From Patescibacteria group bacterium (GTDB taxonomy: Bacteria; Patescibacteriota; Patescibacteriia; JACRDY01), in contig JBAZLA010000005.1 of the NCBI GenBank assembly GCA_041650515.1, forward strand, positions 2,034-66,033: a stretch of DNA of 64,000 nt. The letters are read 5' to 3'. Below the pieces are notes generated by a model, which ran no database searches, was not told the DNA's origin, and saw only the letters and a list, made by a program, of their open reading frames with translations. The translations under genes and the position numbers were made by a program. The stretch's first letter is position 1. Every line of letters starts with the position of its first letter. This document shows, one piece after another, positions 1 through 64,000 of the stretch.

Positions 1-35
1 GGCCACCCTCCGCCAAAAATAATGGTGGTTTTATA

Positions 36-383
36 ATGACCGTGGTGGTATTAATCGTCGCCGCTATTGTTTCGGTTATTATTATTAAAGTGGCCCTAAG
101 TACATTGAGCCATCTCAATAATGCTGATCAATCGTTAAAGGGGGAAGCCGCTAAATACCAAACCCAAGGTTGTCTTCAGGAGGCCTTAATTAGGCTAAAA
201 CGTGATCCTAGCCATTATGTTGGTGGTGTGATTAATCTAGGTGACGGTAGCTGTGATATTACTGTTGTTGGGGAAGGTGATAGCCGAGCTTTGATTGTGG
301 TTGGTAGTTTGAACGGTTACCAACAAAATTTGGCGGTTAATTTAACAATTGATCCATTTGCTGTGACCACTTGGGATAATTAA
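36..383 (+). CDS. membrane-anchored hypothetical protein, possibly pilus-associated (pseudopilin-like)
   Basis: ORF with an N-terminal hydrophobic helix (VVVLIVAAIVSVIIIKVAL), directly upstream of two type IV pilin genes. No catalytic motif recognised. Begins near the window edge. Confidence 0.35.
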   Translation: MTVVVLIVAAIVSVIIIKVALSTLSHLNNADQSLKGEAAKYQTQGCLQEALIRLKRDPSHYVGGVINLGDGSCDITVVGEGDSRALIVVGSLNGYQQNLAVNLTIDPFAVTTWDN

Positions 384-489
384 CCTGTGGATAAGTCGGG
401 TGGTTAGAAATAAAGCTGAAATTTGCTATAATATAGCTAATAAAATATTAATAATTTAAATATTTTTTAATAATAAATAAAGTAAAACT

Positions 490-960
490 ATGAAGAAAGG
501 TTTTACCTTAATTGAGTTGCTGATCGTGATTGCGATTATCGCGATTTTGGCCGCGGTGGTTTTTGTGGCCTTAGATCCGTTGACTCGTTTCCGTCAAGCC
601 AGAAATTCTACTCGTTGGTCAGATATAACCGCTGTCTTGGATGCGGTTAAAGTCCATCAAGTAGATAATAGTGGTAGTTATTTAGCCAGTGTTACCGCTC
701 TGACAGCTGGTAATTATTACACCATTGGTACTTGTGCTACTGGTGGTGACGATGGTTGTACCGCCAAGACTACTCAGGCGGCTTGTGTTGATTTGACTGG
801 TTTAGTAACTGCTGGTTATCTAGGCAAAGTGCCGATGGACCCAAGTACTGGCACTGCTGCCGAGACTGATTATTATTTGATGAAATCATCAGCTGGCGCT
901 ATCACCGTTGGTGCCTGCGACCCAGAGGGTTCAGGTGTGGTTATCGAAATTGTTCGATAG
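490..960 (+). CDS. type IV pilin / pseudopilin (prepilin-type N-terminal cleavage-methylation domain)
   Basis: N-terminus MKKGFTLIELLIVIAIIAILAAV matches the class III signal peptide with the G|FTLIELL cleavage-methylation motif. The C-terminal half has paired Cys. 156 aa. Confidence 0.8.
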   Translation: MKKGFTLIELLIVIAIIAILAAVVFVALDPLTRFRQARNSTRWSDITAVLDAVKVHQVDNSGSYLASVTALTAGNYYTIGTCATGGDDGCTAKTTQAACVDLTGLVTAGYLGKVPMDPSTGTAAETDYYLMKSSAGAITVGACDPEGSGVVIEIVR

Positions 961-982
961 GATAGCAAGATAAAGTTACATC

Positions 983-1450
983 ATGAAGAAAGGTTTTACT
1001 TTAGTGGAGATGTTAATAGTGGTTGCGGTTATCGCAATTTTAGTTGCGATAGTTTATGTCGCTCTTAGTCCCTTAGAAAGATTTCGTCATGCCAGGAATT
1101 CCATTCGTGGTTCGGATATAACGGCAATCATGGAAGCCGTCAAGGTTTATCAGGTAGACCATAAGGGTGATCATTTGACTAGGATCGCCGCTTTAGCTCC
1201 GGATAAATTTTATATGATTGGTACAGCCACCAGTGGGTGTACTACTGGTTGTACAGCTAAAGTTACTGAAGCAGCTTGTGTTAATCTGAATGGTCTGGTA
1301 ACTGCCGGTAATTTAGCTAAAATTCCTCGGGACCCCAAGAGTGGTACGTCGACTAGAAGCTTCTATTATCTATCTAAATCTGAAGATGATGTCATCACTA
1401 TTGGTGCTTGTGTCCCGGAGGACGGTGCGACAATCGAAATTATTCGTTAG
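983..1450 (+). CDS. type IV pilin paralog (prepilin-type N-terminal domain)
   Basis: MKKGFTLVEMLIVVAVIAILVAIV N-terminus. Tandem paralog of the upstream pilin with the same Cys spacing (CTTGCTAK...AACV). Confidence 0.8.
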   Translation: MKKGFTLVEMLIVVAVIAILVAIVYVALSPLERFRHARNSIRGSDITAIMEAVKVYQVDHKGDHLTRIAALAPDKFYMIGTATSGCTTGCTAKVTEAACVNLNGLVTAGNLAKIPRDPKSGTSTRSFYYLSKSEDDVITIGACVPEDGATIEIIR

Positions 1451-1472
1451 TCGGAATTTAGTCAATTTAAAA

Positions 1473-1500
1473 GCCCCGCAGCTGCGGGGCTTTTATTTTT
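1473..1500. terminator. rho-independent terminator (bidirectional, between convergent genes)
   Basis: Hairpin gccccgcagctgcggggc followed by ttttatttt. Lies between the pilin stop (1450) and the stop of the minus-strand ORF (1508). Confidence 0.6.
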
Positions 1501-1507
1501 GATGGAA

Positions 1508-2272
1508 TTATTTTACAAAGGCGTATTGGCTCCACCAATCCTTGTTATATTGAAGTTCTTCTGGGGACTGAGTTTCGGCTCGCGGTAGATGGGGAGCGAT
1601 AATGCCGGTATAGGCAGTATAGAACTCAGGGGTTTGGCCAGATTTTCTGATGATAGTAATAACTAAATCGTTAGTCTGTGGTGCAGAGATATCCCCGATA
1701 GTATTAATTGTGACTTGATCTTTAGCCTCGCCCTGACCGCGCATTTTTTGGGTAACTTTGTTGGCAACATCCGGAGTAATTTTTATTACCGATGAAGTGC
1801 CAAAACTTTCCTCAGGTGCTAGACCAAAGCGGGTTTTATCGGCGGCGGTAACGGTAATTTGGATATTAGCTCGAGCTTCGTCAGTAGTTTGATTTTTAAT
1901 CCAAATTATTGTTTGGTTGTTTTCTAAAGCTTCAACTAACTTTTCTTGGCAGAATAAAGACAGAGCTTCAGGGTCATTAATCTTAGGATGAAATTTAGAA
2001 CCGGCAGCTTCAAGCTGAGCAGTAATAAATTTTTCGTCAACAACTATTTCATTACCCTCATCATTAATAGTCTGTCCTAGCAATTTAGCTTTAGCTTCTG
2101 GTGAGATATTAGTTAGGTGGCGAGCAACGTGGAGGGTTGATTCAGTTGGGAGTCTAAGGTTATTAATGTCTCTTTGTTCAACATTGCCAGCGGTTTCACC
2201 ATAAAAGCGGACGCCGTTTTGTTCAACGTAAGGAAATGGTTGTTGGCGGCTAGGATCAGTTCTTTCGCTCAT
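1508..2272 (-). CDS. hypothetical protein (254 aa, no recognised domain)
   Basis: Long ORF with a complex, non-repetitive composition. No signal peptide and no known motif recognised. Confidence 0.5.
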   Translation of the reverse strand: MSERTDPSRQQPFPYVEQNGVRFYGETAGNVEQRDINNLRLPTESTLHVARHLTNISPEAKAKLLGQTINDEGNEIVVDEKFITAQLEAAGSKFHPKINDPEALSLFCQEKLVEALENNQTIIWIKNQTTDEARANIQITVTAADKTRFGLAPEESFGTSSVIKITPDVANKVTQKMRGQGEAKDQVTINTIGDISAPQTNDLVITIIRKSGQTPEFYTAYTGIIAPHLPRAETQSPEELQYNKDWWSQYAFVK

Positions 2273-2301
2273 ATTTTTGATTTATTTAGTTAATATCTCT
2301 A

Positions 2302-2416
2302 TCGGGGATGCGGGATCCTTCGTCCCGACTTTACGTCGGGACTCAGGACAAGCCCGAACCCGCGACCTGTCCGATGGACATCGGACCGCGCTAGCCTCTG
2401 CCGGCTGGCGGATGCG
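2302..2416 (-). pseudogene. degenerate tRNA-like copy (T-arm/acceptor of tRNA-Pro) interrupted by a palindromic repeat unit
   Basis: A 29-bp direct repeat, tgtttaatatctctatcggggatgcggga, is shared with the 3' end of the adjacent tRNA-Pro. The T-stem halves GCGGG...CCCGC are retained, but the T-loop carries an inserted hairpin (gtcccgacgtaaagtcgggac gaaggatc). No acceptor 5' strand or canonical anticodon arm could be found. Confidence 0.4.
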
Positions 2417-2435
2417 TTTGTGTTTAATATCTCTA

Positions 2436-2509
2436 TCGGGGATGCGGGACTTGAACCCGCGACCTCACGCACCCGAAGCGTGCGCGCTAGCCAACTGCGC
2501 TAATCCCCG
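2436..2509 (-). tRNA. tRNA-Pro (anticodon CGG)
   Basis: Manual fold of CGGGGATTAGCGCAGTTGGCTAGCGCGCACGCTTCGGGTGCGTGAGGTCGCGGGTTCAAGTCCCGCATCCCCGA: 7-bp acceptor, D-arm GCGC/GCGC, anticodon stem CACGC/GCGTG with loop TTCGGGT (CGG), T-arm GCGGG-TTCAAGT-CCCGC. Confidence 0.8.
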
Positions 2510-2587
2510 GTAGAAATATCAAGCCAATACTCAGCTATATTACACGATAATTGCGAATTAATAAAGGGGAGGCTATAATAGCCCTAT

Positions 2588-3832
2588 ATGGCTGATTTAT
2601 TTGATAAAAACTATCACCAGCTTTCGCCGTTAGCTGACCGCATGCGTCCCAAAAAATTAGCTGATTTTATGGGTCAAGAGCATTTGGTTGGGCCGGAAAA
2701 ACTGTTGCGCCAAGCGTTAGAAGGGGATCAATTACCGTCAATGATTTTTTGGGGTCCGCCGGGCGTGGGTAAAACCACTTTGGCCCGGATTATCGCCGAG
2801 ATTACTCAGTCGGCTTTTATGCAGTTTAGTGCAGTGACTAGCGGGGTTAAAGAACTGCGCGAAGTGATTAAGAAAGCCAAGGATAGCTTAAAATATCATA
2901 GCCAAAGAACAATCTTATTTATTGACGAAGTCCATCGTTGGAATAAAGCCCAACAGGACGCGCTATTGCCGCATATTGAAGATGGCTCACTAATTTTGAT
3001 TGGCGCCACTACTGAGAATCCTTCGTTTGAGGTTAATTCCGCCCTGCTTTCACGTTGTCGGGTGTTTGTCTTAAATAAATTGTCTGGCCAGAATATTGCT
3101 GATTTGTTAGTTCGGGCAATTAAAGATAAAGAGAACGGCTATGGTAGTTTAAAAATAAAAGTTGATAAAGAAGTTATAAAATACTTAGCGGTGCTCAGCG
3201 ATGGTGACGCGCGGATTGCTTATAACGCTTTGGAGTTTGCGGTGACCGCGGCGCCCAAAGGCAAGGAAATAATTTTAGATCAAGATAAAATTAAGGAAGC
3301 ATTACAAAAGTCGCATTTGCTTTATGACCGCGCCGGAGAAGAACATTTTAATATTATCTCGGCATTGCACAAAAGTTTGCGCGGCTCTGACCCGGATGCA
3401 TCTTTATATTGGTTAGCGCGAATGCTTGAGGCCGGGGAGGATCCGCTTTACGTTGCTAGAAGATTAGTTCGTTTTGCTTCCGAGGATATTGGTCTGGCTG
3501 ACCCGCAGGCCTTAGTTCAAGCCGTTAGCGCTTATCAAGCTAGCCATTTTATTGGTATGCCAGAATGCAATGTGATTCTAGCTCAAGTGGTGGTTTATTT
3601 AGCCAAAGCGCCAAAAGACAATTCTTTGTATGTGGCTTATGGGCAGGTGCAAAAAGATGTTAAAGAAACCGAGGCTGATCCAGTGCCCCTGCATTTACGT
3701 AACGCGCCGACTAACTTGATGAAAGAGCTGGGTTATGGTAAAGGTTATAAATATAATCCCAATTTTGATTATCAGGGCGATATTCAGGATTATTTGCCGC
3801 CGAAATTAAAAGGGCGAAAATATTTGAAGTAG
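2588..3832 (+). CDS. rarA: replication-associated recombination protein A (AAA+ ATPase RarA/MgsA)
   Basis: Walker A WGPPGVGKTTLA, Walker B LFIDEVHRWNKAQQD and the RarA C-terminal helical domain. A good SD (aaggggagg) lies upstream. Confidence 0.9.
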   Translation: MADLFDKNYHQLSPLADRMRPKKLADFMGQEHLVGPEKLLRQALEGDQLPSMIFWGPPGVGKTTLARIIAEITQSAFMQFSAVTSGVKELREVIKKAKDSLKYHSQRTILFIDEVHRWNKAQQDALLPHIEDGSLILIGATTENPSFEVNSALLSRCRVFVLNKLSGQNIADLLVRAIKDKENGYGSLKIKVDKEVIKYLAVLSDGDARIAYNALEFAVTAAPKGKEIILDQDKIKEALQKSHLLYDRAGEEHFNIISALHKSLRGSDPDASLYWLARMLEAGEDPLYVARRLVRFASEDIGLADPQALVQAVSAYQASHFIGMPECNVILAQVVVYLAKAPKDNSLYVAYGQVQKDVKETEADPVPLHLRNAPTNLMKELGYGKGYKYNPNFDYQGDIQDYLPPKLKGRKYLK

Positions 3833-3840
3833 TTTTTTAC

Positions 3841-4043
3841 TGTCATCCTGAGCGGAGCCCCGCCTTTGGCGGGGCGCAGTTGAAGGATCCCTTTTTATGC
3901 CACAAGGATAAATATTTTACTAATGATTATTGGCGGATTAGGCTAATAATATTGAGTATTTTAGTTTATTTGATCAATTAAGTTTGAAATAATTTAATTC
4001 TGAGTGGATGGGAAAGTGATCCTTCACTTCGCTCAGGATGACA
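3841..4043. repeat. MITE-like element with terminal inverted repeats tgtcatcctgagcgg...gaaggatcc / gatccttc...gctcaggatgaca
   Basis: A ~200-bp AT-rich core is flanked by perfect inverted ends (3841-3890 and 4018-4043). The internal motif tttatgccacaagg matches, in inverted orientation, the copy at 28046-28204. Confidence 0.6.
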
Positions 4044-4109
4044 GAATAATAAGAGACAGTGATACCGCCAGGCCTAGATTGGGTCTAGTTGTTTGAATAT
4101 ATTGAAGAA

Positions 4110-4799
4110 TCAAATTATTTCTTTCTTATCTACGAACCGGTATTGGCCGGTTTTTAGGTTTCCTAGAGTTAGCTTGCCCTCTCTAAGTCGCTCTAGAAAA
4201 GTCGCGCGGCAGCTGACTGTTTTAAGCATTTCGCGCACTTGGCGTTTTTGACCCTCATGAATAGTGATTTTAATTTCGTTGTCTTTGACCATCACAATCT
4301 GGCATGGCGCGGTTTTTTTGTTTTCTAAAATTACGCCAGTTTCTAATTTGGTTTTTTTAGCTGACGAGAACTGACCAATAAAGCGGACCAAGTATTCTTT
4401 TTCGTGTTCAAAGCTGGGGTGGGTTAATTCTTGGGTTAGTTCGCCATCGTTAGTCATAATCAGTAAACCGCAGGAGTCTTTATCTAGTCGGCCGACTGGC
4501 CAGACTTTTTTTCTTAGTTCAGCCGGCAGTAATTCATAAATAGTTTTTTCGGCGTGGCGATCAAACCGGGTGGTGGTATAGCCAGTCGGTTTATTTAGAA
4601 CTAGATAAATATTTTTTTCTTTTGGTTCAATCGGTTTACCATTAACCAACACTTGGTCTTTATCTGGATCGATGCTGGTGCCGATTTTAGCGACTTGACC
4701 GTTGACCTGGACGCGGCCATTAGCAATAAAAACTTCGGCCGCTCGGCGTGAGCAAAACCCCGCTTGAGAAAGGAATTTTTGAAGGCGGATCTTAGCCAT
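4110..4799 (-). CDS. rRNA pseudouridine synthase (RsuA/RluB family, S4 domain + PseudoU_synth_2)
   Basis: S4 RNA-binding N-terminus (RLQKFLSQAGFCSRRAAEVFIANGRVQVNG) and the catalytic motif GRLDKDSCGLLIMTNDGEL. Confidence 0.85.
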   Translation of the reverse strand: MAKIRLQKFLSQAGFCSRRAAEVFIANGRVQVNGQVAKIGTSIDPDKDQVLVNGKPIEPKEKNIYLVLNKPTGYTTTRFDRHAEKTIYELLPAELRKKVWPVGRLDKDSCGLLIMTNDGELTQELTHPSFEHEKEYLVRFIGQFSSAKKTKLETGVILENKKTAPCQIVMVKDNEIKITIHEGQKRQVREMLKTVSCRATFLERLREGKLTLGNLKTGQYRFVDKKEII

Positions 4800-4855
4800 G
4801 GATTTATTATAACACAGAGTTTTAAAACAGTTGATTTATGTTATAATTAAAGGGT

Positions 4856-6499
4856 ATGCCAAAGTGTAAACATTGTCATCAAGACTTTACCATTGATCAG
4901 CAAGAGCAGCAGTTTTATCAAGAGATAAAAGTACCGACGCCGACCTTTTGTCCGGACTGTCGCCAACAGCGGCGTTTGGCTTGGACTAACGAGCTAACAT
5001 TATATAACCGGAAGTGCGATCTGACTGGCAAAAATGTTATCTCGATGTTCAATCCTGATGTGCCCTTTCCGGTTTATGATTTTCATGAGTGGTGGGGCGA
5101 CAAGTGGGACGCTGGTAAATATGGCGCTGACTATAATCCAGAGCAATCTTTTTTTGACCAATTTATTGCGCTAAAAAATCGCGTGCCCCACCCATCGCTG
5201 GAGGCTAATATCACTCTACAGAATAGCGACTATACTAACTACTGCGGTTATGCGGTTAATTGTTTTTTGATCTTTGATTCGGCTTATACTGAGAATTGTT
5301 ATTATGGTTATACACTAATCCGCTGCAAAGAGGCGGTGGACTGCATGAAGAGCCATGGCTGTGAATACTGTTATTATTGCTCCGATTGTACCAGCTGTTT
5401 CAAACTCAAGTATAGCCAGGACTGCAATAAATGCTCCGAAAGTTATTTCCTTAAATATTGTTCCGGTTGTAACAGTTGTTTTGGTTGTATCAATCTGCGA
5501 AACAAAAGTTATTGTTGGTTAAATAAACAGCTGACGCCGGAAGAATATAATAAGCGATTGGCAATGGTTGATTTTGGCAGTCGGGAAGTAGTGGCTAAAG
5601 TCAAAAGCAAGTTTGATGAATTTTGTCTACGTTATCCGCACATCGCCATTCACGGCATCAAAAACGAGGATTGCAGTGGCGATTATTTGAATAGCACCTT
5701 TCAGACTGTTGCTTCTTATGATTGCCGCGATGTTCAAAATTGCCGCTACTCTTATTCTATCAGTTTGGGCGGCAAGGATGTCTATGATGTGTTTCAATTC
5801 GGCGGCGAGAGCCAGATCTTGTATGAAAGCGTGGTTTCCGGCTATAAAAATTATAACTGCAAATTTTGCTATCAAAGCTATACCAGCGGCCAAAATCTGG
5901 AATATTGCTTCAATTGCCTTGGTTCTAAAAATTGTTTTGGCTGTGTTGGTCTGCGCAAAAGGGAATTTTGTATCCTTAATAAACAATATAGCGAGGCTGA
6001 GTATAACCGGTTAAAAGAAGAGATAATTGTCAAAATGACGGCCACTGGCGAGTACGGCGAGTTTTTACCGGCTTCAATGTCACACCATGGCTATAACGAA
6101 ACCAGCGCCATGTTTTATTATCCTTTAACTAAAGAGCAGGCAACAGCTCAAGGATTTTGGTGGTATGACAAAAAAGTAACTGCGCCGGCGGTTAGTAAAA
6201 TAGTGCCGGATAATATTAAGGAAGTTCCTGACGCAATCACTAGCGATGTTTTTGTTTGTAGTTGTGGCAAGTCTTACCGGGTTACCACCCAGGAGTTAAA
6301 ATTTTATCGTGCTTTTAGTATCCCAGTGCCCGAAAAGTGCTATATTTGTCGTCATGTTGACCGGCTGTTCCAACGTAATCCGCAGCATCTTTGGGAACGT
6401 AGCTGTAGTAAGTGCGGTCGGGCGATGCAGACAACTTATGCTCCAGAGCGGCCGGAAATCGTCTATTGTAAAAAGTGTTTTCAAGATGATGTTTATTGA
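4856..6499 (+). CDS. large cysteine-rich protein, paralog 1 (twin terminal zinc-ribbon-like motifs, C-x2-C repeat core); function unknown
   Basis: 547 aa with >40 Cys. N-terminal CKHC..FY..VP.P.FCPDCRQQRR and C-terminal CSCGK..FYRAF.IPVPEKCYICRH motifs. Internal repeats NCFGC(I/V)(N/G)LR...C(W/I)LNKQ. Paralogous to 6897-8579 and 43278-44951. Confidence 0.7.
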   Translation: MPKCKHCHQDFTIDQQEQQFYQEIKVPTPTFCPDCRQQRRLAWTNELTLYNRKCDLTGKNVISMFNPDVPFPVYDFHEWWGDKWDAGKYGADYNPEQSFFDQFIALKNRVPHPSLEANITLQNSDYTNYCGYAVNCFLIFDSAYTENCYYGYTLIRCKEAVDCMKSHGCEYCYYCSDCTSCFKLKYSQDCNKCSESYFLKYCSGCNSCFGCINLRNKSYCWLNKQLTPEEYNKRLAMVDFGSREVVAKVKSKFDEFCLRYPHIAIHGIKNEDCSGDYLNSTFQTVASYDCRDVQNCRYSYSISLGGKDVYDVFQFGGESQILYESVVSGYKNYNCKFCYQSYTSGQNLEYCFNCLGSKNCFGCVGLRKREFCILNKQYSEAEYNRLKEEIIVKMTATGEYGEFLPASMSHHGYNETSAMFYYPLTKEQATAQGFWWYDKKVTAPAVSKIVPDNIKEVPDAITSDVFVCSCGKSYRVTTQELKFYRAFSIPVPEKCYICRHVDRLFQRNPQHLWERSCSKCGRAMQTTYAPERPEIVYCKKCFQDDVY

Positions 6500-6533
6500 C
6501 CTAAGTTAGCGGTCGTGGTTAACTATAATTAGT

Positions 6534-6860
6534 ATGAGAAATAGCCGAGAAATGGGTTTGGGCCCTGAGATAGTCAAAGGGCCAGAAACCCGCGAAAATA
6601 AGCAATTTGAGGCCTTAAAACAAGAGATTTTAGGGGAGATTAAGGCTGGTCAAATTAAGAATTTAGAAGGCATTGATCGTTATACTCGGGACTATTGGGC
6701 TAGGACGCCGGATAGTGGTAATCTGCCCGAGCTTTTGGAACGCGCTTGGCGCGATAAAGAGATTGGTTTAGCTTTGGGTCGCAAGAACGAAGCGGAGGTT
6801 GATTGGCTACCGCCAGCAACCAGAGTTGAAGTGGATAAGGGTTTGTCAGTGGCAGCGTAG
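6534..6860 (+). CDS. hypothetical protein (108 aa) between the two Cys-rich paralogs
   Basis: ORF with a charged, non-repetitive sequence, locally GC-richer than its flanks. No known motif. Confidence 0.4.
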   Translation: MRNSREMGLGPEIVKGPETRENKQFEALKQEILGEIKAGQIKNLEGIDRYTRDYWARTPDSGNLPELLERAWRDKEIGLALGRKNEAEVDWLPPATRVEVDKGLSVAA

Positions 6861-6896
6861 ATAATTTTAGATTTTTGACTTTAGAACATAGTTTTT

Positions 6897-8579
6897 ATGC
6901 CTCAATGTAAAAATTGCGGCCAGGAATTTATTATCACCGAACAAGATCGGTCTTTTTATAATCGGATTAATGTACCGGAACCGCAAATTTGTTGGGCTTG
7001 CCGGCGGCAACGGCGGCTAGCTTGGCGCAACGAGCGGGTGTTGTATCGGCGCAAGTGTGATTTGTGTCAAACAGAGATGGTTTCGCTGTATCCAGAAAAC
7101 AATCCCACGCCGATTTATTGTCATGAATGTTGGTGGAGTGATAAATGGGGTGGCGCTGATTATGCTCAAGATTTTGATTTTTCCCAACCGTTTTTTGAGC
7201 AGTTTAGCCAGTTAATCAAAAATGTGCCGCGCTTAACTATTATTAATAGCAAAGGTATCAATAGTGATTTTTGTAATTATTCTTACGCCAACAAGAATTG
7301 TTACCTAACTATTGGCTGTCATTATGAAGAAGATTGTTTTTATAATGATCACAGTACCAAGAACCATTCTTGTTTAGAATTAGCTCGTTCGATAAACTGT
7401 GAGTTGTCTTGCAATTGTGTTGATAGCGCAAAATGTTATCAATGTAGCTACTTAGATTTTTGTAAGGAATGTAATAACTGTCATTTTTGCTACAACTGTT
7501 CTGGTTGCCATGATTGTTTTTTGTCTAGCGACCAGTTAAACCAAAAATACGTTTTTAAAAATAAACAATTAACTCCTCATAATTATCAGCAAACAGTCGG
7601 TGATTATTTGAGTGGTAGTTACCAACAGTTTGAACGAGCTCAGCAAGAGTATTTAGAAATTGTTAAAAATACGATTAAAAAATATACCCACCAAGTTTAT
7701 TGTGTTGATTGTGTTGGCGACGATTTGGTTAATTGCAAAAATTTGCGTTATTGTTTTGATGCCACTGGTTGTGCTGATTGCGCTTATGGCGTGCAAATGG
7801 ATGAGCAATATGATTCACGGGATAACGATTATATGGGTTATGATCGGTCAGAAGTTTGTTTGGAGACGATTGGCTGTTCGGGGGTTTTTAATTGCTATTT
7901 TTGTGATTCTTGTTGGCATGATCATCATTTGCAATACTCTAATCTAGCTTTTGGCTCTAATGACTGTTTTGGTTGTGTGGGGATAAAAAACCAGAAATAT
8001 TGTATTTTAAATAAACAATATTCCGAAGATGAATACAAAAAATTATTATCCAAAGTTATTGATCATCTTAAGAAAACAGGGGAGTATGGCTGGTTTTTCC
8101 CCCTTGGTCTTTCACCCTATGGTTATAATGCCACGGTTAATATGGAACCGTATAACCAACCCCTAAACAAAGTGGAGGTCTCTGAGCTTGGTAGCTGGTG
8201 GCAAGAGAATACACCGGGTACTTTTGGCAAGGAAACCATCAACCAATTGCCTGATAATATTGGCGAAGTCGGTGATAATATTATTAAAGAGATTTTAGCC
8301 TGCGCTAATTGTCATAAAAATTTTAAAATCATTACCCAAGAATTGGAGCTTTATAAAAAATTAAATCTACCCTTGCCGCGACTTTGTCCGGATTGCCGTT
8401 ATTTTGCTAGGATCAAGCGGCGGCAGCCACGTCAGTTGTATTTGCGTCAGTGTATGTGTTCTAAAAATCATCAGTGGCATCAGGGGAAAAGTTGTCCTAA
8501 TAAATTTGAAACGGTCTACTCGCCAACTGGCGCGGAGCAACTTTATTGCGCTGAATGTTATCGACAGGAAACCTATTAA
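6897..8579 (+). CDS. large cysteine-rich protein, paralog 2; function unknown
   Basis: 560 aa with the same architecture as 4856-6499: MPQCKNCGQEF...CWACRRQRRLAWRNE at the N-terminus and CANCHKNFKIITQELELYKKLNLPLPRLCPDCRY at the C-terminus, plus the conserved TGEYGWFFP...SPYGYNAT block. Confidence 0.7.
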   Translation: MPQCKNCGQEFIITEQDRSFYNRINVPEPQICWACRRQRRLAWRNERVLYRRKCDLCQTEMVSLYPENNPTPIYCHECWWSDKWGGADYAQDFDFSQPFFEQFSQLIKNVPRLTIINSKGINSDFCNYSYANKNCYLTIGCHYEEDCFYNDHSTKNHSCLELARSINCELSCNCVDSAKCYQCSYLDFCKECNNCHFCYNCSGCHDCFLSSDQLNQKYVFKNKQLTPHNYQQTVGDYLSGSYQQFERAQQEYLEIVKNTIKKYTHQVYCVDCVGDDLVNCKNLRYCFDATGCADCAYGVQMDEQYDSRDNDYMGYDRSEVCLETIGCSGVFNCYFCDSCWHDHHLQYSNLAFGSNDCFGCVGIKNQKYCILNKQYSEDEYKKLLSKVIDHLKKTGEYGWFFPLGLSPYGYNATVNMEPYNQPLNKVEVSELGSWWQENTPGTFGKETINQLPDNIGEVGDNIIKEILACANCHKNFKIITQELELYKKLNLPLPRLCPDCRYFARIKRRQPRQLYLRQCMCSKNHQWHQGKSCPNKFETVYSPTGAEQLYCAECYRQETY

Positions 8580-8586
8580 ATCCTAT

Positions 8587-8687
8587 GTCATTGCGAGCGG
8601 AGCGAAGCAATCTCCCGAATATATTGAAGAGATTGTTTCGTCGCCTCGCCTCCGCCAACTGGCGAAGGCGAGGCTCCTCACAATGAC
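8587..8687. repeat. palindromic repeat unit (gtcattgcgagcggagcgaagcaatc ... caatgac type)
   Basis: Inverted ends gtcattgcgag / ctcacaatgac, plus nested hairpins (agcaatctc..gagattgtt; gcctcgcc..ggcgaggc). Same family as 31144-31217 and 28205-28260. Confidence 0.55.
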
Positions 8688-8766
8688 GTGAAAATAAATA
8701 GCTGTCTAATTGACGGCTATTTTTAGTTGTGCTAATTTTGGATATCAACCAAGGAGGGATTATTAG

Positions 8767-9039
8767 ATGGCCAAGAAGCAATATGGCAAAAGAACGGCCA
8801 TAGGTTTTGCCCTGGCATTGGTGATCATCGCGCTGGTCTGGATCATTGCTGGGGCCCTGCTTAACGCCGTAGCAGTTGATTCGGCAACCAGGCAGCCTAA
8901 TATCGGGCTGATTCTGGTGATCGTTTCGGCCGCGGCACTACTTACTGCCGGCATCCTGCGACTGCGGGACTGTTTGCAGACCCGGCCGCGGTTCAAAGTC
9001 AAGCACGACCGTCACAATAAGCGGTCTAAACTCGTCTAA
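8767..9039 (+). CDS. small membrane protein (90 aa, two predicted TM helices)
   Basis: SD aaggaggg 8 nt upstream, hydrophobic helices, GC-richer than the surroundings, followed by a strong terminator. Confidence 0.45.
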   Translation: MAKKQYGKRTAIGFALALVIIALVWIIAGALLNAVAVDSATRQPNIGLILVIVSAAALLTAGILRLRDCLQTRPRFKVKHDRHNKRSKLV

Positions 9040-9041
9040 AT

Positions 9042-9066
9042 CTCCCTTCCGAGGGAGTTTTTTTTA
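9042..9066 (+). terminator. rho-independent terminator
   Basis: Hairpin ctccct-tccg-agggag followed by a T8 run. Confidence 0.6.
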
Positions 9067-9086
9067 TGCTAAAATAAGAGGGATTT

Positions 9087-9650
9087 ATGAGTCAACGCGT
9101 CTTTATCGCTTTAAACTTACCCGCGACGGTTAAAAATGAGCTGGGCGGTGTAATTTTACAGTTGCAAAAGCAGCTGTCTGGTCAGCCAATTAAGTGGGTC
9201 GACCCGCCGATTTTACACCTGACTTTGCACTTTTTAGGTGAAATAGACGATCAAACTTTAGCCGAAGTTGCCAAATTATTGACAGTAGAAATAGCTAAAT
9301 ACCCCGTGCTTAGTTTAGCGCTGGGTAAACTTGGTTGTTTTACTTTGCCTAATGGTTCACCTCGAGTAATCTGGGTAGAATTAAACGAGGTTGGTGGTGA
9401 AAGTTTGCGTCAGCTGCAGAGCGCTCTTAAAAAAGGGTTAGAAGATTTAGGATTAGAAACCGATCACCGGTCTTGGCAGACTCATATTACTCTGGGGCGG
9501 GTTAAAGATGAGACTAGATTTTCTTTACCGTCAGTAAAAATTGCACCACTTAATTTTTTGGTTGAAACGATTGATCTGATGAAAAGCGAACTGCAGCCAG
9601 GTGGTCCGATCTATACGTCGCTAGAGAAATTTAATTTAAAAAAAGAATGA
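9087..9650 (+). CDS. thpR: RNA 2',3'-cyclic phosphodiesterase (2H phosphoesterase, ThpR/LigT family)
   Basis: Two H-x-T/S-x motifs: HLTLHFLG and HITLGR. ~187 aa, typical ThpR size. Confidence 0.8.
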   Translation: MSQRVFIALNLPATVKNELGGVILQLQKQLSGQPIKWVDPPILHLTLHFLGEIDDQTLAEVAKLLTVEIAKYPVLSLALGKLGCFTLPNGSPRVIWVELNEVGGESLRQLQSALKKGLEDLGLETDHRSWQTHITLGRVKDETRFSLPSVKIAPLNFLVETIDLMKSELQPGGPIYTSLEKFNLKKE

Positions 9651-10849
9651 AGATTAGTATTTTAGGTGTTAACATCGATAGCTTAAGCTGGTCCGAGGTC
9701 TTAGCCCGGGTTCAAAGTTTTTTGGTTTCGCCAGGCCGATATACTATTGTAACGCCCAATCCGGAATTTATTGTTTTGGCGCAGCGTGACGAAAAATTCA
9801 AACATGTTTTAAATTCAGCCAGTCTGGCTGTGCCCGATGGTGTTGGTTTGGTGCTGGCGTCTTATTTACTGGGTAATAGAATCAATCGGCGCATCGCTGG
9901 TGTTGACCTGGTAGAAAAAATTTGTCAGTTGGCAGCATATAATAATAAGTCGATTTATTTCTTGGGCGGACAAGCTGGAGTCGGAGAAAAAGCGGCGACA
10001 GTATTGCAGCAAAAATTTCCTAAATTAAAGATTGCTGGTGTTAATTCAAATTTAATTATTCCAGCTCAGGGTCAGGCCGCTGATTATCAAAATCAAGCGG
10101 TTATTGATCGGGTCAATCAAGCGCAGCCTGATATTTTGCTGGTAGCTTTAGGCCAGGGCAAACAGGAAAAATGGATCTATCATAATTTAAGTAAGTTGCC
10201 GTCGGTTAAAATTGCCATGGGCGTGGGCGGCAGTTTAGATTTTATTTCTGGCATTGTCAAACGAGCGCCAGTACTTTGGCGACGATTGGGTCTTGAATGG
10301 CTTTGGCGGCTATTTACTCAGCCATGGCGTCTGGGCCGGATTTGGCGGGCCACAGTTTATTTTAGTTATTTAGTAATCAGATTTAGATTCCAGCAGCCGT
10401 GGCGGCGACGTAATGTTTGCGGTTTTATTTATAATAACGAGGGCAAAGTTTTTGTCGCCGAGCGAGTTGGTTCGCAAGATCATTGGCAATTACCCCAAGG
10501 GGGAGTAGACAAAGGTGAGACACCACAGCAAGCGATTATCAGAGAGTTAGCCGAGGAGCTAGGTACAGATAAATTTGAAATTAAACGGCGGTGTCATTTG
10601 ACGGTTTGTTATAATTTTTCTGATGCTAAACTTTTTAGCTCCGTTTATGGTCCTTATCCCGGTCAAAAACAGTCAATTTTTATCCTAAAATTCGTTGGTG
10701 AAAATGTAGATTTTCATTTAGATAAAGATGTTTTTACCGCTTGGCAGTGGGTGGCGCCGGAGCAACTATTAGATAAGTTACATTATTATCGTCGTCCAGT
10801 CGCTGATATTGCTTTAACTGAGCTTAGGGAGCTAAATAAATCCTTGTAA
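9647..10849 (+). CDS. fusion protein: WecB/TagA/CpsF-family glycosyltransferase (N-terminal ~240 aa) + NUDIX hydrolase (C-terminal ~150 aa)
   Basis: The TagA-like region (VPDGVGLV, EWLWRLFTQPWRLGRIWRATVYF) runs in-frame into a Nudix box, GGVDKGETPQQAIIRELAEELG. Confidence 0.75.
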   Translation: MKISILGVNIDSLSWSEVLARVQSFLVSPGRYTIVTPNPEFIVLAQRDEKFKHVLNSASLAVPDGVGLVLASYLLGNRINRRIAGVDLVEKICQLAAYNNKSIYFLGGQAGVGEKAATVLQQKFPKLKIAGVNSNLIIPAQGQAADYQNQAVIDRVNQAQPDILLVALGQGKQEKWIYHNLSKLPSVKIAMGVGGSLDFISGIVKRAPVLWRRLGLEWLWRLFTQPWRLGRIWRATVYFSYLVIRFRFQQPWRRRNVCGFIYNNEGKVFVAERVGSQDHWQLPQGGVDKGETPQQAIIRELAEELGTDKFEIKRRCHLTVCYNFSDAKLFSSVYGPYPGQKQSIFILKFVGENVDFHLDKDVFTAWQWVAPEQLLDKLHYYRRPVADIALTELRELNKSL

Positions 10850-10884
10850 ATTTCTCCAATTCAAGGTAAAGTTTAAGTAAATTT

Positions 10885-12354
10885 ATGGCTAAAAATACTA
10901 AAGTGCGCGTTCGTTTTGCGCCTAGTCCGACTGGCTATCTCCATATTGGCGGGTTACGGACCGCTTTGTATAATTATTTATTTGCCAAGAATAATGGTGG
11001 TGATTTTGTTTTGCGGATTGAAGATACTGATCAAGATCGCTCAGTGGTCGGCGCAGTAGAAAATTTACTTAATACTTTAAAATGGGCGGGTTTGGATTAT
11101 GATGAAGGGCCAAGTATCGGCGGTCAGTATGGGCCCTATGTTCAATCGGAGCGGTTAGGTTTGTACCGTCAGTATGCTGATGAGTTAGTACAAAGAGGCC
11201 AGGCTTATTATTGTTTTTGTTCATCCGAGCGTTTGACCGAGCTGCGCGACGGTTTGACTGCCCAGAAACAACCGCCGATGTATGATCGACATTGTCTGAA
11301 TTTAGATCCAGCCGAAGTTAAAGAGCGGATTAAAAAGGGTGAACCACATGTTATTCGATTAAAGATTCCTGAGGGTAAAACCAAATTTAAAGATTTGATC
11401 AAAGGTGAGGTGGAAATTGATAATAAAACGATTGACGACCAAGTTTTGTTAAAGTCTGATGGTTTTCCGACTTATCATTTGGCAGTGGTTGTTGATGACC
11501 ATTTAATGAAGATTACGCACGTGCTGCGTGGTGACGAATGGCTACCGAGCACGCCCAAGCATGTTTTGCTCTACCAAGCTTTTGGCTGGAGTGCACCAGA
11601 GTTTGCTCATCTGCCCACCATTGTTAATAAAGACAAAACTAAATTATCCAAGCGCCAGGGCGATGTGGCGGTGGAGGATTATATTAAACAAGGTTATCTG
11701 CCCCAAGCAATAATTAATTTTATTGTTTTACTTGGTTGGAATCCCGGGCAGGGGAGTGAGGAGGAGGTTTTTAGTCTGGACCAGTTAATTAAAAAGTTTT
11801 CATTTGACCACGTGCATAAGAGTAACGCGGTTTTTGATCGTGATAAATTAGATTGGTTTAATGGTGTTTATATCCGTCAGCTAACTCCAGATGAACTTTT
11901 GGACTATGCCTTGTCTTATTTTAATTCAACTGATTTGGGCGACAAGTTTGATGCTGAATATATTAAAAAGGTAATCAGTCTCGAACAGAGTCGAATTAAA
12001 AAATTAGTCGAGTTGCCGCTTTTGACCAAATTTTTCTTTGAAGACAACCTGGATTATCCGGCTCAGATTTTGGTTTGGAAAAAATCAGACAAGAATAAGG
12101 CCCAAGAAGTTTTGGCCAAATTATTTACAACTTTAGAACAAATTGAGGCTCAAGATTGGCAACCGGCCAAACTGGAGGCGGTGGTTGTTGATTGGATTAA
12201 AAATAACAGTTTAACTAACGGCGAGGTGATGTGGCCGTTGCGGGTAGCTCTAACCGGTCAAGAAGCTTCACCTGGACCGTTTGAGGTAGCAGCAGTTTTA
12301 GGTCCAAAGCGCAGCCTAAATCGGATCCAAAAAGCAATAGATAAACTTAAATAA
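10885..12354 (+). CDS. gltX: glutamate--tRNA ligase
   Basis: Class I motifs PSPTGYLHIGG (HIGH) and KLSKR (KMSKS), ~489 aa. Confidence 0.9.
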   Translation: MAKNTKVRVRFAPSPTGYLHIGGLRTALYNYLFAKNNGGDFVLRIEDTDQDRSVVGAVENLLNTLKWAGLDYDEGPSIGGQYGPYVQSERLGLYRQYADELVQRGQAYYCFCSSERLTELRDGLTAQKQPPMYDRHCLNLDPAEVKERIKKGEPHVIRLKIPEGKTKFKDLIKGEVEIDNKTIDDQVLLKSDGFPTYHLAVVVDDHLMKITHVLRGDEWLPSTPKHVLLYQAFGWSAPEFAHLPTIVNKDKTKLSKRQGDVAVEDYIKQGYLPQAIINFIVLLGWNPGQGSEEEVFSLDQLIKKFSFDHVHKSNAVFDRDKLDWFNGVYIRQLTPDELLDYALSYFNSTDLGDKFDAEYIKKVISLEQSRIKKLVELPLLTKFFFEDNLDYPAQILVWKKSDKNKAQEVLAKLFTTLEQIEAQDWQPAKLEAVVVDWIKNNSLTNGEVMWPLRVALTGQEASPGPFEVAAVLGPKRSLNRIQKAIDKLK

Positions 12355-12409
12355 ATCGTTGGGCGTTCTTTATTGTCTTGGGCTGGTAATTTTGCTATAA
12401 TACAGTTAG

Positions 12410-13645
12410 ATGAAAAAACAAAAATCAAAAACTAATAAAATATTAGCAATATTTGGGGTAATTGTAGTTACCTTATTTTTGTTTAATTTTAAATCAATTT
12501 TTAGCCAGGCTAGAACCAGCGATCAATTGATTTTGGAATTGCAGCAGGATGTTGAACTGAAAAAATTAGAAATTGATAAACTGGAAAAGAGGATTAAGGT
12601 TTACGAAGATAATTTGGAAGCCAAGCGGAAAGAAAAAATTAGCCTAACTAATGAGCTGGAAATTTTATCAGAAAAAATAAATCAGTTGGAGCTAGAGTTA
12701 GAGCGAAACCAATTACAGATAGATTCGGTTAATCTAGAGATTCAGTCAGTTTTACTCAAAATTTCTGATCAAGAAGGTAAGATTGCAGAGAAGAAAAACC
12801 AAATTGCCGAATTAATTCAGCTGATTAGTTATAATGATGATCAAAATTATCTAGAAATTTTGGCCAGTCATCAGACTTTTTCTGATTTTTTTGATCAGGT
12901 CTATTATACTCAAAAAATTGAAAGTAATCTTAAAAACTCTTTAGATGGAATTAAGATTCTGAAGGCTGATCTGGAAGAAGAAAAGACCGAGTTGGATACC
13001 CGGAGCCAAGAATTAGCTGGCCTTAAAGAAGAGTTAGAAAAAAATAAAGCTAAATTGGATGAGCAAGAAGGAGCAAAAACTTATTATTTAGTTAAAGCCA
13101 AACAATCGGAAAAACAATTTCAGTCACTTATTTCGCAAGCGCAGCAAGAGCAGCAGGCGATTAATAACGAGATTGTTGGTTTAGAAAGAACCTTGCGTAA
13201 ACAATTAGCTGAGGCTGATAAAGCACTGCCGAGTACGGGCAGTTTGGTTTGGCCGGTGCCCAAGAATGTAGTTACCTCTTATTTCCACGATCCTGATTAT
13301 CCTTTTCGTTATATTTTTGAGCACCCAGCAATCGATATCCGCGCCGCTCAGGGAACGCCGGTCAAAGCGGCTGATAGCGGCTATGTTGGTAAAGTCCAAA
13401 ATGGTGGCAAAACCGGTTATAGTTATATCATGATCATTCATGATAAGGGTTTATCAACGGTTTATGGTCATGTGAGTAAAATTTATGTTAAAGAAGACAG
13501 TTATGTATCTCAGGGTGATATTATCGGTTTAAGTGGGGGAACGCCGGGTACATCTGGCGCTGGTCGTTTATGCACTGGTCCGCATATGCATTTTGAGGTG
13601 CGGCTAGATGGTATTCCTGTCAATCCTTTGGATTATTTGCCCTAA
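12410..13645 (+). CDS. M23 family metallopeptidase with N-terminal TM anchor and long coiled-coil (EnvC-like)
   Basis: N-terminal TM helix, ~250-aa heptad-rich coiled coil and a C-terminal LytM/M23 domain (HPAIDI..., GHVS..., HMHFEV). Confidence 0.8.
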   Translation: MKKQKSKTNKILAIFGVIVVTLFLFNFKSIFSQARTSDQLILELQQDVELKKLEIDKLEKRIKVYEDNLEAKRKEKISLTNELEILSEKINQLELELERNQLQIDSVNLEIQSVLLKISDQEGKIAEKKNQIAELIQLISYNDDQNYLEILASHQTFSDFFDQVYYTQKIESNLKNSLDGIKILKADLEEEKTELDTRSQELAGLKEELEKNKAKLDEQEGAKTYYLVKAKQSEKQFQSLISQAQQEQQAINNEIVGLERTLRKQLAEADKALPSTGSLVWPVPKNVVTSYFHDPDYPFRYIFEHPAIDIRAAQGTPVKAADSGYVGKVQNGGKTGYSYIMIIHDKGLSTVYGHVSKIYVKEDSYVSQGDIIGLSGGTPGTSGAGRLCTGPHMHFEVRLDGIPVNPLDYLP

Positions 13646-13663
13646 GTTGTGGATAACCCCCTT

Positions 13664-13687
13664 GCTGGGGGTTTTTCGATGTGCTAT
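13664..13687 (+). terminator. rho-independent terminator
   Basis: Hairpin ccccc-ttgct-ggggg followed by ttttt, just after the M23 peptidase stop. Confidence 0.5.
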
Positions 13688-13720
13688 TATTTAGATAATT
13701 AGACAATTATCTAATCATCT

Positions 13721-13990
13721 ATGTCCGGATTTAATAAAACTTTTTATGCTCTGTCTGATGAAACTAGACGAAAGATTCTAGAGATGTTGCGTAAAAAAGA
13801 TTTAACTCCCACCGAGATAGGGGAGAAGTTTGCTATTACTGCGCCGTCCCTTTCGTATCATCTTAATGCCCTAAAAGAGGCGGATCTAGTTTCGTCGAGA
13901 AGGGAAGGACAAAATATTTATTATTCTTTAAACCTGTCGGTTTTTGAAGAGCTGGTCGATTTGTTTTATAAATTTACTAAGAAGAAATAA
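13721..13990 (+). CDS. ArsR/SmtB-family transcriptional regulator
   Basis: Winged HTH, LSDETRRKILEMLRKKDLTPTEIGEKFAITAPSLSYHLNALKEADLV. 89 aa. Confidence 0.8.
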   Translation: MSGFNKTFYALSDETRRKILEMLRKKDLTPTEIGEKFAITAPSLSYHLNALKEADLVSSRREGQNIYYSLNLSVFEELVDLFYKFTKKK

Positions 13991-13995
13991 CCATT

Positions 13996-14658
13996 ATGCG
14001 TAACCCAATCCAACTTTCGATTAAATCCGAATTACCAATGATTATTTTAATTTTAATTTCGGTGATGGCTAGTTTTTGGTTTTATCAAAATATGCCCGAG
14101 ATGGTGCCGACTCATTGGGGTTTTAATGGTCAGGCCGATGGTTGGAGCTCGAGTGGTTTTGCCGCTTTCTTTTTCCCAGTGCTGATTTTAGGTATCTATT
14201 TATTGATGATTACTTTACCTAGCTTAGATCCGCGGCAGGAGCGTTATGCGGAATTTATTAAACCATTTTGGGTAATTCGATTCTTATTGGTGACTTTTTT
14301 AGTTTTGGTTTACTTTGCGGCCTCGTTAGTCGGAGTAGGGTATGATCTATCTATTTCTAAAATCGTTTCGGTTGGTGTCGGTCTATTATTCGTCATTTTA
14401 GGTAACTATTTGGGTAAAATTAAGCCTAATTGGTTTGTCGGTATTCGAACGCCGTGGACACTAAGTAATGAAGAAGTTTGGAATAAGATGCACCGTTTGG
14501 GCGGAAAATTATTTATTATTTTAGGTTTATTTTTTATCTTTAGCTTTTTGATTCCGATAAGTTGGATTTTCCCGCTAATGATCGGCTTAGTATTACTGGT
14601 TAGCCTAGGATCAATGGTTTATAGCTATATTTTGTATCGTAAATTACCTCGTCAATAA
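13996..14658 (+). CDS. SdpI/YhfL-family membrane protein (DUF1648 + SdpI domains)
   Basis: Multi-TM protein with P.HWGFNGQADGW (DUF1648) and an SdpI-like C-terminus (NWFVGIRTPWTLSNEEVWNKMHR). Partnered with the upstream ArsR gene, as in sdpR-sdpI. Confidence 0.65.
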   Translation: MRNPIQLSIKSELPMIILILISVMASFWFYQNMPEMVPTHWGFNGQADGWSSSGFAAFFFPVLILGIYLLMITLPSLDPRQERYAEFIKPFWVIRFLLVTFLVLVYFAASLVGVGYDLSISKIVSVGVGLLFVILGNYLGKIKPNWFVGIRTPWTLSNEEVWNKMHRLGGKLFIILGLFFIFSFLIPISWIFPLMIGLVLLVSLGSMVYSYILYRKLPRQ

Positions 14659-14941
14659 AAAATATTTTGATTGTTGGAGCCCAACATTGTATAGTCTGGG
14701 ATAGTTTTGGTTTGTTGGAAAAAAAAGGAGGGCCATTATGGTCGGTGGACTGATGATCCACTACCAGCAGGTAGGACATTTTGGGCCGTAGGCGATCTAC
14801 TTACTGCGGTTTTTTTGTTCTGGCTGCTGTTGATAACTAGGTTGTTGATTTTTTGGTTCGAGGTGAGATAATTATAAGTACTTAGCTTAAGCTAAGTTTT
14901 CTCTGAAATAGGGAAATAACTAAAAAATAAGTACCAAAGTT

Positions 14942-15061
14942 ATGTATTTTCTCGATGACGACGATTTAACTTCTGATGATGATTTGGGTGAAGAAAACGC
15001 TGATGCTGGTGAGGATATGGATGCTGATGAAGAAGCCGAGCCCAGTGAAGAAGAAATCTAA
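14942..15061 (+). CDS. possible small extremely acidic protein (39 aa)
   Basis: ATG-initiated ORF MYFLDDDDLTSDDDLGEENADAGEDMDADEEAEPSEEEI, immediately followed by a strong terminator. Below the ORF-track size cut-off. No SD. Confidence 0.25.
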   Translation: MYFLDDDDLTSDDDLGEENADAGEDMDADEEAEPSEEEI

Positions 15062-15066
15062 ACTTA

Positions 15067-15092
15067 AGCCCCCATTTGGGGGCTTTTTGTTT
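15067..15092 (+). terminator. rho-independent terminator
   Basis: Hairpin gcccccatttgggggc followed by tttttgtttttt. Confidence 0.6.
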
Positions 15093-15123
15093 TTTATTTG
15101 TATTTAAGATATACTAATTAAAT

Positions 15124-15519
15124 ATGACTAAAAAGGCTAAGGAGCTAGTTATTTTAGTTAGCATTGTTACTATAATTTTGGTTGTTATTGGTTTTCTGAA
15201 ATTTGTTTATTTTTCTCCTAATCCAGAAAATAAACTGAGCTGTAAATTTCCCGTGAGAGTTGCCAGCGATTTATTAGAACCGGACGTTAATAAAGGGGCG
15301 ATAGTGATGGTTGATAAATGCTATAGCAAAACTGACTTGCAGTTTGGTAATGTGGTGGTTTTTAAGGACCAAGATGGGACAATGTTAATGCGTTATTTTT
15401 TAAAATTTAATGAGGCGGGTGACAAAATAGATTTAGTCAGAAGGTTAACTGATTCAATGGTCGAGAGAACGATTGGTGAAGATCAAATTAGCGGCGTAAT
15501 TAGTTTAATTAATAAATAA
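15124..15519 (+). CDS. membrane-anchored hypothetical protein (possibly degenerate S26/S24 peptidase-like fold)
   Basis: N-terminal TM helix. The segment VASDLLEPDV...GAIVMVDK...GNVVVFKD resembles the signal-peptidase I beta-core, but the catalytic Ser/Lys were not confidently identified. Confidence 0.45.
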   Translation: MTKKAKELVILVSIVTIILVVIGFLKFVYFSPNPENKLSCKFPVRVASDLLEPDVNKGAIVMVDKCYSKTDLQFGNVVVFKDQDGTMLMRYFLKFNEAGDKIDLVRRLTDSMVERTIGEDQISGVISLINK

Positions 15520-15526
15520 GATCCAT

Positions 15527-15802
15527 ATGAGCAGTAAAAAAATTTTTACCGAAGAGCAAGCTAAAGCAATAGGGGAGAAGCTAGGCATTAAATGGGATAA
15601 GTTTGATATCGAGCAATTTCGTCGGGGTATGGATGTGGAGCTCGAACACGGTTTAGTGGACCCAGCGACCAATGTAACTAATGATGATCCGCTAACAACC
15701 GGCAAGATTGCCCTAGCCCATCTTAACGAATTTGCTGATTATTACACCCGCTTAGACCAGATGGAAAAAGAGGCTGATGAATTTTGGGGGAGGGAGGAAT
15801 AA
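15527..15802 (+). CDS. hypothetical protein (91 aa)
   Basis: ORF with an acidic C-terminus. No motif recognised. Confidence 0.45.
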   Translation: MSSKKIFTEEQAKAIGEKLGIKWDKFDIEQFRRGMDVELEHGLVDPATNVTNDDPLTTGKIALAHLNEFADYYTRLDQMEKEADEFWGREE

Positions 15803-15840
15803 TTACTAATTAAAAATTAATAATTACGAATTAATAATTA
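15801..15840. repeat. AATTAC(G/T)AATTA heptad-type tandem motif
   Basis: aattactaattaaaaattaataattacgaattaataatta. The same motif recurs at 26598, 28836 and 44950. Confidence 0.4.
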
Positions 15841-15844
15841 AAGA

Positions 15845-15866
15845 GCCGGGTTACCCCCGGTCTTTT
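15845..15866. terminator. rho-independent terminator
   Basis: Hairpin ccggg-ttac-cccgg followed by tcttttt. Confidence 0.45.
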
Positions 15867-16089
15867 TATTTGTTATTTGATTATTTGAAGAAGGAGAGTT
15901 GTATTATTAGGGGAGAATATTTAGAGGTTTGGGTTTAGCTCTATGGTAGTGTCGCACAATATATCTTATGCGTCGCTTGAATAGGGCTTTTAAGCTCAAA
16001 CTGGTCTAGAGATTATAAAAACCCCTGTCCTGGGGCTGATTATAATTTTAATGGATTTAATTACTAATTATTAATTAAAAAAATAATAA

Positions 16090-17004
16090 TTATTTAAAGT
16101 ATACCCTATTTTCAAATCTTAGATCAATATAATTAATTTTTTTGTCTTTAACTTTTTGTTTGATTACTAAGTCTAAATTAGCCAATTGGCGGTCCAAGTC
16201 GTTTTGGAGGTCAAAATAGACATCAAACCCCCGGCTAGTGACCACTCGGACTTCAGTGCCTTGAGGTTCAGGTATTTGATAGGCCCTAGCTTCTAAATTA
16301 ACACTAGCTATTTTTTCTTTAAGTTGATAAATAAATTGGATAATCGCTGGGCTAACTATTGCTTGGCCAACTTTTACTTTGGTATTTGATAAATCATAAA
16401 CTATTGGTAGATTAGTATCTAGCACCGATAAATCAGTCATGGCTTCGCCAGTGGTGTCTGGTTGATTGGTGGCCGCGCCTTCAACCAAAGTGATATTAGC
16501 AACAATGACTTCTTTGACCGCTAAGCCATTAGAGTCTAAATAATAGTATTGATCCCCGCTAACCCAAGTAATTTGGCTCTCCTTTTCGGTAATAACAATT
16601 TTTAAGGTTTTTAGGGGTCTTTTTTTGATTTGGGCATCAGTAACCACATAGCGGTTTTTAATCTCATCTTGGGCCGTTTTTGAGTTAAAAAACCATAGAT
16701 TAGACTGGCTAAAGAGACCGAAGCGGCGCTGGCTAAGCTGGTCTTGAATAATCTGCTTAACTTGCTCAGCGCTAAGGCTTTTAATCCCCTCAGTTTGAAT
16801 GTTTTGAATCGTAAAAATGCCTGACCAACAGATTAGGTAAAGTAAGAAAAAGAAGCCCGCAATCCCTAAGGTTAGGTAGATTTTAAAACTGCGGCGTTGC
16901 CAGAAAAACTGTCGACGTTTAAACATCCCACCAGCGCCAGCGCCGCGGCGGAAAAGTGATCGACCCGAAGGTCTTTTGTAGCTTCTTTTTCTGGACCAGA
17001 ACAT
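16090..17004 (-). CDS. ftsQ: cell division protein FtsQ/DivIB (POTRA domain)
   Basis: N-terminal basic tail, single TM helix and POTRA-like region. Lies immediately downstream of ddl, the conserved dcw order. Confidence 0.7.
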   Translation of the reverse strand: MFWSRKRSYKRPSGRSLFRRGAGAGGMFKRRQFFWQRRSFKIYLTLGIAGFFFLLYLICWSGIFTIQNIQTEGIKSLSAEQVKQIIQDQLSQRRFGLFSQSNLWFFNSKTAQDEIKNRYVVTDAQIKKRPLKTLKIVITEKESQITWVSGDQYYYLDSNGLAVKEVIVANITLVEGAATNQPDTTGEAMTDLSVLDTNLPIVYDLSNTKVKVGQAIVSPAIIQFIYQLKEKIASVNLEARAYQIPEPQGTEVRVVTSRGFDVYFDLQNDLDRQLANLDLVIKQKVKDKKINYIDLRFENRVYFK

Positions 17005-17040
17005 ATTGATTAAAACTAGCTAGGCGTCGTAAAATAGTAG

Positions 17041-19443
17041 TTAATATTTTTTATTTTGGATTAATTTTTCTAGAAGTTCTCTGGGGAAAATTGGTGGAGT
17101 CTCGGCTAGAGCTTGTTGATACAGGACTGTTGAGGGGGTTAAACCTGGCAAGGTGTTGACCTCAATAATTAATAAATCGCCGGTTTGAATATTAACAAAG
17201 GCATCGATTCGGGCATAGCCACGCAGGCCAATTTTTTTGGCTACTAGTTGGATCGATTTTTTTATTTTTGATAATACTGCGGGTTTAATAATATCTTTTG
17301 GCGGCGGGGTGATATTAATTCCAGTGCCGCCTTGGAATTTTTCTTCCACAGTTAGCACCTCCCCTTCTACCACCGTGATACTGGGGTTAAAAGCTTTAAG
17401 CGTGTTGTGATCCTCCACGACGCCAACGGTTATTTCGACCCAGCCGGTACGATGGCCGTGTTTTAATTGATTATTGTGCGCTCGCAGGATGTCAGTATAT
17501 ACAAACTGCTCTAGCAGTAATTCGGTGGGCGGGCTTGGCGGCATTTCGATAATACTTAGCTGGTTTTGAAATGTTTGTTTGGGTATACAGCCATCGCCGG
17601 TGGCGATAATTTTTAGATATTTTGCCAAATCGTTGGCGGAATAAAGATGAGCAATCCCCGTGCTGCAGCCATCGCCGCGCGGTTTGATGATTAATGTTTT
17701 GGCGGTCAGCTCTTTTTGGGCTTTGGTCCAGAGCTGTTCAATTTGTTTTTGGTTAAATTTTATGGCGGTTTTGGTTTTGATTATTTTTCCAGGAACAGAT
17801 TTAACCCCGGGTATTTTTAATTGGTTAATAAAATTGGCCGTTGCCCGTTTATCCATACACAGGCGCGAAGCTTGTTCCTCTGGGCCGTTAAACCGTACTC
17901 CCCTCTTAGTTAGTATTTTTTGGAGGTTGCCGTTTTCACCATCACCACCGTGCAGAGCAATAAAAATGAAATCAGACTCTTTAATCAGTTGATTAAAGTT
18001 TAGTTTCTCCGGCGCAAAAAAATCTTTCTTGTCTTTAATCTCCGTTAAACCAAGGTGTAGCCTGGCTCTTTCCTCGAACGAAGTTAGTCTTTTGGCGGCC
18101 GCTTGATAATGGCGGCAATTTTGGGTGATTTCTTCAACTGTGTGATTAAGACAGAGATGATAGGGCAAGCGCCAGATTAAGCCTTGGGGGTCTAATAAAT
18201 AAGGTTTGGGTTGATATTTAGTTGACCGGCGAAGCTTAAGCCAGACATTAGTGCCGCTCATCAGTGAAACTTGTCTTTCCGAGTCAGCGCCGCCCATCAG
18301 AACACTGACCGGCTGACGACGTGTGGTAATGGTTTTTTGAGCAACCGGAAACGGTATATTATAACGGTTACAAGTTCGTTTGATGATATATTGTAAAACG
18401 TCACTATGCGTTAGGCCGATCCGACTGGCTTGTTGAAAAAGAAAACTATTTTGCTCCATGCCGCTGATCATATTAAAGTCGCAGAACCAGATTTGGCCGT
18501 TGGGTAGTACCCAGCCATCGAACCGGCCAAAATCGCGCATTTTGAATAGTGAAAAAAGTTGTTCACCTTGAGCTTGGATTTTTTCAATTATTTTGTCGTT
18601 AAATCTTGGCGGGCAATGCCAGGTTACTTGGTGGGTGGGTAGATATTTTTTGCGAAAATCAAAAATCTGGTGTTCGGTGTAATCGGTTTCGATCTCGGTT
18701 GGCGGCAGGGCCACGGGTAACCCCAGGTGATTTTCTAAAATAATCATGGTAAATTCTGTGCCTTTGGCAAACGGTTCAATAACCACCCGGTTGGTAGTCC
18801 GCTGGGAAAAAAGTAGTTTAGCTTTAGCTAGAGCCTGGTTCGGAGTGGCCACGGAAAAAACACCAATACTCGAGCCACCAATAGCGGGTTTAACGATCGC
18901 TCGTTTAATTTGATAATTTTTGAAGAATTTTTTCACTATTTGACGGTGGTCGGAATGATTAATTCTGAGCACCGCTGACGGTAGGGTAAAAAATCCTTGT
19001 TGTTTAATAAACTCGTTAGCGATAAATTTATCAAAAGCCTGGCGGCAAGTCGGAGCGCTTGAGCCGACAAAAGGTAAATGGTGCTTTGCCAAAAAACTCT
19101 GGATCTGGCCGTCCTCGCCAAACTGGCCATGCATGGCTGGAAAAGTGATATCTATTTTTTTGAGTAAACTAACTAACCCTTTGGCGGTCAGTGGTTGAGC
19201 GGTTTGTTTGAGTTTAAAATCAAAATCAGATGGCGTGTTGCTATATAATTGAGCTTTGGAAATCTGGTAAGGGTTTTTTTGAGTATCAAAATAAATCGGT
19301 ATAATTTCTATCTGGGCCGATTGTAAGTGATCCATCAGCGACCGGGAAGAATTTAGCGAAATCCCCCGCTCGGCCGAGGGACCGCCGCAGAGAACAGCTA
19401 CTTTTAGTTTGGCTGTTGTTTTTTTTGAGTTAATATTTGACAT
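17041..19443 (-). CDS. ddl: tandem-duplicated D-alanine--D-alanine ligase (two complete ATP-grasp Ddl modules fused, 800 aa)
   Basis: Two Ddl N-terminal signatures (KVAVLCGGPSAERGISLNS and VSVLMGGADSERQVSLMSG). The C-terminal Ddl motif ARIDAFV...IIEVNTLPGLT is complete, and the first half has a diverged ATP-grasp C-terminal region. Confidence 0.8.
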   Translation of the reverse strand: MSNINSKKTTAKLKVAVLCGGPSAERGISLNSSRSLMDHLQSAQIEIIPIYFDTQKNPYQISKAQLYSNTPSDFDFKLKQTAQPLTAKGLVSLLKKIDITFPAMHGQFGEDGQIQSFLAKHHLPFVGSSAPTCRQAFDKFIANEFIKQQGFFTLPSAVLRINHSDHRQIVKKFFKNYQIKRAIVKPAIGGSSIGVFSVATPNQALAKAKLLFSQRTTNRVVIEPFAKGTEFTMIILENHLGLPVALPPTEIETDYTEHQIFDFRKKYLPTHQVTWHCPPRFNDKIIEKIQAQGEQLFSLFKMRDFGRFDGWVLPNGQIWFCDFNMISGMEQNSFLFQQASRIGLTHSDVLQYIIKRTCNRYNIPFPVAQKTITTRRQPVSVLMGGADSERQVSLMSGTNVWLKLRRSTKYQPKPYLLDPQGLIWRLPYHLCLNHTVEEITQNCRHYQAAAKRLTSFEERARLHLGLTEIKDKKDFFAPEKLNFNQLIKESDFIFIALHGGDGENGNLQKILTKRGVRFNGPEEQASRLCMDKRATANFINQLKIPGVKSVPGKIIKTKTAIKFNQKQIEQLWTKAQKELTAKTLIIKPRGDGCSTGIAHLYSANDLAKYLKIIATGDGCIPKQTFQNQLSIIEMPPSPPTELLLEQFVYTDILRAHNNQLKHGHRTGWVEITVGVVEDHNTLKAFNPSITVVEGEVLTVEEKFQGGTGINITPPPKDIIKPAVLSKIKKSIQLVAKKIGLRGYARIDAFVNIQTGDLLIIEVNTLPGLTPSTVLYQQALAETPPIFPRELLEKLIQNKKY

Positions 19444-19488
19444 AAATTAAATTTTATTATAGAGTATAGAATCTCAGGAGGTGTAATT

Positions 19489-19701
19489 TTGAGCAAAAGA
19501 GCGGAAAAATTGATAATGGCGATGCTTTACGCCATTATCGCGTTCGCGGCCTTTCAAAGTCGCGAATGGTTGTGGTGCGGTCTGTCGGCCACGGCGCTGA
19601 CTGGAATTATCCTCTGGTTCAACTACGGCCATCCGTGGCTGACCAGGCGGCTGGCTAATCGGCCAAAGAAACCGACGACGCCGCTCTCCCCCTTCCTCTA
19701 A
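19489..19701 (+). CDS. small membrane protein (70 aa), TTG start
   Basis: SD aggagg 7 nt upstream of TTG. Two hydrophobic helices. Locally GC-rich. Confidence 0.4.
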   Translation: MSKRAEKLIMAMLYAIIAFAAFQSREWLWCGLSATALTGIILWFNYGHPWLTRRLANRPKKPTTPLSPFL

Positions 19702-19809
19702 TCGACAATTGAGTGAAGGGTTTTTTTTATTTAAATTTACTTGACACTAAACTGGTTATAGGATAACTTTAGGGTTATCAATCATTTTTCGTACGGGAGG
19801 GTTCTGATA

Positions 19810-20034
19810 ATGCTGAGTCAATTTTTCTGGGTCGTGTTTTTCGCCGTGGTATATGTCTGTGGGGTTTTATACCCCCGACGAATATTATCGCTTAAGCGGT
19901 TCGCCGAGCCAGCGTCGGCGCGTCGACCCAGCTTTCGGGATGTGATTGGCGCGTTGATCAGCCTCGTCGGTGTAATGGGTCTTAGCTGGTCACTCAACCG
20001 GTTACTTGAACCATTTCACCAGTATCTTCACTAA
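19810..20034 (+). CDS. small membrane protein (74 aa)
   Basis: SD gggagg, hydrophobic N-terminus (FFWVVFFAVVYVCGVLY), followed by a terminator. Locally GC-rich. Confidence 0.4.
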   Translation: MLSQFFWVVFFAVVYVCGVLYPRRILSLKRFAEPASARRPSFRDVIGALISLVGVMGLSWSLNRLLEPFHQYLH

Positions 20035-20037
20035 TCT

Positions 20038-20066
20038 CCTCGTCTCTTGAGGAGTTTTTTTATAAA
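20038..20066 (+). terminator. rho-independent terminator
   Basis: Hairpin ctcctc-gtctctt-gaggag followed by a T9 run. Confidence 0.55.
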
Positions 20067-20100
20067 TAATATTAATTATTAGATATTGGATATTGGTGGA

Positions 20101-21231
20101 TTAAACCATTATTCGTGGTAGTACGGGGTTAATCCGGGTGACCACTTCGTAATTAATCGTGCCAATTTTTCCGGCCAAGTCTTCAGCGGTGATTCTAGCT
20201 TTACCTTGTTGGCCGATTAGCACCACTTCGTCGTTGATTTTAACGTTCTTGACTTTGGTGGCATCAATTATAATTAAATTCATACAAACGCGGCCGCGGA
20301 TTGGACATTTTTGTCCGTGGATTAAGACTTCGCCTTTGTTTGATAAATGGCGGTCATAACCATCCCAGTAGCCAACAGGCAGAACCGCAATTTTAGTTGT
20401 TTTAGTAGTTTTATAAGTGCAGCCATAGCCAATGCTTTGGCCTGGGTTTAGACATTTTACCGCAATTACGCGGGTTTTCCAAGTTAGGGCTGGCTGGAGA
20501 TTAAAACTAGGGTAGATTTTACTCGTCAGGCGTTTAGCTAGTTTAGATGGCCACAGACCATAAAGGCTAATACCCAGGCGAATTAGATTATATTGGCTTT
20601 CGGGGCGGACGAGCGCCGCGGCGCTGCAAGCAAAATGTTTAAGTGGGATATTAATGCCAAGTTTGTTCAGTTTAGCCACAAAATCATTAAAACGCTGGAT
20701 TTGCTGATCAGTAAATTTTTGGTTTTCCTCGGAGGCGGCAAAATGCGAAAACAGTCCTTCAAGTCTCAAATTTTTAAGTTTGGTAGTAATTTGGGTGATC
20801 AATTTTAAAGCTTCGGTTTCCCCTACCCCGAGCCTTGAAGTGCCGGTGTCTAACTTAAGGTGAACCCTGGCAATTCTATGTAATTTTTTCGCCGCTAAAT
20901 TAATTTGTTTTATTTGATCTGAATTATAAACCACCAAACTGATATTATTTTTGGCTGCCAGATCAATTTGATCAAAATAAAAAGATAGCACCAAAATGGG
21001 CTTGGTAATTTTAGCGCGACGCAGCTCCAGTGCTTCATCAAGGCTAACCACACAAAACCAGTCGGTTTGCTGCTGAATCACTTGGCTAACGCCGATTATC
21101 CCATGGCCGTAGGCGTTGCTTTTGACTGTCGCGCCGATTTGCGTCCCCGGCGACAGAATCCGACGGAATTGGTTTAGATTATGTTTTAGGTTTTGGGTAT
21201 TAATTTCGACCCAGGAATTGATCGTAAGCAT
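20101..21231 (-). CDS. alr: alanine racemase
   Basis: PLP-binding motif ATVKSNAYGHG and the Alr C-terminal beta domain. The ORF is open to 21264, but the first 11 codons (MRRTRDDNKTN) derive from a repeat element, so the start was placed at the MLTINSW Met. Confidence 0.85.
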   Translation of the reverse strand: MLTINSWVEINTQNLKHNLNQFRRILSPGTQIGATVKSNAYGHGIIGVSQVIQQQTDWFCVVSLDEALELRRAKITKPILVLSFYFDQIDLAAKNNISLVVYNSDQIKQINLAAKKLHRIARVHLKLDTGTSRLGVGETEALKLITQITTKLKNLRLEGLFSHFAASEENQKFTDQQIQRFNDFVAKLNKLGINIPLKHFACSAAALVRPESQYNLIRLGISLYGLWPSKLAKRLTSKIYPSFNLQPALTWKTRVIAVKCLNPGQSIGYGCTYKTTKTTKIAVLPVGYWDGYDRHLSNKGEVLIHGQKCPIRGRVCMNLIIIDATKVKNVKINDEVVLIGQQGKARITAEDLAGKIGTINYEVVTRINPVLPRIMV

Positions 21232-21242
21232 GTTTGTTTTAT

Positions 21243-21350
21243 TGTCATCCCTCGTCCGCCGCAAGCGGACGAAGGATTGGCCTGTTTCTATTAATGATCC
21301 GATCCTTTGCGGAGTTTACCCTGAGCGCAGCGAAGGGCTCGGGATGACAG
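21243..21350. repeat. palindromic repeat unit (tgtcatccctcgtccgccgcaagcggacgaaggat ... ctcgggatgacag)
   Basis: Inverted termini tgtcatcc / ggatgaca, with the internal conserved core gcggagtttaccctgagcgcagcgaagg shared with copies at 22843 and 28205. Confidence 0.55.
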
Positions 21351-21376
21351 TAGTAGGGTTTATTTGCGGTCAAAAT

Positions 21377-21907
21377 CTACTTAATAATCGTGACGCTAGC
21401 TGGCAACTTTTCTTGAATAATACCCAAATCGAGTGTGGAATAATTATTGCCGGAGATATTTAATGTCTTCAGATTTTGGAGATTGCCTAATTCATAAGGC
21501 AGGCCGGTTAGCTGGTTATTAGATAGATCAAGTATCTGGAGGTTTTTTAGTTGGCCGATTTCCGCCGGCACGCCAGTCATTTGGTTATTACTGGCTTTAA
21601 GCACCTTTAGACTTTGCAGCTGTCGGATTTCCGCCTGGATCGCGCCGGTCAGCAAATTATTGGATAGATTAAGTTCGACCAAGTTTTTTTGCTTAAAAAC
21701 GTATTCAGGCACTTTAGTCAGCTGCTGATTACTTAGATCGAGCTTGTCGCTAGCCGTTGTTATGGGTGTGTTATTTACCGGTAGCGGAGTATTGTTGTTT
21801 TGCAACGCCGGGTTGGTATCGGCGGTGTTTAGCGCTGGCTGGCCGGTTAAGGCGCAACCGGTTAATAGCAGGCCAAGGCCGATAGCTATAAAAAATATCT
21901 TCTTCAT
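21377..21907 (-). CDS. leucine-rich-repeat lipoprotein
   Basis: Lipoprotein signal MKKIFFIAIGLGLLLTGC, followed by ~6 LRRs (LxxLxLSNNQLTGLP). Confidence 0.75.
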   Translation of the reverse strand: MKKIFFIAIGLGLLLTGCALTGQPALNTADTNPALQNNNTPLPVNNTPITTASDKLDLSNQQLTKVPEYVFKQKNLVELNLSNNLLTGAIQAEIRQLQSLKVLKASNNQMTGVPAEIGQLKNLQILDLSNNQLTGLPYELGNLQNLKTLNISGNNYSTLDLGIIQEKLPASVTIIK

Positions 21908-21972
21908 ATATTTGGGGTTAGATTAATTAGAGCTTCTCCTTATATTCTACCGCTTTTAAGTCATTTACGCCA

Positions 21973-22335
21973 CTATCTCTTTTTGAGCCAGCCAACAAGA
22001 AACAGGGTGCCAATAAAAAAGGTCGGAACGGCGATAATAAAAGAATATGATAACAAATACCACTCGAATTCTGGATTTCTTAAAATTAACCCGAGGTATA
22101 AAAATCCGGCTAGAATAAAGATAATTCCACCAACGATTTCGCGCTTCCAGGCTAGCCAAAGAACAATCGCTAGGATAACCGCCGGGATATTGTGAATCAG
22201 TAAAGCTACCACAGTCCCCCCAAATCCGTAGTGACCCTCGAACACGTCCAAGGAGAATAAAGTCAAAAAAATAATGAATAGAATAGACATTATTCTGGGA
22301 GTCCAATAGATAAATTTATTAACTTTTTTTTCCAC
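21973..22335 (-). CDS. integral membrane protein (120 aa, 4 TM)
   Basis: Hydrophobic helices. Chosen over the overlapping alternative frame 21965-22306. Confidence 0.45.
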   Translation of the reverse strand: MEKKVNKFIYWTPRIMSILFIIFLTLFSLDVFEGHYGFGGTVVALLIHNIPAVILAIVLWLAWKREIVGGIIFILAGFLYLGLILRNPEFEWYLLSYSFIIAVPTFFIGTLFLVGWLKKR

Positions 22336-22341
22336 AATGTT

Positions 22342-22830
22342 TTAAGCTATTTGGGCAAACAACACTACGTAGTTTTTGCCATAGGCTTTGGCGCATTTAG
22401 GGCAAGTGGTGTAGGAAAAATATAATTTTTTAATTTTTTGATTTTTACTCTCCACGTACTGGTGCATTTCCTCAGCCCACTTGCCGGCATTTTGGTATGG
22501 GCCTTCAAAAACTTTGGTCAGAAAAGTGCCAGAAAGCGTGGCCATCTTGACGCCAGGAACAGCTTTAGTCACATCAATATAAATATCCGAACCCCACGGC
22601 GATTCATCAAATAACATTAATTGGTGGGCTGATTTAGCTCCAGCTTTTTCAATTAGGGCCATATTTTTAACTATCTTTTTACCCATATTGAGCGGAATAT
22701 GCAGAAAATTCGTGACATGGTCTTTAACAAAAACTTTGTCTTCCCACATGATTTCTTTATCCTGCCACGGCTCGGGATTAAACGGCTCGCAGCAGCCGGT
22801 GGGTTTGATTGGTTGTGTTTGTTCGGTCAT
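22342..22830 (-). CDS. hypothetical protein (162 aa; N-terminal GCCEPF motif, C-terminal CPKC)
   Basis: ORF with complex composition. No family recognised. Confidence 0.45.
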   Translation of the reverse strand: MTEQTQPIKPTGCCEPFNPEPWQDKEIMWEDKVFVKDHVTNFLHIPLNMGKKIVKNMALIEKAGAKSAHQLMLFDESPWGSDIYIDVTKAVPGVKMATLSGTFLTKVFEGPYQNAGKWAEEMHQYVESKNQKIKKLYFSYTTCPKCAKAYGKNYVVLFAQIA

Positions 22831-22842
22831 ATGTTTTTAAGA

Positions 22843-22982
22843 TGTCATCCTGAGTCACGCGTAGCGGGACGAAGGATCAGCCTGTTTCTGCTAACGAGCC
22901 GATTCTTCGCTCCGCTCAGAATGACATATTGGGAATGCTTCGCGGAGTTTATCCTGAACGAAGTGAAGGACTTAGGATGACA
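22843..22982. repeat. composite palindromic repeat (two nested units of the tgtcatcctgag...gaaggatc family)
   Basis: tgtcatcctgagtcacgcgtagcgggacgaaggatc, then gcctgtttctgctaacgagccgattcttcgctccgctcagaatgaca, then gcggagtttatcctgaacgaagtgaaggacttaggatgacag. Confidence 0.55.
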
Positions 22983-22992
22983 GAGTAATTAG

Positions 22993-23460
22993 TTACTCCC
23001 ACTTTACTGGCTGGTAGGCGTGGGGGTAAAGGTCTTTAAGAATAAATTTTTGCCATTTGGGGAAAATCCAGCCATTGGGTTTTTGAATATACTGCAAACA
23101 AATAACTGTCGTCTGGGGCGTGCCAAACTCCCACAGCAAAGCCCGGCAAGTGCCGCAAGGTGTGGAGCTATCCTTTTGGACTTTGGGCACGGGATCAGCC
23201 ACGACCACGGTTTTGACTTTAGCCTGATACGACTCAGCTAAAACCATATTAGCTATAGCGTGTCGCTCGCCACAAACGCTAGCGTGGCTGATACTATCCA
23301 CTTCTAAACACCCGCCATCATGGATTTTTCCGCTGTCCGATACCACAAAAGCATACAGTGTATCAATCCCGCTTCTGGCATGGCGAATCTTATTGTATTT
23401 AACCACTTGCTTTTTGGCGTGGTTAAGAAGTTTTTGTTCGGATGGGGTAAGGTGGAGCAT
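22993..23460 (-). CDS. cdd: cytidine/deoxycytidylate deaminase family protein
   Basis: Zinc ligand motifs CGERHAI (H/C-A-E type) and TPCGTCRALL (PCxxCR). 155 aa. Confidence 0.65.
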   Translation of the reverse strand: MLHLTPSEQKLLNHAKKQVVKYNKIRHARSGIDTLYAFVVSDSGKIHDGGCLEVDSISHASVCGERHAIANMVLAESYQAKVKTVVVADPVPKVQKDSSTPCGTCRALLWEFGTPQTTVICLQYIQKPNGWIFPKWQKFILKDLYPHAYQPVKWE

Positions 23461-23607
23461 AAATTCATTTATCGTTTAGATTTTATAATCATTCTAAAGG
23501 GTCGCTAAAAATTATTTCATATAACGTCTGCACGTCATGTGAACTTACGGCTCTGAAGGGCGAACCGCCTATACGCTGTTAGGCGATGTTTAAAGTTTTT
23601 TTATTTT

Positions 23608-24825
23608 TTACCGTTTAATTTTACGGACAATTATTACAATTATAAATACTGCAAGGACACTTAGTAAACCATATAAAACCAAGAATCCGTTTGATGTAAA
23701 ATCCGTCGTTTCTTTAGTGTCGCTAGAAACGAAAGCAGCCCAATCGGCGGTCACTTTTGTCGTGTCAAATGTTTCAACACTGCCGAGCCCAACGCTAGAT
23801 GCCGAAACCATGCTTCCAGCGACAACACTAATTTTTTTGTTGTCGGATTTTGAGGTAAACGAAACTTCTCCTTCGATCACTTGAAGTATTGATTTTTCTT
23901 CTTTCTCTTCTAATATAAGTGTTGTCCCGCTAATCTCCACTACCGCCTGGTCCATATCAATTTCCAGCGACTCATCTTGTATCTTCTTCTCAACAATAAT
24001 TTTCATGCTCCCGTAAAGAATTTGAGAATGACCCTTTTTTTCGCTGGGCTTATTTATAATTATTTCCGTATTCGGCTTTAGGAAAAAAGTAACCCCGTCG
24101 GGGAGAATAATCACTACTGAGCTGTTTGTTTCTGTGCTTATGTGCGTGCCAAAGGGAATGGCCTCGCCCGGCTCAAGACTATGCCACCCTCTTTTATCGA
24201 TGTCAGGACGGATTTTAACTTGACCTAATAAATCTGAGAAACGTGCGCCGGAATCATTAATAAAGCCTTCCAATACAACTTCCGGAAAATCAATAGTCGT
24301 AGTACCTGGCGTAGTTGGAATAACGGAATTATAAACTGTTAATATGCTTTTGCCTTGTAAGTTGGTGATTTTTCCCTTCATTATTCGCCTGGTCCCGTCC
24401 GATGGGTCGATTGCAAAAGTAGCGAAACCATCGAACGTTCCATCCCAGGTTAAAGTAATCGGGCTTGCTGGGGTCTCCGCATTACCGGGACAGGTGCCGT
24501 CCATTAAAGCGTTCATTGTGCCTTTCATATTTCCTGTTTTTGTATCTCGGTCACCAGCAAGATCAAAACTCATGGTGCCGGTACAACGGGTCTCAAAAAA
24601 AGGAAAATCAAAGTCTTCTTTCAGATGAGCAGAAACCTTATTTCTGTTCACTACAAGATCAAAACCGTTCGTAAAAAAACTACTGCTGGCATCTTCAGAG
24701 GCTGGAAATTTTTCACTCTTAAGGACGAAATAATCCTCTGAATATTGTTCTTCGGCTAATGTTGTTTGAGAAAAAATAACTGATAAAAGAATAATTGTGA
24801 GAATCAAATGGAAGTGTTTTTTCAC
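23608..24825 (-). CDS. secreted protein with C-terminal membrane anchor (405 aa)
   Basis: Signal peptide MKKHFHLILTIILLSVIFSQTTLA and a C-terminal TM helix plus KIKR stop-transfer. No catalytic motif. Confidence 0.55.
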   Translation of the reverse strand: MKKHFHLILTIILLSVIFSQTTLAEEQYSEDYFVLKSEKFPASEDASSSFFTNGFDLVVNRNKVSAHLKEDFDFPFFETRCTGTMSFDLAGDRDTKTGNMKGTMNALMDGTCPGNAETPASPITLTWDGTFDGFATFAIDPSDGTRRIMKGKITNLQGKSILTVYNSVIPTTPGTTTIDFPEVVLEGFINDSGARFSDLLGQVKIRPDIDKRGWHSLEPGEAIPFGTHISTETNSSVVIILPDGVTFFLKPNTEIIINKPSEKKGHSQILYGSMKIIVEKKIQDESLEIDMDQAVVEISGTTLILEEKEEKSILQVIEGEVSFTSKSDNKKISVVAGSMVSASSVGLGSVETFDTTKVTADWAAFVSSDTKETTDFTSNGFLVLYGLLSVLAVFIIVIIVRKIKR

Positions 24826-25003
24826 AGTTTTGCAAAAATAGTTAATAAGTTATTTTTAATGATTATATATCAAAAGTGCTTTAAAAAATACTTTCAATTT
24901 CAGCTAACGTTTCGGTATATCCGTAGTCCTAATTATCATATGATATAATCGCGCGGAGCGCTATCATGGGATAGGGAGGATTAGGATGAGCGAGCTAATA
25001 AAA

Positions 25004-25219
25004 TTATTTAAGTCCAAATCTCATTAGGCAATCTTCATAGTAGTTGTTAATAAATTCTTGCCTTTTTGTTTCATCAAATTCTACCACTGCCCTAGTGTCT
25101 AGGCGGGCTTCTGCCGAGCACTGCCCTTTTATTTTTTCAGGACGATATTCATACCAATAAAAAGCAGATCCAATAATTACAATTACTAAGATGATTAAAA
25201 TAATTATAGATTTTTTCAT
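25004..25219 (-). CDS. small membrane protein (71 aa; ORF open to 25288 with TTG)
   Basis: Start placed at the ATG MKKSIIILIILVIVIIG, which is followed by a TM helix. Confidence 0.35.
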   Translation of the reverse strand: MKKSIIILIILVIVIIGSAFYWYEYRPEKIKGQCSAEARLDTRAVVEFDETKRQEFINNYYEDCLMRFGLK

Positions 25220-25333
25220 ATTTAATTTTATTAGTTCGCGAATCGGATATGCCGTGTTAGGCGTAGTATGACTTTTAGTAATAAACAATTGTCAACAACA
25301 AATTTTAATTGTCAACTTAATTGTAAACAAACA

Positions 25334-26587
25334 TTATTTCCCCTCAATCCTCTTCACTCCCCCCAGATACTTCCTCAGCGCTTTCGGGATCTCCACTGAC
25401 CCGTCTTTTTGCTGAAATTGCTCCAGAATCGCTGGCACCAAGCGGCTAGTAGCTAGGCCGGAGGCGTTGAGGGTGTGGAGAAAATCGTTCTTACCTTCTT
25501 TAGTTTTGTAGCGGATATTGCCGCGGCGGGCTTGGTAGTCCAGGGCGTTGGAGGCGCTACTAACTTCTTTATAAATATTCATGCTGGGAATCCAGACTTC
25601 GATATCCAATGTTTTACTCATGGCCGCACTAGCGTCTTCGGCCGCGAGCAAAACAGTTTGAAAATGCAAACCCAGGCCGTCAACTAGTTTTTCGGCGTTT
25701 TTAACTAGTTCATCGAGCGCTCCCCACGACTCCCCTGCTTTAGTAAACTGAAACATTTCAATTTTATTAAATTGGTGGCCGCGGATCATCCCCCGCTCTT
25801 CTTTGCGGTACGAGCCAGCTTCGCGGCGAAAACAAGCCGAGTAAGCGTAGTATTTGAGCGGTAAATCTTTTTCAGCCAAAATTTCATCGCGATGATAATT
25901 ACCTAGCATCATTTCGGACGTAGCGTTAAGACACAGGCCGTCCTCAACCCAGTACAAATCGTCGCGGAATTTGGGCAGATGGCCAGAAGTGTAGGCCGAT
26001 TCTTTAGTCAAAAGATAAGGCGGCCAGATAAAGGTGTAGCCATTAGCGCGATGAAAATCAACAAAATAGTTTAACAGTGCCCACTCCAGTTCGGCGCCCA
26101 AGCCCTTATAAAGCCAAAAACCCGCGCCGGACATTTTGGCCGCGCGTTCGTAGTCAATCACGCCCAGGCTGGTGGCGAGTTCAACGTGGTCTTTGGGCGT
26201 AAATTTAAACTCGGGTTTCTGCCCAAAAGTGCGAATCACCTTATTATTTTCTTTACCGCCAGCAACTACGTCGTCAGCCGGTACATTAGGCAGTTCGGCC
26301 ATTGCTTCGTTGTAAGCGGTTTCCACTACTCGCAATTGTTCATCGAGCGTTTTAATTTCCTCACCCAGAGTTTTCATCTCGGCAATTGTTTCTGGCGTGG
26401 GTTTGGTTTTGGACTGTTTATTGCGCTCGGCTTTTAGCCCTTCGGCTTTTTGGAGTAAAGTGCGGCGCTCATCATAGAGTTTGGTAATCTTAACTAGCGC
26501 GGTGTCGAGCTTGGCCGGTGCCATTCTTTTGAGCAAGGCGGTTTTTAAATTGTCTTGGTCATTTAAAATGCGATTGATGTCGAGCAT
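25334..26587 (-). CDS. serS: serine--tRNA ligase
   Basis: N-terminal coiled-coil arm and class II core motifs. 417 aa. Confidence 0.9.
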   Translation of the reverse strand: MLDINRILNDQDNLKTALLKRMAPAKLDTALVKITKLYDERRTLLQKAEGLKAERNKQSKTKPTPETIAEMKTLGEEIKTLDEQLRVVETAYNEAMAELPNVPADDVVAGGKENNKVIRTFGQKPEFKFTPKDHVELATSLGVIDYERAAKMSGAGFWLYKGLGAELEWALLNYFVDFHRANGYTFIWPPYLLTKESAYTSGHLPKFRDDLYWVEDGLCLNATSEMMLGNYHRDEILAEKDLPLKYYAYSACFRREAGSYRKEERGMIRGHQFNKIEMFQFTKAGESWGALDELVKNAEKLVDGLGLHFQTVLLAAEDASAAMSKTLDIEVWIPSMNIYKEVSSASNALDYQARRGNIRYKTKEGKNDFLHTLNASGLATSRLVPAILEQFQQKDGSVEIPKALRKYLGGVKRIEGK

Positions 26588-26597
26588 AAATTTAGAA

Positions 26598-26623
26598 TAA
26601 TTACTAATTACGAATTACGAATT
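26598..26623. repeat. AATTACGAATTACG heptad-type tandem motif immediately upstream of the serS start
   Basis: aattactaattacgaattacgaattgg, 10-35 nt upstream of the serS ATG on the coding strand (GTAATTCGTAATTCGTAATT). Confidence 0.4.
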
Positions 26624-27232
26624 GGTTAGATATTTCGCTTCGAGGAGCTCCTTGGCGGCGCGGAAAGCTTTACCACGGTGATTAACTGCCAGTTTGCGTT
26701 TTTCATCCAGCTCAGCGTTAGTCAAAGTGTAATCATAATCTCGGCAGAGAAAAATCGGCGCGTAGCCAAAACCGCCAGTGCCCCGCGGTTCGTAGCCGAT
26801 CCGGCCGTACCAGCGGCCAGAAACAGTGGTTTGCCAGTTAGTCTGGGGGTCATAAATAGCCACCACGCCTTCATAGTAGCAATCGCGTTTTTCTTCTGGC
26901 ACGCTCTGCATTTCAGCTAAAATTTTTATATTATTGGCTTCATCGCCGTGGCCGGTATAGCGGGCCGAATGAACTCCGGGTCGACCGTCTAGAGCTTCAA
27001 CGAATAAACCGCTATCATCAGCCAGAGTAATTAGCCCTGAAGCTTGGCCGTTGGTTTTGGCTTTGAGTAAGGCGTTACCTTCTAGGGTGTCGGCGTCTTC
27101 GACAATTTCTAAATTTTTGGTTTGGGGTAGGTCTTTTTTGAAAAGCAGTTCAAAACTATAGTCGGTAAATATCTGTTTTATCTCGGCGATTTTACCGGGG
27201 TTGTCAGTAGCGATTAGTATTTTAATTGGCAT
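26615..27232 (-). CDS. rdgB: non-canonical purine NTP pyrophosphatase (RdgB/HAM1 family)
   Basis: IATDNPGKIAEIKQIF N-terminus and a HAM1 fold of 205 aa. Confidence 0.85.
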   Translation of the reverse strand: MPIKILIATDNPGKIAEIKQIFTDYSFELLFKKDLPQTKNLEIVEDADTLEGNALLKAKTNGQASGLITLADDSGLFVEALDGRPGVHSARYTGHGDEANNIKILAEMQSVPEEKRDCYYEGVVAIYDPQTNWQTTVSGRWYGRIGYEPRGTGGFGYAPIFLCRDYDYTLTNAELDEKRKLAVNHRGKAFRAAKELLEAKYLTNS

Positions 27233-27603
27233 TAGTAGTAGTTATTTAGATAATAGTTAATAGTATAAGAGGCTACGACATACAGAATCATTATTACTAC
27301 CAAACCTAGTAGACCAATTTTAATAATTTTTTTAGCCTTTTTGGCTTGGTCTGGATTTTTTCTTTTAGTTAGCCAATAAATAGAACTAATTAACGTAATA
27401 ATTAAAAAAAATATTATCAGCCCCCCAAAAATACGGTTAGCAATAATGGCAATATTAGACCTCATATCTTCGCCGCAAAAATCGCAGCTGGGTACATTTT
27501 CCAACCCCAAATCTATATCGGTAGCGCTGGCATCAAAAATTGATATCCAACCAGACAAAATAACTAAGAAGATAATTGATCCGACCCAGTATAATTTTTT
27601 CAT
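27232..27603 (-). CDS. membrane protein (124 aa from internal Met; ORF open to 27714)
   Basis: Two TM helices. The longer start would overlap the upstream nucleotidyltransferase gene by 92 nt, so MKKLYWV was chosen. Confidence 0.35.
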   Translation of the reverse strand: MKKLYWVGSIIFLVILSGWISIFDASATDIDLGLENVPSCDFCGEDMRSNIAIIANRIFGGLIIFFLIITLISSIYWLTKRKNPDQAKKAKKIIKIGLLGLVVIMILYVVASYTINYYLNNYY

Positions 27604-27622
27604 AGATTTAAATAAAATTAAT

Positions 27623-28033
27623 CTATTTTTCATTTTGTTTAATGATCGAACTTTTGTATTTTTCCGGCTGGAACGGAGCAAGGCGGTAGATCTGGGCGTT
27701 AACGTGAAGTTCAATCAGTTTTTGTCTAAGGATTTCAATCTCCATTTTTTGGTCATAGCCCAGGCAGACCACGTCGGGTTTTAGTTCCTTAATAATTTTA
27801 AATCGGTTTTGTTTGTAGCCGAGTACAGCCTTATCAACATTTTTAGCTTTTTGAACTATTTTGCGGCGGGCGTTTTCACTAAACGCTGGCGGCGCGCCTT
27901 TGTATTTTTTGACATTAATATCGCGAGCCACGACGACAATTAGATAGTCGCCGTACTTTTTAGCCTGAGCAAAAAAATCCAGGTGTCCCGGATGGAGATT
28001 GTCGAAAGTGCCAAAGACCATGACTTTACGCAT
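27623..28033 (-). CDS. cytidylyltransferase-like nucleotidyltransferase (HxGH family, ~137 aa)
   Basis: FGTFDNLHPGH motif. The ORF track extends to 28084, but the extra codons (MERRGILRSAQDDKINL) are encoded by the terminal inverted repeat of the adjacent MITE-like element. Confidence 0.7.
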   Translation of the reverse strand: MRKVMVFGTFDNLHPGHLDFFAQAKKYGDYLIVVVARDINVKKYKGAPPAFSENARRKIVQKAKNVDKAVLGYKQNRFKIIKELKPDVVCLGYDQKMEIEILRQKLIELHVNAQIYRLAPFQPEKYKSSIIKQNEK

Positions 28034-28045
28034 AAGGTTTATCTT

Positions 28046-28260
28046 GTCATCCTGAGCGGAGCGAAGGATCCCTCTCCTCTCCACGTCCAGGAAAATTACT
28101 CAAATAAATCTTTTAGGTTTGTTAGCTAGTAATCTTTAATATGATATTCAACCTTGTGGCATAAAGAGGGATCCTTCGTTCCGCTACGCGGGACTCAGGA
28201 TGACAAATTGGATGGGCAAAGCGGAGTTTATCCTGAGTCCTTCGCTGCGCTCGCAATGAC
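28046..28260. repeat. MITE-like element (tgtcatcctgagcggagcgaaggatccc ... ggactcaggatgaca) plus an adjacent gcggagtttatcctga...gcaatgac unit
   Basis: Inverted termini at 28046-28073 and 28180-28204 bracket an AT-rich core containing ccttgtggcataaa, the inverse of the motif in copy 3841-4043. The second unit is at 28205-28260. Confidence 0.6.
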
Positions 28261-28267
28261 GATGGAA

Positions 28268-28828
28268 TTAGATTCCTACCTCCGCGGCTATCCCTTTCAT
28301 CGCGTTTAAACTAATTTCAATAAACTGATCCAAGGGAATGCCAGCGGTTTCACACTCTTTAATCACCTCGCGGTTGACCTTAGCGGCAAAAGATTTATCT
28401 TTCATTTTCTTTTTAATCGAGCTAACTTCAACTGCTTCCAGTTTCTTTTCTGGCCGGACCAGAGCCGAGGCATAGATCAGGCCGGTGATGGTTTCGGCCG
28501 CGGCCAAAAGATGTTGGCGTTTAGTTTCCCGCTGTTTATCCATTAGGCTGGGCACAAAACCATAAACATGAGCGACAATATCAGTAATAAACTCATCATC
28601 ATAACCAGCGGCTTTTAAAATCTCTTGGCATTTGAGGCCGTGAGTAACTTCACCATATTCCCAATCAACATCATGCAATAAACCTAAATTGCCCCAATAT
28701 TCTTCATTTTCACCCAGGTGTTTAGCTAGGGCTTGCATAATCACTTCGCTCTCCCGGCTGTGATTGAGATTAGCTGGGTCCTTTAGATGTTGGGCTAATA
28801 GATTGTAGGCCTGCTCGCGGGTAGGCAT
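28268..28828 (-). CDS. HD-domain hydrolase
   Basis: H...HD motif (LLHDVDW) in 186 aa. Confidence 0.65.
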   Translation of the reverse strand: MPTREQAYNLLAQHLKDPANLNHSRESEVIMQALAKHLGENEEYWGNLGLLHDVDWEYGEVTHGLKCQEILKAAGYDDEFITDIVAHVYGFVPSLMDKQRETKRQHLLAAAETITGLIYASALVRPEKKLEAVEVSSIKKKMKDKSFAAKVNREVIKECETAGIPLDQFIEISLNAMKGIAAEVGI

Positions 28829-28835
28829 ATATTAG

Positions 28836-28870
28836 TTAATTACGAATTATGAATTACAAATTACGAATTA
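28836..28870. repeat. AATTACGAATTA heptad-type tandem motif immediately upstream of HD-hydrolase start
   Basis: ttaattacgaattatgaattacaaattacgaatta. On the coding strand this gives four TAATTCG/GTAATTC units ending 8 nt before the ATG. Confidence 0.4.
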
Positions 28871-29524
28871 AATATGGTGGGTTACTTCTTTCTCCAATTG
28901 TTTAATAAAATTGGTCATTAATTTGGCCAGCGGTCGGGCAATTTTTTTAGCCGTTGGTGTAGCTACATTATCCAGACAGCTAGCTTGAAAATTTAATTCA
29001 TCGACTAAGTATTGACCAACACCTTGACCCTTAGCAAAACGTTTGTTAAAACCCAGGCTATCTAACTTCCAAGTTGGGCCTTTGATATTGTGGGGATCGT
29101 ATTTTAGCCAAGTTGTGCAAGTGTCACAGGCGCGAATAATCCCAATTGTGCCTAATAAATCTAGAATATCAGCATCTTTTAAAATCGCAGTCAGTCCTTG
29201 GCCTTTACCGCCGGTATTGTGCTCGGCAATTGCTTGTTCAACTTTTTTGGTTTTATCCTCGGATAATATTTTTAATCTTCTTAGATATTGACCAGCAATT
29301 TTGGCGCCTGCCCGCCCGTGTTCTCGCTGATTAGTAACGAACGGTCGGCCGATATCGTGCATCAAAGCGGCGATTTCCACCATTTTTAGATCTGGATATT
29401 TTTCTTTTTTGGCAATTAAGACGGCCCATTGGCGCACGCGATCAACATGATCATAGTCGTGAGTCGTTTGGCTTTTGCTTATTTTTTGAACGTACTGCTC
29501 AATTTTTTTGATTTGATTTTTCAT
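28868..29524 (-). CDS. HD-domain phosphohydrolase
   Basis: HDYDHVDRV ... ALMHDIGR motifs. 218 aa. Confidence 0.75.
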   Translation of the reverse strand: MKNQIKKIEQYVQKISKSQTTHDYDHVDRVRQWAVLIAKKEKYPDLKMVEIAALMHDIGRPFVTNQREHGRAGAKIAGQYLRRLKILSEDKTKKVEQAIAEHNTGGKGQGLTAILKDADILDLLGTIGIIRACDTCTTWLKYDPHNIKGPTWKLDSLGFNKRFAKGQGVGQYLVDELNFQASCLDNVATPTAKKIARPLAKLMTNFIKQLEKEVTHHI

Positions 29525-31074
29525 TTTGTCGCTTCAGCTAAACGCTTTGCCACCAAGTCATAATCAAGTGAAGCCAAAAGCCAGCCGGCTTGGGGGCCAG
29601 AATCTTTACCTAAGAAAATCTGGTAAATGGCACTAAAAAATTCTTTGGGGTCAGCGGCTTGATTGGTTTTAATTTGGTGCAAAGCGCTATGTAAATTTTC
29701 GCCAGTCCATTTTTTTTGGGTTTGAAAAGTTTTTAATAGTTCGGCTAATAATTCCTTTTGTTTGATCGCTAAATTTAGAGTTGGCAGTTTTTCCAAGACG
29801 TTAAATTTATAATTATCCGGGGCATAAGTACTAAGCCATTTTTTGGCATAGTCAGCGCGGGTTTGGATTTCAGCCTTTTCTGAAGCGGTTAATTTACTCC
29901 CCTTTTCGGTTTGGGCATAATCATAGATATCGGCCCGAGGCATTTGTAATAAATAAGCGATTTTGGAAAAACGCAAACGATAGACCGGCGGCGGTTGGGT
30001 GGTTAATTTGGCATATTCATAGGCCTGACCAAAATCCGATTCGGGGTCAGCAAAATAAGCGTCAATACAGCGGTCTAATTCGTCATAGAGCCGGGGTACG
30101 GCTTCGCCTTCCAGGGTAAATTCGATGCGCGTTTTAGCTTTAGTCCGCATCATTAGAAAGCGTACTAGTTCGGCCGGTAATAGTTCGACAATGTCGCTAG
30201 CGGAAATTCCCACACCTTTGGATGAACTCATTTTTTTGCCGCCATCAATCATTAGCCATTCGTAAATATGGCCAAAAGCGGGCTGAATTTTAAAAACTTT
30301 TTGAGCAATTTCTCGTGCCACATAAAAACTGCCGCCCTTAGTATAGTGGTCAAGGCCAGCTAGCTCTACTTTAGTTCTGCGAAAAAGCCAACGGGCAACA
30401 ATAGCTAGCTTGTAAGGTAGTTTGGCATTGCCATCAAAAGGTGAAATTTGGCCCTGATAGCCACAGCCAGCGGCCCACTCCACCATTTTTGGTTCGCAAG
30501 TAAAAGTAACAAGTTTACCGTCCCAAGCCGTGACTTTGGTGGTTAGTTTGCCGCACTTAGGACAGACAACGTTCAAAGCGTGCCAATTAGCGTCTTTGAC
30601 TGAGCCCGAGATTTCTTTATAAATTTTTCTGATTTCGGCGGCATTATCTAAAGTTATTTTGATCGCGTCATTGTATTCGCCTTTTTTATAGCTTTCGGAA
30701 TCCCAGACAATTTTGGGTTGGGCACCTAGCTGGTTAAAAACTCTCAAAAAGTCTTGAGCATAATAATCAGCGTAACTTTTATAGCCTGGCTCGGGCGAGG
30801 GAATATTACAAAGTGGCAGACCCATATATTGGCGATAGACTTTTTCGTCTAAGTAAGCCGGTAGGCCGTCCATCGGATCAAAATCGTCAAAACCATAAAG
30901 ATATTCGGTTTTGGCTTTAGCCTTTTTTAAACCGAGGTAAATGGCATCATGAATCAAAACCCCGCGGAGCGAGCCAACATGGACTTTACCTGATGGAGTT
31001 TTATAATCGGTGACCAAATAGCTTTTGGCTTCTTGCTCGAGGATTTTTTGTACTTCTTCGTTAACCCAAAACAT
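29521..31074 (-). CDS. lysS: lysine--tRNA ligase, class I (archaeal-type LysK)
   Basis: Class I signature PSGKVHVGSLRG (HIGH-like) and KMSSSKG (KMSKS). ~517 aa, typical of class I LysRS. No class II motifs. Confidence 0.8.
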   Translation of the reverse strand: MFWVNEEVQKILEQEAKSYLVTDYKTPSGKVHVGSLRGVLIHDAIYLGLKKAKAKTEYLYGFDDFDPMDGLPAYLDEKVYRQYMGLPLCNIPSPEPGYKSYADYYAQDFLRVFNQLGAQPKIVWDSESYKKGEYNDAIKITLDNAAEIRKIYKEISGSVKDANWHALNVVCPKCGKLTTKVTAWDGKLVTFTCEPKMVEWAAGCGYQGQISPFDGNAKLPYKLAIVARWLFRRTKVELAGLDHYTKGGSFYVAREIAQKVFKIQPAFGHIYEWLMIDGGKKMSSSKGVGISASDIVELLPAELVRFLMMRTKAKTRIEFTLEGEAVPRLYDELDRCIDAYFADPESDFGQAYEYAKLTTQPPPVYRLRFSKIAYLLQMPRADIYDYAQTEKGSKLTASEKAEIQTRADYAKKWLSTYAPDNYKFNVLEKLPTLNLAIKQKELLAELLKTFQTQKKWTGENLHSALHQIKTNQAADPKEFFSAIYQIFLGKDSGPQAGWLLASLDYDLVAKRLAEATK

Positions 31075-31143
31075 ATTTTAAGTTAGGTTAGACTGGTATT
31101 TATTTTAGCTTAAAATGGCCGAATAATCAAATGGAGATTGCAC

Positions 31144-31217
31144 GTCATTGCGAGGAGCGAAGCGACGAAGCAATCCCCTGAATAATCCGGGAGATTGCTT
31201 CGCTTCGCTCGCAATGA
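31144..31217. repeat. near-perfect 74-bp palindrome (gtcattgcgaggagcgaagcgacgaagcaatc ... gattgcttcgcttcgctcgcaatgac)
   Basis: The two halves are reverse complements with a 12-nt centre. Same family as 8587-8687. Confidence 0.6.
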
Positions 31218-31266
31218 CAGGGATAACAAAAGCGGCCTGGAGGCCGCTTATAGAATGGAGATAGCT

Positions 31267-31725
31267 TTATTTTACTTCCAAAATTTTATATTCAATCGGG
31301 CCGCGAGGGGTATTAACTTCAACTTTATCCCCGGCTGTAGCACCGAGAAGAGCTTGGCCAATTGGCGATTCGTTAGAGATCAGGCCCTTGAGTGGTTCGG
31401 CTTCATTAAAACTAACAATTGTAAATTCTTTATTAGCTTGTCCAGCGGTTTGGACCTTGACCTTAGAACCCAGGGTGATCGTGCTGCCACCAGTACTCTT
31501 AGCTGTTACCACCGAATCTTTGATCGCTTGTTCAAGCTCCATAATTTTGCCTTCGTTAAAAGCTTGGTCTTCTTTAGCTTCTTGGTATTCAAAATTTTCG
31601 GACAAGTCGCCTAGCGTTTTGGCCCGTTCGATTTTGGCCGCAATTTTTTTGCGGGCTTCAATTTTTTCAGCCAGCTCCTTTTTTAGTTTATCTAGGCCGT
31701 CTGAAGTTATAATAATTTGGTTCAT
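31267..31725 (-). CDS. greA: transcription elongation factor GreA
   Basis: N-terminal coiled-coil with the acidic tip (DLSENFEYQEAKE) and a C-terminal FKBP-like domain. 152 aa. Confidence 0.9.
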   Translation of the reverse strand: MNQIIITSDGLDKLKKELAEKIEARKKIAAKIERAKTLGDLSENFEYQEAKEDQAFNEGKIMELEQAIKDSVVTAKSTGGSTITLGSKVKVQTAGQANKEFTIVSFNEAEPLKGLISNESPIGQALLGATAGDKVEVNTPRGPIEYKILEVK

Positions 31726-31805
31726 AACAATTTGGGTGACAAAAAAATCCCGCCTTGGGTTATAGCTTTATCATAACCCTTTGGTAATTTCTGTCAAGAG
31801 AGTTT

Positions 31806-33209
31806 TTAGAAATTTAATTTATTTTGAAAATATTGGCTTAATTCAGAGATTTTTATCCGGTCTTGTTTCATGGTGTCGCGGTCGCGCACGGTTACGGCTT
31901 GGTCTTCTAAAGTGGCAAAATCAACAGTAATACAATAGGGTGTGCCAATCTCGTCTTGCCGTCGGTAGCGTTTACCGATCGAACCAGTATCATCATATTG
32001 GCACATCCATTTGGCTTTTACTAAATCAAGTACTATCTGGGAAGTTTTTTGTAGCTCAATTTTTTTAGATAAGGGTAAAACGGCGATTTTAATTGGGGCT
32101 AAGCGAGGGTGGAGTCGCAGAACAACCTCAGTTTCGTGTTTAGTATCCTCTTCACCGCTACGGGTTTGCACTTCGGTATAGGCGTCGGTCAGAAAGGCCA
32201 AAGTGGCTCGATCAGCGCCGTCAGAAGTCTCAATGATGTAGGGATAAAATTTTTCTTTAGTCTCTTCATCCACTACAGACAGTTCTTGACCCGAGAATTT
32301 ACTATGACGAGATAAATCCCAATCGCCACGATTATGCACGCCCGCTAATTCACTCCATTCCCCTGCTTTAGAAAAAGGAAATTTTAATTCAATATCCCAA
32401 GCATCTTTGGCGTAATGAGCCCGTTCATCAGTCTCGTGCTGGCGCCAGTGAATATTTTCTTTTCTTAAACCTAAGTCTAGATACCATTGCATACGTTTTT
32501 CTCGCCACTGTTCGAACCATTTAGGTGCCTCTTCGGGCTTACAAAACCATTGCATTTCCATCTGCTCAAACTCGCGCATCCGGAAAGTAAAATTACCCGG
32601 GGTGATTTCATTACGGAAAGCTTTGCCAATCTGAGCAATACCAAAAGGCAGTTTGCGACGTTGGCTATCTATGATATTTAAAAAGTTAACATAAATACCC
32701 TGACAGGTTTCGCCGCGCAGGTAGGCTAGAGCCGAACTATCTTCGAGCGGTCCGATATAAGTTTTCATTAACAAATTGAAAGTTCGAGGCTCGGTTAGAT
32801 CACCGCCACAGTCGGGGCATTTAATATTTTTGAGATCAATAGGCACATCGCGGCGGCCATCAAGATCGGGCTTAATCCCTCGGCTAGTTTCTAAGAGATG
32901 ATCAGCGCGGAAGCGTTTTTTACATTTTTTGCAGTCGACCAATGGGTCGGTAAAATTTTCCACGTGGCCCGAGGCCTCCCAGATTTTGGGGTGCATCAGG
33001 ATACTAGAATCCAAGCCAAAAATATCTTGGTTAGCTTGCACCATAGCTTGCCACCAAGCTTTCTTGACATTGTTTTTTAATTCCACTCCTAAGGGACCGT
33101 AATCATAGCAACTAGAAAAACCGCCGTAGATTTCGGACGACGGGAAAATAAACCCGCGGCGTTTACAGAGGGAGACGATTTTCTCCATGGTGTTAGTAGC
33201 AGTTGACAT
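31806..33209 (-). CDS. glyQS: glycine--tRNA ligase (alpha2 dimeric, archaeal/eukaryote-type GlyRS)
   Basis: MEKIVSLCKRRGFIFPSSEIYGG N-terminal region and class II motifs. The ORF is open to 33251; the start was placed at Met15 (MSTATNTMEKIV), just after the stop of the upstream gene. Confidence 0.85.
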   Translation of the reverse strand: MSTATNTMEKIVSLCKRRGFIFPSSEIYGGFSSCYDYGPLGVELKNNVKKAWWQAMVQANQDIFGLDSSILMHPKIWEASGHVENFTDPLVDCKKCKKRFRADHLLETSRGIKPDLDGRRDVPIDLKNIKCPDCGGDLTEPRTFNLLMKTYIGPLEDSSALAYLRGETCQGIYVNFLNIIDSQRRKLPFGIAQIGKAFRNEITPGNFTFRMREFEQMEMQWFCKPEEAPKWFEQWREKRMQWYLDLGLRKENIHWRQHETDERAHYAKDAWDIELKFPFSKAGEWSELAGVHNRGDWDLSRHSKFSGQELSVVDEETKEKFYPYIIETSDGADRATLAFLTDAYTEVQTRSGEEDTKHETEVVLRLHPRLAPIKIAVLPLSKKIELQKTSQIVLDLVKAKWMCQYDDTGSIGKRYRRQDEIGTPYCITVDFATLEDQAVTVRDRDTMKQDRIKISELSQYFQNKLNF

Positions 33210-33220
33210 ATTAAATAAGC

Positions 33221-33454
33221 TTATACTTTTTTTTCTTTTTTGTAAAACCATTCATAAATCCCCAGACCCCAATTAAAAGTGTAAATTATGGAGAGTAGCA
33301 GTATCCCCCACTGTTTATGAATAATGGTAGTCATAAACCAGAATGGTTGGGAACAGAGTCCGAGAACAAACCCCCATTTATTTTTTTTAGCCACCAAAAA
33401 GATGGCGCTAGCGCCAAAGACAGCAATACCAATTTGAGTGATGAGATCAAGCAT
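33221..33454 (-). CDS. small membrane protein (77 aa)
   Basis: Two to three TM helices. Faces the glyQS promoter region. Confidence 0.4.
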   Translation of the reverse strand: MLDLITQIGIAVFGASAIFLVAKKNKWGFVLGLCSQPFWFMTTIIHKQWGILLLSIIYTFNWGLGIYEWFYKKEKKV

Positions 33455-33544
33455 ATTAGATAGTACACAGTACTTAATGCATAGCGCACGGAGAAGTAAT
33501 AATTTCTGTCGCGGAATATAAATTACTATGTACTAGGTACTATT

Positions 33545-34096
33545 TTAGACAGTCATGATTTCTTTTTCTTTTTCTTCGCTTAAGGTTTTAATCTGATCGT
33601 TAAACTGGGTGGTTAGTTCGTCGAGTTTTTTCTGGAGGTTGTATCGGTCATCCTCGGTAATTTCTTTATTTTTTTCTTGTTTTAAAATTTCGTCGCGAGC
33701 CCTATCGCGTAAGCTGCGAATATTAATCCGAGCGGCTTCGGTTTTTTCTTTAGCCACCTTAATTAGTTTGAGGCGGCTTTCTTCGGTTAGTGGTGCTAAC
33801 ACCAAGCGGATCAATTTGCCTTCATTAATCACGCTAAAGCCAAGATTAGCCATGCCTAGGCCTTTTTCGACTTCTTTGATAATACTTTTATCCCACGGAT
33901 CAACAGTTAAGGTTTTGGCATCAGTGCCGGCAATACTAGCGACTTGTTTGAGCGGCATTTTGGCGCCATAGGATTCGACTAAAACATTTTCGATCATCGC
34001 TGGATTAGCGCGGCCAGTCCGTAGGCTCTTAAGATCTTCGGTATAATGATGGATCGCTTTGGTAAACTCGGGCTTTTGGTCATCAACGATTGACAT
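33545..34096 (-). CDS. frr: ribosome recycling factor
   Basis: 183 aa. Characteristic RRF sequence (TEDLKSLRTGRANPAMIENV...). Confidence 0.9.
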   Translation of the reverse strand: MSIVDDQKPEFTKAIHHYTEDLKSLRTGRANPAMIENVLVESYGAKMPLKQVASIAGTDAKTLTVDPWDKSIIKEVEKGLGMANLGFSVINEGKLIRLVLAPLTEESRLKLIKVAKEKTEAARINIRSLRDRARDEILKQEKNKEITEDDRYNLQKKLDELTTQFNDQIKTLSEEKEKEIMTV

Positions 34097-34130
34097 ATTT
34101 ATATCTGTTATTTGTTATCGGCAGACTTAG

Positions 34131-35219
34131 TTATTTTTGTTTTACTCCCATATAGACGATTTTAGGATTTTTAGGGTCGATAATTAGCCCAGAGCAAGCG
34201 CGACTAGTTGGTAAATTTTGGCTGATCCAGCTGGTACCGCCGTCTAGGCTGCGAACAAAAATAGTGTCGGTACAATAGTAAAGGCCGTCACTATTCTCTG
34301 GATCGATGGCCACGGCCAAAATTTTGTCTTTACCAGTGGAGGAGAGGAGCTCGATATTTTGCCAGGTTTGACCGCCGTCAGTGGTTCTCAGTAAGCCCCA
34401 ATTAGAAACCAGGATGAATGAATTTCTTTTGGTAGTATCTTGAACCAGATCTTTAAAATCCATTGCGCCGGGTAAATCTTTAAGCGCGCCTTGATCATTA
34501 ATCTCAACCCAACTGTTTCCAGCATCAGTGGTTTTGTATAGCCCCGCGTTTTTGGTCGCAAAATAAACCCGTCGCGTGTCTTGGCTGTCAATCAAGATTC
34601 TGATTACTTCTTGACCCCAATCTCGGCTGACTCGTTTGATTGTCTGCCAGCTAATGCCGGCGTCGGTACTTTTCATAATGTCACCGACCTGGGTGCCGGC
34701 GTAGACTATATTGGGATTGTAAAAATCAACCGCCACTGAATAGACATTATTTTCGGCTCGATCGGTAATATAGATTTGTTTCCAGGTGCGACCACAATTA
34801 GTGCTTTTAAAAATACGGTTAGTGGCGGCGACATAGAGATGGCAGCTGTCTTTGGCATCGATTGCCACATCATTGATCACGCTCATCTCGTTTAATCTCT
34901 CGCGAGGTCGTAGCCAACTGTCGGCGCCGTCATAGGAGAAAAAAAGATTTTGGCCGTTACTGGCTAGATAGATTGTTGAAGAATCTTGGGGGTCGAGTAG
35001 CAATTTGTTAACGTTGACGGTGTTAATCGCTGCCGGCGTGCCGGTGGTGGTCGGAACCAACACTTTACTAACCAAGGTTTCGCCTTTATCAGTGGATTTA
35101 TAAACTCCCCCGTCGTTAGCGATTGGTTGCTCTGAGCCAGGTAGGCCAATAACAGTACAGCCGCTAATAACTAAGGCTAAAATTACTAGTAAAAAACCCA
35201 CTAAAAATTTTCGTCGCAT
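34131..35219 (-). CDS. BNR/Asp-box repeat lipoprotein (beta-propeller, sialidase-like fold without obvious catalytic residues)
   Basis: Lipobox LVISGC. Six or more S/T-x-D-x-G-x-T/S-W Asp-box repeats (STDKGETL, STNCGRTW, STDAGISW, TTDAGNSW, TTDGGQTW, LDGGTSW). Confidence 0.7.
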   Translation of the reverse strand: MRRKFLVGFLLVILALVISGCTVIGLPGSEQPIANDGGVYKSTDKGETLVSKVLVPTTTGTPAAINTVNVNKLLLDPQDSSTIYLASNGQNLFFSYDGADSWLRPRERLNEMSVINDVAIDAKDSCHLYVAATNRIFKSTNCGRTWKQIYITDRAENNVYSVAVDFYNPNIVYAGTQVGDIMKSTDAGISWQTIKRVSRDWGQEVIRILIDSQDTRRVYFATKNAGLYKTTDAGNSWVEINDQGALKDLPGAMDFKDLVQDTTKRNSFILVSNWGLLRTTDGGQTWQNIELLSSTGKDKILAVAIDPENSDGLYYCTDTIFVRSLDGGTSWISQNLPTSRACSGLIIDPKNPKIVYMGVKQK

Positions 35220-35223
35220 AAGT

Positions 35224-36270
35224 TTAAAAATTTAGAATTAATGCCTCGAGGGCTAATTGAGGGTTGATGTTATTTTTTAGTAATACTTTAGTTTCGGCGA
35301 TGGCCTCTAGCCAACTGGCGATTACCTGGTTTTCTTGTTTGATAATAGCATTTTTTTTGATTTTGTCTAAGAGCCAAAAGTTGGTTAAGCCGGTTGGTAT
35401 CCCCTCCTGGTGATAGTTCTTGACCAGTAAAATGTCTCGCAGCGCGGTGGACCAAATGTTGAGTATTTGGTTTAGCTGTTGGCTTCTGGCAGTTGAATCT
35501 TTATTTTTTTCGGTTAGTTTTTGAACAATTTTTAATTTGGTCGTTAAATTATTATTTAATAGTTCGAAAAATTGTTCCAACGTTTTTTGATAATCAGCAT
35601 AAAGATCAGGCTGTTGGTAAAATTTGATTGCTTGGCCGGGTCGGCCGGCGGCTAGGTATGATAGCTCATCGGCTAGCTGACGGTTGCTACCTAGCTCAAG
35701 CAGATAAGAATAAATATCATTGCGGCTGACTAATTCAAATTTGATTTTTTGACAGCGGGAGGCAATAGTTTGTGGCAATGATTCTAATTTTTCCGCCAAG
35801 AGGATAATGATTACTTTGTCAGCCGGTTCTTCCAAAATTTTTAGTAAAGCGTTAGCGGCTTCGATATTTAGCAAATCGGCTGGATCAACAATCCCAATTT
35901 TGTAGGAATCTAGGAATGAACCTTTTTGCAGCCGGCTGCGAAGCTCGCGGATCTGGTCAACACTAATATTTTTTTTGAGCTTTTTGGTTTTGGTGTCTCG
36001 CTCTTGGCAAAGCCAGATAACGTCAGGGTGGATATTTTTGGTTAGCTGTTGGCAGTTGAGACAGTTATTACAGGGTTGACCCGATTCAGGATTTTGACAG
36101 AACAAAGCCGCGATAAAGTTTTGAACAATTTTTCCCTTACCAATGTTGGTTGGGCCATAGAATAAATAAGCGTGAGAAGTAGTTTGTGATTTTAGGCTTT
36201 TTTTCAAAAAATCAACCACGTTTTGATGGCCGACAATTCCCCAGTTTTGGCTAAAATTTGGCTTACTCAT
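35224..36270 (-). CDS. holB: DNA polymerase III delta' subunit
   Basis: AAA+ clamp-loader N-domain (HAYLFYGPTNIGK) and a zinc module (CQNPESGQPCNNCLNC). Confidence 0.8.
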   Translation of the reverse strand: MSKPNFSQNWGIVGHQNVVDFLKKSLKSQTTSHAYLFYGPTNIGKGKIVQNFIAALFCQNPESGQPCNNCLNCQQLTKNIHPDVIWLCQERDTKTKKLKKNISVDQIRELRSRLQKGSFLDSYKIGIVDPADLLNIEAANALLKILEEPADKVIIILLAEKLESLPQTIASRCQKIKFELVSRNDIYSYLLELGSNRQLADELSYLAAGRPGQAIKFYQQPDLYADYQKTLEQFFELLNNNLTTKLKIVQKLTEKNKDSTARSQQLNQILNIWSTALRDILLVKNYHQEGIPTGLTNFWLLDKIKKNAIIKQENQVIASWLEAIAETKVLLKNNINPQLALEALILNF

Positions 36271-36339
36271 AACCCAATTTTAGCAGGAAAATTTAGCTTT
36301 AACAAGCAAATATTGACAAATATCTGATTCTAGTATATC

Positions 36340-36573
36340 CTTATGTTCATCTTTGGCATTTTCAGGAGGGCTCGTGGCTAAAGTCAAACATTTCGTTAGT
36401 GGTCATTTGTCACGGTTGGATCGGCATCACCGGATGCTGCGCGATTTGCACATGGTAAGTTGCAGCCGAGGGGAGAGCACTCCCCTAACTGATCTCGCCG
36501 TGATGCACGGTCTGCGCTTCGCACTCTCCGCCCTCGGGCGAGTCTAGTCCGTTTTCCCAGCGGACTTTTTTTA
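36340..36573 (+). other. GC-rich, hairpin-dense non-coding segment (candidate structured RNA / long 5' leader) ending in an intrinsic terminator
   Basis: ~230 nt, visibly more G+C-rich than the flanks. Multiple local hairpins (gcatc-accg-gatgc; gggga-gagcac-tcccc; ccgtg-atg-cacgg; cgcc-ctcg-ggcg). It ends with agtccgttttcccagcggact followed by a T7 run. No convincing ORF on either strand. Confidence 0.25.
36546..36573 (+). terminator. rho-independent terminator / attenuator
   Basis: Hairpin agtccg-ttttccca-gcggact followed by ttttttt. Confidence 0.55.
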
Positions 36574-36673
36574 TTGCTATTTTTATTAAATTTGAGGTAA
36601 GATATTGACATTTTTGTTAAAAAATGCTATTTTTTTAAATTACATTTTGACAACCTACAAGCAGGAGGAGTAA

Positions 36674-37147
36674 GTGTCTCGCGATGATAAGAGTCGCCGA
36701 CCTGGCATTATCGCCGCGATACTCACGCTGGATGCTAGGCGATCACTCCTTGATTCAGTCTCGCCGCGGTACCCAGTGGTGTACGCACACCACCTCACTT
36801 TGGCTTTTCGGCCGGCTGAAGCAACGTACGAAAAATACGCTGCGTTTCTAGGTAAGCCCTGCCTCATTCGGGTGATGGAAGAGGTTTGGGATGGCCAAGG
36901 CCAAGCCGTCAGAGTGAGTATTGAGACAGCGGGGGCAGAGAGTAATTGTCCCCACATCACAGTGAGTTGTGTCGATAGCGTAGCGCCTAAATATAGCCAG
37001 AAGCTCCTGGCAAATGCTGCAGCTTCGTCGCGGCCACTGAGTCTCCAGTTAGGGGCGGTAATTTGTTTTATGACGTTTAGAGAGTGGGATAAGAGATTCT
37101 CGCCTCAACCGTCAAAGACGTCGCCACCATCGCCACCTAAAACTTGA
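36674..37147 (+). CDS. 2H-phosphoesterase-like protein (two H-x-T-x motifs), GTG start
   Basis: SD aggagg 6 nt upstream of GTG. Motifs AHHLTLAF and CPHITVSC with spacing typical of the LigT/2H family. GC-rich gene in an AT-rich genome. Pro/Ser-rich C-terminal tail. Confidence 0.5.
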   Translation: MSRDDKSRRPGIIAAILTLDARRSLLDSVSPRYPVVYAHHLTLAFRPAEATYEKYAAFLGKPCLIRVMEEVWDGQGQAVRVSIETAGAESNCPHITVSCVDSVAPKYSQKLLANAAASSRPLSLQLGAVICFMTFREWDKRFSPQPSKTSPPSPPKT

Positions 37148-37167
37148 AAGCAAGGTAGGTGGTTTTT

Positions 37168-38295
37168 TTATTTATTTAAAATTTGAGATAAAATTTCCCA
37201 GGTTTTTTGAGCCGTCTGCTGCCAGCTAAAATAAGTGACGTGTTCTAATCCCCTTTTAGCTAATGAATCTTCGAATTCGGGATCTTTAGCTAGTTTAAGA
37301 ATTTGGCGACCGATTTCTTCGGGTTTTTCTGGATCAACTAAAACCGCCGCGGCGTTAGCCACTTCCGGCATTGCTGAGCGGTTACTGGTAATCACCGGGC
37401 AGCCACAGGCCATAGCTTCGATGATTGGGATGCCAAAACCTTCATAGAATGACGGGAAGAGAAAACATTCAGCCGCGTTAAAGATATAAGGCAGGTCGGC
37501 TTGGGCTACCCAGCCCGGGCGGATGATTTTGTTTTGGTATGGCGAAGCGGTAATCTCTTTCTCAATTTTGGGATAGCCATGGCCCTCGGGGCCGATTAAT
37601 AACAGTTGATATTTGATATTTGGTATCTGGGAATTTAAATAATTAAAAGCTTGAATAATACCAATAGTGTTCTTTTTAAGTTCTAGTCGGCCAACTGAAA
37701 GTAAAAATGGTTTTTTAATTTGATATTTAGCCAGGATTTGGTTTATTTGTTCCGAGTCGTTGATTATCCGGTACTCTTGATTATCATAACCCAAGGGTAT
37801 AGCAGTAATTTTGTCAGCGGGAAACTGGTAAAATTTTTGTAGATCATCTTTAGTGGCTGATGAAGGCACAAATACTTTTTTGGCGTGTTTTTTAGCTAGG
37901 TTAACAGCAAAATTTTGGTACCAGCTTTCAGTGCCGCTATAAGCACCTGGAAAATGTTTATAGGCGATATCGGGCAGAGTGGTGGCAACTTTTTGGCCGT
38001 GGATTAAGGGGATGACATGTGCTGGGATAAAGAGCAGGTCAACTGGGTGAAGTAGGATTTCCCAGGACAATCGCAAATGTGTCCATAAAATCTGCGGTGG
38101 CCAATTAAGAACTTTTGATCGCCAATTGGGTGGTAAATCAGCTAGTTTCCCGGTTAGCTTTTCTTGGGAATATAAAACTACCTCCACTTCGGGAGGAATA
38201 ATTTTTTTAAATTTTTGAATAATATGATAAGCGTACCACTCGACGCCGGTTTTTTGGTCGCGATTAGCTCGCGAAGCATCGATACCCAATTTCAT
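37168..38295 (-). CDS. glycosyltransferase family 4 (GT-B, GT1/GT4 clan)
   Basis: C-terminal E-x7-E region (FPSFYEGFGIPIIEAMACGCPVITS). Confidence 0.8.
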   Translation of the reverse strand: MKLGIDASRANRDQKTGVEWYAYHIIQKFKKIIPPEVEVVLYSQEKLTGKLADLPPNWRSKVLNWPPQILWTHLRLSWEILLHPVDLLFIPAHVIPLIHGQKVATTLPDIAYKHFPGAYSGTESWYQNFAVNLAKKHAKKVFVPSSATKDDLQKFYQFPADKITAIPLGYDNQEYRIINDSEQINQILAKYQIKKPFLLSVGRLELKKNTIGIIQAFNYLNSQIPNIKYQLLLIGPEGHGYPKIEKEITASPYQNKIIRPGWVAQADLPYIFNAAECFLFPSFYEGFGIPIIEAMACGCPVITSNRSAMPEVANAAAVLVDPEKPEEIGRQILKLAKDPEFEDSLAKRGLEHVTYFSWQQTAQKTWEILSQILNK

Positions 38296-38358
38296 AAATA
38301 GTTGCCAGTGGCAAGTAGCAAGCGTACTTTCAAACTCGCTACTCGTAACTTGTTACTG

Positions 38359-39366
38359 TTATTTAGTGGCTAAGATACTGCGTTTGTAGCTTTCTAGATT
38401 ATCTAAAGCAATACCGGTACCACGGACAACGCAAAGTAGTGGATCGTCGGCAACATAGGCCGCCACGCCAGTGGCTCGGGAAACCAGCTGGTCGATATTG
38501 CGGAGCAGGCTCGAGCCGCCGCTCATAATAATACCTTTATCAATAACATCAGCCGAGAGTTCTGGTGGGGTTTTGTGTAGCACTTCTTTGACAGCGGCGA
38601 TAATACCTTCTAGCTCACCCTGGATAGCATCGGTTACATCGTCAGAAGTAACGGTAATCGTTTTGGGCAAACCACTAACGATATCTCGGCCGCGGATTTC
38701 CATCGAGAGGCGGTCTTCCATATAGAGCGCCGAGCCGATTTCGATTTTTATTTCTTCAGCTGTTCGCTCGCCAATCGCTAGGCCATATTTTTTTCTAATA
38801 TACTCAGTAATTGCTAAATCAAACTTATTACCGCCGATCCGAACCGAGGTTGAAGCAACAATACCGCCCAAAGAGATGACCGCCATTTCGGCAGTACCAC
38901 CGCCGATATCAATAACCATATGACCAGAGGCTGAGCCAATTGGGATATTAGCACCAATCGCTGCCACGATTGGTTCTTTAATAATATAAGCAGCGCGAGC
39001 GCCAGCGGCAATCGTGGCGTCGATCACAGCGCGTTTTTCAGTTGAAGTGATACCGGCTGGTACGGCAACCATTACTTCAGGGCGAAATAGATGAACACCG
39101 CCGAGAGCTTTATTAATAAAATAGCGAAGCATGGCTTCGGTAGTTTTATAATCAGCGATTACGCCGTCTTTGAGCGGACGTTTAGCAACAATAGTATCGG
39201 GGGTACGGCCGATCATTTCTTTCGCTTCTTTACCAACAGCGAGGATTTTTTTGTCGATTGTTGAGACAGCAACCACTGATGGTTCGTTAATAATCACTCC
39301 CCGTTTCGGGATATGAACTAAGACATTAGTGGTGCCCAGATCGATACCGATTTTCTTAATAAACAT
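38359..39366 (-). CDS. mreB: rod shape-determining protein MreB (actin homolog)
   Basis: IGIDLGTTNVLV phosphate-1 motif and an actin fold of 335 aa. Confidence 0.9.
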   Translation of the reverse strand: MFIKKIGIDLGTTNVLVHIPKRGVIINEPSVVAVSTIDKKILAVGKEAKEMIGRTPDTIVAKRPLKDGVIADYKTTEAMLRYFINKALGGVHLFRPEVMVAVPAGITSTEKRAVIDATIAAGARAAYIIKEPIVAAIGANIPIGSASGHMVIDIGGGTAEMAVISLGGIVASTSVRIGGNKFDLAITEYIRKKYGLAIGERTAEEIKIEIGSALYMEDRLSMEIRGRDIVSGLPKTITVTSDDVTDAIQGELEGIIAAVKEVLHKTPPELSADVIDKGIIMSGGSSLLRNIDQLVSRATGVAAYVADDPLLCVVRGTGIALDNLESYKRSILATK

Positions 39367-39386
39367 AAACTATTTTTTGGCTAAAT

Positions 39387-41243
39387 TTAGGGATAAATTT
39401 CGATTTGGCGATCAATTAATAAGTCAGTTTGGTAAGCTTTTTCTGAGTTATCCAATTTTACTCTAATATTTAGTTTGTGTCCAATTGTGCCTGCCTGCTT
39501 TTGGACTAAAAGACTATATATTCCTTGGTTAGCTAAATCCACTAATTTTGTTGGCAATAAATACTCTAAATTAACTGTTTTAGTCTTACCTGGTTCGACA
39601 GTAATCAAGCCACCAAAGACTGTTTTATCTAGCTCATCGTAGTGGTCTAGATCTTGGAGGTCAGAGCTGAGTAGTTGGCTGCCGAGTGGTGTGTAGATGC
39701 GGGTATAAGTTTTTAGTTGGGAAGTGCGGTAATCCCGAGTGCCATGGTGGGTATAAGTTATCGTCAGTTTGGTTTTTAATTGGTCATTTATTTTTTCAAC
39801 TTGGTAATCAATCGCTCGATCCACCACACGGTCAGTTTTTAAGCTTGCCATATTAGAGTCGATAATCATCAAATAATCCTCAGTGGTGACCTTGGCTATT
39901 TCCCCGCCCCAGCCGTTGACCAGATAAAAGTTTTCAATAAATTTATTAGTGTCATAGAGGAGAATATGTTTTTCTTGTAAGTTGGAATCAATGGTTTCCA
40001 AAATAAGCGGCCATTGTCTAGCGGGCAATTCTTTAACTTTACTGATTAGCTGGTTGGCTAGTTCGCTGACTATTCCTTTGCGGGCAAAAACCGGCGTTGT
40101 TTTTTGGGCATAGCCAATTTCTACTTCGTATTGTAATTGATCAAGTAGATTATCTGGCGTAAAAGTCAGACCTTGAACGTTTAAATCGCCGATGTTACTC
40201 AAGATATCCGAAATAAACTGGGGGTCAATAGCAATGACGCCATCGATTGATTCTTGGCCGCCTTCTTGCTGATAAAACCAGATAATTTTTTCAGCGGTTA
40301 TTGGAAAATCCGGTGACCAGTTAGCGTCGCGGAGATACCAGTTCTTATTTAAATATTTTTTAATTGGCATCGGCGGTTCTACCCTAAGATATCCTTCAGT
40401 CGGGCCATCAAGAGCATAAATATCGTCGGTCCAAAATTCTTTAATTTCGCCGTTTTTGATTTTGAGAATGCCGTAAGTCCCAATAAAACCGCCGGTTGGT
40501 CTTAGCTCGGTATTATTTTGGAGAATAAATAGATAAGTCTTTTCCTGGGCGTAACCAGCTAAATAAGGGAAAATTTGGCTTAATGGTATGCCTTGATCGG
40601 TAATTTTATTGAGCAGTGGCAAGTATACTTTAATCAGTTCGGTTGCCTCTTGGAGCGGTCCGATCAAACCGGTTGGTGGTATTTTTTCTAGAGAAAGGGT
40701 GGCTAGATCAATCTCGGCCTGGGCGCCCTGTAAAAGCGGCGGGGCTTCAAAAAAACGTTTGAGGAAATATTCTTTTTGTTCTGGTGTTAGATCATTAATT
40801 GATGCGCCTTGATCTTGTAATGGCCGCCAAACATCTGCGGCGAAATTGGTAATTTCTTCTAGCGAGGTTGAGAGATTGCCGCCAATCGACAATAGATAGT
40901 CAGCTGCCTCAATCTGCTGGCCAATCTTAGGTAGCCATTTAATCTCTAATAGCTGGTTGGTAAATTGTTTAGCCAGGCTAAAATTATTTTTAGCGGCATT
41001 TAAATTAGCCGCGGTTTGAGTCAAATCTCCGGCCCGAAAGTTGTTTTGCGCCAATTCTAAATTTTGCTTTGCTTCCAGGGTCAGTTGATAGACATTATAG
41101 CCAGCCACAGCATATTTTATTCCCCAGATTAGACCGAGAAAAAATAAAAAGATTATTAGGTAGATACCAATCTTGAGCCAGCTAATTTTTTGATGTTCGG
41201 TTTTGTTAAACATGCAGTATTTATTAACGTGGTAGTTTGGCAC
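39387..41243 (-). CDS. DUF4012-domain membrane-anchored protein
   Basis: N-terminal TM helix, then a ~580-aa extracytoplasmic region with a TELRPTGGFIGTYG motif. Recalled from memory as DUF4012; not checked against a database. Confidence 0.55.
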   Translation of the reverse strand: MPNYHVNKYCMFNKTEHQKISWLKIGIYLIIFLFFLGLIWGIKYAVAGYNVYQLTLEAKQNLELAQNNFRAGDLTQTAANLNAAKNNFSLAKQFTNQLLEIKWLPKIGQQIEAADYLLSIGGNLSTSLEEITNFAADVWRPLQDQGASINDLTPEQKEYFLKRFFEAPPLLQGAQAEIDLATLSLEKIPPTGLIGPLQEATELIKVYLPLLNKITDQGIPLSQIFPYLAGYAQEKTYLFILQNNTELRPTGGFIGTYGILKIKNGEIKEFWTDDIYALDGPTEGYLRVEPPMPIKKYLNKNWYLRDANWSPDFPITAEKIIWFYQQEGGQESIDGVIAIDPQFISDILSNIGDLNVQGLTFTPDNLLDQLQYEVEIGYAQKTTPVFARKGIVSELANQLISKVKELPARQWPLILETIDSNLQEKHILLYDTNKFIENFYLVNGWGGEIAKVTTEDYLMIIDSNMASLKTDRVVDRAIDYQVEKINDQLKTKLTITYTHHGTRDYRTSQLKTYTRIYTPLGSQLLSSDLQDLDHYDELDKTVFGGLITVEPGKTKTVNLEYLLPTKLVDLANQGIYSLLVQKQAGTIGHKLNIRVKLDNSEKAYQTDLLIDRQIEIYP

Positions 41244-42024
41244 CTAGGTATTTGGCAAAATATTTTAGCCAGCTTTTAATATGTTCGCGACTAGTTTTAT
41301 TAATAAAACCCCAAATCCAGGATGTTTCGGCGGATGATCGTTGGTGGTAGTGGACTACTTCAGCATCGGCGAAATAGACCACCCGGTAGTCGTTTTCCCA
41401 AAAACGGCGGCAGTAGTCAACATCCTCGAAATACATAAAAAATCTTTCGTCAAAGAGACCAATTTTGTCCATCGCTGCTTTGCGAATAAACAAACAACCA
41501 CCCAGGAGCCAATCCACTTCCCTATTTTCTTTATGGTCCCAGTCCATCATCAAATATTTATAAACTAGATTGCGAGCGAACGGCAGTTTACCTAAGAAAG
41601 TGCGACGATAAAAGGGCATCATAAAAGTTGGGAAACGATAGCAGGAATATTGCATCGTGCCGTCAGGATTAATCAGTTTTGGTCCAACAATCCCCACTTC
41701 GGGCCGGCCATCCATGTAAACAATTATTTTATCTATTTCATTAGTTAAAATAGCAATATCTGGGTTGAGTGTTAGAATATAGCGGCCGGTAGCTTTTTTT
41801 AATGCTAAATTATTGCCACCGGCGTAGCCTAGGTTTTTTGGTGATTGAATAAATTTAATTTCTGGAAAGTCCTTTTTTATCATTTCGCCGCAACTGTCGC
41901 TAGGGTTATTATCAGTAACGATGACTTCGTAGTCTAATTTTAGATTCAAAAGTCGGATGCCCTTGAGGCACTGGCGGAGTAAACCCTTACTTTTATAATT
42001 TAAGATGACGATTGAGAGGTCCAT
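41224..42024 (-). CDS. glycosyltransferase family 2
   Basis: LSIVILNYKS..., DNNPSD (DxD-like) and GT-A fold motifs. Confidence 0.8.
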   Translation of the reverse strand: MDLSIVILNYKSKGLLRQCLKGIRLLNLKLDYEVIVTDNNPSDSCGEMIKKDFPEIKFIQSPKNLGYAGGNNLALKKATGRYILTLNPDIAILTNEIDKIIVYMDGRPEVGIVGPKLINPDGTMQYSCYRFPTFMMPFYRRTFLGKLPFARNLVYKYLMMDWDHKENREVDWLLGGCLFIRKAAMDKIGLFDERFFMYFEDVDYCRRFWENDYRVVYFADAEVVHYHQRSSAETSWIWGFINKTSREHIKSWLKYFAKYLGAKLPR

Positions 42025-42079
42025 AATAATAGTTGAAAGTTGTCGACTTTACGAATTTTATAACTTTATAACTTGTTAC

Positions 42080-43132
42080 TTACTTAAACCATTGTCTTAT
42101 TGCTTGGTTATTAATTTGACGCATTTTTTTGACTTGTTTTCGTTTAACTAGAGTTTGAGGTATAAATTTTAGACCCTTGATTAACATTTTTAGAGTGGCG
42201 GTTTCTAATATTAACACATAACCAATTTTTTTCAATTCATAGCCTAATATCCAAGGTAAATTGATAAAAAAATTACTCAATGATTCGTTTTTTAATAAAG
42301 TTAACCAATGGTTGCGATATGATAGTCGGTTAACAAATTTAGATTTGCGTCGTCGTTCTTTAATAGTTTTAAAATTATTGGCTCGGGCGCTGCCAAAACC
42401 ACTACGGTAGTGGTAGGCTTCAGCCGTCGGGACATATAATGCCGGATAGCCGGCTAACTGCAATCGCCAGGCTAAATCAACGTCATCCTTATACATAAAG
42501 AAATTTTCATCCAGATATTCATAATATTCCGCATCTTGACTCAGTTGAGATGATTTTTGGGGCCGCGCGATTTTGATTTTAGTTGCGGCTAGGGCCGTTC
42601 GACGATAAAGAACTAGATTACCCGAAATGCCAAAAACCGATTCGGTCTTAGAGTATTGACCCTTATCTTGTTCGCCTGCTCCTCGATCATAGAAACGGCG
42701 TGATTTAGTAGCAGCGATTCCTGCCGAGTCAATAATCTCTGGCTTGAGCGAGATATTATGGTCTTCTTGGAGACTAATTTTAAAGGTTTTACCGCCAAAA
42801 CTGCCAGCTTGGGGGTTTTGGTCGGCGATTTTAACTAGATTTTCCAAAAATGGCGTCGCTAGGACAACATCTTGGTTACAAAGCAAAATATATTCACTGT
42901 CCCAAAATTTGATTGCTTGATTATTAGATTTACAAAAACCTAAGTTTTTAAAATTTTGTAGGATGGTCACTTCCGGATAATTGGCTTTGATAAATTCTGT
43001 CGTTCCATCGTCTGAGGCATTATCCACGATTAGAACTTTAAAATCTTTAAAGGTTTGACTAAAGATTGATTTTAAACAGTCCTCAATATAACGACGGCCG
43101 TTCCAAGTGATGATGTTGATGGATACTTTCAT
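42080..43132 (-). CDS. glycosyltransferase family 2
   Basis: VSINIITWNGRRYIEDCLKSI...VDNASDDGT GT-A signature. Confidence 0.8.
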   Translation of the reverse strand: MKVSINIITWNGRRYIEDCLKSIFSQTFKDFKVLIVDNASDDGTTEFIKANYPEVTILQNFKNLGFCKSNNQAIKFWDSEYILLCNQDVVLATPFLENLVKIADQNPQAGSFGGKTFKISLQEDHNISLKPEIIDSAGIAATKSRRFYDRGAGEQDKGQYSKTESVFGISGNLVLYRRTALAATKIKIARPQKSSQLSQDAEYYEYLDENFFMYKDDVDLAWRLQLAGYPALYVPTAEAYHYRSGFGSARANNFKTIKERRRKSKFVNRLSYRNHWLTLLKNESLSNFFINLPWILGYELKKIGYVLILETATLKMLIKGLKFIPQTLVKRKQVKKMRQINNQAIRQWFK

Positions 43133-43277
43133 AGGGAGGATAGAAAATTATTGATTGCAGTTTTGACAGGTAGACATATTTAGATAGTATGCGGGGCGCG
43201 GTATGCAGTATGCAGGAATTAAATGCCACAACTAATGGGAATTAAACCCTGCATACTACATACTATGACCTGCATAC

Positions 43278-44942
43278 TTAATAAATCTCCTTCTGGTAAC
43301 ACTCCTCGCAGTAGACTTTCTCCTCGCGGTCCGGAGCATAGGTGGTTTCGAATTTATTCTTGCAGCCAGGGTTCATGCAGGTGCGGTTATAAAGCCTACG
43401 TGGGTTGCGGAGCTTCATCCTCGCCAGACGTCGACATTCAAAACATTTTTTTGGCAAAGGATAATTGTTCTTCTTATAAAAATCTAGCTCTTGCGCGATG
43501 ATTTTATAATTTTTGTGGCAATTCTCGCAGGCTAAAATTTCTTGGGTAATATCTGCCAAAATTTCTTTAATGTCGTCTGATAGTTGCTCCAGTCTGATTG
43601 TCTCTTTACCGTAAGTCCCTGGCAAATTATCTTGCCACGACCAACCTTTAGCTAAGGTTTGTTCTTTAGTTAATGGGAACCATAGTTGCGCTATGGTTTC
43701 ATTATAACCAAAGGGACTATGATTAATGGGGAAAAATTCACCATATTCGCCAGTGCTTTTCATTTTATCAATTATTTTGTCTCTTAATTGTTTATATTCC
43801 TGTTCTTTATATTTTTTATTCAAAATACAGAATTCTCTTTTCCGCAAACCAACGGAACCAAAACTGTCCTTAGTACTATAGCATTCAATACAATAATTTA
43901 GATTAGCAACTTTTCTGATACAATTGTAACTAAATAATACTCTATTAGTATCCTCACCGATCATTGCTCCTTCGTAGACCAATTCTGCATTCAAACCAAA
44001 CTGGTAAACGTCGAAACAATCTTTAGATTTGTATGACAATTGGCTGCAATATCCGGAGCTCTCTATTTCGCTACAATCAAAACATGACTGGACGTTAAAA
44101 CTATTATATAAATAATTGCCTGAAGAATTTTGGACTTTATTGCTTTGAGCATAACGCCAGATATGGTTTTTTTGTAATTTTAAATATTTATCCCAAATTT
44201 CTTTAATCTGCCGGTGTGAACCAATATTAGTCTCTTTCAATTTTTCTTGGTAATCTTTCTCGCTTAATTGTTTATTTAGAAAACAATAATTCTTCTGTCG
44301 CAAGCCAACACATAGAAAGCAGTCGTTGCAACCGGCGCAATCTCGTAAAAAGTAACTATTGGCACACTTAATACAGTCTTGACTCCAAGCTAAATGATAA
44401 CAGTCATGAATATCAACACATTCATAACAAAGTTCAGAGTCAAAACAATTATAAATATCCATCGAGTCTTTTGATTTTTTTACTCCATAACCATAATAGC
44501 AATCTTCGTTATAATCGGCGTGAAAAAGCATATAACAGTTTTTATCCAAACCGGCGTGGTGAGTGTAATCACTATTGATGCTTCTACTATCACCACTGAC
44601 ACATTGGTGCGGCACGATTAGATCCAATTCGTGAATTTGCCCTAGAATGGAGCGAGAAAAATCTATTTCTTTACCGTAATTCAATGGTTCCCAACTATCC
44701 TCCCACCAACATTGCAAGCAATAAACCTTACGGGGGTTATTCGAAGAAAATTCACTAATAATACTCTTGCTGCATAAATCACATTTACGGGGATACAAAA
44801 TACCTTCATTGCACCAAGCCATGCGGCGCATTTCGCGGCACGGCGGACACCAAGTTGGCTCGGGCACATCTATCCGTTGATAAAATTCCTTATCCTGTGG
44901 ATAGATGGTAAACTCTTTTTGGCAGTTTTTACAATTAGGCAT
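43278..44942 (-). CDS. large cysteine-rich protein, paralog 3; function unknown
   Basis: Same twin zinc-ribbon + Cys-repeat architecture (MPNCKNCQKEF...CPPCREMRRMAW at the N-terminus; CENCHKNYKIIAQELDFYKKNNYPLPKKCFECRR at the C-terminus; TGEYGEFFP...SPFGYNET block). The ORF is open to 44951 (MIIMPNC); the start was placed at MPNC by analogy with the paralogs. Confidence 0.7.
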   Translation of the reverse strand: MPNCKNCQKEFTIYPQDKEFYQRIDVPEPTWCPPCREMRRMAWCNEGILYPRKCDLCSKSIISEFSSNNPRKVYCLQCWWEDSWEPLNYGKEIDFSRSILGQIHELDLIVPHQCVSGDSRSINSDYTHHAGLDKNCYMLFHADYNEDCYYGYGVKKSKDSMDIYNCFDSELCYECVDIHDCYHLAWSQDCIKCANSYFLRDCAGCNDCFLCVGLRQKNYCFLNKQLSEKDYQEKLKETNIGSHRQIKEIWDKYLKLQKNHIWRYAQSNKVQNSSGNYLYNSFNVQSCFDCSEIESSGYCSQLSYKSKDCFDVYQFGLNAELVYEGAMIGEDTNRVLFSYNCIRKVANLNYCIECYSTKDSFGSVGLRKREFCILNKKYKEQEYKQLRDKIIDKMKSTGEYGEFFPINHSPFGYNETIAQLWFPLTKEQTLAKGWSWQDNLPGTYGKETIRLEQLSDDIKEILADITQEILACENCHKNYKIIAQELDFYKKNNYPLPKKCFECRRLARMKLRNPRRLYNRTCMNPGCKNKFETTYAPDREEKVYCEECYQKEIY

Positions 44943-44949
44943 AATAATC

Positions 44950-44995
44950 AATTACGAATTACGAATTAATAACTAGATGAGCTAAATTCGTAATT
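44950..44995. repeat. AATTACGAATTACGAATTAAT tandem motif with downstream inverted copy (aattcgtaatt)
   Basis: Immediately upstream of the paralog-3 start. The inverted copy at 44985-44995 could form a stem-loop. Confidence 0.4.
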
Positions 44996-46505
44996 ATTCT
45001 TTGCTCCCCTCTTTTGGCGTGACCCAAAATCCGAGCCTAAATTTGCCGCCCAGCATTAGCCGGGTTTGGGCTTCGGTTGCTGGTATTGAGCCAAATACAA
45101 CCAGGGTTACTGGCAGCAGGATCCATTGGAGTAGCATGACCAAAATTTTGTGTTTAGCAATTTTATGAGGGCGGGCTGGCAATAAAGCCAGGCTCAGAAT
45201 AGCCGAAACTAAGATACCAAACATGGCGATCATCATTAAAATCTCCAGAACAAAAGGGGCATTTTGAGTGATCACCGTTGCTTTATCCGAACCTTTAGCC
45301 AGCCAAAGTGGCAATCGACCGAGAATAAAAATTAATATTGGTACGGTTGCCCAAGAGTACATTCCTTCGCCCAAATTCCAAATATAGTGAACCCGTTTTC
45401 TAAAAGGAATTAGTTTCCTTTTTTGGCGAAAATGCCACATCATATAGGGCATGTGTTCAACGCCCCAGGCCCAGCGGCGCTGTTGTTTATAAAGACTCTT
45501 AACGCCTTGCCACCAACTGTGGCCGCCAACAGTATTCATTGAGACCGGGACAAATATAGGTGTCACTGAGTATTTACCATTATAGTGGATAAAACCCTGT
45601 AGAAAGATTCTTGAGTCTTCGGTCACAATGTCTTTTTCCCAAAAACCAACATCCACCAGCATCTGCCAGCTCATCGAATGAGAAGAAAAGGTAAAAAGTC
45701 GTTCGGGTCGCATCAGATCAGTCATCAGCCAAAAAGTGGTGCCAAAGGCCGCCACCCGGATTACTGGGTCAGACTCCCACATGTTGTTATTATATAGGGC
45801 AATTGGTTGGTAGCTGGTTTTGGTCGGCTCGGGATGAGTGAGATATTTATAAGCCACGCAGGCAAAATATTGCGGATGGACACAGGTATCAATATCAAAA
45901 GAAGAAACAATAATATTTTCGTAGGGTATCTTTAGCTCCTCGTCGATTATTTTTTTAATCTGCCAACCAGCATAATTAATATTGGCGCCTTTGCCTGGAA
46001 TTTCGTCGGGCAAGTTTTGAGGGTGGGTAGTGACCAGTAGTTTTAGAAAACGGTGGCCATATTTTTCTTGAATCACGGCGGCTTTTTGTAAAAAGTCTTC
46101 TTTACCAGCACGCTCTTCGCCGGCTAATACCACGATAAATTTATCCAGCGGGTAGATATTTTGCGTTAAACCATCAAAGGTATTTTCCATTACTACTAAT
46201 GATTCTTTAACCATCGGCAAAAAAACAACATGATAGATTTTTCCCCAATCAGGTAGGGTTTTAACTTGTTGAAGCCAGTCGATCTTGATATCCTGACGGA
46301 ACTGTCGCCACGATAAAGCAATATAAAAGATAAAATAAGAAACACGAAAAACCCAGTATAAATCAAAAACGATGATAAAATAGATAACCCAAAGTGGCCG
46401 AACAAAAGAAAAAATGATTGCCAAAACAAAAGTCGCCCAAGTTAGGGTGGCCGGAACAGTCTCTAAAAAACGATAATATTTCCCCTTTTTGTCGGTTAGC
46501 TGCAT
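44994..46505 (-). CDS. membrane-embedded processive family-2 glycosyltransferase (cellulose/chitin-synthase-like, QxxRW)
   Basis: N- and C-terminal TM bundles flank a GT-A domain with D,D,D and QQRRWAWG motifs. Confidence 0.7.
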   Translation of the reverse strand: MQLTDKKGKYYRFLETVPATLTWATFVLAIIFSFVRPLWVIYFIIVFDLYWVFRVSYFIFYIALSWRQFRQDIKIDWLQQVKTLPDWGKIYHVVFLPMVKESLVVMENTFDGLTQNIYPLDKFIVVLAGEERAGKEDFLQKAAVIQEKYGHRFLKLLVTTHPQNLPDEIPGKGANINYAGWQIKKIIDEELKIPYENIIVSSFDIDTCVHPQYFACVAYKYLTHPEPTKTSYQPIALYNNNMWESDPVIRVAAFGTTFWLMTDLMRPERLFTFSSHSMSWQMLVDVGFWEKDIVTEDSRIFLQGFIHYNGKYSVTPIFVPVSMNTVGGHSWWQGVKSLYKQQRRWAWGVEHMPYMMWHFRQKRKLIPFRKRVHYIWNLGEGMYSWATVPILIFILGRLPLWLAKGSDKATVITQNAPFVLEILMMIAMFGILVSAILSLALLPARPHKIAKHKILVMLLQWILLPVTLVVFGSIPATEAQTRLMLGGKFRLGFWVTPKEGSKE

Positions 46506-46518
46506 GATAGTTATAGTA

Positions 46519-46794
46519 CTAAAATCTTATTTCAAAATTATTAAATTCGCCAGTACCCTCTTCCCAGTCACTCTGGACACTATCGATTGTGGCCAAGCGC
46601 GGGCCAATCTGGCAGTATGCCAATAGTTGGTTTAATTTTTCCTTCGGTCCCTCAGCTAATATTCTAACTGTGCCGTCGTCTTCGTTTTTAGCCCAGCCTA
46701 CTAGCCCTAGTCTAATCGCTTCTGTTTTAGCATTATAGCGGAAGGAAACTCTTTGAACTTGGCCAAAAATTGTTAGTTTGAGGCGTTTATTCAT
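46519..46794 (-). CDS. acyP: acylphosphatase
   Basis: 91 aa with the GQVQRVSFR motif (V-x-G-x-V-Q-G-V-x-F-R type). Confidence 0.8.
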   Translation of the reverse strand: MNKRLKLTIFGQVQRVSFRYNAKTEAIRLGLVGWAKNEDDGTVRILAEGPKEKLNQLLAYCQIGPRLATIDSVQSDWEEGTGEFNNFEIRF

Positions 46795-46849
46795 ACTGGC
46801 TATTATACTCTAAATGAAGCAAAAATCAATTAGTTAACGTTCTATTTTT

Positions 46850-47890
46850 TTGATTGCTATGTTAAAGTGTAGGTGTATGAAAGAAGCCGCATTTTATTCT
46901 TCAAAAGATAGTAGCAAGATCCAGTGCCAACTCTGCAATCATTATTGTTTAATTGGGCCAGATAAAACCGGAATTTGTAGGACTAGACAGAACAAGAGTG
47001 GTGTTTTATATTCTTTGATTTATGATAAAGTTTTTCACGGTCAGGTTGATCCGATTGAGAAAAAGCCGTTGTTTCATTTTCTACCCGGTAGCTATACCTA
47101 TGGCGTTTCAACCGTTGGTTGTAATTTTCGTTGTCAGCAGTGTTTGAATTGGTCTTTGTCCCAAGCTGATGGTCGGTCGGTAGCTATTTTGCCTGATGTT
47201 AGGCCAGAGGTTATTGTTCGTCAAGCTCAATTGGCAAATTGTCAGTCCATCTCTTTTACCTATAACGAACCGACTTTAAATACTGAATATAATTATGAGG
47301 TGATGCAATTAGCTCATCAGCAGGGATTAAAAAATGTTTGGGTTAGCAATGGTTATATGACGGCTGAAGTTTTAAAATATTTAGCGCCAGCTTTGGATGC
47401 TGTTAATATTGATCTCAAGGCTTTTACTCAAAAATATTATAAGACCGTCTGTCAGGCTAGGTTGCAGCCAATATTAGAGAATTTAAAATTGATTAAAAAA
47501 CTAAATATTTGGCTAGAGGTTACTACCCTGATAATTCCCACTCTTAATGATTCTGTTGCCGAGTTGAAAGCAATCGCCAAGTTTATCTTTAAAGAACTGG
47601 GTACCGATACGCCCTGGCACGTTTCCAAATTTTCACCTAAAATCTCTTGGCGTCTTCAACATTTATCACCAACATCAGAAGCTAAGATAAAAGAAGCCTA
47701 CCAGATTGGTAAGCAGGCGGGTTTAAAATATGTTTATGGTGGTAATGTCCAGAACACTCAATTGGAAAATACCTATTGCTCAGTTTGCAATCAATTGACG
47801 ATTAAGCGGGGTTTTTATAATCTAGAGCGGCAAGATATTAATGGTTGTTGCCCTAAATGTGGTAGCGGTTTAGACTTGATATTAGGCTAG
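46850..47890 (+). CDS. amrS: AmmeMemoRadiSam system radical SAM enzyme
   Basis: N-terminal Cys-rich lead-in (CQLCNHYC), radical SAM cluster motif CNFRCQQC and an AmrS-like C-terminus. The real start is probably Met10 (MKEAAFY, 46877). Confidence 0.85.
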   Translation: MIAMLKCRCMKEAAFYSSKDSSKIQCQLCNHYCLIGPDKTGICRTRQNKSGVLYSLIYDKVFHGQVDPIEKKPLFHFLPGSYTYGVSTVGCNFRCQQCLNWSLSQADGRSVAILPDVRPEVIVRQAQLANCQSISFTYNEPTLNTEYNYEVMQLAHQQGLKNVWVSNGYMTAEVLKYLAPALDAVNIDLKAFTQKYYKTVCQARLQPILENLKLIKKLNIWLEVTTLIIPTLNDSVAELKAIAKFIFKELGTDTPWHVSKFSPKISWRLQHLSPTSEAKIKEAYQIGKQAGLKYVYGGNVQNTQLENTYCSVCNQLTIKRGFYNLERQDINGCCPKCGSGLDLILG

Positions 47891-47940
47891 AAATACCTAA
47901 AGATTTTTGCTATAATACAAGAAAGGAAATAAGTATATTT

Positions 47941-49338
47941 ATGTTGAATAAAAAACAAAAAATAAAAAGCGCCATTTTTGCCTTATTTAGCCTATTGTTA
48001 GTGGCGGCGCCAGTTGTGGCGGCTGATTTTAACCCCAATTACCTCATTTCCGACGAAGAATTGCGAGACAAAGACGCTATGACCGACATAACGATCCAAA
48101 AATTTTTAGACGGCCAATCGGGCACCTTAGACACTTATACCTGTCTAGCTCAAGGCAAAGATCAAAATGATAATCCAATCACCGAACGGCAGGTTACTGC
48201 CGCTCAGGCTTTTTACGAGATTGCTCAAAGGTGGAATATTTCTCCTCGGTTTTTGTTAGTTTTAGTACAAAAAGAACAAAGCTTGATCACTGATAATACG
48301 CCAAAGCAGTCTCAATACGATTGGGCAACCGGCTATGCTGTTTGTGATGGTTGTTCAACTAGTGATCCGGCTATTCAGCGTTGGCGGGGTTTTTATAAAC
48401 AAGTTAATAGCGCCGCAGCTCAGTTTGATTACTATCTACAGAATCCCAGTGGTTTCCGTTTTAAAAAGGGTTTAACCTATACTATTGATGGTAAAAGCGT
48501 TACGCCAGCTAATGATACTACCGCTGCGATGTATAATTATACGCCTCATTTACACGGCAATCAGAATTTTAATGAGATTTGGACGAATTGGTTTACCAAG
48601 CGTTACCCCGACGGTTCTCTACTCCAGGTAAAGGGCGAGGCTGATGTTTGGTATATCCAGTATGACACTCGACGAATTATTAAGTCCAAAGCTGTGCTTT
48701 TGAGTCGATTTAATATAGAACAAATTATCCAAGTTAGTAAATCTGATTTAGAGGCTTACCCGACAGGTTGGCCAATCAGTTTAGCCAACTATTCTTTAGT
48801 TCGCTCACCTCATGGTTCTATCTACTTGATTGTTGATGATGAAAGACGATTAATCACTTCTGACGCAGTTTTTAAAAAGATTGGTTGGAATCCTGAGGAG
48901 GTAATGGATGTGGCTGACGTTGATCTAAATAATTATTTTGAAGGCTTGCCAATTACCGAAAATAGCGTTTATCCGCAAGGGGCTTTGTTAAAGAATAAAG
49001 CAACTGATAATATTTATTTTGTCAAAGATGGTGTTCGCTATCCGATTTTAGCCCAGGAAGTTATCGCCATTAATTATCCCGGTCGTAAGGTAGTCACTAT
49101 TAGCCCAGAAGAGCTAGAAGATTATCAGCTAGGACCGCAGATAAAGATTAAAGATGGGGTGTTATTAAAAACAGAAACCATGTCCCAAGTTTACGTCGTC
49201 TCTGGTGGTAAAATTCGTTGGATCGCCGATGAAAAAACTTTTAATGATCTTGGTTATAGATGGTCAAATATTATTACCATTCCAGACACCGTTTTTGTTC
49301 TATTAGAGCAAGGTGAGATGCTAATGTTTGCTGATTAA
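47941..49338 (+). CDS. secreted protein with N-terminal globular domain and four ~45-aa C-terminal repeats (putative cell-wall binding/hydrolase)
   Basis: Signal peptide MLNKKQKIKSAIFALFSLLLVAAPVVAA. Four repeats of the pattern x-Y-x-V-x-x-G-x-R-x-I...LGY/GW (VWYIQYDTRRIIK..., SIYLIVDDERRLIT..., NIYFVKDGVRYPIL..., QVYVVSGGKIRWIA...). Confidence 0.6.
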   Translation: MLNKKQKIKSAIFALFSLLLVAAPVVAADFNPNYLISDEELRDKDAMTDITIQKFLDGQSGTLDTYTCLAQGKDQNDNPITERQVTAAQAFYEIAQRWNISPRFLLVLVQKEQSLITDNTPKQSQYDWATGYAVCDGCSTSDPAIQRWRGFYKQVNSAAAQFDYYLQNPSGFRFKKGLTYTIDGKSVTPANDTTAAMYNYTPHLHGNQNFNEIWTNWFTKRYPDGSLLQVKGEADVWYIQYDTRRIIKSKAVLLSRFNIEQIIQVSKSDLEAYPTGWPISLANYSLVRSPHGSIYLIVDDERRLITSDAVFKKIGWNPEEVMDVADVDLNNYFEGLPITENSVYPQGALLKNKATDNIYFVKDGVRYPILAQEVIAINYPGRKVVTISPEELEDYQLGPQIKIKDGVLLKTETMSQVYVVSGGKIRWIADEKTFNDLGYRWSNIITIPDTVFVLLEQGEMLMFAD

Positions 49339-50149
49339 TAAATTATTTTGTTATATGTCTTTAGTTTTTGCTGGTATTTGTCCCCACCCGCCTTTACTTA
49401 TACCCAATATTGGTAAGGACAATCTCGATAAAATTAATAATACTGTTGGAGCCTTAAAACAGCTTGAGCAGATTTTATACGCCAGTAAACCAGAAACACT
49501 GATTGTTATTTCGCCACATGGAGTGGTCCTTTATGATTCTTTTTTGATTAATCTCGCCGACTCGTATCAGAGTGATTTTGAGCAGTTTGGTGATTTTGGC
49601 ACTAAGCTAAAGTTTAAGTGTGATTTTAGTTTTATTGAGAGTCTTCGTTGTGAATCCGATAACCACCAGATTCCTCTCAATATTACCTCCGAACCGAAGT
49701 TAGATCATGGTGCGACTGTTCCGCTTTATTATTTAACCCAGCATTTACCAGAAATTAAGATTGTGCCCGTTAGTTATTCTTTATTGGATTATCAAACTCA
49801 TCTTAAATTCGGTGAAGCTTTAAAAGACCAAATCTTTAATAGCAATAAACGGGTGGCGATTGTAGCTTCGGGTGATCTTTCTCATCGTTTGACTAAAGAC
49901 GCGCCGGCTGGTTATACGCCAGCGGGTAAAGAATTTGATGAAAAATTAATTAATTCATTAAAAAATCGGGATTTAGATGGTTTATTAAAAATTGATAGCA
50001 AATTGATCGAAGCGGCTGGTGAGTGTGGTTTGCGCTCGATTCTGATTTTATTAGGCGTTATTAAAAAAATGAATTATCAAACAGAGGTTTTAAGCTACGA
50101 AGGGCCGTTTGGTGTTGGTTATTTGGTTGCTAATTTCAAATTTAAATAA
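49328..50149 (+). CDS. amrB: AmmeMemoRadiSam system protein B (MEMO1 family)
   Basis: Memo-like fold motifs (HGVVLYDSF, SGDLSHRL). Probable start at the internal Met at 49355. Confidence 0.8.
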   Translation: MLINKLFCYMSLVFAGICPHPPLLIPNIGKDNLDKINNTVGALKQLEQILYASKPETLIVISPHGVVLYDSFLINLADSYQSDFEQFGDFGTKLKFKCDFSFIESLRCESDNHQIPLNITSEPKLDHGATVPLYYLTQHLPEIKIVPVSYSLLDYQTHLKFGEALKDQIFNSNKRVAIVASGDLSHRLTKDAPAGYTPAGKEFDEKLINSLKNRDLDGLLKIDSKLIEAAGECGLRSILILLGVIKKMNYQTEVLSYEGPFGVGYLVANFKFK

Positions 50150-50150
50150 T

Positions 50151-50678
50151 ATGAATCCCTATTCTCGGCTAGCACGTCAAGCAGTCGAGGAACATTTTGA
50201 TACTGGCAAAACTCTAAAACCACCGGCCGATTTGCCGATGGAATTACTGGAGAAAAAAGCCGGAGTATTTGTAACTATTTATAATCAAAAGGAATTACGT
50301 GGTTGTATCGGCACATTTTTACCAACGCAGAAAAATATCGCCCAAGAGATTATTGCTAATAGTATTTCCGCTGCCACAGTTGACTATCGTTTTCAGCCGA
50401 TTAGTCTAGAGGAGTTACCGCAACTTAGTTATGAGATTAGTATTTTAACTGAGCCAGAGTTGGTTCAATCATTAAAAGATCTAGATCCTAAAAAATATGG
50501 CGTCATAGTCCGTTCGCGTCATCGTCGTAGTGGTTTATTATTGCCTGATCTTGATGGTGTCGATACAATCGAGCAGCAATTATCAATTGCCGCGAGCAAA
50601 GGTGGAATAGATTCAGATTCTGATCCAATTGAGATTTATCGATTTATGACTATTAAATATCGCAATAAAGATAAATAG
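50151..50678 (+). CDS. amrA: AmmeMemoRadiSam system protein A (AMMECR1 domain)
   Basis: AMMECR1 signature GVFVTIY...LRGCIGTF. The start was placed at the ATG 1 nt after the amrB stop. Confidence 0.8.
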   Translation: MNPYSRLARQAVEEHFDTGKTLKPPADLPMELLEKKAGVFVTIYNQKELRGCIGTFLPTQKNIAQEIIANSISAATVDYRFQPISLEELPQLSYEISILTEPELVQSLKDLDPKKYGVIVRSRHRRSGLLLPDLDGVDTIEQQLSIAASKGGIDSDSDPIEIYRFMTIKYRNKDK

Positions 50679-50679
50679 T

Positions 50680-52578
50680 ATGCTAGCGGATATTATTCCG
50701 GCAATCCGTTTACCCCGTAATTTAACCACCTTTACTTATAAAGTTAAACCTGAGCAGGAAAAACAAATCAAAGTTGGACAGATAGTCCAAATTTATTTTC
50801 GTCAAAAAAAAGTTCAAGGTTTAGTTATTAAGGTTAGACAAGATGCTAGTCAGCGATTGAGTTTTCCACTTAAGCCGATTGAAGCTATTGTCGATTTTAA
50901 TCCCCTCTTTACCACTAGCCAATTTGAGTTAAGCCAATGGCTCAGCAACAATTATTTTGTTGCCCCAAGTTTGGTGATTAAATCAATGTTGCCACAAATT
51001 CCGCGACATAAAACGGCTGTTAACCGTTTGCCAGCTATTGGTTTAATTAGTTTTACTGCTCAAACCGTTCCCCTACCCAACTTAAATCAGAAGGTATTAT
51101 TAAAATATTTTACTGATGCCTATAAAAATAATTTTATTTACTCATTGATTGTTCAGACAATTAAAAACAATAAACAGGTGCTGATATTGGTGCCCCAAGT
51201 TGATGATTTGATCGGAGTTGGTGGTTATTTAGATAACAATTTAAGAAATCTGGCAGTGTTTTTGACTAATAATTTGAACAAAAACACATATTATCAAGCT
51301 TGGCAAAAAATTATTAGTGGTCAGGCTAAGATCATTATTGGCACTCGTTCAGCCGTTTTTTCCCCGTTGGTTAATTTAGGATTAATAGTTTTAGAAAATG
51401 AGCATGATTCGAGTTATAAACAGTGGGATCAAAATCCGCGGTACGATGCGCGAGAAGTTAGCTTGGAGTTAGCTAGGTTGGTTAGAGCTAAGATAGTTTT
51501 TGCTAGTTACGCGCCACGAGTAGAGACATATTATTTAGCCAAAAATAAAAATGATTTTGGGTATATTGAGGAAAAAAACAATTCGCGCCAAGTTATTCCG
51601 ATTGACCTAGCAATGGAAATAAAATCTGGCAATTATTCTTTATTATCAGAACAATTAACTCAAAAGATTATTGAGGCTAAAGTAAATAAACAAAAAGTGG
51701 TCTTATACCTTAATCGTCGAGGGGTAGCTAGTTTTGTTGTTTGTGGTGATTGCCAATATGTTTTTACTTGTCATAATTGTCAGACTGCCTTGCCCTATCA
51801 CCGTGATGGTAAATTAGTTTGTCATCACTGTGGGTTTGATAAAAATTTGCCAGCCAGTTGTCCTAATTGCCAGGGTCAAAATTTTAAGTTTCCAGGTAGA
51901 GGGACACAAAAGCTAGAAAACCAATTGCAAACAATTTGGCCGGGTTGCCGGATATTAAGATTAGATGGCGATGTTGATTTAAAAAAAATCGATCAACAAA
52001 AGATTGATTTAGCTGATATTTATTTAGGAACCGAGATGGTTTTTAAAAAAGTTAATTGGCAATCTGTCGGAGTAGTCGCTATTTTATTTATGGATAATAT
52101 TTTTTATGTTCCAGAGTTTAGAAGTGCTGAGAAAATTTGGCAGATATTAAATTTGTTATTGACTAAATCTATTTTTAGCTTGACTAGTAAAATTTATTTT
52201 CAAACTTTCAAAATAGACCATCCGATTATCCGCAATTTTATTGCTGGCCAAAGTGACTTATTCTATCAGCGGGAAATAGCTGAACGTCAGTTGGGTGGCT
52301 ATCCGCCGTTTGGTTATTTAGCTAAATTAATTTATCGGCACTCTAGCCGATCAATCGCCGAAAATAGAGCTAACTCTTTATATCAAGAGTTGACTAAAAT
52401 AGCCGAAAAAGATAAAATGCTACTTCAGATTAGTCCCCCAGCTTTGGCTTATACTCAGAAGATTCGTGGTCGTTTTGAATATAAAATAATTCTTCGATCT
52501 AGTGTGGTAATGAATAATATTTTAAAGAATATACCCGATGATTGGCTGATAGACGTTCAACCCGAGAGTTTATTATAA
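50680..52578 (+). CDS. priA: primosomal protein N' (PriA) homolog with degenerate Walker A
   Basis: PriA 3'BD N-terminus, helicase motifs IIGTRSAVF and VLENEHDSSYKQ (DExH), and the Cys-rich Zn module CGDCQYVFTCHNCQTALPYHRDGKLVCHHCG...CPNCQG. The expected GxGKT P-loop is absent (IYSLIVQTIKNNKQ in its place). Confidence 0.75.
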   Translation: MLADIIPAIRLPRNLTTFTYKVKPEQEKQIKVGQIVQIYFRQKKVQGLVIKVRQDASQRLSFPLKPIEAIVDFNPLFTTSQFELSQWLSNNYFVAPSLVIKSMLPQIPRHKTAVNRLPAIGLISFTAQTVPLPNLNQKVLLKYFTDAYKNNFIYSLIVQTIKNNKQVLILVPQVDDLIGVGGYLDNNLRNLAVFLTNNLNKNTYYQAWQKIISGQAKIIIGTRSAVFSPLVNLGLIVLENEHDSSYKQWDQNPRYDAREVSLELARLVRAKIVFASYAPRVETYYLAKNKNDFGYIEEKNNSRQVIPIDLAMEIKSGNYSLLSEQLTQKIIEAKVNKQKVVLYLNRRGVASFVVCGDCQYVFTCHNCQTALPYHRDGKLVCHHCGFDKNLPASCPNCQGQNFKFPGRGTQKLENQLQTIWPGCRILRLDGDVDLKKIDQQKIDLADIYLGTEMVFKKVNWQSVGVVAILFMDNIFYVPEFRSAEKIWQILNLLLTKSIFSLTSKIYFQTFKIDHPIIRNFIAGQSDLFYQREIAERQLGGYPPFGYLAKLIYRHSSRSIAENRANSLYQELTKIAEKDKMLLQISPPALAYTQKIRGRFEYKIILRSSVVMNNILKNIPDDWLIDVQPESLL

Positions 52579-52592
52579 TTTTTATTTTAGAT

Positions 52593-53066
52593 ATGTTAAA
52601 AATTTTAGTTGATCCTAACCCCAAACTGAGAAAAAAGTCTAAGCGGGTGACTAAGAACGAGCTAGGTAGCGCCAGTTTCCAGGATTTTATCCGCCAACTG
52701 TCGACAACAATGCAAGAAGCCGACGGTATTGGTATTGCTGCTCCGCAAGTCGGTCAGAATATTAGGTTGATTGTTATTAATACTGATCAGGGTCCCCAGC
52801 CGATGATCAATCCGGTAGTATTGTGGAAATCGTTAACTAAAGAGTTAGGTGAAGAAGGGTGTTTATCTGTGCCTGGTATTTTTGGTTTAGTTAAGAGAGC
52901 AAAAATTATTCTTTTGACCTATGTAGATTGGGCTGGCAAACGTCATCAGATTAGGGCTAAAGGGTTATTTGCTCGCGTTATACAGCATGAGGTTGATCAT
53001 TTAGATGGTATTCTTTTTATTGATAAAGCTGAAAAAGTAATTAGTAATAAAGATTTAAAGCCATAA
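52593..53066 (+). CDS. def: peptide deformylase
   Basis: Motifs GIGIAAPQVG, EGCLSVPG and HEVDHLDG. The ORF is open from 52542; the start was placed at MLKILVD. Confidence 0.9.
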   Translation: MLKILVDPNPKLRKKSKRVTKNELGSASFQDFIRQLSTTMQEADGIGIAAPQVGQNIRLIVINTDQGPQPMINPVVLWKSLTKELGEEGCLSVPGIFGLVKRAKIILLTYVDWAGKRHQIRAKGLFARVIQHEVDHLDGILFIDKAEKVISNKDLKP

Positions 53067-53068
53067 TT

Positions 53069-53953
53069 ATGGATTGGCAGAAAGCTAAAATTATTTTTCT
53101 AGGAACCCCCAATTTTGGGGTGCCAATTTTATTTAATTTGATAAAGAGCCATTATAATATTATCGCAGTTATTAGTCAGCCAGATCGACCGGTTGGCCGT
53201 CAGCAAATAATCGAAGTGACGCCAGTCAAAAAAGTAGCCCTAGAGAATAAAATATTAGTTGAACAATTTGAAAGTTTGCGTACGGCGAACGCTGTTAATT
53301 TTATTAAGAAGAATGAGCCTGATTTACTAGTGGTAGTGGCCTATGGCCAGATTATCCCCCAGACGATACTAGATATACCCAAATATGGTTGTTTAAATAT
53401 CCACCCATCATTATTACCTAAATATCGTGGTGCTTCCCCAGTGGCTGCGGCCATTTTAAACGGTGATCAAGAAACCGGCGTGACTATTATAAAACTAGAC
53501 GACAAAATTGATCATGGGTCAATTGTCAGCCAAAGTGTGTTTACTATCCTAGAAGATGACAATACTGAGAGTTTGGAAAATAGTTTAGCTTGTGAAGGTG
53601 CGGAATTATTAGCTAAAGTTTTACCTGATTATTTAGCCGATAAAATTATTGCTCAACCACAGGATGATTCTTTGGCTACTTATACTAAAATCTTAACCAA
53701 AAATGATGGCCAGATTGATTGGCAAAAAACCCCCTTGGAGATTGATTGCCAAATTAGAGCTTTATACCCTTGGCCAGGCACCTGGACAACTCATCACGGG
53801 AAGAATATCAAAATAATCCGCGCCCACATTGAGGCCCAGAAATTGAAAATTGATCTAATGCAACCGGCAGGTAAATTGCCGATGAGTTATAAGGAATTTG
53901 TTAATGGCTACGGTCAGTTAGAATCGGATAAAGTACTTAACAATAGCAAATAG
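53069..53953 (+). CDS. fmt: methionyl-tRNA formyltransferase
   Basis: N-terminal formyltransferase domain (IIFLGTPNFGVPIL, HPSLLPKYRGASP) and a C-terminal tRNA-binding domain. Confidence 0.9.
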   Translation: MDWQKAKIIFLGTPNFGVPILFNLIKSHYNIIAVISQPDRPVGRQQIIEVTPVKKVALENKILVEQFESLRTANAVNFIKKNEPDLLVVVAYGQIIPQTILDIPKYGCLNIHPSLLPKYRGASPVAAAILNGDQETGVTIIKLDDKIDHGSIVSQSVFTILEDDNTESLENSLACEGAELLAKVLPDYLADKIIAQPQDDSLATYTKILTKNDGQIDWQKTPLEIDCQIRALYPWPGTWTTHHGKNIKIIRAHIEAQKLKIDLMQPAGKLPMSYKEFVNGYGQLESDKVLNNSK

Positions 53954-55344
53954 CCGATGCCCAACGGATGGTTGAGATAGGGCGAGAAAATATTAGTGAC
54001 TATAATACCAATTAGGCCGACTAACAAACCCACGGCCATTTTTTGTTGACTTAATCTTTTAATAATTTGCCAAATCAGTAGTAAGTAGGTTACTAATCCA
54101 GCCAGGCCGATTTTAAGTAGAATATCTAGATAACCCCATTCAAATGCATAAGTGGTATAGCGTCCATCTGGCGCTTTTTCTAATATTCGAGGGTCACGAG
54201 AAAAATAAGTTACGGTGGTCCCAAAACCGGAGCCGATGATTGGGTGTTTCATTATGGCTAAACCGAGCGGTTTTAATTGATTAAAACGACTAACGCCAGC
54301 TGCTTCAGTTAGATCAGTCAAACGTCTAGATAGCAAATCGCCGGTTCCCTGGCCGGCTAAAACAATAATTAAACCAAATTCACAAATAGTGATCATAGCC
54401 AGAATGCCCAGCCAGGTGGCAATTTTGCGCCAGTTGATTTGGTATTTAAATAGTATCCAGACGATTAGTGCTATTAAAGAGATTATTAAACCCAGCCAAA
54501 AACTTCTGGAAAGCGAAAGATAAACCGTAAGAAGTGAGATGGTAATTAGTAGCCAGGTAATTTTTTTATTTTTTGATGTTTGGTTATCCCCGAGTACAAT
54601 ATTACTGGCTAAAATTAAAAAACCAATCAGACTATAAATTTGGCTTTGTAAAAAAATTCGCCAAAGATTATTACCACTATAGGTGATTTCACCCCAGCGT
54701 AAATCTCTAATAAATTTATAAAGATGACCAGCTAACCAATTAATGTTCTGAGTAAAAATTATGAAAGAGAAAAAAGTTATTAAAAAATTTATGGTTATCC
54801 CAGCACCCAGTAGCACTAAAATCTTGGGAGTTTTGTCTTTACCTAAAAAATCATAGAAAGGTAAAATATAAAAAAAGTAGATCCAAGCGTTGCTATCAAA
54901 AAATATATTGGCGAAGGTATTTTGGCGGACAAAACCCCAGATTACTCCCCAGAGTATAAATATTCCCAGGATAAGATAATATTTTTTTAAACTTTTTTCT
55001 CTAATCCGTAGCAAGGGTTGTAGTTTTTTTGTTCTAATTAAATTAATAATCAATTTAGCCAACCAGACTGACATAATTATCAAAAAAATGCTGATTCTAA
55101 TCGGAATTTGTAGGCCGTCAAGATTAAAAGCTAGAATTTGGCCAAAAGAGCCAATAAACAATTCACCCAGGACGATATAAAGTCCGTATTCTAAATTATA
55201 AATCGCGAGGAGTAATATGGCTAAATTAACGGCTAACCAAACTGGGTTATTTAGGCTGTTTTGCCAGAAAGTAAGAATCGACAACCCAGTAATTATGGTT
55301 AATCCTAGTAAACTTTGAAAATAAAATTTTTTATCAAAATTCAT
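53914..55344 (-). CDS. O-antigen ligase / polymerase-like polytopic membrane protein (Wzy_C family)
   Basis: ~12 TM helices with a periplasmic loop carrying the LSLSRSFWLGLI motif typical of the O-antigen ligase family. Confidence 0.6.
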   Translation of the reverse strand: MNFDKKFYFQSLLGLTIITGLSILTFWQNSLNNPVWLAVNLAILLLAIYNLEYGLYIVLGELFIGSFGQILAFNLDGLQIPIRISIFLIIMSVWLAKLIINLIRTKKLQPLLRIREKSLKKYYLILGIFILWGVIWGFVRQNTFANIFFDSNAWIYFFYILPFYDFLGKDKTPKILVLLGAGITINFLITFFSFIIFTQNINWLAGHLYKFIRDLRWGEITYSGNNLWRIFLQSQIYSLIGFLILASNIVLGDNQTSKNKKITWLLITISLLTVYLSLSRSFWLGLIISLIALIVWILFKYQINWRKIATWLGILAMITICEFGLIIVLAGQGTGDLLSRRLTDLTEAAGVSRFNQLKPLGLAIMKHPIIGSGFGTTVTYFSRDPRILEKAPDGRYTTYAFEWGYLDILLKIGLAGLVTYLLLIWQIIKRLSQQKMAVGLLVGLIGIIVTNIFSPYLNHPLGIGYLLLLSTLSDSN

Positions 55345-56208
55345 TTATAAATCTTTATTCTTTTTTTTAATTTTAAATAATTGGACTAACCAAGCTAGAA
55401 CTAGACTCAAGCCAGCGCCGGGTAGTAAAATTAAATAAGCGCCAATCCCCTGTTGTTTTTTAAAGTAGTATAATAGACTTTTAACAAACATTTTTTGTTT
55501 AGTCAGGGGTAGATATTTGTCAGCCGTGTAACCTTTTAGATGAATTATCTGAGCAATCGGAGTATAAATAATTTGCCAACCAGCATTTTTAGTACGCTGA
55601 CAATAGTCAACGTCATCAAACCAAAAAAAAGTATTTTGATCTAATCCGCCGATTTGGTTGACCACCGCTCGTCTGATCAACATAAAAGCGCCCATGATTT
55701 GGTCGACTTCTGCCTCGTGGTTATAGTCAAAGTCTGAATAAAGATAATGCTTAATTGCATTAGGGAAAAAATTGGGTAATTTAGTCAAAATAACCATTTG
55801 ATCCCAGAGTCGCGGGTTACGACGAACCGAGGGTTGTAAAGTCTGGTCGATATTTAAGAGTTTACACCCAGCCAGGCCAGCCTGAGGGTGTACGCGCATA
55901 TAACTAATCATTGTTGGTAGGCAATTAGGCAAAACTTCTGTGTCAGAATTTAGAAGTAGGATAAAATCACCAGTTGATATTTTGATCCCTTGATTATTGG
56001 CAAAAGCGTAACCAGTATTAATATTGTTGGTGATTATTTTAACCTGCGAGAATCGGTTTTTAGTCATCTGGATACTATCGTCAGTTGAAGCATTGTCAAT
56101 CACAATAATCTCAAAATCAAGATTAGCAGTATTATTATAAATCGAAGCTAGACATTTTTTCAATAACTCGCAAGTATTACGGTTAACAATAATGATTGAT
56201 AAATCCAT
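55345..56208 (-). CDS. glycosyltransferase family 2
   Basis: LSIIIVNRNT...VIDNASTDDS GT-A signature. Confidence 0.8.
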   Translation of the reverse strand: MDLSIIIVNRNTCELLKKCLASIYNNTANLDFEIIVIDNASTDDSIQMTKNRFSQVKIITNNINTGYAFANNQGIKISTGDFILLLNSDTEVLPNCLPTMISYMRVHPQAGLAGCKLLNIDQTLQPSVRRNPRLWDQMVILTKLPNFFPNAIKHYLYSDFDYNHEAEVDQIMGAFMLIRRAVVNQIGGLDQNTFFWFDDVDYCQRTKNAGWQIIYTPIAQIIHLKGYTADKYLPLTKQKMFVKSLLYYFKKQQGIGAYLILLPGAGLSLVLAWLVQLFKIKKKNKDL

Positions 56209-56212
56209 AGAA

Positions 56213-56911
56213 TTAGCTATATTTTCCCTGTCGGTCGTTTATTCTAACTTTTAAAACTTCAACCAATGTTTTGAAGTAGTCTTTAGCTTTAACTTTAGTG
56301 TCAGGATCATTGAGCCAACGGACGCCGACTTCTTTTATTTTATAACCTTTCTTTTCGGCCAAATAAAGAAGCTCAAAGTCAAAACCCCAGCGATCAATAG
56401 TCTGTTGATTAAAAATATCCAAAACGTCACGTTTAAATATTTTAAAACCACATTGAGTGTCTTTTATCCCTAGCCCTAAGATCAGTTGAATTAGTTTGTT
56501 ACCTAAGATACCCAGATTCCGTTTGTACCATGGTTGTTTAATCACAACGTTGGAATCAGGCAAAGCGCGGGAACCAATAACGATATCAAATTCATTGAGA
56601 TATTTTTTCAATTTATTAAATTCTTCGATTGGTGTAGATAAATCAGCGTCGGTAAATAAAATGATTTCACCGCTAGCGGCTTGGCAACCAATTTTTACCG
56701 TATAACCCTTGCCTTTATTGTGGTTATTAGTTAAGAGTTTAATTTCTGCACGATTAATTAAAATTTTTAAAGTTTGGTCAGTGCTACCATCATCAACGAC
56801 GATAATTTCGTAATCTAAATTTTGATTAGCAAAAAAAGTAGCTATTCTATCTAGAGTTTGGTTGATAACCGTGGATTCGTTGTAGCAAGGGATAACTACT
56901 GATATTTGCAT
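56213..56911 (-). CDS. polyprenol-phosphate sugar synthase-like GT2 (DPM1/ArnC-like)
   Basis: ISVVIPCYNES...VVDDGSTDQT, ~230 aa soluble GT2. Confidence 0.8.
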   Translation of the reverse strand: MQISVVIPCYNESTVINQTLDRIATFFANQNLDYEIIVVDDGSTDQTLKILINRAEIKLLTNNHNKGKGYTVKIGCQAASGEIILFTDADLSTPIEEFNKLKKYLNEFDIVIGSRALPDSNVVIKQPWYKRNLGILGNKLIQLILGLGIKDTQCGFKIFKRDVLDIFNQQTIDRWGFDFELLYLAEKKGYKIKEVGVRWLNDPDTKVKAKDYFKTLVEVLKVRINDRQGKYS

Positions 56912-57087
56912 AGGCGTGGTGGTTGACTATATTTTAGCTAATTTTAATTAAAAAATAAAGGCCCAGAGTGAGGCCCCTATTTTTCTGCTCCAACCTGGAT
57001 TACATTTTTTTCTTGTATTTGACTAGAAAAATTAGCGCCGCTACTGAGACTACTAGCAAAATAAGGAAAAAAACAGTTTGCATAGTT

Positions 57088-58290
57088 TTATCTTAGTTGA
57101 TCAAATAAATATTTTAACATCAACTCCGCTCGGCTGAACCAACTATCATCGGCGATTACTTCGCGGCGGGTTTGGCGTAGTTGATCATTGTCTTCGCGCA
57201 AGGCTAGTTGGATCTTACTATTGAAGTCTTCAGGATTATTAGCTAGATATAAAATGTTGCCAAAAGTGCTAATTCCAGCGACTGAGGTGGTAATAGTTGG
57301 TATGCCAACAGCTGAATACTCGTAGAGTTTTAATGGGTTCATTGATTTGGTGAACTCGTTAATTTTGTGTGGGATAATGCCGGCGTTAAACGTATGCAAA
57401 TAGTGAGGTAATTTTTGATATGAGATAAACGGAATCAGATAAATATTTTTGTAGTTTTGTAGCTTTTTTTTGATAATCTTATTGTAATTTTTCCAAACCT
57501 GGGTGCCAATTAGGACTATTGATTTGTCAGGATTTTTTTGGGCAACATATTCTATCAATTCTAAATCCAAACGACCCTGGACCACCCCATGGTAGCCAAT
57601 GATTGGTCGAGGTATATTCTTGAGTTCAGCTGGTTCTTGATAGTCTTTTTTAGGTAGCATAAAATGTTCAGGATTAATACCGTTGGGTATCCAATAACAA
57701 TTTTTACGTTCTTCAAATAATTGATGTTTTAAATAGTCAGAAACAGTGAATATTATGTCGGCGTCCTGGCGGATGATTTGGTAGCCAATCCTTAGCTCAT
57801 CTTTGTATTTTTGAAAAGCTGGGTGCTCTGACCAATTGTCAACGGCATCAAAAACAAAAGCTCGGCGTTCTATATTTTTTTTGCAAACATCTTCTAAAAT
57901 GCAAGTAAATAGTGGGTTATATGACCAGAAAACAATATTATCCAGATTTAAAATCTTAATGATTTTTTTTAGTTCTTTAGTGACGGTTTGGTGAGAATAA
58001 ATTGAATCAATAGTTGAATAAATATAGAGTTTACTATTAACTCGATGGCAGGAGCTAGTTAAGTCGCCATAAACGATCTCAATATCATCCATCTCTCCCC
58101 ACATTATATTTTCCCAATAAATTTTGGCAACTTTTCTCCAGTTGAACGGTAAAAAATCGATCGAGATAATTTTGTCTATCCGTTCATCTTTTTGTAGCTC
58201 GTTTAAAATATGATAATTACGATTAACTTGCCCCTTTTGCCAGTCCGTGTAGTGGGACATGGAAAACATAATAATATTGATTTTTTCCAT
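57088..58290 (-). CDS. glycosyltransferase (GT-B, GT4-like C-terminal domain)
   Basis: C-terminal LKLYEYSAVGIPTITT resembles the GT1/GT4 E-x7-E region. N-terminal domain divergent. Confidence 0.55.
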   Translation of the reverse strand: MEKINIIMFSMSHYTDWQKGQVNRNYHILNELQKDERIDKIISIDFLPFNWRKVAKIYWENIMWGEMDDIEIVYGDLTSSCHRVNSKLYIYSTIDSIYSHQTVTKELKKIIKILNLDNIVFWSYNPLFTCILEDVCKKNIERRAFVFDAVDNWSEHPAFQKYKDELRIGYQIIRQDADIIFTVSDYLKHQLFEERKNCYWIPNGINPEHFMLPKKDYQEPAELKNIPRPIIGYHGVVQGRLDLELIEYVAQKNPDKSIVLIGTQVWKNYNKIIKKKLQNYKNIYLIPFISYQKLPHYLHTFNAGIIPHKINEFTKSMNPLKLYEYSAVGIPTITTSVAGISTFGNILYLANNPEDFNSKIQLALREDNDQLRQTRREVIADDSWFSRAELMLKYLFDQLR

Positions 58291-58292
58291 AG

Positions 58293-59414
58293 TTATTCGC
58301 TTAGTAGTTTTTCTAATTTTTTAGCCTCTATCTCCCAACTAAAATTTTTTGCCCACCGTCTGCCCTGCTCACCTATTTTTTCAGTTAGATCATTATTAGT
58401 TAGTAGACTAACGACTTGTTCGCTGATTTTTGTAATATCGGTTGGATTAATTTGAAAGCCAGTTTGACCATTAACAACTGCTTCAGCTTCTCCACCCTGA
58501 TCGCCACTAATTGTCGGCTTGCCAAAGCTATTAGCTTCTAAATAAACCAGACCGAATCCCTCAACGTCATAGTTATTAATATTACGCGAGGGCATAATGA
58601 ATAGATCGGCAATTTGATAATACGCGGGTAATTCTTGGTCGGTTATAAAGCCAGTAAAGAGCACATTTTCTTCTAAATCAAGCTGTTTTGTTAATTCTAG
58701 CAAATTTTCTTTGTTCTGGCCATCACCAACAATTAAGTAAGCCGTCTCTGGTACGGTGGCTAAGATTTTGGGCAGGGCTCGGATTACTTGATCATGGCCT
58801 TTTCGTTTGACCAGCCGGCCAACTGTTAAAATTATTTTTTTGTTTTCTAGATTGTATTTTTGTTTGATCTTTTGGCAGTCGTGTTGTGATGGTAGTTGGT
58901 GAAAGGCTGGACAAGGATAGATTTTAGTTATTTTGTTTTCGGGGACGCCTAATTCTAGGATCAGATTTTTAGTAAAATTACTGTTGACGGTAACTTGGTT
59001 AGCATTATTAAGAATTCTTTTACCTAATAATTTTTTGCGAGTATTTGAGTATAAAATAAGAGCTACATCCATGCCGTGGCTGTTAACGATATAAGGTAAT
59101 TTTAATAGTCGGCTGACTAGATAGACTGCGGTGCCAACCGGCAAGGGTTGGGCGACCCAGATAATTTCAATTTTTTCTGTTTTAATAATTTTGTAGATAT
59201 GCCAGAGCATTGGTAACCATTTAGGCCAAAACGCCCAAAATAAACTTCGTCGATAGATTTTACAACTAGATATATCGTCGTGGTAATTTTTTATTTTTGG
59301 CGCCAAAACTACTAAACTCTCCCTTGGTAAATTAGCGGCTAAATTAGCTAAATAGCGTGCCACACCGCCACTTTGGGGTAAAAAATCAATTGTTACTAGT
59401 AGGGTTTTTTTCAT
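58293..59414 (-). CDS. glycosyltransferase family 4
   Basis: VEGFGLVYLEANSFGKPTISGDQGG E-x7-E motif. Confidence 0.85.
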   Translation of the reverse strand: MKKTLLVTIDFLPQSGGVARYLANLAANLPRESLVVLAPKIKNYHDDISSCKIYRRSLFWAFWPKWLPMLWHIYKIIKTEKIEIIWVAQPLPVGTAVYLVSRLLKLPYIVNSHGMDVALILYSNTRKKLLGKRILNNANQVTVNSNFTKNLILELGVPENKITKIYPCPAFHQLPSQHDCQKIKQKYNLENKKIILTVGRLVKRKGHDQVIRALPKILATVPETAYLIVGDGQNKENLLELTKQLDLEENVLFTGFITDQELPAYYQIADLFIMPSRNINNYDVEGFGLVYLEANSFGKPTISGDQGGEAEAVVNGQTGFQINPTDITKISEQVVSLLTNNDLTEKIGEQGRRWAKNFSWEIEAKKLEKLLSE

Positions 59415-60868
59415 TGTTCTTTATTAACAAAGGAGTAATAAAGTTTTTTGACTTCTTCTTGATCGAAACCTTTTAATATATATAAGATTATAAAGTAAAT
59501 AATTCCGCCAATAGGAACTAATAAAATAAAATTAATTGCTGGTAACAGTAGCCAGATAGATATCGACATTACTGCTGTTGCTAGTATTATTTTTATTAGA
59601 TCTCGAAGTAACCCCTTTTTATTATAACTAATGACTTGGTTGGTATAATAAAAACCCAAAATGATCATTATTAAAGCTGAAACAATAGCCGCAATAGAAG
59701 CGCCAATGTAGGCGCGTTGGCCGAATAAAGGGATTAAAGTTAAATTTAGGGCAATATTTACTGCCATAGTTATACCCATATTGATAGTGTTGGTGATTTG
59801 ACGGTTGCAAGCATTAAGCAGTGAACTGAGTGGCGTGCCAACAAAATTAAAGATCAATCCAAAAATTAAAATCTGCAGCGCCACGGCGGTGGGTGCGAAT
59901 TCAACGCCGTACATCTTAATAATAATTGGTTGGGCTAAGATAACTACGCCAAAAGTTATTGGTAAAGCAATAAGTGTTAGATAATAAATTGATCGCTCAA
60001 AAGTTTTGGCTAATAATTCTTTATTAGTTACAAAGTAGTTAGACATGGCCGGAAAGATCGCCGCCGCGAAGGCCATAGGGATAAATTGTAGAGCAAAAGT
60101 AATTTTAAAACCAGCTGAATACCAACCAACCGCTTTATCACCAGCTAAAGTAGATAGCAAAACGGTATCAATATAGCCATAAACGCGAGAAAAGATTCCG
60201 GCGATGGCAAAAGGCGCGGCAATTTTAAATAAAAAAGATAGTGTTTGTTTATCAAAAGTTAGGCTAATTTTGATTTGGAATTTAGCCCTTAAGATGAAGT
60301 AAGAATAAAATAGATTAAAGACACTCCCGGCCAAGATTGCTAAGATTAGATAATAAATCGGTAGTTTTAGAAATAATATTAATAGACCGCTACAAAAGAT
60401 GATCGCTTGGCCGATCATCATGCCGATTGATTCATATTTAAGATTTTGTTTTGCCCGGATTAAGGCATAAAAGCTTAAATAAAATGAATCAAAAACCATA
60501 ATCAACCCGGCCAAATAAACCATCTGTCTAACTATTAGCTCTTTATTAATTAAATTAATGCCGATAACGACGGCTAAATAAGTTAGTAGCGAAAGAATAA
60601 CTTTGGTCGAGATAATGTTATTTAGATATTTAGTTGCCTTACTTTGATCTTTGGCAATTTCACGGGTCAAAACCGAAGAAAGCCCTAGATCAATAAAGAT
60701 ACCAAAAATAGTAGTGAATGATAGGGCAAAAATATATTTACCGATATTCTCAACCCCGATTAATCTAGCCAACAAAATAAAGTACAGAAAAGACATAATT
60801 TTCTGTACAACATAAGCGACAATAAGATAAGTGGTATTTTGGGCGATCCGAACCGGTTGGTGATTCAT
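59411..60868 (-). CDS. polysaccharide flippase (Wzx-like, MOP superfamily)
   Basis: ~14 TM helices. The N-terminal region (LIVAYVVQKIMSFLYFILLARLIG) is typical of Wzx/RfbX. Confidence 0.75.
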   Translation of the reverse strand: MNHQPVRIAQNTTYLIVAYVVQKIMSFLYFILLARLIGVENIGKYIFALSFTTIFGIFIDLGLSSVLTREIAKDQSKATKYLNNIISTKVILSLLTYLAVVIGINLINKELIVRQMVYLAGLIMVFDSFYLSFYALIRAKQNLKYESIGMMIGQAIIFCSGLLILFLKLPIYYLILAILAGSVFNLFYSYFILRAKFQIKISLTFDKQTLSFLFKIAAPFAIAGIFSRVYGYIDTVLLSTLAGDKAVGWYSAGFKITFALQFIPMAFAAAIFPAMSNYFVTNKELLAKTFERSIYYLTLIALPITFGVVILAQPIIIKMYGVEFAPTAVALQILIFGLIFNFVGTPLSSLLNACNRQITNTINMGITMAVNIALNLTLIPLFGQRAYIGASIAAIVSALIMIILGFYYTNQVISYNKKGLLRDLIKIILATAVMSISIWLLLPAINFILLVPIGGIIYFIILYILKGFDQEEVKKLYYSFVNKEQ

Positions 60869-60911
60869 AATACGCTTATTATAGCGTAGAATAAAGTAAA
60901 AAAAAAGCTAT

Positions 60912-61868
60912 TTATTCAGCTGCCCGCGGTTGAAGAATCTCTTCCAGACCGGCCTCGGCCTCAGCTAAAATTTTTATGACTCGTTGATAGTCATCAAAGG
61001 CCTCGGTTGATAATTGTTGTTGGTGGTCGTTGATTTTATCGGTTAACGATTCTATCGCTCCGCTTTTTTTCTCACCCTCTAGTTTGTTATGGTTAAGACC
61101 GCTGCGGCGACGAAGGGCTTGGTACTGATCAACCATAGCTAAAACTCGGCTGGCTTTTAAAATATTAGCAGTCCTTTCATCTAATTTAGAATCATTATCC
61201 GACGGTAGATGGGCTGGATTCTTGTTTTCTAAAAGATGATGGCTAGCAGCAATCTGAGTGATTGTCTGGTCAAGCGGTCCAGCTGGATAATTATTTCTTG
61301 TTTTTTCTAAAATGTCATAAGTCCAATCGTCGTGTAACCGCCAGAAGTTTAAAACAGTGCCATCTTGAAGATCATGATTCTGAGTAGCTGAATCGGGGTT
61401 AAGTTTTAATCCCATTTTTTTGAGCGAATCTAGGGACTGCCCCCTTTGTTTTTGTTCGGGGAATACTTTATTGACCAGTGATTCTAGCGGCTGGTCAGAA
61501 GCATTAGGAACATTTTTGGGCCCAAATAATTTGATCACCAGTTGACGTTGTTCTGGTGTTGTTGCTTGGATAGGTCCAGTTTTACCAATATCATGGAGTA
61601 TCGCTGCCCATTTCATCTGCTCTAAACTAACACCAGCCAATCCAAACTCCTCCCATAGTAGGTTAATAATTTTGACAATTTCCAAGGAGTCCTTAAAATG
61701 GGACCTCGGACCATTATCTAGTTCGGTCAGTCGTTCAATTAGCTGGGGATAGCTTTCGAGTTCAGCTAGGTTAATCCCCACTCCCCTAACTTGGTCTTTA
61801 GTTTGCTGTTTTCTGGCTTCTCTTTCGGCTATGTCAGCCAGTTGTTCAGTTTTCCCTTCTTGGTCCAT
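60912..61868 (-). CDS. HD-domain protein
   Basis: AAILHDIGK motif. No other domain recognised. Confidence 0.5.
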   Translation of the reverse strand: MDQEGKTEQLADIAEREARKQQTKDQVRGVGINLAELESYPQLIERLTELDNGPRSHFKDSLEIVKIINLLWEEFGLAGVSLEQMKWAAILHDIGKTGPIQATTPEQRQLVIKLFGPKNVPNASDQPLESLVNKVFPEQKQRGQSLDSLKKMGLKLNPDSATQNHDLQDGTVLNFWRLHDDWTYDILEKTRNNYPAGPLDQTITQIAASHHLLENKNPAHLPSDNDSKLDERTANILKASRVLAMVDQYQALRRRSGLNHNKLEGEKKSGAIESLTDKINDHQQQLSTEAFDDYQRVIKILAEAEAGLEEILQPRAAE

Positions 61869-62001
61869 AGTAATAAATTTTTATCACAAAAAGAGTTAAA
61901 AATCAAGTGGGGATATTCCTAACCAAAAACCGCCCTGAAAACGTTTAGACCAGTTGGCGCTAAACCTTAGGCGGTCCCTGGAGAAGTTCATCTAAATTTA
62001 G

Positions 62002-62172
62002 CTATTTCTTGCCTAAAATGCGGTACATACCAGTGCCACAAACCGGGCAGGAGCCTTTCATGGCTAGACGGACGACTCCGCCTTTGCCTTTCATCTCGAC
62101 TTGCTCAGGGTTGTTCATTTCTTGTTTCGCTTTGCATTTGACACAGTAGCCGATAACTTTTTCTTCTGGCAT
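62002..62172 (-). CDS. small zinc-ribbon protein (DUF5679-like, 56 aa) not in ORF track
   Basis: MPEEKVIGYCVKCKAKQEMNNPEQVEMKGKGGVVRLAMKGSCPVCGTGMYRILGKK with two C-x2-C pairs. Below the 60-aa cut-off. Recalled from memory as the DUF5679 pattern; not database-checked. Confidence 0.55.
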   Translation of the reverse strand: MPEEKVIGYCVKCKAKQEMNNPEQVEMKGKGGVVRLAMKGSCPVCGTGMYRILGKK

Positions 62173-62242
62173 AAGAGTTATTTAATAATTATTATTTAAA
62201 TCCCTCTAATTATAGCAGATTTTACCTATATTAAGCAAGAGG

Positions 62243-63133
62243 CTATTGCCTTCTGCCTTCTGGTCTAATCTCGGTCTCTCTTTCTCTAAAATAGGCATCA
62301 GCCCCTCTAAACCCTTCAAGGTTACCAATATCAAATCTTTTACCTTTGATTGGCAGGGCTCTAATCTCGGGATTGATTGAACAAAGGTATTCATTAAACT
62401 GACCAGGGGCATCAAGTTTTGTCAGTTGTCCTTTATTCTCAGCTAGATATTTAGGTAAATCATGTTTGATAGTTTGTTCTGAATATAAATAGATTGCCGG
62501 GGAGGCCCAATAAGTGCTTTCTGGATCTAAATCCCGGCGTTTTTCTTCAAATCGGTTGATCTGACCATTAGAATCAAACTCGACATGGGCCCGTCGGTGC
62601 ATTATAGCGCCAGCCTCTTGATAAACCGGCAAAATATTATTATCAGCGCCGGTTTGACGGGCAGCAATTAGATCTTTAAGTTTAAACTCATCAAAAAGCG
62701 TATCAGAGCTTAAAACTAATGTTTCGGCCTCGATACCACCTTCGGCGACTGCCAAACCTAAGTCGGCAACCGCTCCTTGGCGCTGGCTAGGCGACTCAAC
62801 ACCATTATTGATGATATTATTTTGGTTTAGACCAATATCTTGCCTAATTGCCCACTGACAGAAGGTTTCATGGTATTTGCTATTAACCACCAGATAAACA
62901 TCACTTTTTATGTCTAGATCGGGTATTTCTTTAAGTTGATCAACTAAGCGGCTAGCTATTTCTCGGCCGTTGATTTCTAAAAGGGCCTTAGGTTTAATCT
63001 CGCCGTTTGGTAAAAAAAGTTTTTCTTTCTCCCCTGGTTCAAGAGCGTTATCATTTCTAGCATCGTTAGTTAGTCGTTCACCAAAACCAGCGGCGAGGAT
63101 TACTACTTTGAGCTTCTTTTTAGTATTGGTCAT
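62243..63133 (-). CDS. sugar-1-phosphate nucleotidylyltransferase-like protein (NTP_transferase fold)
   Basis: VVILAAGFGERL glycine-rich loop. Confidence 0.7.
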   Translation of the reverse strand: MTNTKKKLKVVILAAGFGERLTNDARNDNALEPGEKEKLFLPNGEIKPKALLEINGREIASRLVDQLKEIPDLDIKSDVYLVVNSKYHETFCQWAIRQDIGLNQNNIINNGVESPSQRQGAVADLGLAVAEGGIEAETLVLSSDTLFDEFKLKDLIAARQTGADNNILPVYQEAGAIMHRRAHVEFDSNGQINRFEEKRRDLDPESTYWASPAIYLYSEQTIKHDLPKYLAENKGQLTKLDAPGQFNEYLCSINPEIRALPIKGKRFDIGNLEGFRGADAYFRERETEIRPEGRRQ

Positions 63134-63172
63134 AGTTAATTATTATACTAACTCTTTCGTTTTTGGCAAGGG

Positions 63173-64000
63173 TTATTTATAGGTTGTTACTGGCGTGCCA
63201 ATATCAACCCAGTCATAAATCCATTTGGCATCTGGAGTATACATATTAACACAGCCGTGACTCATTGGATGGCCAAAATTATGGTGCCAATAAGTGCCAT
63301 GGATGGTGTAGGGGCCTTTAAAGGAAGCAACCCAGGGTACGTTTGGTAGGTTATAGTTAGCGGTATTATTAGGTCCATAATACATCCCCATATTGACTAA
63401 GGGACGTTTACGATAAACTGAGAATTGGCCAAGTGGCGTTGGGCTACCAGATAAGCCAGAAGAAATTTTAAAATCACGAATCAAAAAGCCATCATCATAG
63501 GCATATAAAGTTTGAGTTTTACCAGCATCAACTTTGATATATTTACCACTTTCTTTTTCTTGAGCAATTTTGGCTGGCGCAGTGATGATTTCCAAAGCCG
63601 GATCTTTGTCGAGTTGGCCAACGGCAATTTTTACGCCGCCATTAAAATCACTATCATAGGCAAAAAATTCTTTGATTAGTTTTCCATAACCATCCAAGAT
63701 TTTGACATGCGCGCCACCGGTAAAACCGGCGCCGGCCACGATTTCATCCCGGCCGTCATTATTTAAATCTGCTGAGGCTAAATTAACTCCGCCGTGGAAG
63801 TTTTGATCAAAAACGTTGGAGCTGCCTATTAGTGAGCCATCTTGGCGATAAAGATACACTTCCGGGGATAAATTATAACCGCCATTAATAAGCAATTCCG
63901 CTTGGCCATCGCCGCCTAGATCAGCTGTAGTTATATTAAGATTTAGACTGCCATTAAATTTATCTAAATAAAAATCTTTCTTTAGATCTTCACCCGCTGA
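63173..64000 (-). CDS. L,D-transpeptidase (YkuD domain) with N-terminal FG-GAP-like repeats; 5' end beyond window
   Basis: Catalytic HGT...SHGCVNM motif and FG-GAP-like DLNNDGRDEIVAGAG repeats. The reading frame stays open upstream through position 64000. Confidence 0.75.
   Translation of the reverse strand, partial: SAGEDLKKDFYLDKFNGSLNLNITTADLGGDGQAELLINGGYNLSPEVYLYRQDGSLIGSSNVFDQNFHGGVNLASADLNNDGRDEIVAGAGFTGGAHVKILDGYGKLIKEFFAYDSDFNGGVKIAVGQLDKDPALEIITAPAKIAQEKESGKYIKVDAGKTQTLYAYDDGFLIRDFKISSGLSGSPTPLGQFSVYRKRPLVNMGMYYGPNNTANYNLPNVPWVASFKGPYTIHGTYWHHNFGHPMSHGCVNMYTPDAKWIYDWVDIGTPVTTYK

What the first reader, a model, noticed from the sequence alone, without database searches (positions are those of the whole stretch)
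9647..10849. In-frame fusion of a TagA/WecB-family glycosyltransferase with a NUDIX hydrolase
The first ~250 aa are a typical TagA/WecG/CpsF transferase. That family uses UDP-ManNAc-type donors on polyprenyl-PP-GlcNAc. The last ~150 aa carry a canonical Nudix box, GGVDKGETPQQAIIRELAEELG. A Nudix domain could hydrolyse the nucleotide-sugar donor or the released UDP, or proofread donors. I am not aware of this fusion as a standard architecture. Its position next to thpR is also notable.
Basis: seen in the sequence. Interest (0 to 1): 0.5.

Follow-up and report, generated by a model that had tools for sequence, protein, structure and literature searches.

The report
Glycosyltransferase fused to RppH-like Nudix hydrolase
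This is a genuine single gene, conserved across many ultra-small (Patescibacteria/CPR) bacteria, that joins a cell-wall-polymer glycosyltransferase (TagA type) directly to a Nudix hydrolase of the RNA-5'-end/dinucleotide-polyphosphate type rather than a sugar-nucleotide type; why the two are joined is still unknown.

Summary
Window 9647-10849 (+) is one uninterrupted 400-aa ORF: a complete GT26 (WecB/TagA/CpsF) glycosyltransferase, including its catalytic C-terminal membrane-binding tail, followed with no linker by a Nudix domain with a canonical Nudix box. It is not a frameshift or assembly artefact. The identical protein is in NCBI, 119 of the 120 best homologues carry both domains at 37-45% identity, and 123 of the 150 best 50%-identity cluster representatives span the junction. 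All reliably named sources are Patescibacteria.

The Nudix domain belongs to the NudH/RppH/Ap4A-hydrolase subfamily, not a UDP-sugar type. The fusion sits in a conserved block thpR - tagA(±nudix) - gltX - M23 peptidase. Split forms (tagA|nudix|gltX), Nudix-less forms and one TagA-GluRS fusion also exist, so it probably arose by stop-codon loss between neighbouring genes. thpR adjacency does not depend on the Nudix domain.

Best reading (about 0.5): a bifunctional enzyme in which an RppH/ApnA-type pyrophosphohydrolase rides on membrane-associated TagA without sharing substrates. Direct coupling (UDP removal) is not excluded.

Caveat: this window's copy has Val where 204 of 213 relatives have the Glu/Asp Mg2+ ligand.

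Side finding: in one subclade a functional-looking tRNA-Gly(CCC) gene is nested in-frame inside this ORF.

The parts
9647..10849 (+). Fused gene: 400-aa TagA(GT26)-Nudix protein (end coordinate includes the stop codon)
   Evidence: Single ORF. Both Pfam domains. Identical protein in public databases and 119/120 best homologues with the same architecture. AlphaFold2 model mean pLDDT 92.7, pTM 0.79.
9647..10261 (+). GT26 glycosyltransferase core (aa 1-205), with catalytic T36, D64, Q173 and D198
   Evidence: Aligns with T. italicus TagA 7MPK (E 8e-48). Foldseek TM 0.95, rmsd 1.5-2.0 to 7MPK/5WB4. T36, D64 and Q173 are each 213/213 and D198 is 207/213 in the family. They correspond to T37, D65 and D191 of TagA (PMC6493773).
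10262..10393 (+). TagA C-terminal appendage (aa 206-249): R221, R228 (leaving-group Arg, equivalent to TagA R221), R231, hydrophobic membrane patch L210/L216/L219/F223, and long amphipathic helix 226-249
   Evidence: Alignment to TagA. R221 213/213, R228 210/213, R231 213/213, and the patch positions stay hydrophobic. Role of the appendage from PMC6493773. Helix 226-249 in the model. Unfused TagAs end 34-43 residues after GLEW, which is exactly here.
10403..10846 (+). Nudix domain (aa 253-400), NudH/RppH/Ap4A-hydrolase subtype, starting at the R8-equivalent R254 with no linker
   Evidence: Pfam. NCBIfam RppH models best. PDB sequence hits 1F3Y and RppH. Foldseek RppH TM 0.80-0.83. R254, N256, R273, Q284, Y322, Q340 and R382 are the equivalents of RppH R8, N10, R27, Q37, Y77, Q95 and K140. 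The spacing R231..R254 is 23 residues in 201/213.
10499..10567 (+). Nudix box GGVDKGETPQQAIIRELAEELGT (aa 285-307), with metal-binding E300, E303 and E304
   Evidence: Regex match, the only one in the window. E300 211/213, E303 201/213 (plus 8 Asp), E304 212/213.
10730..10732 (+). Codon GTT = V362, at the position of RppH Mg2+ ligand E120; atypical for the family
   Evidence: This column is E in 153 and D in 51 of 213 fused proteins, and Val in only 2 including this one. E120 is a Mg ligand in RppH (PMC7144940). D361 precedes it.
9087..9650 (+). thpR (RNA 2',3'-cyclic phosphodiesterase, 2H/LigT family); its stop overlaps the fusion's start (ATGA)
   Evidence: TIGR02258 E 4.6e-37, 127.6 bits against a cutoff of 65.7. 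Pfam LigT_PEase. The same adjacency occurs in 18 of 80 related loci, both fused and unfused.
10885..12354 (+). gltX (glutamyl-tRNA synthetase), the conserved downstream neighbour
   Evidence: Pfam tRNA-synt_1c plus Anticodon_2. Downstream of tagA(±Nudix) in most of the 80 loci.
12410..13645 (+). Coiled-coil M23 peptidase (PcsB-like), the last gene of the conserved block
   Evidence: Pfam Peptidase_M23 plus CC_PcsB. Conserved after gltX in most loci.
9042..9057 (+). Terminator-like hairpin plus T-run just upstream of thpR (probable start boundary of the thpR-tagA::nudix-gltX-M23 unit)
   Evidence: Consensus scan only.
13658..13671 (+). Terminator-like hairpin plus T-run just after the M23 peptidase gene (probable end of the unit)
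   Evidence: Consensus scan only.

Best explanation
Shown: the gene encodes a real, widely conserved two-enzyme protein of Patescibacteria. The N-terminal 250 residues are a complete GT26 (TagA/WecG-type) inverting glycosyltransferase with every published catalytic residue and its C-terminal appendage. That appendage both completes the active site and binds the membrane. The C-terminal 150 residues are a Nudix pyrophosphohydrolase of the NudH/RppH/Ap4A-hydrolase subtype. It begins exactly where free-standing TagA proteins end, with no linker. Inferred origin: tagA and this Nudix gene were neighbours in a conserved housekeeping unit (thpR-tagA-nudix-gltX-M23 peptidase), and they were joined by loss of the tagA stop codon. 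Inferred mechanism: the two active sites work on different substrates. TagA adds a sugar from a UDP-sugar to a polyprenyl-PP-linked acceptor at the inner face of the membrane. The Nudix domain cleaves polyphosphate-bearing nucleotide ends (5'-tri/diphosphate or Np4-capped RNA, ApnA, possibly (p)ppGpp), as RppH/NudH does. The fusion gives equal dosage with TagA and tethers the hydrolase to the membrane surface through TagA's amphipathic tail. This resembles the way E. coli RppH is physically paired with the cell-wall enzyme DapF without sharing substrates. In this window's copy the Nudix site may be weakened, because V362 replaces a Mg2+-ligand Glu/Asp.
For: Architecture and recurrence. TagA completeness: full-length alignment to 7MPK, fold TM 0.95, and T36/D64/R221/R228/R231 present in 210-213 of 213 against the features published in PMC6493773. 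Nudix subtype: RppH NCBIfam models rank best; 1F3Y Ap4A hydrolase E 2e-24 and RppH E 4e-13; standalone relatives are named RppH or (di)nucleoside polyphosphate hydrolase at 36-42% identity; Foldseek RppH TM 0.80-0.83. The phosphate contacts and Mg ligands listed in PMC7144940 are conserved in 166-212 of 213 (Y322). Independence of the two functions: about 20 related genomes have tagA followed directly by gltX with no Nudix; the same Nudix subtype occurs as a free gene away from tagA (L084, L087, L088, L092); split tagA|nudix|gltX forms keep both genes intact (L081, L089, L090/L091). TagA's C-terminus has also fused to GluRS in L073, which is an obviously non-metabolic pairing. Other tandem fusions occur in these genomes: TagA-TagA P0079 and a double Ddl in the window. 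Precedent: RppH-DapF binds at nanomolar affinity with the active sites far apart (PMC6061855).
Against: No enzyme assay exists for any member. The junction is rigid and of constant length (23 residues between R231 and R254 in 201/213). pTM 0.79 for a 250+150-residue protein implies a defined inter-domain packing (inference). Both are more than a purely accidental fusion needs. The tagA-nudix pairing survives at least three differently built split junctions, which hints at selection for co-expression. The TagA-linked Nudix clade has a remodelled nucleobase cleft (His at the S32 and V137 positions, V/I at F139, Arg at K140) compared with canonical RppH/NudH (A, V, F, K), so its substrate may differ from classical RppH substrates. 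I could not examine whole genomes to see whether fused genomes lack any other RppH. I had no model coordinates or PAE, so I could not measure the geometry of the two active sites.
Confidence: 0.5

Rival explanations
1. Catalytic coupling through the nucleotide. The Nudix domain removes the UDP released by TagA (UDP to UMP + Pi), or trims the UDP-sugar donor pool. This relieves product inhibition and makes the first committed step of the polymer pathway effectively irreversible.
For: RppH-type enzymes remove the beta-phosphate from 5'-diphosphate ends and slowly hydrolyse free NDPs (PMC7144940 abstract; text). The join has no linker, a constant length and a confidently packed model. tagA-nudix adjacency is retained in three independent split forms. 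The nucleobase cleft is remodelled relative to canonical RppH, with two conserved His, which could fit a different base such as uracil (inference).
Against: There is no similarity to known UDP-sugar or GDP-sugar Nudix enzymes beyond the superfamily level (GDPMH 24 bits against a cutoff of 146). About 20 related TagAs work without any adjacent Nudix. The same Nudix subtype occurs away from tagA. The full set of tri/polyphosphate contacts (R8, N10, R27, Q37, Y77, Q95, K140 equivalents) is kept, which is more than a diphosphate needs. Degrading UDP to UMP would be wasteful for organisms that depend on nucleotide salvage (inference).
Confidence: 0.2
2. Lipid-linked substrate editing. Held at the membrane surface next to TagA's lipid-entry pore, the Nudix domain cleaves the pyrophosphate of undecaprenyl-PP-sugar intermediates (or Und-PP itself) and so recycles Und-P from stalled intermediates.
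For: The Nudix domain starts right after the amphipathic tail helix (H12 equivalent, aa 226-249), which in TagA lies at the membrane and lines the lipid pore (PMC6493773). Some Nudix enzymes are known to hydrolyse non-nucleoside prenyl diphosphates (my own knowledge, not tested here). The organism has Wzx/Wzy-type polyprenyl-linked glycan genes.
Against: The nucleotide-binding features of RppH are retained (R273, equivalent to R27, in 166/213; basic residue at the K140 position in 202/213). The closest characterised relatives all use nucleotide substrates. There is no hydrophobic-tunnel evidence and no precedent in this subfamily.
Confidence: 0.07
3. Regulatory or sensor domain. The Nudix module mainly binds a nucleotide signal (Ap4A, (p)ppGpp) and tunes TagA activity or its membrane binding. 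Hydrolysis is secondary, or lost in this window's copy.
For: This window's protein has V362 at the Mg-ligand position that is E/D in 204/213. Non-catalytic Nudix domains are typically parts of multidomain proteins (PMC5389931). RppH binds (p)ppGpp (PMC7144940). The inter-domain connection is rigid.
Against: Across the family all catalytic residues are conserved at 94-99%, which indicates selection for catalysis. D361 next to V362 may substitute for the missing ligand. E300, E303, E304 and Q284 are intact in this copy.
Confidence: 0.1
4. Artefact: two separate genes joined by a sequencing frameshift, a missed stop codon or a chimeric assembly.
For: Only the general prior for metagenome-assembled genomes. 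Split versions do exist in some genomes.
Against: The frame is uninterrupted. More than 200 independent full-length fused homologues from many projects have the same junction spacing. The model is confident across the junction, with pLDDT 85-98.
Confidence: 0.01

Closest known systems
TagA/TarA (GT26, GT-E fold) of Thermoanaerobacter italicus / S. aureus / B. subtilis (PDB 5WB4, 5WFG, 7MPK, 7N41; PMC6493773, PMC8784642)
   Same: 36-37% identity over the core, TM 0.95. The catalytic Thr, Asp and ribose-contact Asp, and the appendage Arg residues (R214/R221/R224 equivalents), are all present. The hydrophobic membrane patch is retained. Length up to the natural C-terminus is the same.
   Different: It carries a 150-aa Nudix domain on the C-terminus. 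It scores below the NCBIfam TarA equivalog cutoff (168 against 350), so the donor sugar and the polymer made are unknown. It is not in a teichoic-acid operon but in a thpR-gltX-M23 block.
E. coli RppH (NudH/YgdP) RNA pyrophosphohydrolase / Np4 decapping enzyme (PDB 4S2Y, 6VCK, 7SP3; PMC7144940)
   Same: Same fold (TM 0.80-0.83, 28-29% identity). Same Nudix box. Equivalents of R8, N10, R27, Q37, Y77, Q95, K140 and the GQKQ motif are present.
   Different: It lacks RppH's N-terminal 7 residues, which are replaced by the TagA tail. The cleft residues differ (H279, H379, Y381 for S32, V137, F139). It falls below the NCBIfam RppH cutoffs (100.7 against 116). This copy has V362 for E120.
Lupinus angustifolius Ap4A hydrolase (PDB 1F3Y/1JKN) and alphaproteobacterial NudH/IalA-type (di)nucleoside polyphosphate hydrolases
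   Same: It is the best sequence match among solved structures (E 2e-24, about 40% identity over 134 residues). The standalone relatives found are named RppH or (di)nucleoside polyphosphate hydrolase at 36-42% identity.
   Different: Those are free-standing, soluble, single-domain enzymes. The canonical cleft signature A/V/F/K is replaced by H/H/(V,I)/R in the TagA-linked clade.
E. coli RppH-DapF complex (PDB 6D13, 6D1Q, 5YGU; PMC6061855, PMC4227774)
   Same: An RppH-type Nudix enzyme is physically coupled to an enzyme of cell-envelope precursor synthesis, with no shared substrate and the active sites far apart. This is the nearest precedent for pairing RppH with a cell-wall enzyme.
   Different: That pairing is a non-covalent 2:2 complex with an epimerase. 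Here it is a covalent fusion to a membrane-associated glycosyltransferase. No evidence here shows that TagA stimulates the Nudix activity.
GDP-mannose mannosyl hydrolase (NudD/WcaH) of the colanic-acid cluster
   Same: It is a Nudix enzyme genetically linked to polysaccharide synthesis (my own knowledge). It appears as a weak structural hit (2I8T/1RYA, TM 0.59-0.62).
   Different: It belongs to a different Nudix subfamily (24 bits against a cutoff of 146), it is a separate gene, and it acts on the sugar nucleotide. It is not a member match.

Membership tests
GT26 WecB/TagA/CpsF glycosyltransferases | Match to the family profiles above curated cutoffs | tested here: met
   PF03808 193.9 bits against 27.4. 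TIGR00696 158.6 bits against 69.
GT26 WecB/TagA/CpsF glycosyltransferases | GT-E fold as in TagA crystal structures | tested here: met
   Foldseek to 7MPK/5WB4: TM(target) 0.92-0.95, rmsd 1.5-2.1, on a model with pLDDT 92.7.
GT26 WecB/TagA/CpsF glycosyltransferases | Catalytic base Asp65, Thr37 and the appendage Arg221 (T. italicus numbering; PMC6493773) | tested here: met
   D64, T36 and R228 by alignment. They are conserved in 213, 213 and 210 of 213 family members.
GT26 WecB/TagA/CpsF glycosyltransferases | C-terminal appendage with a non-polar membrane patch; peripheral membrane association | tested here: inconclusive
   The sequence and helices are present, and the patch positions L210, L216, L219 and F223 are hydrophobic. 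Membrane binding itself cannot be tested here.
TagA/TarA proper (UDP-ManNAc:Und-PP-GlcNAc ManNAc transferase) | NCBIfam equivalog score; UDP-ManNAc donor; teichoic-acid gene context | tested here: not met
   NF041710 168 bits against a cutoff of 350. No tagO/mnaA/tagB-type genes were found near it or in the ORFs of >=110 aa scanned in the 64-kb window. Donor specificity cannot be tested.
Nudix hydrolase superfamily | Nudix box GX5EX7REUXEEXGU and the Nudix fold | tested here: met
   The box is at aa 285-307. PF00293 72.3 bits against 21.1. Fold hits to many Nudix structures.
RppH/NudH (RNA pyrophosphohydrolase / ApnA hydrolase) subfamily | NCBIfam RppH equivalog cutoffs | tested here: not met
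   The best is NF001938 at 100.7 bits against a cutoff of 116; the others fall further below. These are the closest models but the scores are sub-threshold.
RppH/NudH (RNA pyrophosphohydrolase / ApnA hydrolase) subfamily | Phosphate-contact residues R8, N10, R27, Q37, Y77, Q95, K140 (PMC7144940) | tested here: met
   R254, N256, R273, Q284, Y322, Q340 and R382 in the window protein. Family conservation is 211, 171, 166 (plus 14 Lys), 206, ~all, 206 and 191 (plus 11 Lys) of 213.
RppH/NudH (RNA pyrophosphohydrolase / ApnA hydrolase) subfamily | Mg2+ ligands E53, E57, Q37, E120 | tested here: inconclusive
   E300, E304 and Q284 are present. The E120 position is V362 in this protein, although it is E/D in 204/213 relatives. 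D361 is adjacent.
RppH/NudH (RNA pyrophosphohydrolase / ApnA hydrolase) subfamily | Nucleobase cleft R27 / S32 / V137 / F139 | tested here: inconclusive
   R273 is kept, but the other positions are H279, H379 and Y381. The TagA-linked clade signature H/H/(V,I)/R differs from the canonical A/V/F/K.
RppH/NudH (RNA pyrophosphohydrolase / ApnA hydrolase) subfamily | Hydrolysis of ppp/pp-RNA 5' ends, Np4 caps or ApnA | not testable with these tools
   This needs enzyme assays.
Nucleotide-sugar Nudix hydrolases (GDPMH/NudD, UDP-sugar diphosphatases) | Profile match to a sugar-nucleotide Nudix family | tested here: not met
   Only NF011963 GDP-mannose mannosyl hydrolase appears, at 24.2 bits against a cutoff of 146. 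No UDP-sugar family is listed.

The most novel reading that the evidence does not exclude
The fusion is a functional Rosetta stone. The RppH-like domain is mechanistically coupled to the first committed glycosyl transfer of a CPR cell-wall polymer. It would either destroy the UDP product or edit lipid-PP-sugar intermediates at the membrane face, or it would make RNA 5'-end decay or alarmone turnover report directly on envelope synthesis, as a covalent version of the enigmatic RppH-DapF link. The remodelled base cleft, with two conserved His, would then mark a new substrate specificity within the NudH subfamily.
Probability: 0.25. Interest if true: 0.7.

Novelty: new variant of a known kind. 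Interest (0 to 1): 0.5.

Why it matters
Both halves are well-understood enzyme types, but joining them is an undescribed domain architecture. It is common in a large, uncultivated bacterial radiation and is currently annotated only as 'WecB/TagA/CpsF family glycosyltransferase', so the Nudix half is invisible in annotations. If the domains are coupled, this would be a new way of driving or policing a committed step in cell-wall glycopolymer synthesis, or a second independent case (after RppH-DapF) of RNA-end or alarmone metabolism wired to envelope synthesis. If they are not coupled, it is a clean example that conserved fusions in streamlined CPR genomes can arise from stop-codon loss between syntenic neighbours (compare TagA-GluRS). 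That is a warning against reading every Rosetta-stone fusion as a functional link. The family also yielded a tRNA gene nested in-frame in a protein-coding gene under purifying selection, which deserves its own study.

Tried and rejected
- **Frameshift or misassembly:** rejected on recurrence.
- **Sugar-nucleotide Nudix identity:** rejected at the subfamily level.
- **thpR as a Nudix-specific partner (an RNA-end repair pair):** rejected, because thpR abuts unfused tagA too.
- **Single versus multiple origin of the fusion:** NJ trees of the TagA domains and the Nudix domains are star-like. Fused and unfused sequences interleave, so this is unresolved and no claim is made.
- **L086 (P0247) as a split form:** discarded, because the ORF runs off the contig end and may be a fragment of a fused gene.
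- **L094 (P0201):** a TagA-tail plus Nudix ORF with an inverted TagA fragment, possibly an assembly artefact, so not used.
- **afdb50 fold search:** the library was unavailable.
- **Second Nudix gene or tagO/mnaA in the window:** none found.
- **Literature searches:** TagA+Nudix, Glyco_tran_WecG+NUDIX, CPR+teichoic acid and Patescibacteria+RppH returned nothing on this architecture, and the Nudix-clan survey does not mention it.
- **Record titles:** 'uncultured Gammaproteobacteria bacterium' on the CAY*/CAZ* records, and single 'Bacillota' and 'Binatia' labels, were not taken at face value. Those loci share the Patescibacteria-type synteny and interleave with named Patescibacteria. This is an inference.
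- **Model coordinates or PAE:** not obtainable, so the inter-site geometry could not be measured.
Full report
**1. Observation.** Window 9647-10849 (+) is a single ATG-initiated ORF of 400 codons with no internal stop. Pfam finds Glyco_tran_WecG (PF03808, aa 58-232, E 2e-57) and NUDIX (PF00293, aa 253-382, E 5e-20), both far above their gathering scores. The quoted Nudix box is at aa 285-307 and is the only one in the 64-kb window. The upstream gene 9087-9650 is ThpR/LigT (TIGR02258, E 5e-37), and its stop overlaps the start of the fusion (ATGA).

**2. Not an artefact.** The identical 400-aa protein is held by NCBI, JGI, ENA and Logan. NCBI names it 'WecB/TagA/CpsF family glycosyltransferase [Patescibacteria group bacterium]', on a 127.9-kb contig.
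- Of the 120 best homologues, 119 carry both Pfam domains at only 37-45% identity. The exception, P0079, is a TagA-TagA tandem.
- I ran an exhaustive HMMER search of 1.84 billion 50%-cluster representatives with a query spanning the junction (aa 190-400). It returned 930 hits at E<=1e-10. Of the 150 best, 123 contain both domains with one alignment running across the junction.
- In one-genome-per-species GTDB contigs, 58 of the 80 best loci are fused. Informative organism names are all Patescibacteria: Uhr-, Jackson-, Falkow-, Magasanik-, Kuenen-, Doudna- and Parcubacteria.
- One batch of records is titled 'uncultured Gammaproteobacteria'. These share the same synteny and interleave with named Patescibacteria, so I treat those labels as unreliable (inference).

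**3. The two halves.**
- **N-terminal half.** It aligns end to end with T. italicus TagA (7MPK, E 8e-48) and superposes on it with TM 0.95. The features that the TagA structure paper defines are catalytic base D65, T37, ribose-contact D191, and R221 supplied by a C-terminal appendage whose non-polar face binds the membrane (PMC6493773). They map to D64, T36, D198 and R228, with L210/L216/L219/F223 at the membrane-patch positions. D64, T36 and R221 are invariant in 213 full-length family members, and R228 is present in 210/213. The protein reaches the GT26 superfamily cutoff but not the TarA equivalog cutoff (168 against 350 bits), so the donor sugar is not established.
- **C-terminal half.** It is closest to RppH models (100.7 bits, just under the cutoff of 116), to lupin Ap4A hydrolase 1F3Y (E 2e-24) and to E. 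coli RppH (E 4e-13). Standalone proteins found are named RppH or (di)nucleoside polyphosphate hydrolase (36-42% identity). Structurally it matches RppH with TM 0.80-0.83. Sugar-nucleotide Nudix families do not match (GDPMH 24 bits against 146).
- **Conserved RppH residues.** RppH's phosphate contacts (R8, N10, R27, Q37, Y77, Q95, K140) and Mg ligands (E53, E57, Q37, E120) (PMC7144940) have equivalents R254, N256, R273, Q284, Y322, Q340, R382, E300 and E304, which are conserved in most of the family.
- **Two qualifications.** First, the E120 position is E/D in 204/213 but Val (V362, codon 10730-10732) in this window's protein. Second, the nucleobase cleft of the TagA-linked clade reads H/H/(V,I)/R where canonical NudH/RppH reads A/V/F/K.

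**4. Junction and origin.** Free-standing Patescibacteria TagAs end 34-43 residues after the GLEW motif. In the fusion the RppH-R8 equivalent sits at +40, so there is no linker. The spacing between R231 and R254 is 23 residues in 201/213. The AlphaFold2 model (pLDDT 92.7, pTM 0.79) shows helix 226-249 running straight into the first Nudix strand.

The gene sits in a conserved order thpR - tagA(±nudix) - gltX - M23 peptidase. In the window, terminator-like hairpins at 9042-9057 and 13658-13671 bracket this unit (consensus scan only). Four states of the block exist:
- **Fused:** 58 loci.
- **tagA followed directly by gltX, with no Nudix:** about 20 loci.
- **Split tagA|nudix|gltX, with three different junctions.** L081 has the two genes in the same frame with a 76-nt hairpin-containing spacer. 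L089 has a 145-nt gap. L090/L091 have overlapping frames, seen in two samples.
- **TagA-GluRS fusion:** one 746-aa ORF in L073, in which TagA's stop is lost and translation runs into GltX's own start Met.

Fusion of TagA's C-terminus to whatever lies downstream, by stop-codon loss, is therefore the likely route. The same Nudix subtype also occurs as a free gene away from tagA (L084, L087, L088, L092). thpR abuts or overlaps unfused tagA as well (L056, L057, L065, L066, L070, L073), so its adjacency is not tied to the Nudix domain. NJ trees could not resolve whether the fusion arose once.

**5. Mechanism.**
- **Shown:** two complete catalytic modules under selection in one polypeptide, with the Nudix module of the RppH/ApnA-hydrolase type.
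- **Inferred, best (about 0.5):** independent chemistries. TagA acts on a polyprenyl-PP-linked acceptor at the membrane; the window has a Wzx/Wzy cluster at 53.9-61 kb and many GT2/GT4 genes. The Nudix domain acts on polyphosphate-bearing nucleotide or RNA ends. The fusion supplies co-dosage and membrane tethering. [quoted passage not shown]
- **Rivals:** UDP or UDP-sugar removal coupled to TagA (about 0.2); lipid-PP-sugar editing (about 0.07); a sensor role (about 0.1); artefact (about 0.01).
- **What keeps the coupling rivals alive:** the rigid constant-length junction, the confident inter-domain packing, the persistence of adjacency in the split forms, and the remodelled base cleft.
- **What argues against obligate coupling:** the Nudix-less TagAs, the free Nudix copies and the TagA-GluRS fusion.

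**6. Novelty.** I found no paper on this architecture. Databases annotate only the glycosyltransferase half. I rate it a new variant (a new domain architecture) of known enzyme kinds.

**7. Side finding.** This is outside the window but inside this gene family.
- **Where it is.** In L007 (Jacksonbacteria), L005, L095 and L096, a tRNA-Gly(CCC) gene lies inside the TagA-Nudix ORF on the same strand, in the Nudix beta1-beta2 loop (ARAGORN). It scores 71-72 bits on Rfam RF00005 against a gathering score of 29.
- **Evidence it is a functional tRNA.** The CCA end is encoded. The cloverleaf is 100% paired, and 5 of 21 pairs show compensatory double changes against none in the slid controls.
- **Evidence the ORF is read through it.** The tRNA begins at the same codon phase in all four loci. 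The ORF stays open even though L005 reads part of it in another frame. The downstream Nudix sequence has dN/dS 0.16-0.33 with saturated synonymous sites.
- **How widespread.** The same translated signature occurs in at least seven distinct database proteins. Other members carry repeat-like inserts in the same loop.
- **Open question.** How a transcript can yield both a tRNA and a protein read through it is unexplained. One literature search found no precedent.

**8. Limits.** There is no biochemistry. I had no access to the rest of this genome or to whole related genomes. I had no model coordinates or PAE. The trees are crude NJ trees. The promoter and terminator calls are consensus matches only.

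Noticed in passing
L007:1804-1878 (ORF 852-2309); L005:2827-2902 (ORF 1974-3293); L095:3794-3868 (ORF 3001-4266); L096:1356-1430 (ORF 521-1834): A tRNA-Gly(CCC) gene is nested in-frame, on the same strand, inside the TagA-Nudix ORF (Nudix beta1-beta2 loop) in one subclade. Rfam scores are 71-72 bits and the CCA end is encoded. All 84 cells of the cloverleaf pair, with 5 of 21 pairs showing compensatory changes. The downstream coding sequence has dN/dS 0.16-0.33. The insert is translated as e.g. GCSSVVERLLPKQEIAGSSPVTRS, and the same signature occurs in P0063, P0084, P0105, P0109, P0138, P0141 and P0147. It is unexplained how the mRNA is both translated through the tRNA and processed to release it..
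   Followed up: partly
L073:477-2717: A single 746-aa ORF carries a GT26 TagA domain plus a complete glutamyl-tRNA synthetase. TagA's stop is lost and the frame reads into GltX at its own start Met. This shows that TagA's C-terminus fuses with whatever gene lies downstream.
   Followed up: partly
L081:1217-2485; L089:3-935; L090:2-989; L091:1-679: Split versions of the same pair (tagA | nudix | gltX) exist with three differently built junctions. In L081 the two genes are in the same frame, separated by a 76-nt spacer containing a hairpin (GGATCTAC...GTAGATCC), which suggests fission by a small insertion.
   Followed up: partly
window 10730-10732: V362 sits at the position of RppH Mg2+ ligand E120. 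Only 2 of 213 family members have Val here, while 204 have E/D. This particular copy may have an attenuated Nudix site.
   Followed up: partly
window 17041-19443 (-): An 800-aa ORF contains two D-Ala-D-Ala ligase units (both the Ddl N and C domains match twice). This is another tandem fusion in the same genome.
   Followed up: no
window 4856-6499 (+), 6897-8579 (+), 43278-44951 (-): Three paralogous Cys-rich proteins of about 550 aa match only the 'probable treble clef' zinc-finger models (zf_Tbcl) at their ends. Their function is unknown.
   Followed up: no
window 53914-61000 (-) and 37168-46505 (-): A Wzx/Wzy-type polysaccharide cluster (Wzy_C/O-antigen-ligase-like, two GT2, two GT4, a Wzx flippase, and a nearby nucleotidyltransferase) plus further GT2/GT4 genes, MreB and a DUF4012 protein. 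The organism clearly makes polyprenyl-linked surface glycans.
   Followed up: no
P0079 (481 aa, NCBI, contigs up to 197 kb); P0146 and P0205: TagA-TagA tandem fusion (P0079) and Nudix-Nudix tandem proteins (P0146, P0205) occur among relatives.
   Followed up: no
P0060, P0052, P0097 (alignment A1 columns ~405-440): In-frame repeat-like inserts (…RHPERSEAESRDL…) occur in the same Nudix beta1-beta2 loop that hosts the tRNA in other members, so this loop is an insertion hot spot.
   Followed up: no
window 9087-9650 / 9647; L056, L065, L066, L073: The thpR stop codon overlaps the tagA start in the window and in several genomes with unfused tagA. This is a recurrent tight thpR-tagA coupling with no obvious functional rationale.
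   Followed up: partly
window 8643-8674: A 15-nt near-perfect inverted repeat (GCCTCGCCTCCGCCA / TGGCGAAGGCGAGGC) lies in the gap between the zf_Tbcl gene and the small membrane-protein gene. It is possibly a REP-like element.
   Followed up: no

Follow-up and report, generated by a model that had tools for sequence, protein, structure and literature searches.

A predicted bacterial counterpart of the plant-type tandem D-Ala-D-Ala ligase, with two complete and non-identical modules

[quoted passage not shown] The main features of the locus are listed here, with residue numbers referring to the tandem protein:

16037-16020, after the FtsQ-like gene: terminator-like hairpin, from a promoter and terminator scan of the locus that was overall not clearly above shuffled controls
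16090..17004, minus strand: FtsQ-like gene (Pfam), on the same strand as the tandem ddl gene and 36 nt downstream of it
17041..19443, minus strand: tandem ddl reading frame, 800 aa plus stop codon (open reading frame listing, Pfam, NCBIfam, homologues)
17050..18315, minus strand: C-type module, residues 377-798 (Pfam, residue signature, homologue clusters)
18316..18363, minus strand: variable linker, residues 361-376, the least conserved stretch (column majority about 0.37)
18364..19407, minus strand: N-type module, residues 13-360 (Pfam, matches to DdlA structures, residue conservation, AF2)
20101..21264, minus strand: alr, the supplier of D-Ala (Pfam), upstream of the tandem ddl gene on the same strand

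The tandem reading frame begins with ATG and has zero internal stops on re-translation; no second Ddl-like reading frame was found elsewhere in the 64-kb window. Both halves are complete Ddl-type modules, with scores far beyond chance. Scanned alone, the N half (residues 1-371) scores 87.3 bits against PF01820 and 86.0 bits against PF07478, and the C half (residues 372-800) scores 68.4 and 59.0 bits, where the Pfam gathering cutoffs are 34.6 and 24, respectively. Aligned with each other, the two halves share 22% identity (E 5e-15). The Ddl motifs that the first-pass annotation had quoted as two N-terminal signatures are both present, VAVLCGGPSAERGISLNS at residues 15-32 and VSVLMGGADSERQVSLMSG at residues 379-397, and the two complete modules that it had proposed are borne out by the per-half Pfam scores, the AF2 model and the structural matches. 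It had also raised the possibility that the N half comes from a different ATP-grasp family; we reject this, since other ATP-grasp Pfam families score at or below cutoff while the Ddl N- and C-domain matches are strong.

The AF2 model of all 800 residues has a pLDDT of 86.6 and a pTM of 0.86, and the latter suggests that the N and C modules have a defined relative orientation. In this model the linker (361-376) is without regular secondary structure, and two omega loops are the sole disordered internal segments. The N-type module matches DdlA structures over residues 10-361 (E 8e-25), and the best 50 structural matches in the PDB are all Ddl, VanA, VanG or LmDdl2, with target-normalised TM-scores of 0.75-0.89. 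In the model, the tandem protein has the three-domain Ddl fold.

On the curated NCBIfam Ddl model TIGR01205 (cutoff 245.65 bits), the single modules score 189.5 bits (N) and 130.6 bits (C), both below the cutoff, and the whole tandem protein reaches a summed 314.6 bits, above it; none of the equivalog-level NCBIfam Ddl models is passed by the tandem protein. Because its single modules fall short of the Ddl model cutoffs, the gene carries the NCBI label 'hypothetical protein'. Database annotation of the tandem gene is inconsistent.

The exact protein is present in NCBI, JGI and ENA (P0001). The survey of related genomes that had been proposed for the same fusion found it in 119 further full-length homologues (764-837 aa, covering 95-100% of the tandem protein) and at 492 loci in GTDB species genomes that encode the tandem Ddl as one reading frame. 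More than 100 full-length homologues are 60-71% identical to the tandem protein. A search with the C-type module returned 281 clusters at E<=1e-30, almost all of them tandem proteins; a standalone C-type module, P0150, lies beside a psd-like gene. Many Patescibacteria lineages have the tandem Ddl, as do Dependentiae and several Gammaproteobacteria, and our literature searches found no earlier account of a bacterial or CPR tandem Ddl. The distribution speaks to the idea that a sequencing or assembly error fused two neighbouring ddl genes: a single reading frame in hundreds of independent assemblies, in the chromosome-level assemblies CP066682.1, OZ246396.1 and OZ252287.1 and in the 2.0-Mb contig CAVYTG010000001.1, and the same fusion in plant and algal nuclear genes, leave it with virtually no credibility. 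The region around 18.3 kb had been flagged for a possible frameshift or assembly join; the database copies, the homologue clusters, the GTDB loci and the plant alignment exclude both. Evidence favouring an artefact was looked for and none was found.

We then consider the gene neighbourhood, in the window and at 80 related loci. Between the window's alr gene (Ala_racemase_N 218 bits, Ala_racemase_C 159.5 bits) and the tandem gene lies a 650-nt gap that holds two small protein-coding reading frames on the opposite strand and has no structured-RNA match in Rfam. Among the related loci, alr adjoins the tandem gene in 22 of 80, mostly within a few bases downstream, and it is the sole recurrent pathway-related neighbour. 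The fusion partners of the tandem Ddl family are MurF and Alr only, in a natural Ddl-Ddl-MurF protein (P0167, 319.7 bits on TIGR01143 against a cutoff of 288.6) and a Ddl-Ddl-MurF-Alr protein (P0197). The alr linkage and these fusions assign the tandem enzyme to peptidoglycan synthesis, in its D-Ala branch. Chlamydial MurC-Ddl (NF011171), MurF-Alr (NF008897) and MurE-MurF (NF008896) are likewise fused peptidoglycan-precursor enzymes, and the Ddl-Ddl-MurF(-Alr) relatives join consecutive D-Ala-branch steps just as other precursor-enzyme fusions do. Those three fusions, however, join different enzymes, whereas the window protein joins two paralogous copies of one enzyme type (its score on the MurC-Ddl model, 134 bits, is below the cutoff of 1015).

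The FtsQ-like gene is just above its Pfam cutoffs (POTRA_1 23.5 bits, cutoff 23; FtsQ_DivIB_C 21.2 bits, cutoff 21). The position of ddl upstream of ftsQ had been read as the conserved dcw order; such a gene does lie directly downstream here, but the order appears to be local only. No mur, ftsA or ftsZ gene was found near the tandem gene in the window, and ftsQ adjacency was undetected at the 80 related loci, which is weak evidence since tblastn with a divergent FtsQ is insensitive. With the same reservation about tblastn, a conserved dcw context was not found in the relatives. The gammaproteobacterial copies sit outside any dcw cluster, and the tandem Ddl there may therefore be an accessory enzyme.

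Active-site residues were compared with DdlB as the reference, in 120 close homologues and 117 diverse ones (~240 in all). Scored for each half, as had been suggested, the catalytic set is intact in both modules: DdlB E15, H63, E68, K97, K144, E187, K215, R255, D257 and N272 are conserved in both, among the close and the diverse homologues alike. Virtually no variation is seen in either module, down to ~31% identity, at the catalytic Arg, the three Mg2+ ligands, the two ATP lysines and the omega-loop Lys. Among the ATP lysines, Mg2+ ligands and catalytic Arg, the sole change is the conservative replacement of DdlB E270 by Asp (D322) in the N module. The modules are also equally constrained, with a mean pairwise identity of 0.381 for the N module and 0.377 for the C module. 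A degenerate or regulatory duplicate, one of the forms in which one copy had initially been imagined, is rejected on this residue conservation and equal constraint.

The two sites differ in the residues of the second-substrate pocket. In the N module, the triad E25, S191 and Y267 keeps the DdlB E15-S150-Y216 arrangement; further site residues are K139, K185, K266, R307, D309, D322, N324, S333 and F334, the last of these being a Phe in place of DdlB L282. The C module retains E389, K532, K587, K702, R745, D747, E761 and N763, but its triad is broken: E389 is kept, and C593 and F703 stand at DdlB S150 and Y216, with T772 and V773 at S281 and L282. The first module had been taken for the more diverged one; the canonical triad of the N module and the TIGR01205 scores given above reverse this impression, and it is the C module that has diverged. 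C593, F703, T772 and V773 are fixed in the ~240 homologues and hold from CPR bacteria through green algae to one angiosperm. One exception is Tetraselmis P0226, with Val at the Phe703 position (it also differs at DdlB E180, which is Q in its N module, and at G276, which is A in its C module). By sequence, the N and C modules are anciently non-equivalent. The C module further has four insertions relative to canonical Ddl, and the lids of the two sites are distinct:

17299..17355, minus strand: C-module omega-loop lid, residues 697-715 (LTVEEKFQGGTGINITPPP), carrying K702 and F703
17437..17622, minus strand: C-module insertions in the central ATP-grasp domain, residues 608-629 and 652-669 (boundaries approximate)
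18019..18222, minus strand: C-module insertions in the N-terminal domain, residues 408-421 and 428-475 by comparison with DdlB (boundaries approximate)
18607..18663, minus strand: N-module omega-loop lid, residues 261-279 (FDFRKKYLPTHQVTWHCPP), carrying K266 and Y267

The region of the N-terminal-domain insertions holds an invariant W424, P427-Y428 and an N433-H434-T435-V436-E437 patch, and two extra helices are modelled there by AF2 (436-444 and 446-464). The C-module lid has a nearly invariant EEKFQGGTG motif. The pLDDT falls below 50 at residues 265-273 of the N-module lid, as expected of a mobile lid, and at 695-707 of the C-module lid.

Canonical Ddl (E. coli DdlB 2DLN/1IOV; DdlA-type 3Q1K, 3I12, 3TQT) shares its fold and its ATP, Mg2+ and catalytic residues with both modules. 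Its chain, however, is ~300-370 aa long, has a single active site and dimerises non-covalently, whereas the tandem protein has two covalently linked, non-equivalent sites.

A two-module design has already been described for plants: across the plant lineage, DDL consists of two fused DDL enzymes (PMC9954125), so the window protein belongs to an enzyme type that was already known, though little characterised. Known examples are Arabidopsis At3g08840 and Physcomitrium PpDDL; our comparators were the angiosperm Forsythia ovata P0276 and the green algae Myrmecia bisecta P0210 and Tetraselmis P0226. The window protein aligns collinearly with P0276 (named DDL by NCBI and UniRef) at 40% identity over 873 columns (617 bits); a search seeded with P0226 was swamped by low-complexity words and returned one plant protein. 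The window protein and plant or algal DDL have in common an N-type module followed by a C-type module, with the signatures RKKYLPT, D.N and SF in the former and DGCSTG, EEKFQGGTG and TPSTV in the latter. The signatures of P0210 are those of the window protein, and P0276 has DGCSTG, EEKFQGGTG and TPSTV together with RRKYLPT and D.N..SGMEQ.SF. Plant DDL differs in an N-terminal extension of ~70-100 aa, presumably for targeting, and algal DDL in SAP domains and long inserts, none of which the window protein has; the latter is bacterial and lies beside alr and an ftsQ-like gene. In this comparison the window protein is an orthologue of plant DDL, and it appears to be the bacterial form of the plant-type tandem DDL. 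One contrast concerns MurF, to which the bacterial family is tied by fusions: many plants and algae retain DDL without MurF, and this hints at a role beyond MurF supply.

Taken together, we consider it probable that the gene encodes a bacterial plant-type tandem Ddl whose two non-identical modules make D-Ala-D-Ala, with both sites competent. The sequence analysis shows the architecture, its conservation, the intact catalytic residues of both modules, the association with alr and murF by linkage and fusion, and the orthology with plant DDL; ATP-dependent D-Ala-D-Ala synthesis is predicted, with indirect support, from the alr linkage, the MurF and Alr fusions and the literature on the moss knockout. 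The two modules, joined by the short variable linker, would pack together in a fixed arrangement, possibly an intramolecular version of the Ddl dimer, as the pTM suggests. D-Ala from the neighbouring racemase would be activated by ATP-grasp chemistry as an acyl-phosphate on the first D-Ala, which the amine of the second would attack, and the presumed product, the D-Ala-D-Ala dipeptide, would be handed to MurF for building the pentapeptide of peptidoglycan. In the N-type module the D-Ala-D-Ala site is canonical. From its residues, the C-type module is predicted to be catalytically competent too, so that turnover would occur at both sites; its second-substrate pocket lacks the Ser and Tyr hydroxyls (Cys593, Phe703), and it therefore probably has different kinetics or second-substrate tolerance. 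Counted against this explanation are the broken triad of the C module, with Phe at the position changed in the DdlB Y216F mutant, the single modules below the NCBIfam cutoffs, the gammaproteobacterial copies outside dcw, and the many plants and algae that keep DDL without MurF. In the literature we found no biochemistry on any bacterial tandem Ddl and no work separating the two modules.

How different the second site might be is the main point on which other readings diverge. With the Y216F mutation, DdlB becomes able to make D-Ala-D-lactate, and Phe is the residue at this position in natural D-Ala-D-Lac and D-Ala-D-Ser ligases, LmDdl2 and VanC-type ligases among them; a Cys at position 150 and a QGGTG lid motif are, to our knowledge, not features of Van ligases. 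Phe703 of the C module matches the DdlB Y216F mutant (PDB 1IOW), and the folds of VanA (1E4E), VanG (4FU0) and LmDdl2 (1EHI) match the tandem modules. A bifunctional enzyme is a contender, though an unlikely one: the N module would make D-Ala-D-Ala, while the C module would join D-Ala, or some other amino acid, to a second substrate of its own, for example D-lactate, D-serine or a further D-amino or hydroxy acid. The fixed C593, F703, T772 and V773 form the pattern that a conserved, distinct specificity would be expected to leave, as opposed to drift, invariant insertions are peculiar to the C module, MurF-less plants and algae retain DDL, and the standalone P0150 implies that the C type can work without an N module. 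Yet no D-lactate or D-serine supply gene was found adjoining the tandem gene in the window or at related loci: the window has no vanH, vanX or vanT-type gene, the linked partners of Van systems being absent, and only 2 of 80 loci have a neighbouring 2-hydroxyacid dehydrogenase, which is SerA-like and carries an ACT domain. Van-type models all score far below cutoff (the highest is VanG, cutoff 495, at 216 bits with the whole protein and 86.5 with the C module), E389 (first-substrate amine) and the T772 hydroxyl (second-substrate carboxylate) are retained and compatible with D-Ala-D-Ala, and the restriction of fusion partners to MurF and Alr points the same way. Moss peptidoglycan precursors, moreover, end in D-Ala-D-Ala (PMC9434261).

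A different division of labour would have one module turning over while its partner is structural or regulatory and binds nucleotide or substrate, the tandem hard-wiring a Ddl dimer. Ddl enzymes do act as dimers (the PDB entries list several chains each), the high pTM indicates a fixed module packing, and each module alone falls below the NCBIfam cutoffs. Pseudoenzymes, however, normally lose catalytic residues, and here the catalytic Arg, Mg2+ ligands, ATP lysines and omega-loop Lys are nearly invariant in both modules under equal constraint, which makes this division quite improbable. A second ligase of altered specificity, if there is one, would be the C module rather than the first module as had been supposed. 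The Cys/Phe replacement of the Ser-Tyr pair, the C module's own QGGTG lid and its own insertions are the basis for a further, doubtful proposal, that the C-type module represents an ancient and separate subtype of ATP-grasp ligase whose physiological second substrate is other than D-alanine. Were it true, tandem DDLs from CPR bacteria to plants would be bifunctional, making D-Ala-D-Ala and a second D-Ala-X product, and this would explain both the strong conservation of the two-site design and the presence of DDL in MurF-less plants and algae.

The two-module DDL is not a plant peculiarity but a widespread, strongly conserved bacterial enzyme type. The small bacterial tandem genes are easy material for the biochemistry of both halves, and the fixed Cys/Phe pocket of the second site makes altered specificity a concrete, testable hypothesis. 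The finding may also be relevant to susceptibility to D-cycloserine or vancomycin and to the origin of plastid peptidoglycan genes.

The tandem ddl gene is a single, uninterrupted ORF whose product carries the GG-x-S-x-ER motif twice (residues 15-32 and 379-397), and a Pfam scan of the whole protein finds two stretches apiece of Dala_Dala_lig_N and Dala_Dala_lig_C. Scanned one at a time, the halves each exceed both gathering cutoffs (34.6 bits for PF01820, 24 bits for PF07478) by far, which bears out the first-pass annotation of two complete Ddl modules in one ORF:

17041-19443, (-): tandem ddl ORF, 800 aa
Residues 1-371: N half, PF01820 87.3 bits, PF07478 86.0 bits
Residues 372-800: C half, PF01820 68.4 bits, PF07478 59.0 bits

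The two halves are only 22% identical to one another. The first module had been taken for the more diverged, and we find the reverse: the strongest PDB and NCBIfam matches lie on the N side (residues 10-361), and alignments of the C half to Ddl structures are broken into pieces by insertions. Scored individually, neither module reaches the NCBIfam Ddl cutoff. In an AF2 model (pLDDT 86.6, pTM 0.86) the two omega-loop lids are the only disordered internal segments, and such a pTM over 800 residues implies a predicted defined packing of the modules against each other. The top PDB fold matches are all Ddl-family chains, each covering one module.

The possibility that a sequencing or assembly error created the fusion is ruled out by several observations. 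An identical protein is on record (P0001, a "hypothetical protein" in NCBI, from a 127.9-kb contig of a Patescibacteria MAG), and the next 119 listed matches are 764-837 aa long, with 60-71% identity and 95-100% query coverage. Used by itself in an exhaustive HMMER search, the C half returns 281 clusters (clustered at 50% identity) with E<=1e-30; nearly all are proteins of ~780-830 aa in which the C module occupies ~365-790. Finally, the survey of related genomes that had been proposed confirms the tandem gene at 492 loci in GTDB species genomes, chromosome-level assemblies among them. These span many Patescibacteria classes, Dependentiae, several gammaproteobacterial lineages and others, at 54-69% identity. 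Nine non-CPR copies (loci L009, L014, L018, L024, L028, L032, L060, L074 and L080, one a 2.0-Mb contig), with record titles naming Dependentiae (TM6), Coxiellaceae, Thiotrichales, Francisellaceae and other Gammaproteobacteria, are 57-64% identical to the window copy, and the proteobacterial copies form partly coherent subgroups. Similarity of this order between phyla suggests either horizontal transfer or exceptionally strong constraint. The taxonomic labels of some MAGs seem unreliable; locus L059, labelled 'Rickettsiales', is closest to Paceibacteria copies.

In 120 close and 117 diverse homologues, we mapped the active site of E. coli DdlB (sequence 100% identical to 1IOV/2DLN) onto each module. 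DdlB residues E15, H63, E68, K97, K144, E187, K215, R255, D257 and N272 are kept essentially without exception in both modules. Five positions show fixed differences between the modules, and the C module has four insertions relative to DdlB:

DdlB S150: S191 in the N module, C593 in the C module
DdlB Y216: Y267 in the N module, F703 in the C module
DdlB E270: D322 in the N module, E761 in the C module
DdlB S281: S333 in the N module, T772 in the C module
DdlB L282: F334 in the N module, V773 in the C module
Residues 408-421, 428-475, 608-629 and 652-669: C-module insertions

An invariant W-x-x-P-Y...N-H-T-V-E patch lies within the first insertion region, and the EEKFQGGTG lid of the C module is near-invariant. 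Mean pairwise identity in the diverse set is 0.381 and 0.377 for the two modules, indicating equal constraint; conservation is lowest in the 16-residue linker. Because the catalytic residues are invariant in both modules, it seems unlikely that either serves only a structural or regulatory purpose, as in the degenerate or regulatory duplicate suggested in the first pass.

The reading with the best support is a plant-type tandem D-Ala-D-Ala ligase with a housekeeping role, whose two modules would both be catalytically competent; the N-type site is canonical, and the C-type site lacks two hydroxyls of the triad, those of Ser and Tyr. PDB entry 1IOW is the Y216F mutant of DdlB; this substitution enables the enzyme to make D-Ala-D-lactate, and Phe is known at the same position, occupied here by Phe703, in natural D-Ala-D-Lac and D-Ala-D-Ser ligases. 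An altered preference for the second substrate at the C site is therefore a serious rival. Against this, the contacts to the first-substrate amine and second-substrate carboxylate are kept in the C site, Van models score very low for the modules, and the window and related loci contain no van-type partner genes. Moreover, MurF and Alr are the only fusion partners counted, and moss precursors end in D-Ala-D-Ala (PMC9434261).

The surroundings of the gene in the window, with features elsewhere in it, are:

36 nt downstream of the tandem gene: FtsQ-like gene
Upstream of the tandem gene: alanine racemase (alr)
19489-19701, (+): small ORF, 70 aa, hydrophobic
19810-20034, (+): small ORF, 74 aa, hydrophobic
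4856-6499 and 6897-8579, (+): two neighbouring paralogues, ~550 aa each, with an N-terminal treble-clef zinc finger (zf_Tbcl) and no other family match
9647-10849, (+): WecG/TagA/CpsF-family glycosyltransferase fused to a NUDIX hydrolase, one 400-aa ORF
29521-31074, (-): lysyl-tRNA synthetase, TIGR00467 (lysS_arch) 328.8 bits against a cutoff of 147.55

The two small ORFs, each preceded by a Shine-Dalgarno-like AGGAGG or GGGAGG, fill an apparent 650-nt alr-ddl gap on the strand opposite the tandem gene, so alr and ddl are not one operon here. A clean hairpin with a T-run (20036-20054) follows the second; the gap has GC ~0.50 against ~0.41 in its flanks and no Rfam match. Upstream of the ddl ATG (19444-19481, -) there is a TATAAT hexamer whose end lies 12 nt from the start codon, with no Shine-Dalgarno sequence and no full sigma-70 match on the ddl strand in a promoter scan. 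Homologues align only from residue 8-13 onward; the leader may be very short, or translation may begin at a codon other than the annotated start. Of the proposed dcw order, the window shows the FtsQ-like neighbour; gammaproteobacterial copies lie outside any dcw cluster. Neither a mur gene nor another Ddl-like ORF occurs in the 64-kb window.

Of 80 related loci, 22 have alr next to the tandem gene, in most cases with the alr start only a few bases from the ddl stop. The remaining neighbours vary and include a Met-aminopeptidase, an S41 peptidase and a PMT-like glycosyltransferase. In two loci a SerA-like enzyme, a D-isomer-specific 2-hydroxyacid dehydrogenase carrying an ACT domain, comes immediately after the tandem gene:

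L064:10345-11595, same strand: SerA-like dehydrogenase, downstream, overlapping the tandem gene's stop
L079:10382-11593, same strand: SerA-like dehydrogenase, starting 18 nt after the stop

Larger metagenomic fusions comprise Ddl-Ddl-MurF (P0167, 1262 aa, above the murF model cutoff), Ddl-Ddl-MurF-Alr (P0197, 1638 aa, above the murF and alr cutoffs; by domain models, three consecutive pathway activities on one chain) and GNAT-Ddl-Ddl (P0163, 987 aa). Together with the neighbourhood, the MurF and Alr fusions (Rosetta-stone evidence) place the tandem enzyme in the Alr -> Ddl -> MurF branch of peptidoglycan precursor synthesis. The C-type module can also exist on its own, as P0150 shows (L081:368-1630; 420 aa, starting with Met and keeping DGCSAG and EEKFQGGTG); upstream lies a gene fragment resembling phosphatidylserine decarboxylase (psd-like), not an N-type module. 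This rare form is known from a single 1.6-kb contig.

The two-module architecture is already known from plants, whose DDL has been described as two DDL enzymes joined in one protein and present across the plant lineage (PMC9954125). Over 873 aligned columns, a named angiosperm DDL, from Forsythia ovata (P0276), is collinear with the window protein and 40% identical to it, and the two have both module signatures in common. Other relatives are green-algal, with eukaryotic SAP domains: the DDLs of Myrmecia bisecta (P0210) and Tetraselmis (P0226) begin with a SAP domain and contain very long inserts that bring the proteins to 1580-1876 aa, and the Tetraselmis protein has Val at the Phe703 position. 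Bacterial homologues were previously noticed as putative donors, the plant gene At3g08840 being listed as horizontally acquired from "Chlamydiae/CFB bacteria" (PMC3493653). Our literature searches found no paper on tandem Ddl in bacteria, CPR or otherwise, and none that examines the two active sites. The window protein is thus a bacterial representative of an enzyme type that is known but poorly characterised; what appears under-described is the breadth of its spread, its inconsistent annotation (modules below the NCBIfam Ddl cutoff, a "hypothetical" NCBI name) and the fixed, ancient asymmetry between its two active sites.

Follow-up and report, generated by a model that had tools for sequence, protein, structure and literature searches.

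A LigB-type AmmeMemoRadiSam gene set interleaved with the gene for a putative cell-wall enzyme in a conserved housekeeping block of Patescibacteria

Analysis of a 64,000-nt stretch of DNA (the window) revealed four co-oriented open reading frames within 3.8 kb, three of which encode the components of the AmmeMemoRadiSam (Amr) system while the fourth, here called X, encodes a protein of 465 aa. The genes and features of the locus are the following:

46877..47890, + strand: amrS, AmmeMemoRadiSam radical SAM enzyme, 337 aa, with a match to TIGR04337
47888..47916, + strand: promoter-like element of X, consisting of TAGAAA, a 17 nt spacer and TGcTATAAT (extended -10)
47941-49338, + strand: gene X, 465 aa
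47941..48024, + strand: predicted signal peptide of X, residues 1-28, predicted cleavage after VAA
48025..48606, + strand: N-terminal lysozyme-like (GH73-like) domain of X, residues 29-222, with invariant LQKEQSL (E112) and YNYTPHxxGN
48616..49338, + strand: C-terminal region of X and stop codon, four EccB/PlyCB-like beta-alpha repeats, residues 226-465, period of about 60 aa
49355..50149, + strand: amrB, LigB-type member of the LigB/Memo superfamily, 264 aa from ATG, an orthologue-like length
50151..50678, + strand: amrA, AMMECR1 family, 175 aa from ATG, with the cysteine motif LRGCIGT
50680..53953, + strand: priA (50680-52578), def (about 52593-53066) and fmt (53069-53953), tightly packed downstream of amrA

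This layout agrees with the preliminary description of the locus in that the three amr genes are intact and in the same orientation, a 465-aa protein with a (predicted) signal peptide is encoded between amrS and amrB, and 1 nt lies between the amrB stop (50147-50149) and the amrA start (50151). The amrS reading frame (46850-47890) opens at TTG 46850, the likelier start being ATG 46877, which gives the orthologue-like length of 337 aa; amrB starts 16 nt past the stop of X, and an alternative start at TTG 49328 would overlap X by 11 nt. The spacing between amrA and priA is also 1 nt and every intergenic gap from X through fmt is 16 nt or less, thus close packing is not peculiar to the Amr module. 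Because the peptidoglycan-hydrolase-like gene X (1.4 kb) parts amrS from amrB, the module is non-contiguous here, and the three amr genes do not form one compact or fused cluster.

Regarding the radical SAM enzyme, AmrS scored 314.9 bits against TIGR04337 (cut-off 220) and 74 bits against PF04055, whereas the next-best model, the YjjW activase, gave 61.8 bits against a cut-off of 250; these scores rule out a PflA-type activase and confirm the earlier assignment as AmrS. The CX3CX2C motif is CNFRCQQC at residues 82-89, and further CxxC motifs are present at both ends of the protein (CQLC at 17, CSVC at 301, CPKC at 325). AmrA scored 132.8 bits against TIGR04335 (cut-off 99) and 154 bits against PF01871, its conserved cysteine is Cys52 within LRGCIGT, and an identical protein carries the NCBI name 'AmmeMemoRadiSam system protein A'.

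AmrB had been described as MEMO1-like, which did not hold. The protein matches PF02900 (LigB) over its full length with 161.5 bits, compared with 46.7 bits for PF01875 (Memo), and it passes the cut-off of 26 for TIGR04336 weakly, with 43.7 bits and only residues 124-257 (the C-terminal half) aligned; a true Memo-type AmrB (L129) reaches 319.5 bits with TIGR04336 and 266 bits with PF01875. The best solved-structure match is TK2203, a putative extradiol dioxygenase, and no MEMO1 structure was among the PDB sequence matches of AmrB. By its profile scores, AmrB is a LigB-type alternative partner of the Amr system and not a member of the Memo clade. In other lineages (L114, L130, L147, L161) LigB-type domains are fused to AMMECR1 and located beside amrS, and these domains share the AmrB motifs PHPP, SGDLSH, ECG and YEGPFGVGY. 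The residues H11, H55, H177, E223 and C224 are each kept in at least 80% of 71 orthologues (H11, H55, H177 and C224 in more than 90%, E223 in 57/71). Conservation of these metal-site residues in 59 loci without a neighbouring amrA suggests that AmrB has some role independent of nearby amrA or amrS. Position 118 is His in 12/12 orthologues with amrA and Tyr in 19/59 without it.

Protein X begins with KKQKIK, a hydrophobic helix (residues 4-21 of a structure model with pLDDT 93.2) and then VAA/DF, the stroke marking the predicted cleavage; its signal peptide is predicted from these features and from the A-x-A / FDPN junction, which is conserved in 50 homologues (alignment A1). According to the secondary structure of the model, the C-terminal repeats start at residues 227, 286, 348 and 408, so that the number of four repeats given previously stands whereas their length of about 45 aa does not, the period being about 60 aa. 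Pairs of repeats show weak sequence similarity (BLASTP E 5e-4), and no tandem repeats were detected in the DNA of X, the repeats being visible only at the level of structure. The model matches the folds of GH73 autolysins and of EccB/PlyCB, with both a lysozyme-like fold and an EccB-type repeat fold recognized. In sequence searches, X had no match in Pfam and NCBIfam, including the GH73 sequence model, and a profile search against PDB sequences returned noise, none with E below 0.3. The residue E112, at the end of helix 102-113, is invariant in the 50 homologues and is a candidate catalytic acid.

A link of X to peptidoglycan is provided by proteins in which the X module is fused to Peptidase_S11, to PG_binding_1 or to a Ser/Thr kinase. 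Homologues of 740-870 aa, considered as possible X-AmrB fusions, proved to be X-Peptidase_S11 fusions, and inspection of the 150 best representatives and of 6 fused homologues revealed no X-AmrB fusion. The fold matches and the fusions thus support the earlier suggestion that the intervening protein is secreted or related to the cell wall, secretion itself being a prediction. X is probably a Sec-exported, peptidoglycan glycosidase-like protein, most likely held on the cell wall by its four EccB/PlyCB-like repeats and likely to serve as a housekeeping autolysin in wall remodelling or cell separation; alternative roles are those of a lytic transglycosylase or a non-catalytic binding protein. Clustered at 50% identity, the X family amounts to more than 2,000 clusters (E 1e-10 or better), some members being fused to a DD-carboxypeptidase or a Ser/Thr kinase, and would represent a large, unannotated group of secreted wall enzymes of Patescibacteria that combine a GH73-like domain with four EccB/PlyCB-like repeats.

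Regarding transcript organization, the promoter-like element of X sits in the 50-nt gap between amrS and X and is followed by a AAAGGAAA ribosome-binding site; the same TTGCTAAAAT motif lies directly after the amrS stop in a related locus (L001). The consensus TGnTAnAAT was found upstream of X in 26/79 loci, compared with 2.8% of random windows (p 4e-21), and upstream of amrB in 0/71 loci. Terminators were predicted neither before nor after X, and an Rfam scan of the window detected one tRNA only, with no riboswitch or leader near the locus. Since X has a conserved promoter-like element and amrB has none, amrB and amrA probably use the promoter of X. Judged from such motifs, X probably heads a single transcript X-amrB-amrA-priA-def-fmt, with amrS as a separate upstream unit. 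The 'same transcriptional context' that had been proposed for the locus may therefore apply to X with amrB-amrA and not to amrS. Of the three features that would set X apart (a promoter of its own, a terminator, and lack of conservation with amr genes), only the first was found, as a promoter-like element.

Comparison with other genomes, as the preliminary description had advised, revealed that the secreted repeat protein is recurrent: relatives of X occur in at least 571 GTDB species, and in 65/73 usable species-representative loci (89%) X is followed within 400 nt by a LigB-type amrB, with a median gap of 15 nt from the X stop to the amrB start. X also directly precedes LigB-type amrB in 6/6 looked-up homologues, and the X-S11 fusions do so in 3/3 Magasanikbacteria loci. 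The full order amrS-X-amrB-amrA recurs in four loci (L001, L009, L067, L083) at 39-63% identity of X. Among the adjacencies involving X, X-amrB is the most conserved (ClpB-X, 62%), and it persists both where priA, def and fmt have been eliminated by rearrangement (L005/L014, L027, L041) and where the upstream context is different (L168, L169), while four loci have priA directly after X and no amrB. In 81 loci the neighbours include ClpB just upstream of X (50), Def (58), Fmt (57) and PriA (37), with LigT, WecG, GltX and PcsB further upstream in the conserved block, and the order X-amrB-(amrA)-(priA)-def-fmt is conserved across loci; in the window itself X neighbours the amr genes, priA, def, fmt, glycosyltransferases and an acylphosphatase. 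The occurrence of X upstream of LigB-type amrB in hundreds of related species indicates an old lineage-wide order and not an odd local insertion, and the notion of an 'unusual insertion' is not upheld. As judged from these gene orders, the arrangement amrS, X-amrB-amrA-priA-def-fmt is ancient, lineage-wide and stable.

In contrast to amrB, amrA and amrS are absent from most X neighbourhoods. Counted within a flank of about 8 kb per locus, 50 full-flank loci comprise 9 with amrS, amrB and amrA, 6 with amrS and amrB, 32 with amrB only and 3 with none of these genes; amrS is present in every one of these loci that has amrA (Fisher p 2e-6), and within the clade both are found only in neighbourhoods also holding amrB. 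On the tree of X, at least 14 changes are needed for amrS and at least 7 for amrA, compared with 3 for amrB. By these counts X-amrB is the steadiest link, and amrS and amrA are the variable parts that come and go together. Elsewhere the amr module is normally compact, as previously stated: 21/25 AmrA-anchored metagenome loci with all three genes span less than 3.2 kb, several with amrB-amrA fusions, none of 80 metagenome amr loci outside the clade carries X (0/80), and loci of Moranbacteria and Minisyncoccales hold compact amrS-LigB-AMMECR1 modules without X.

The explanation that we consider reasonably probable is that the locus holds a LigB-type Amr trio in an ancient order, that X is a wall enzyme outside Amr chemistry, and that operon history within a larger conserved housekeeping block accounts for the linkage. 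In the ancestor of the host clade, the Falkow-/Uhr-/Magasanik-/Kuenen-/Buchananbacteria group of Patescibacteria, X would have come to lie between amrS and amrB, while other Patescibacteria stayed with the compact order amrS-amrB-amrA. The amrB gene, without a promoter of its own, would be read from that of X, which would have kept the pair together, and amrS and amrA would later have been lost or moved repeatedly, tending to go together. The cytoplasmic proteins AmrS, AmrB and AmrA presumably still share one substrate, with AmrS providing a 5'-deoxyadenosyl radical, AmrB a His/His/Glu(Cys) metal site and AmrA its conserved cysteine. Since the X-amr interleaving lies inside a wider block of unrelated housekeeping genes, it does not prove a shared biochemical function. 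Persistence of X-amrB through rearrangements would equally be expected of a functional pair.

Such a pair, in which X and LigB-type AmrB belong to a cell-envelope pathway with AmrS and AmrA as optional accessories, seems unlikely. The cytoplasmic AmrB would then produce or convert a compound related to the wall chemistry of X, for instance a polyprenyl-linked precursor or a turnover product (muropeptide, amino sugar). The high adjacency (65/73, median gap 15 nt), its survival when surrounding genes change and in the X-S11 fusion lineages, the lack of a promoter motif before amrB, the metal site conserved without AmrA or AmrS nearby and the embedding of the block in surface-glycan genes are consistent with this pairing, and an isoprenoid link was reportedly proposed for the Memo clade by Burroughs and colleagues in 2019. 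However, X is predicted to be exported and AmrB has no signal peptide, which assigns them to different compartments; genes of clearly unrelated function, namely priA, def, fmt and clpB, are retained in this block as well, four loci pass from X to priA without amrB, LigB-type amrB is widespread without X in compact or fused Amr modules, and the representatives and fused homologues inspected gave no X-AmrB fusion. The broader version, an X-AmrB pair conserved across an entire class within the Patescibacteria with the LigB/Memo arm working in cell-envelope metabolism, appears more doubtful still; if true, that arm would act on wall turnover products or lipid-linked precursors, giving a first concrete handle on the substrate of Memo/AMMECR1-type systems.

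The LigB-type gene of this clade might instead encode an independent LigB-family enzyme that is no Amr component, the 'intact module' being leftover co-location. The 32/50 loci with amrB and neither amrS nor amrA, the TIGR04336 score of 43.7 bits against 319.5 for Memo-type AmrB, TK2203 and not MEMO1 as the best solved structure, and the His/Tyr difference at position 118 point in this direction, yet other lineages have LigB-type domains that share these motifs, are fused to AMMECR1 and are located beside amrS, compact amrS-LigB-AMMECR1 modules exist in other Patescibacteria, amrS and amrA occur within the clade only where amrB is present, and the association and fusions of AMMECR1 with a 'ring-opening dioxygenase' have already been described (PMC2034487). 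This reading is improbable, marginally more so than a functional pair confined to X and AmrB. A recent, unusual insertion of X, as might be brought about by horizontal transfer or a mobile element, would agree with the compactness of the module elsewhere and with the slightly higher GC content over X (0.43 at 48000-48499 compared with about 0.37 on either side), but the four-gene order recurs in four other loci, X and amrB are again neighbours across the 80 species representatives whose loci were examined, drawn from at least 571 species with an X relative, X is not flanked by repeats, an integrase or a tRNA, and the window holds no X paralogue. Recent insertion is very improbable, and a mobile-element origin was rejected on the comparative data (X-amrB in 65/73 loci).

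Human homologues of AMMECR1 and MEMO1 are associated with disease, and we know of no biochemical role yet assigned to the AMMECR1 / Memo-LigB / radical SAM trio. The present comparison suggests that a LigB-type B gene can persist over long evolutionary periods without A and S nearby, that the A and S genes are gained and lost jointly, and that in one large reduced-genome bacterial group B is probably expressed from the promoter of a cell-wall hydrolase-like gene. If functional, the X-amrB link would point to a substrate class; if not, it would be a clean example of genes held together by operon history and not by biochemistry.

Compared with the AmmeMemoRadiSam system (TIGR04335/04336/04337), all three components are present and co-oriented here, with AmrS and AmrA well above the curated cut-offs, while most relatives in the clade, unlike the usual system, keep amrB beside X without amrA or amrS. 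The LigB-type partner is of the kind already known to neighbour and fuse with AMMECR1, the neighbourhood of AMMECR1, radical SAM and 'ring-opening dioxygenase' genes, including fusions, having been described by Balaji & Aravind 2007 (PMC2034487); the literature search found no functional study of the Amr system and nothing newer than comparative-genomics predictions. With the class III extradiol dioxygenases (LigB family, e.g. HpaD; T. kodakarensis TK2203, PDB 5hee), AmrB shares the full-length PF02900 match and the conserved His/His/His/Glu positions. However, it falls far under all cut-offs of the characterized dioxygenase equivalogs (best HpaD_Fe, 51.5 vs 316 bits), its Cys adjoining Glu (ECG) resembles Memo/AmrB, and its gene context is that of Amr and not of aromatic catabolism.

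Regarding X, the GH73 N-acetylglucosaminidase autolysins (S. pneumoniae LytB, S. aureus AtlE and the Atl glucosaminidase domain, C. perfringens Acp) differ in that neither the Pfam Glucosaminidase model nor any PDB sequence matches X and that X carries EccB/PlyCB-like repeats in place of choline-binding, SH3b or GW repeats. No ESX/T7SS genes lie beside X or in any related locus listed, and X is without the central domain and the N-terminal membrane anchor architecture of EccB. EccB (ESX/type VII secretion) and the phage lysin subunit PlyCB have the same fold of four tandem beta-alpha repeats, for which peptidoglycan binding is a proposal (PMC4769845), and their repeat domains are extracytoplasmic, as predicted for those of X, which, unlike EccB and PlyCB, are joined to a lysozyme-like domain.

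Seven tightly packed ORFs occupy positions 46850-53953 of the window on the + strand, and comparison of orthologue lengths places the probable true starts of amrS, amrB and amrA at the ATG codons listed here.

Features of the amrS-fmt block, from the ORF listing and HMM assignment
46877 (ATG), + strand: amrS, radical SAM protein; TIGR04337 314.9 bits, cut-off 220; 50-nt gap to X
47941-49338, + strand: X, 465-aa peptidoglycan glycosidase-like protein; no match in Pfam or NCBIfam; 16-nt gap to amrB
49355 (ATG), + strand: amrB, LigB/Memo-superfamily protein; PF02900 (LigB) 161.5 bits, PF01875 (Memo) 46.7 bits; 1-nt gap to amrA
50151 (ATG), + strand: amrA, AMMECR1 protein; TIGR04335 132.8 bits, cut-off 99; PF01871 154 bits; 1-nt gap to priA
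Downstream of amrA, + strand: priA (gap to def about 14 nt), def (gap to fmt 2 nt) and fmt

The HMM assignments bear out the presence of the three AmmeMemoRadiSam genes proposed in the preliminary description, and the radical SAM gene is amrS rather than an activase, the best glycyl-radical activase model scoring 61.8 bits against a cut-off of 250; AmrS has a CX3CX2C motif at residues 82-89 and CxxC pairs in its N- and C-terminal parts. The amrB product, previously called MEMO1-like, is instead of the LigB type, and it passes the TIGR04336 cut-off of 26 with 43.7 bits over an aligned region covering its C-terminal half only. The LRGCIGT cysteine is present in AmrA, and a 100% identical protein in a Patescibacteria MAG is named 'AmmeMemoRadiSam system protein A', the identical X on the same contig being a 'hypothetical protein'. 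As a system, Amr is not new and has been annotated here before. The 1-nt gap between amrB and amrA is real but not specific to amr genes, since amrA and priA are likewise 1 nt apart, and the repeats in X are present with a period of about 60 aa, not the claimed ~45 aa.

Outside the clade, a reciprocal survey of 80 metagenome loci anchored on AmrA relatives (41-59% identity) detected X in none of the 80. All three amr genes occur in 25 of these loci, and 21 of the 25 have them in a compact module of less than 3.2 kb, arranged as amrS-amrB-amrA or amrB-amrA-amrS, in agreement with the earlier statement that the module is normally compact; compact modules without X are also present in Moranbacteria (rSAM-LigB-AMMECR1) and in a further Patescibacteria locus (L089), and in Minisyncoccales the rSAM and LigB genes overlap, likewise without X. 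Several AmrA-anchored loci encode B-A fusion proteins, of the LigB type in L114, L130, L147 and L161 and of the Memo type in L129 (TIGR04336, 319.5 bits). The LigB-type partner of AMMECR1, fusions included, is not new, since it was noted in 2007 (PMC2034487). Other Patescibacteria have short LigB-type AmrB variants of 203-208 aa that are internally deleted (L089, 3424-4044; L090, 2945-3571; L170, 3931-4542) and lie directly 3' of amrS, with amrA 0.6-3.7 kb further on and unrelated genes between. Immediately upstream of the rSAM-LigB pair in L170, a Minisyncoccales MAG locus, a 369-aa protein (1874-2983, + strand) with TFIIB and Zn_Ribbon_TF Pfam matches brings a transcription factor domain of archaeal/eukaryotic type to a contig whose remaining content is bacterial (EF-P, ExoVII, UvrD, Mur ligase).

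Regarding X, each of the six homologues examined (42-63% identity) is followed directly by a LigB/Memo gene. In the 80 best GTDB species-representative loci, surveyed by tblastn with the window proteins and drawn from at least 571 species with X relatives, 65 of the 73 loci with enough sequence have a LigB-type amrB co-oriented with X and within 400 nt downstream of it, and two further loci have one about 1 kb away; a median of 15 nt separates the X stop from the equivalent amrB start, and in four loci X is followed directly by priA. Three Magasanikbacteria loci in which X is fused to an S11 domain all have the order X-LigB-priA-def-fmt, with an X-LigB spacing of 1-9 nt, and neither amrA nor amrS was found in any of the three. 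The X-amrB adjacency is the most stable in the region and persists where priA, def and fmt have been lost and where the upstream context has changed. This conserved X-amrB operon is new, co-transcription being predicted from motifs. The interleaving of X with the amr genes is thus strongly recurrent. It is real and is not seen elsewhere, yet it is not peculiar to this genome, as had been supposed, but ancient and conserved across a whole class, so that the earlier interpretation was half right. Many X-amrB-priA-def-fmt loci (L009, L013, L015, L022, L025-L030 and others) belong to MAGs deposited as 'uncultured Gammaproteobacteria bacterium', probably a mislabel at the source.

The other two amr genes are far less constant. 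AmrA is encoded in only 10 of the 64 X loci with at least 3.5 kb of downstream sequence, and among 50 loci with full flanks, nine have amrS, amrB and amrA near X, six amrS and amrB, 32 amrB only and three none of them; amrA without amrS was not seen in these 50 loci (Fisher p 2e-6). Parsimony on a neighbour-joining tree of X requires at least 14 changes for amrS and at least seven for amrA, and only three for amrB. These comparisons indicate a new pattern of repeated joint loss of amrS and amrA, with amrB retained. In the window, as in L001, L009, L065, L067, L071, L074 and L083, amrS adjoins X on its upstream side; in other loci it is 2.8-7.4 kb further up, clpB usually intervening. In the 59 AmrB orthologues without neighbouring amrA, H11, H55, H177, E223 and C224 are kept in 45-55, depending on the residue. 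Each of the 12 orthologues with neighbouring amrA has His at the H118 position of the LDHG motif (49706-49708), and 19 of the 59 lacking such a neighbour have Tyr there, which may reflect a functional shift after partner loss.

In the 50-nt gap between amrS and X, TAGAAA and TGcTATAAT (47908-47916) stand 17 nt apart, ahead of a ribosome-binding site, and the closest relative (L001) has TTGCTAAAAT at the same place. TGnTAnAAT occurs within 90 nt upstream of X in 26 of 79 loci, against 2.8% of random 105-nt windows (p 4e-21) and none of 71 amrB upstream regions; for TAWAAT the figures are 53 of 79, 21.6% and 12 of 71. A sequence scan found no terminator-like site on either side of X. The most economical reading of these motifs is that X heads a predicted polycistronic unit X-amrB-amrA-priA-def-fmt, and amrS may be transcribed from the divergent region 46795-46876, possibly with read-through into X.

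Around the block, an acylphosphatase gene (46519-46794, - strand; PF00708, 85 bits), divergent from amrS, lies outside the relatives' conserved neighbourhood. Surface-glycan genes on the - strand stand on both sides (39387-46505 and 53914-60868) and include five GT2 glycosyltransferases, DUF4012, a Wzy_C/O-antigen-ligase-like protein, GT1 and GT4 enzymes and a Wzx/MurJ-like flippase; in L001, L167 and L168 the block has comparable genes around it. A 557-aa protein (43278-44951, - strand) is very cysteine-rich, with many CxxC pairs and only a weak treble-clef zinc-finger match (PF13451, 22.9 bits); in L001, too, a 556-aa gene without Pfam match is located upstream of the amrS-X block (1206-2876). 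Genes for ligT, wecG, gltX and a PcsB-like M23 peptidase lie at 9087-13645 (+ strand), ~33 kb from amrS. In the relatives L001, L002 and L167 these four genes adjoin the upstream side of amrS or clpB-X and run on the opposite strand, so the window genome has been rearranged or has taken up an insertion at that point. The clpB gene, found ahead of X in 50 of 81 loci, was not detected within the 64,000-nt window.

The X-amrB linkage probably reflects operon history: a single event in the ancestor of a large clade would have placed X between amrS and amrB, where it then stayed, and an amrB without its own promoter would have been kept beside X simply through dependence on it for transcription. 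That X and AmrB form a true functional pair, as the persistence of their adjacency and the retention of the AmrB residues in most orthologues without amrA might suggest, seems unlikely. The conserved block also includes clpB, priA, def and fmt and, further upstream, ligT, wecG, gltX and pcsB; the functions of these genes clearly have nothing in common, so this clade strongly preserves gene order in general. X is predicted to be exported whereas AmrB is cytoplasmic, X can be followed directly by priA, LigB-type AmrB is widespread without X, and transcriptional dependence alone could hold a promoter-less amrB in place. Together these points favour operon history.

The predicted export of X follows from an N-terminal signal of the usual Sec type (KKQKIK, hydrophobic helix, VAA|DF), whose A-x-A/FDPN junction is kept in an alignment of 50 homologues. 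A confident AlphaFold2 model from this alignment (mean pLDDT 93.2, pTM 0.80) provides a new, model-based structural identification of the X family, a family of 2,169 clusters when grouped at 50% identity (E of at most 1e-10); invariant residues are concentrated in LQKEQSL (E112) and YNYTPHxxGN. The X module also has other architectures, represented by the proteins P0143, P0198, P0178, P0121 and P0245 and loci L167-L169. In one, which measures 740-870 aa and typifies Magasanikbacteria, X is joined to a Peptidase_S11 DD-carboxypeptidase and in some cases also to PG_binding_1; another, of 1033 aa, combines a Ser/Thr protein kinase with X; and giant proteins of 1423 and 3254 aa carry the repeat in multiple copies. 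These domain fusions independently support a putative peptidoglycan role, and the Ser/Thr kinase-X protein is reminiscent of PASTA kinases.
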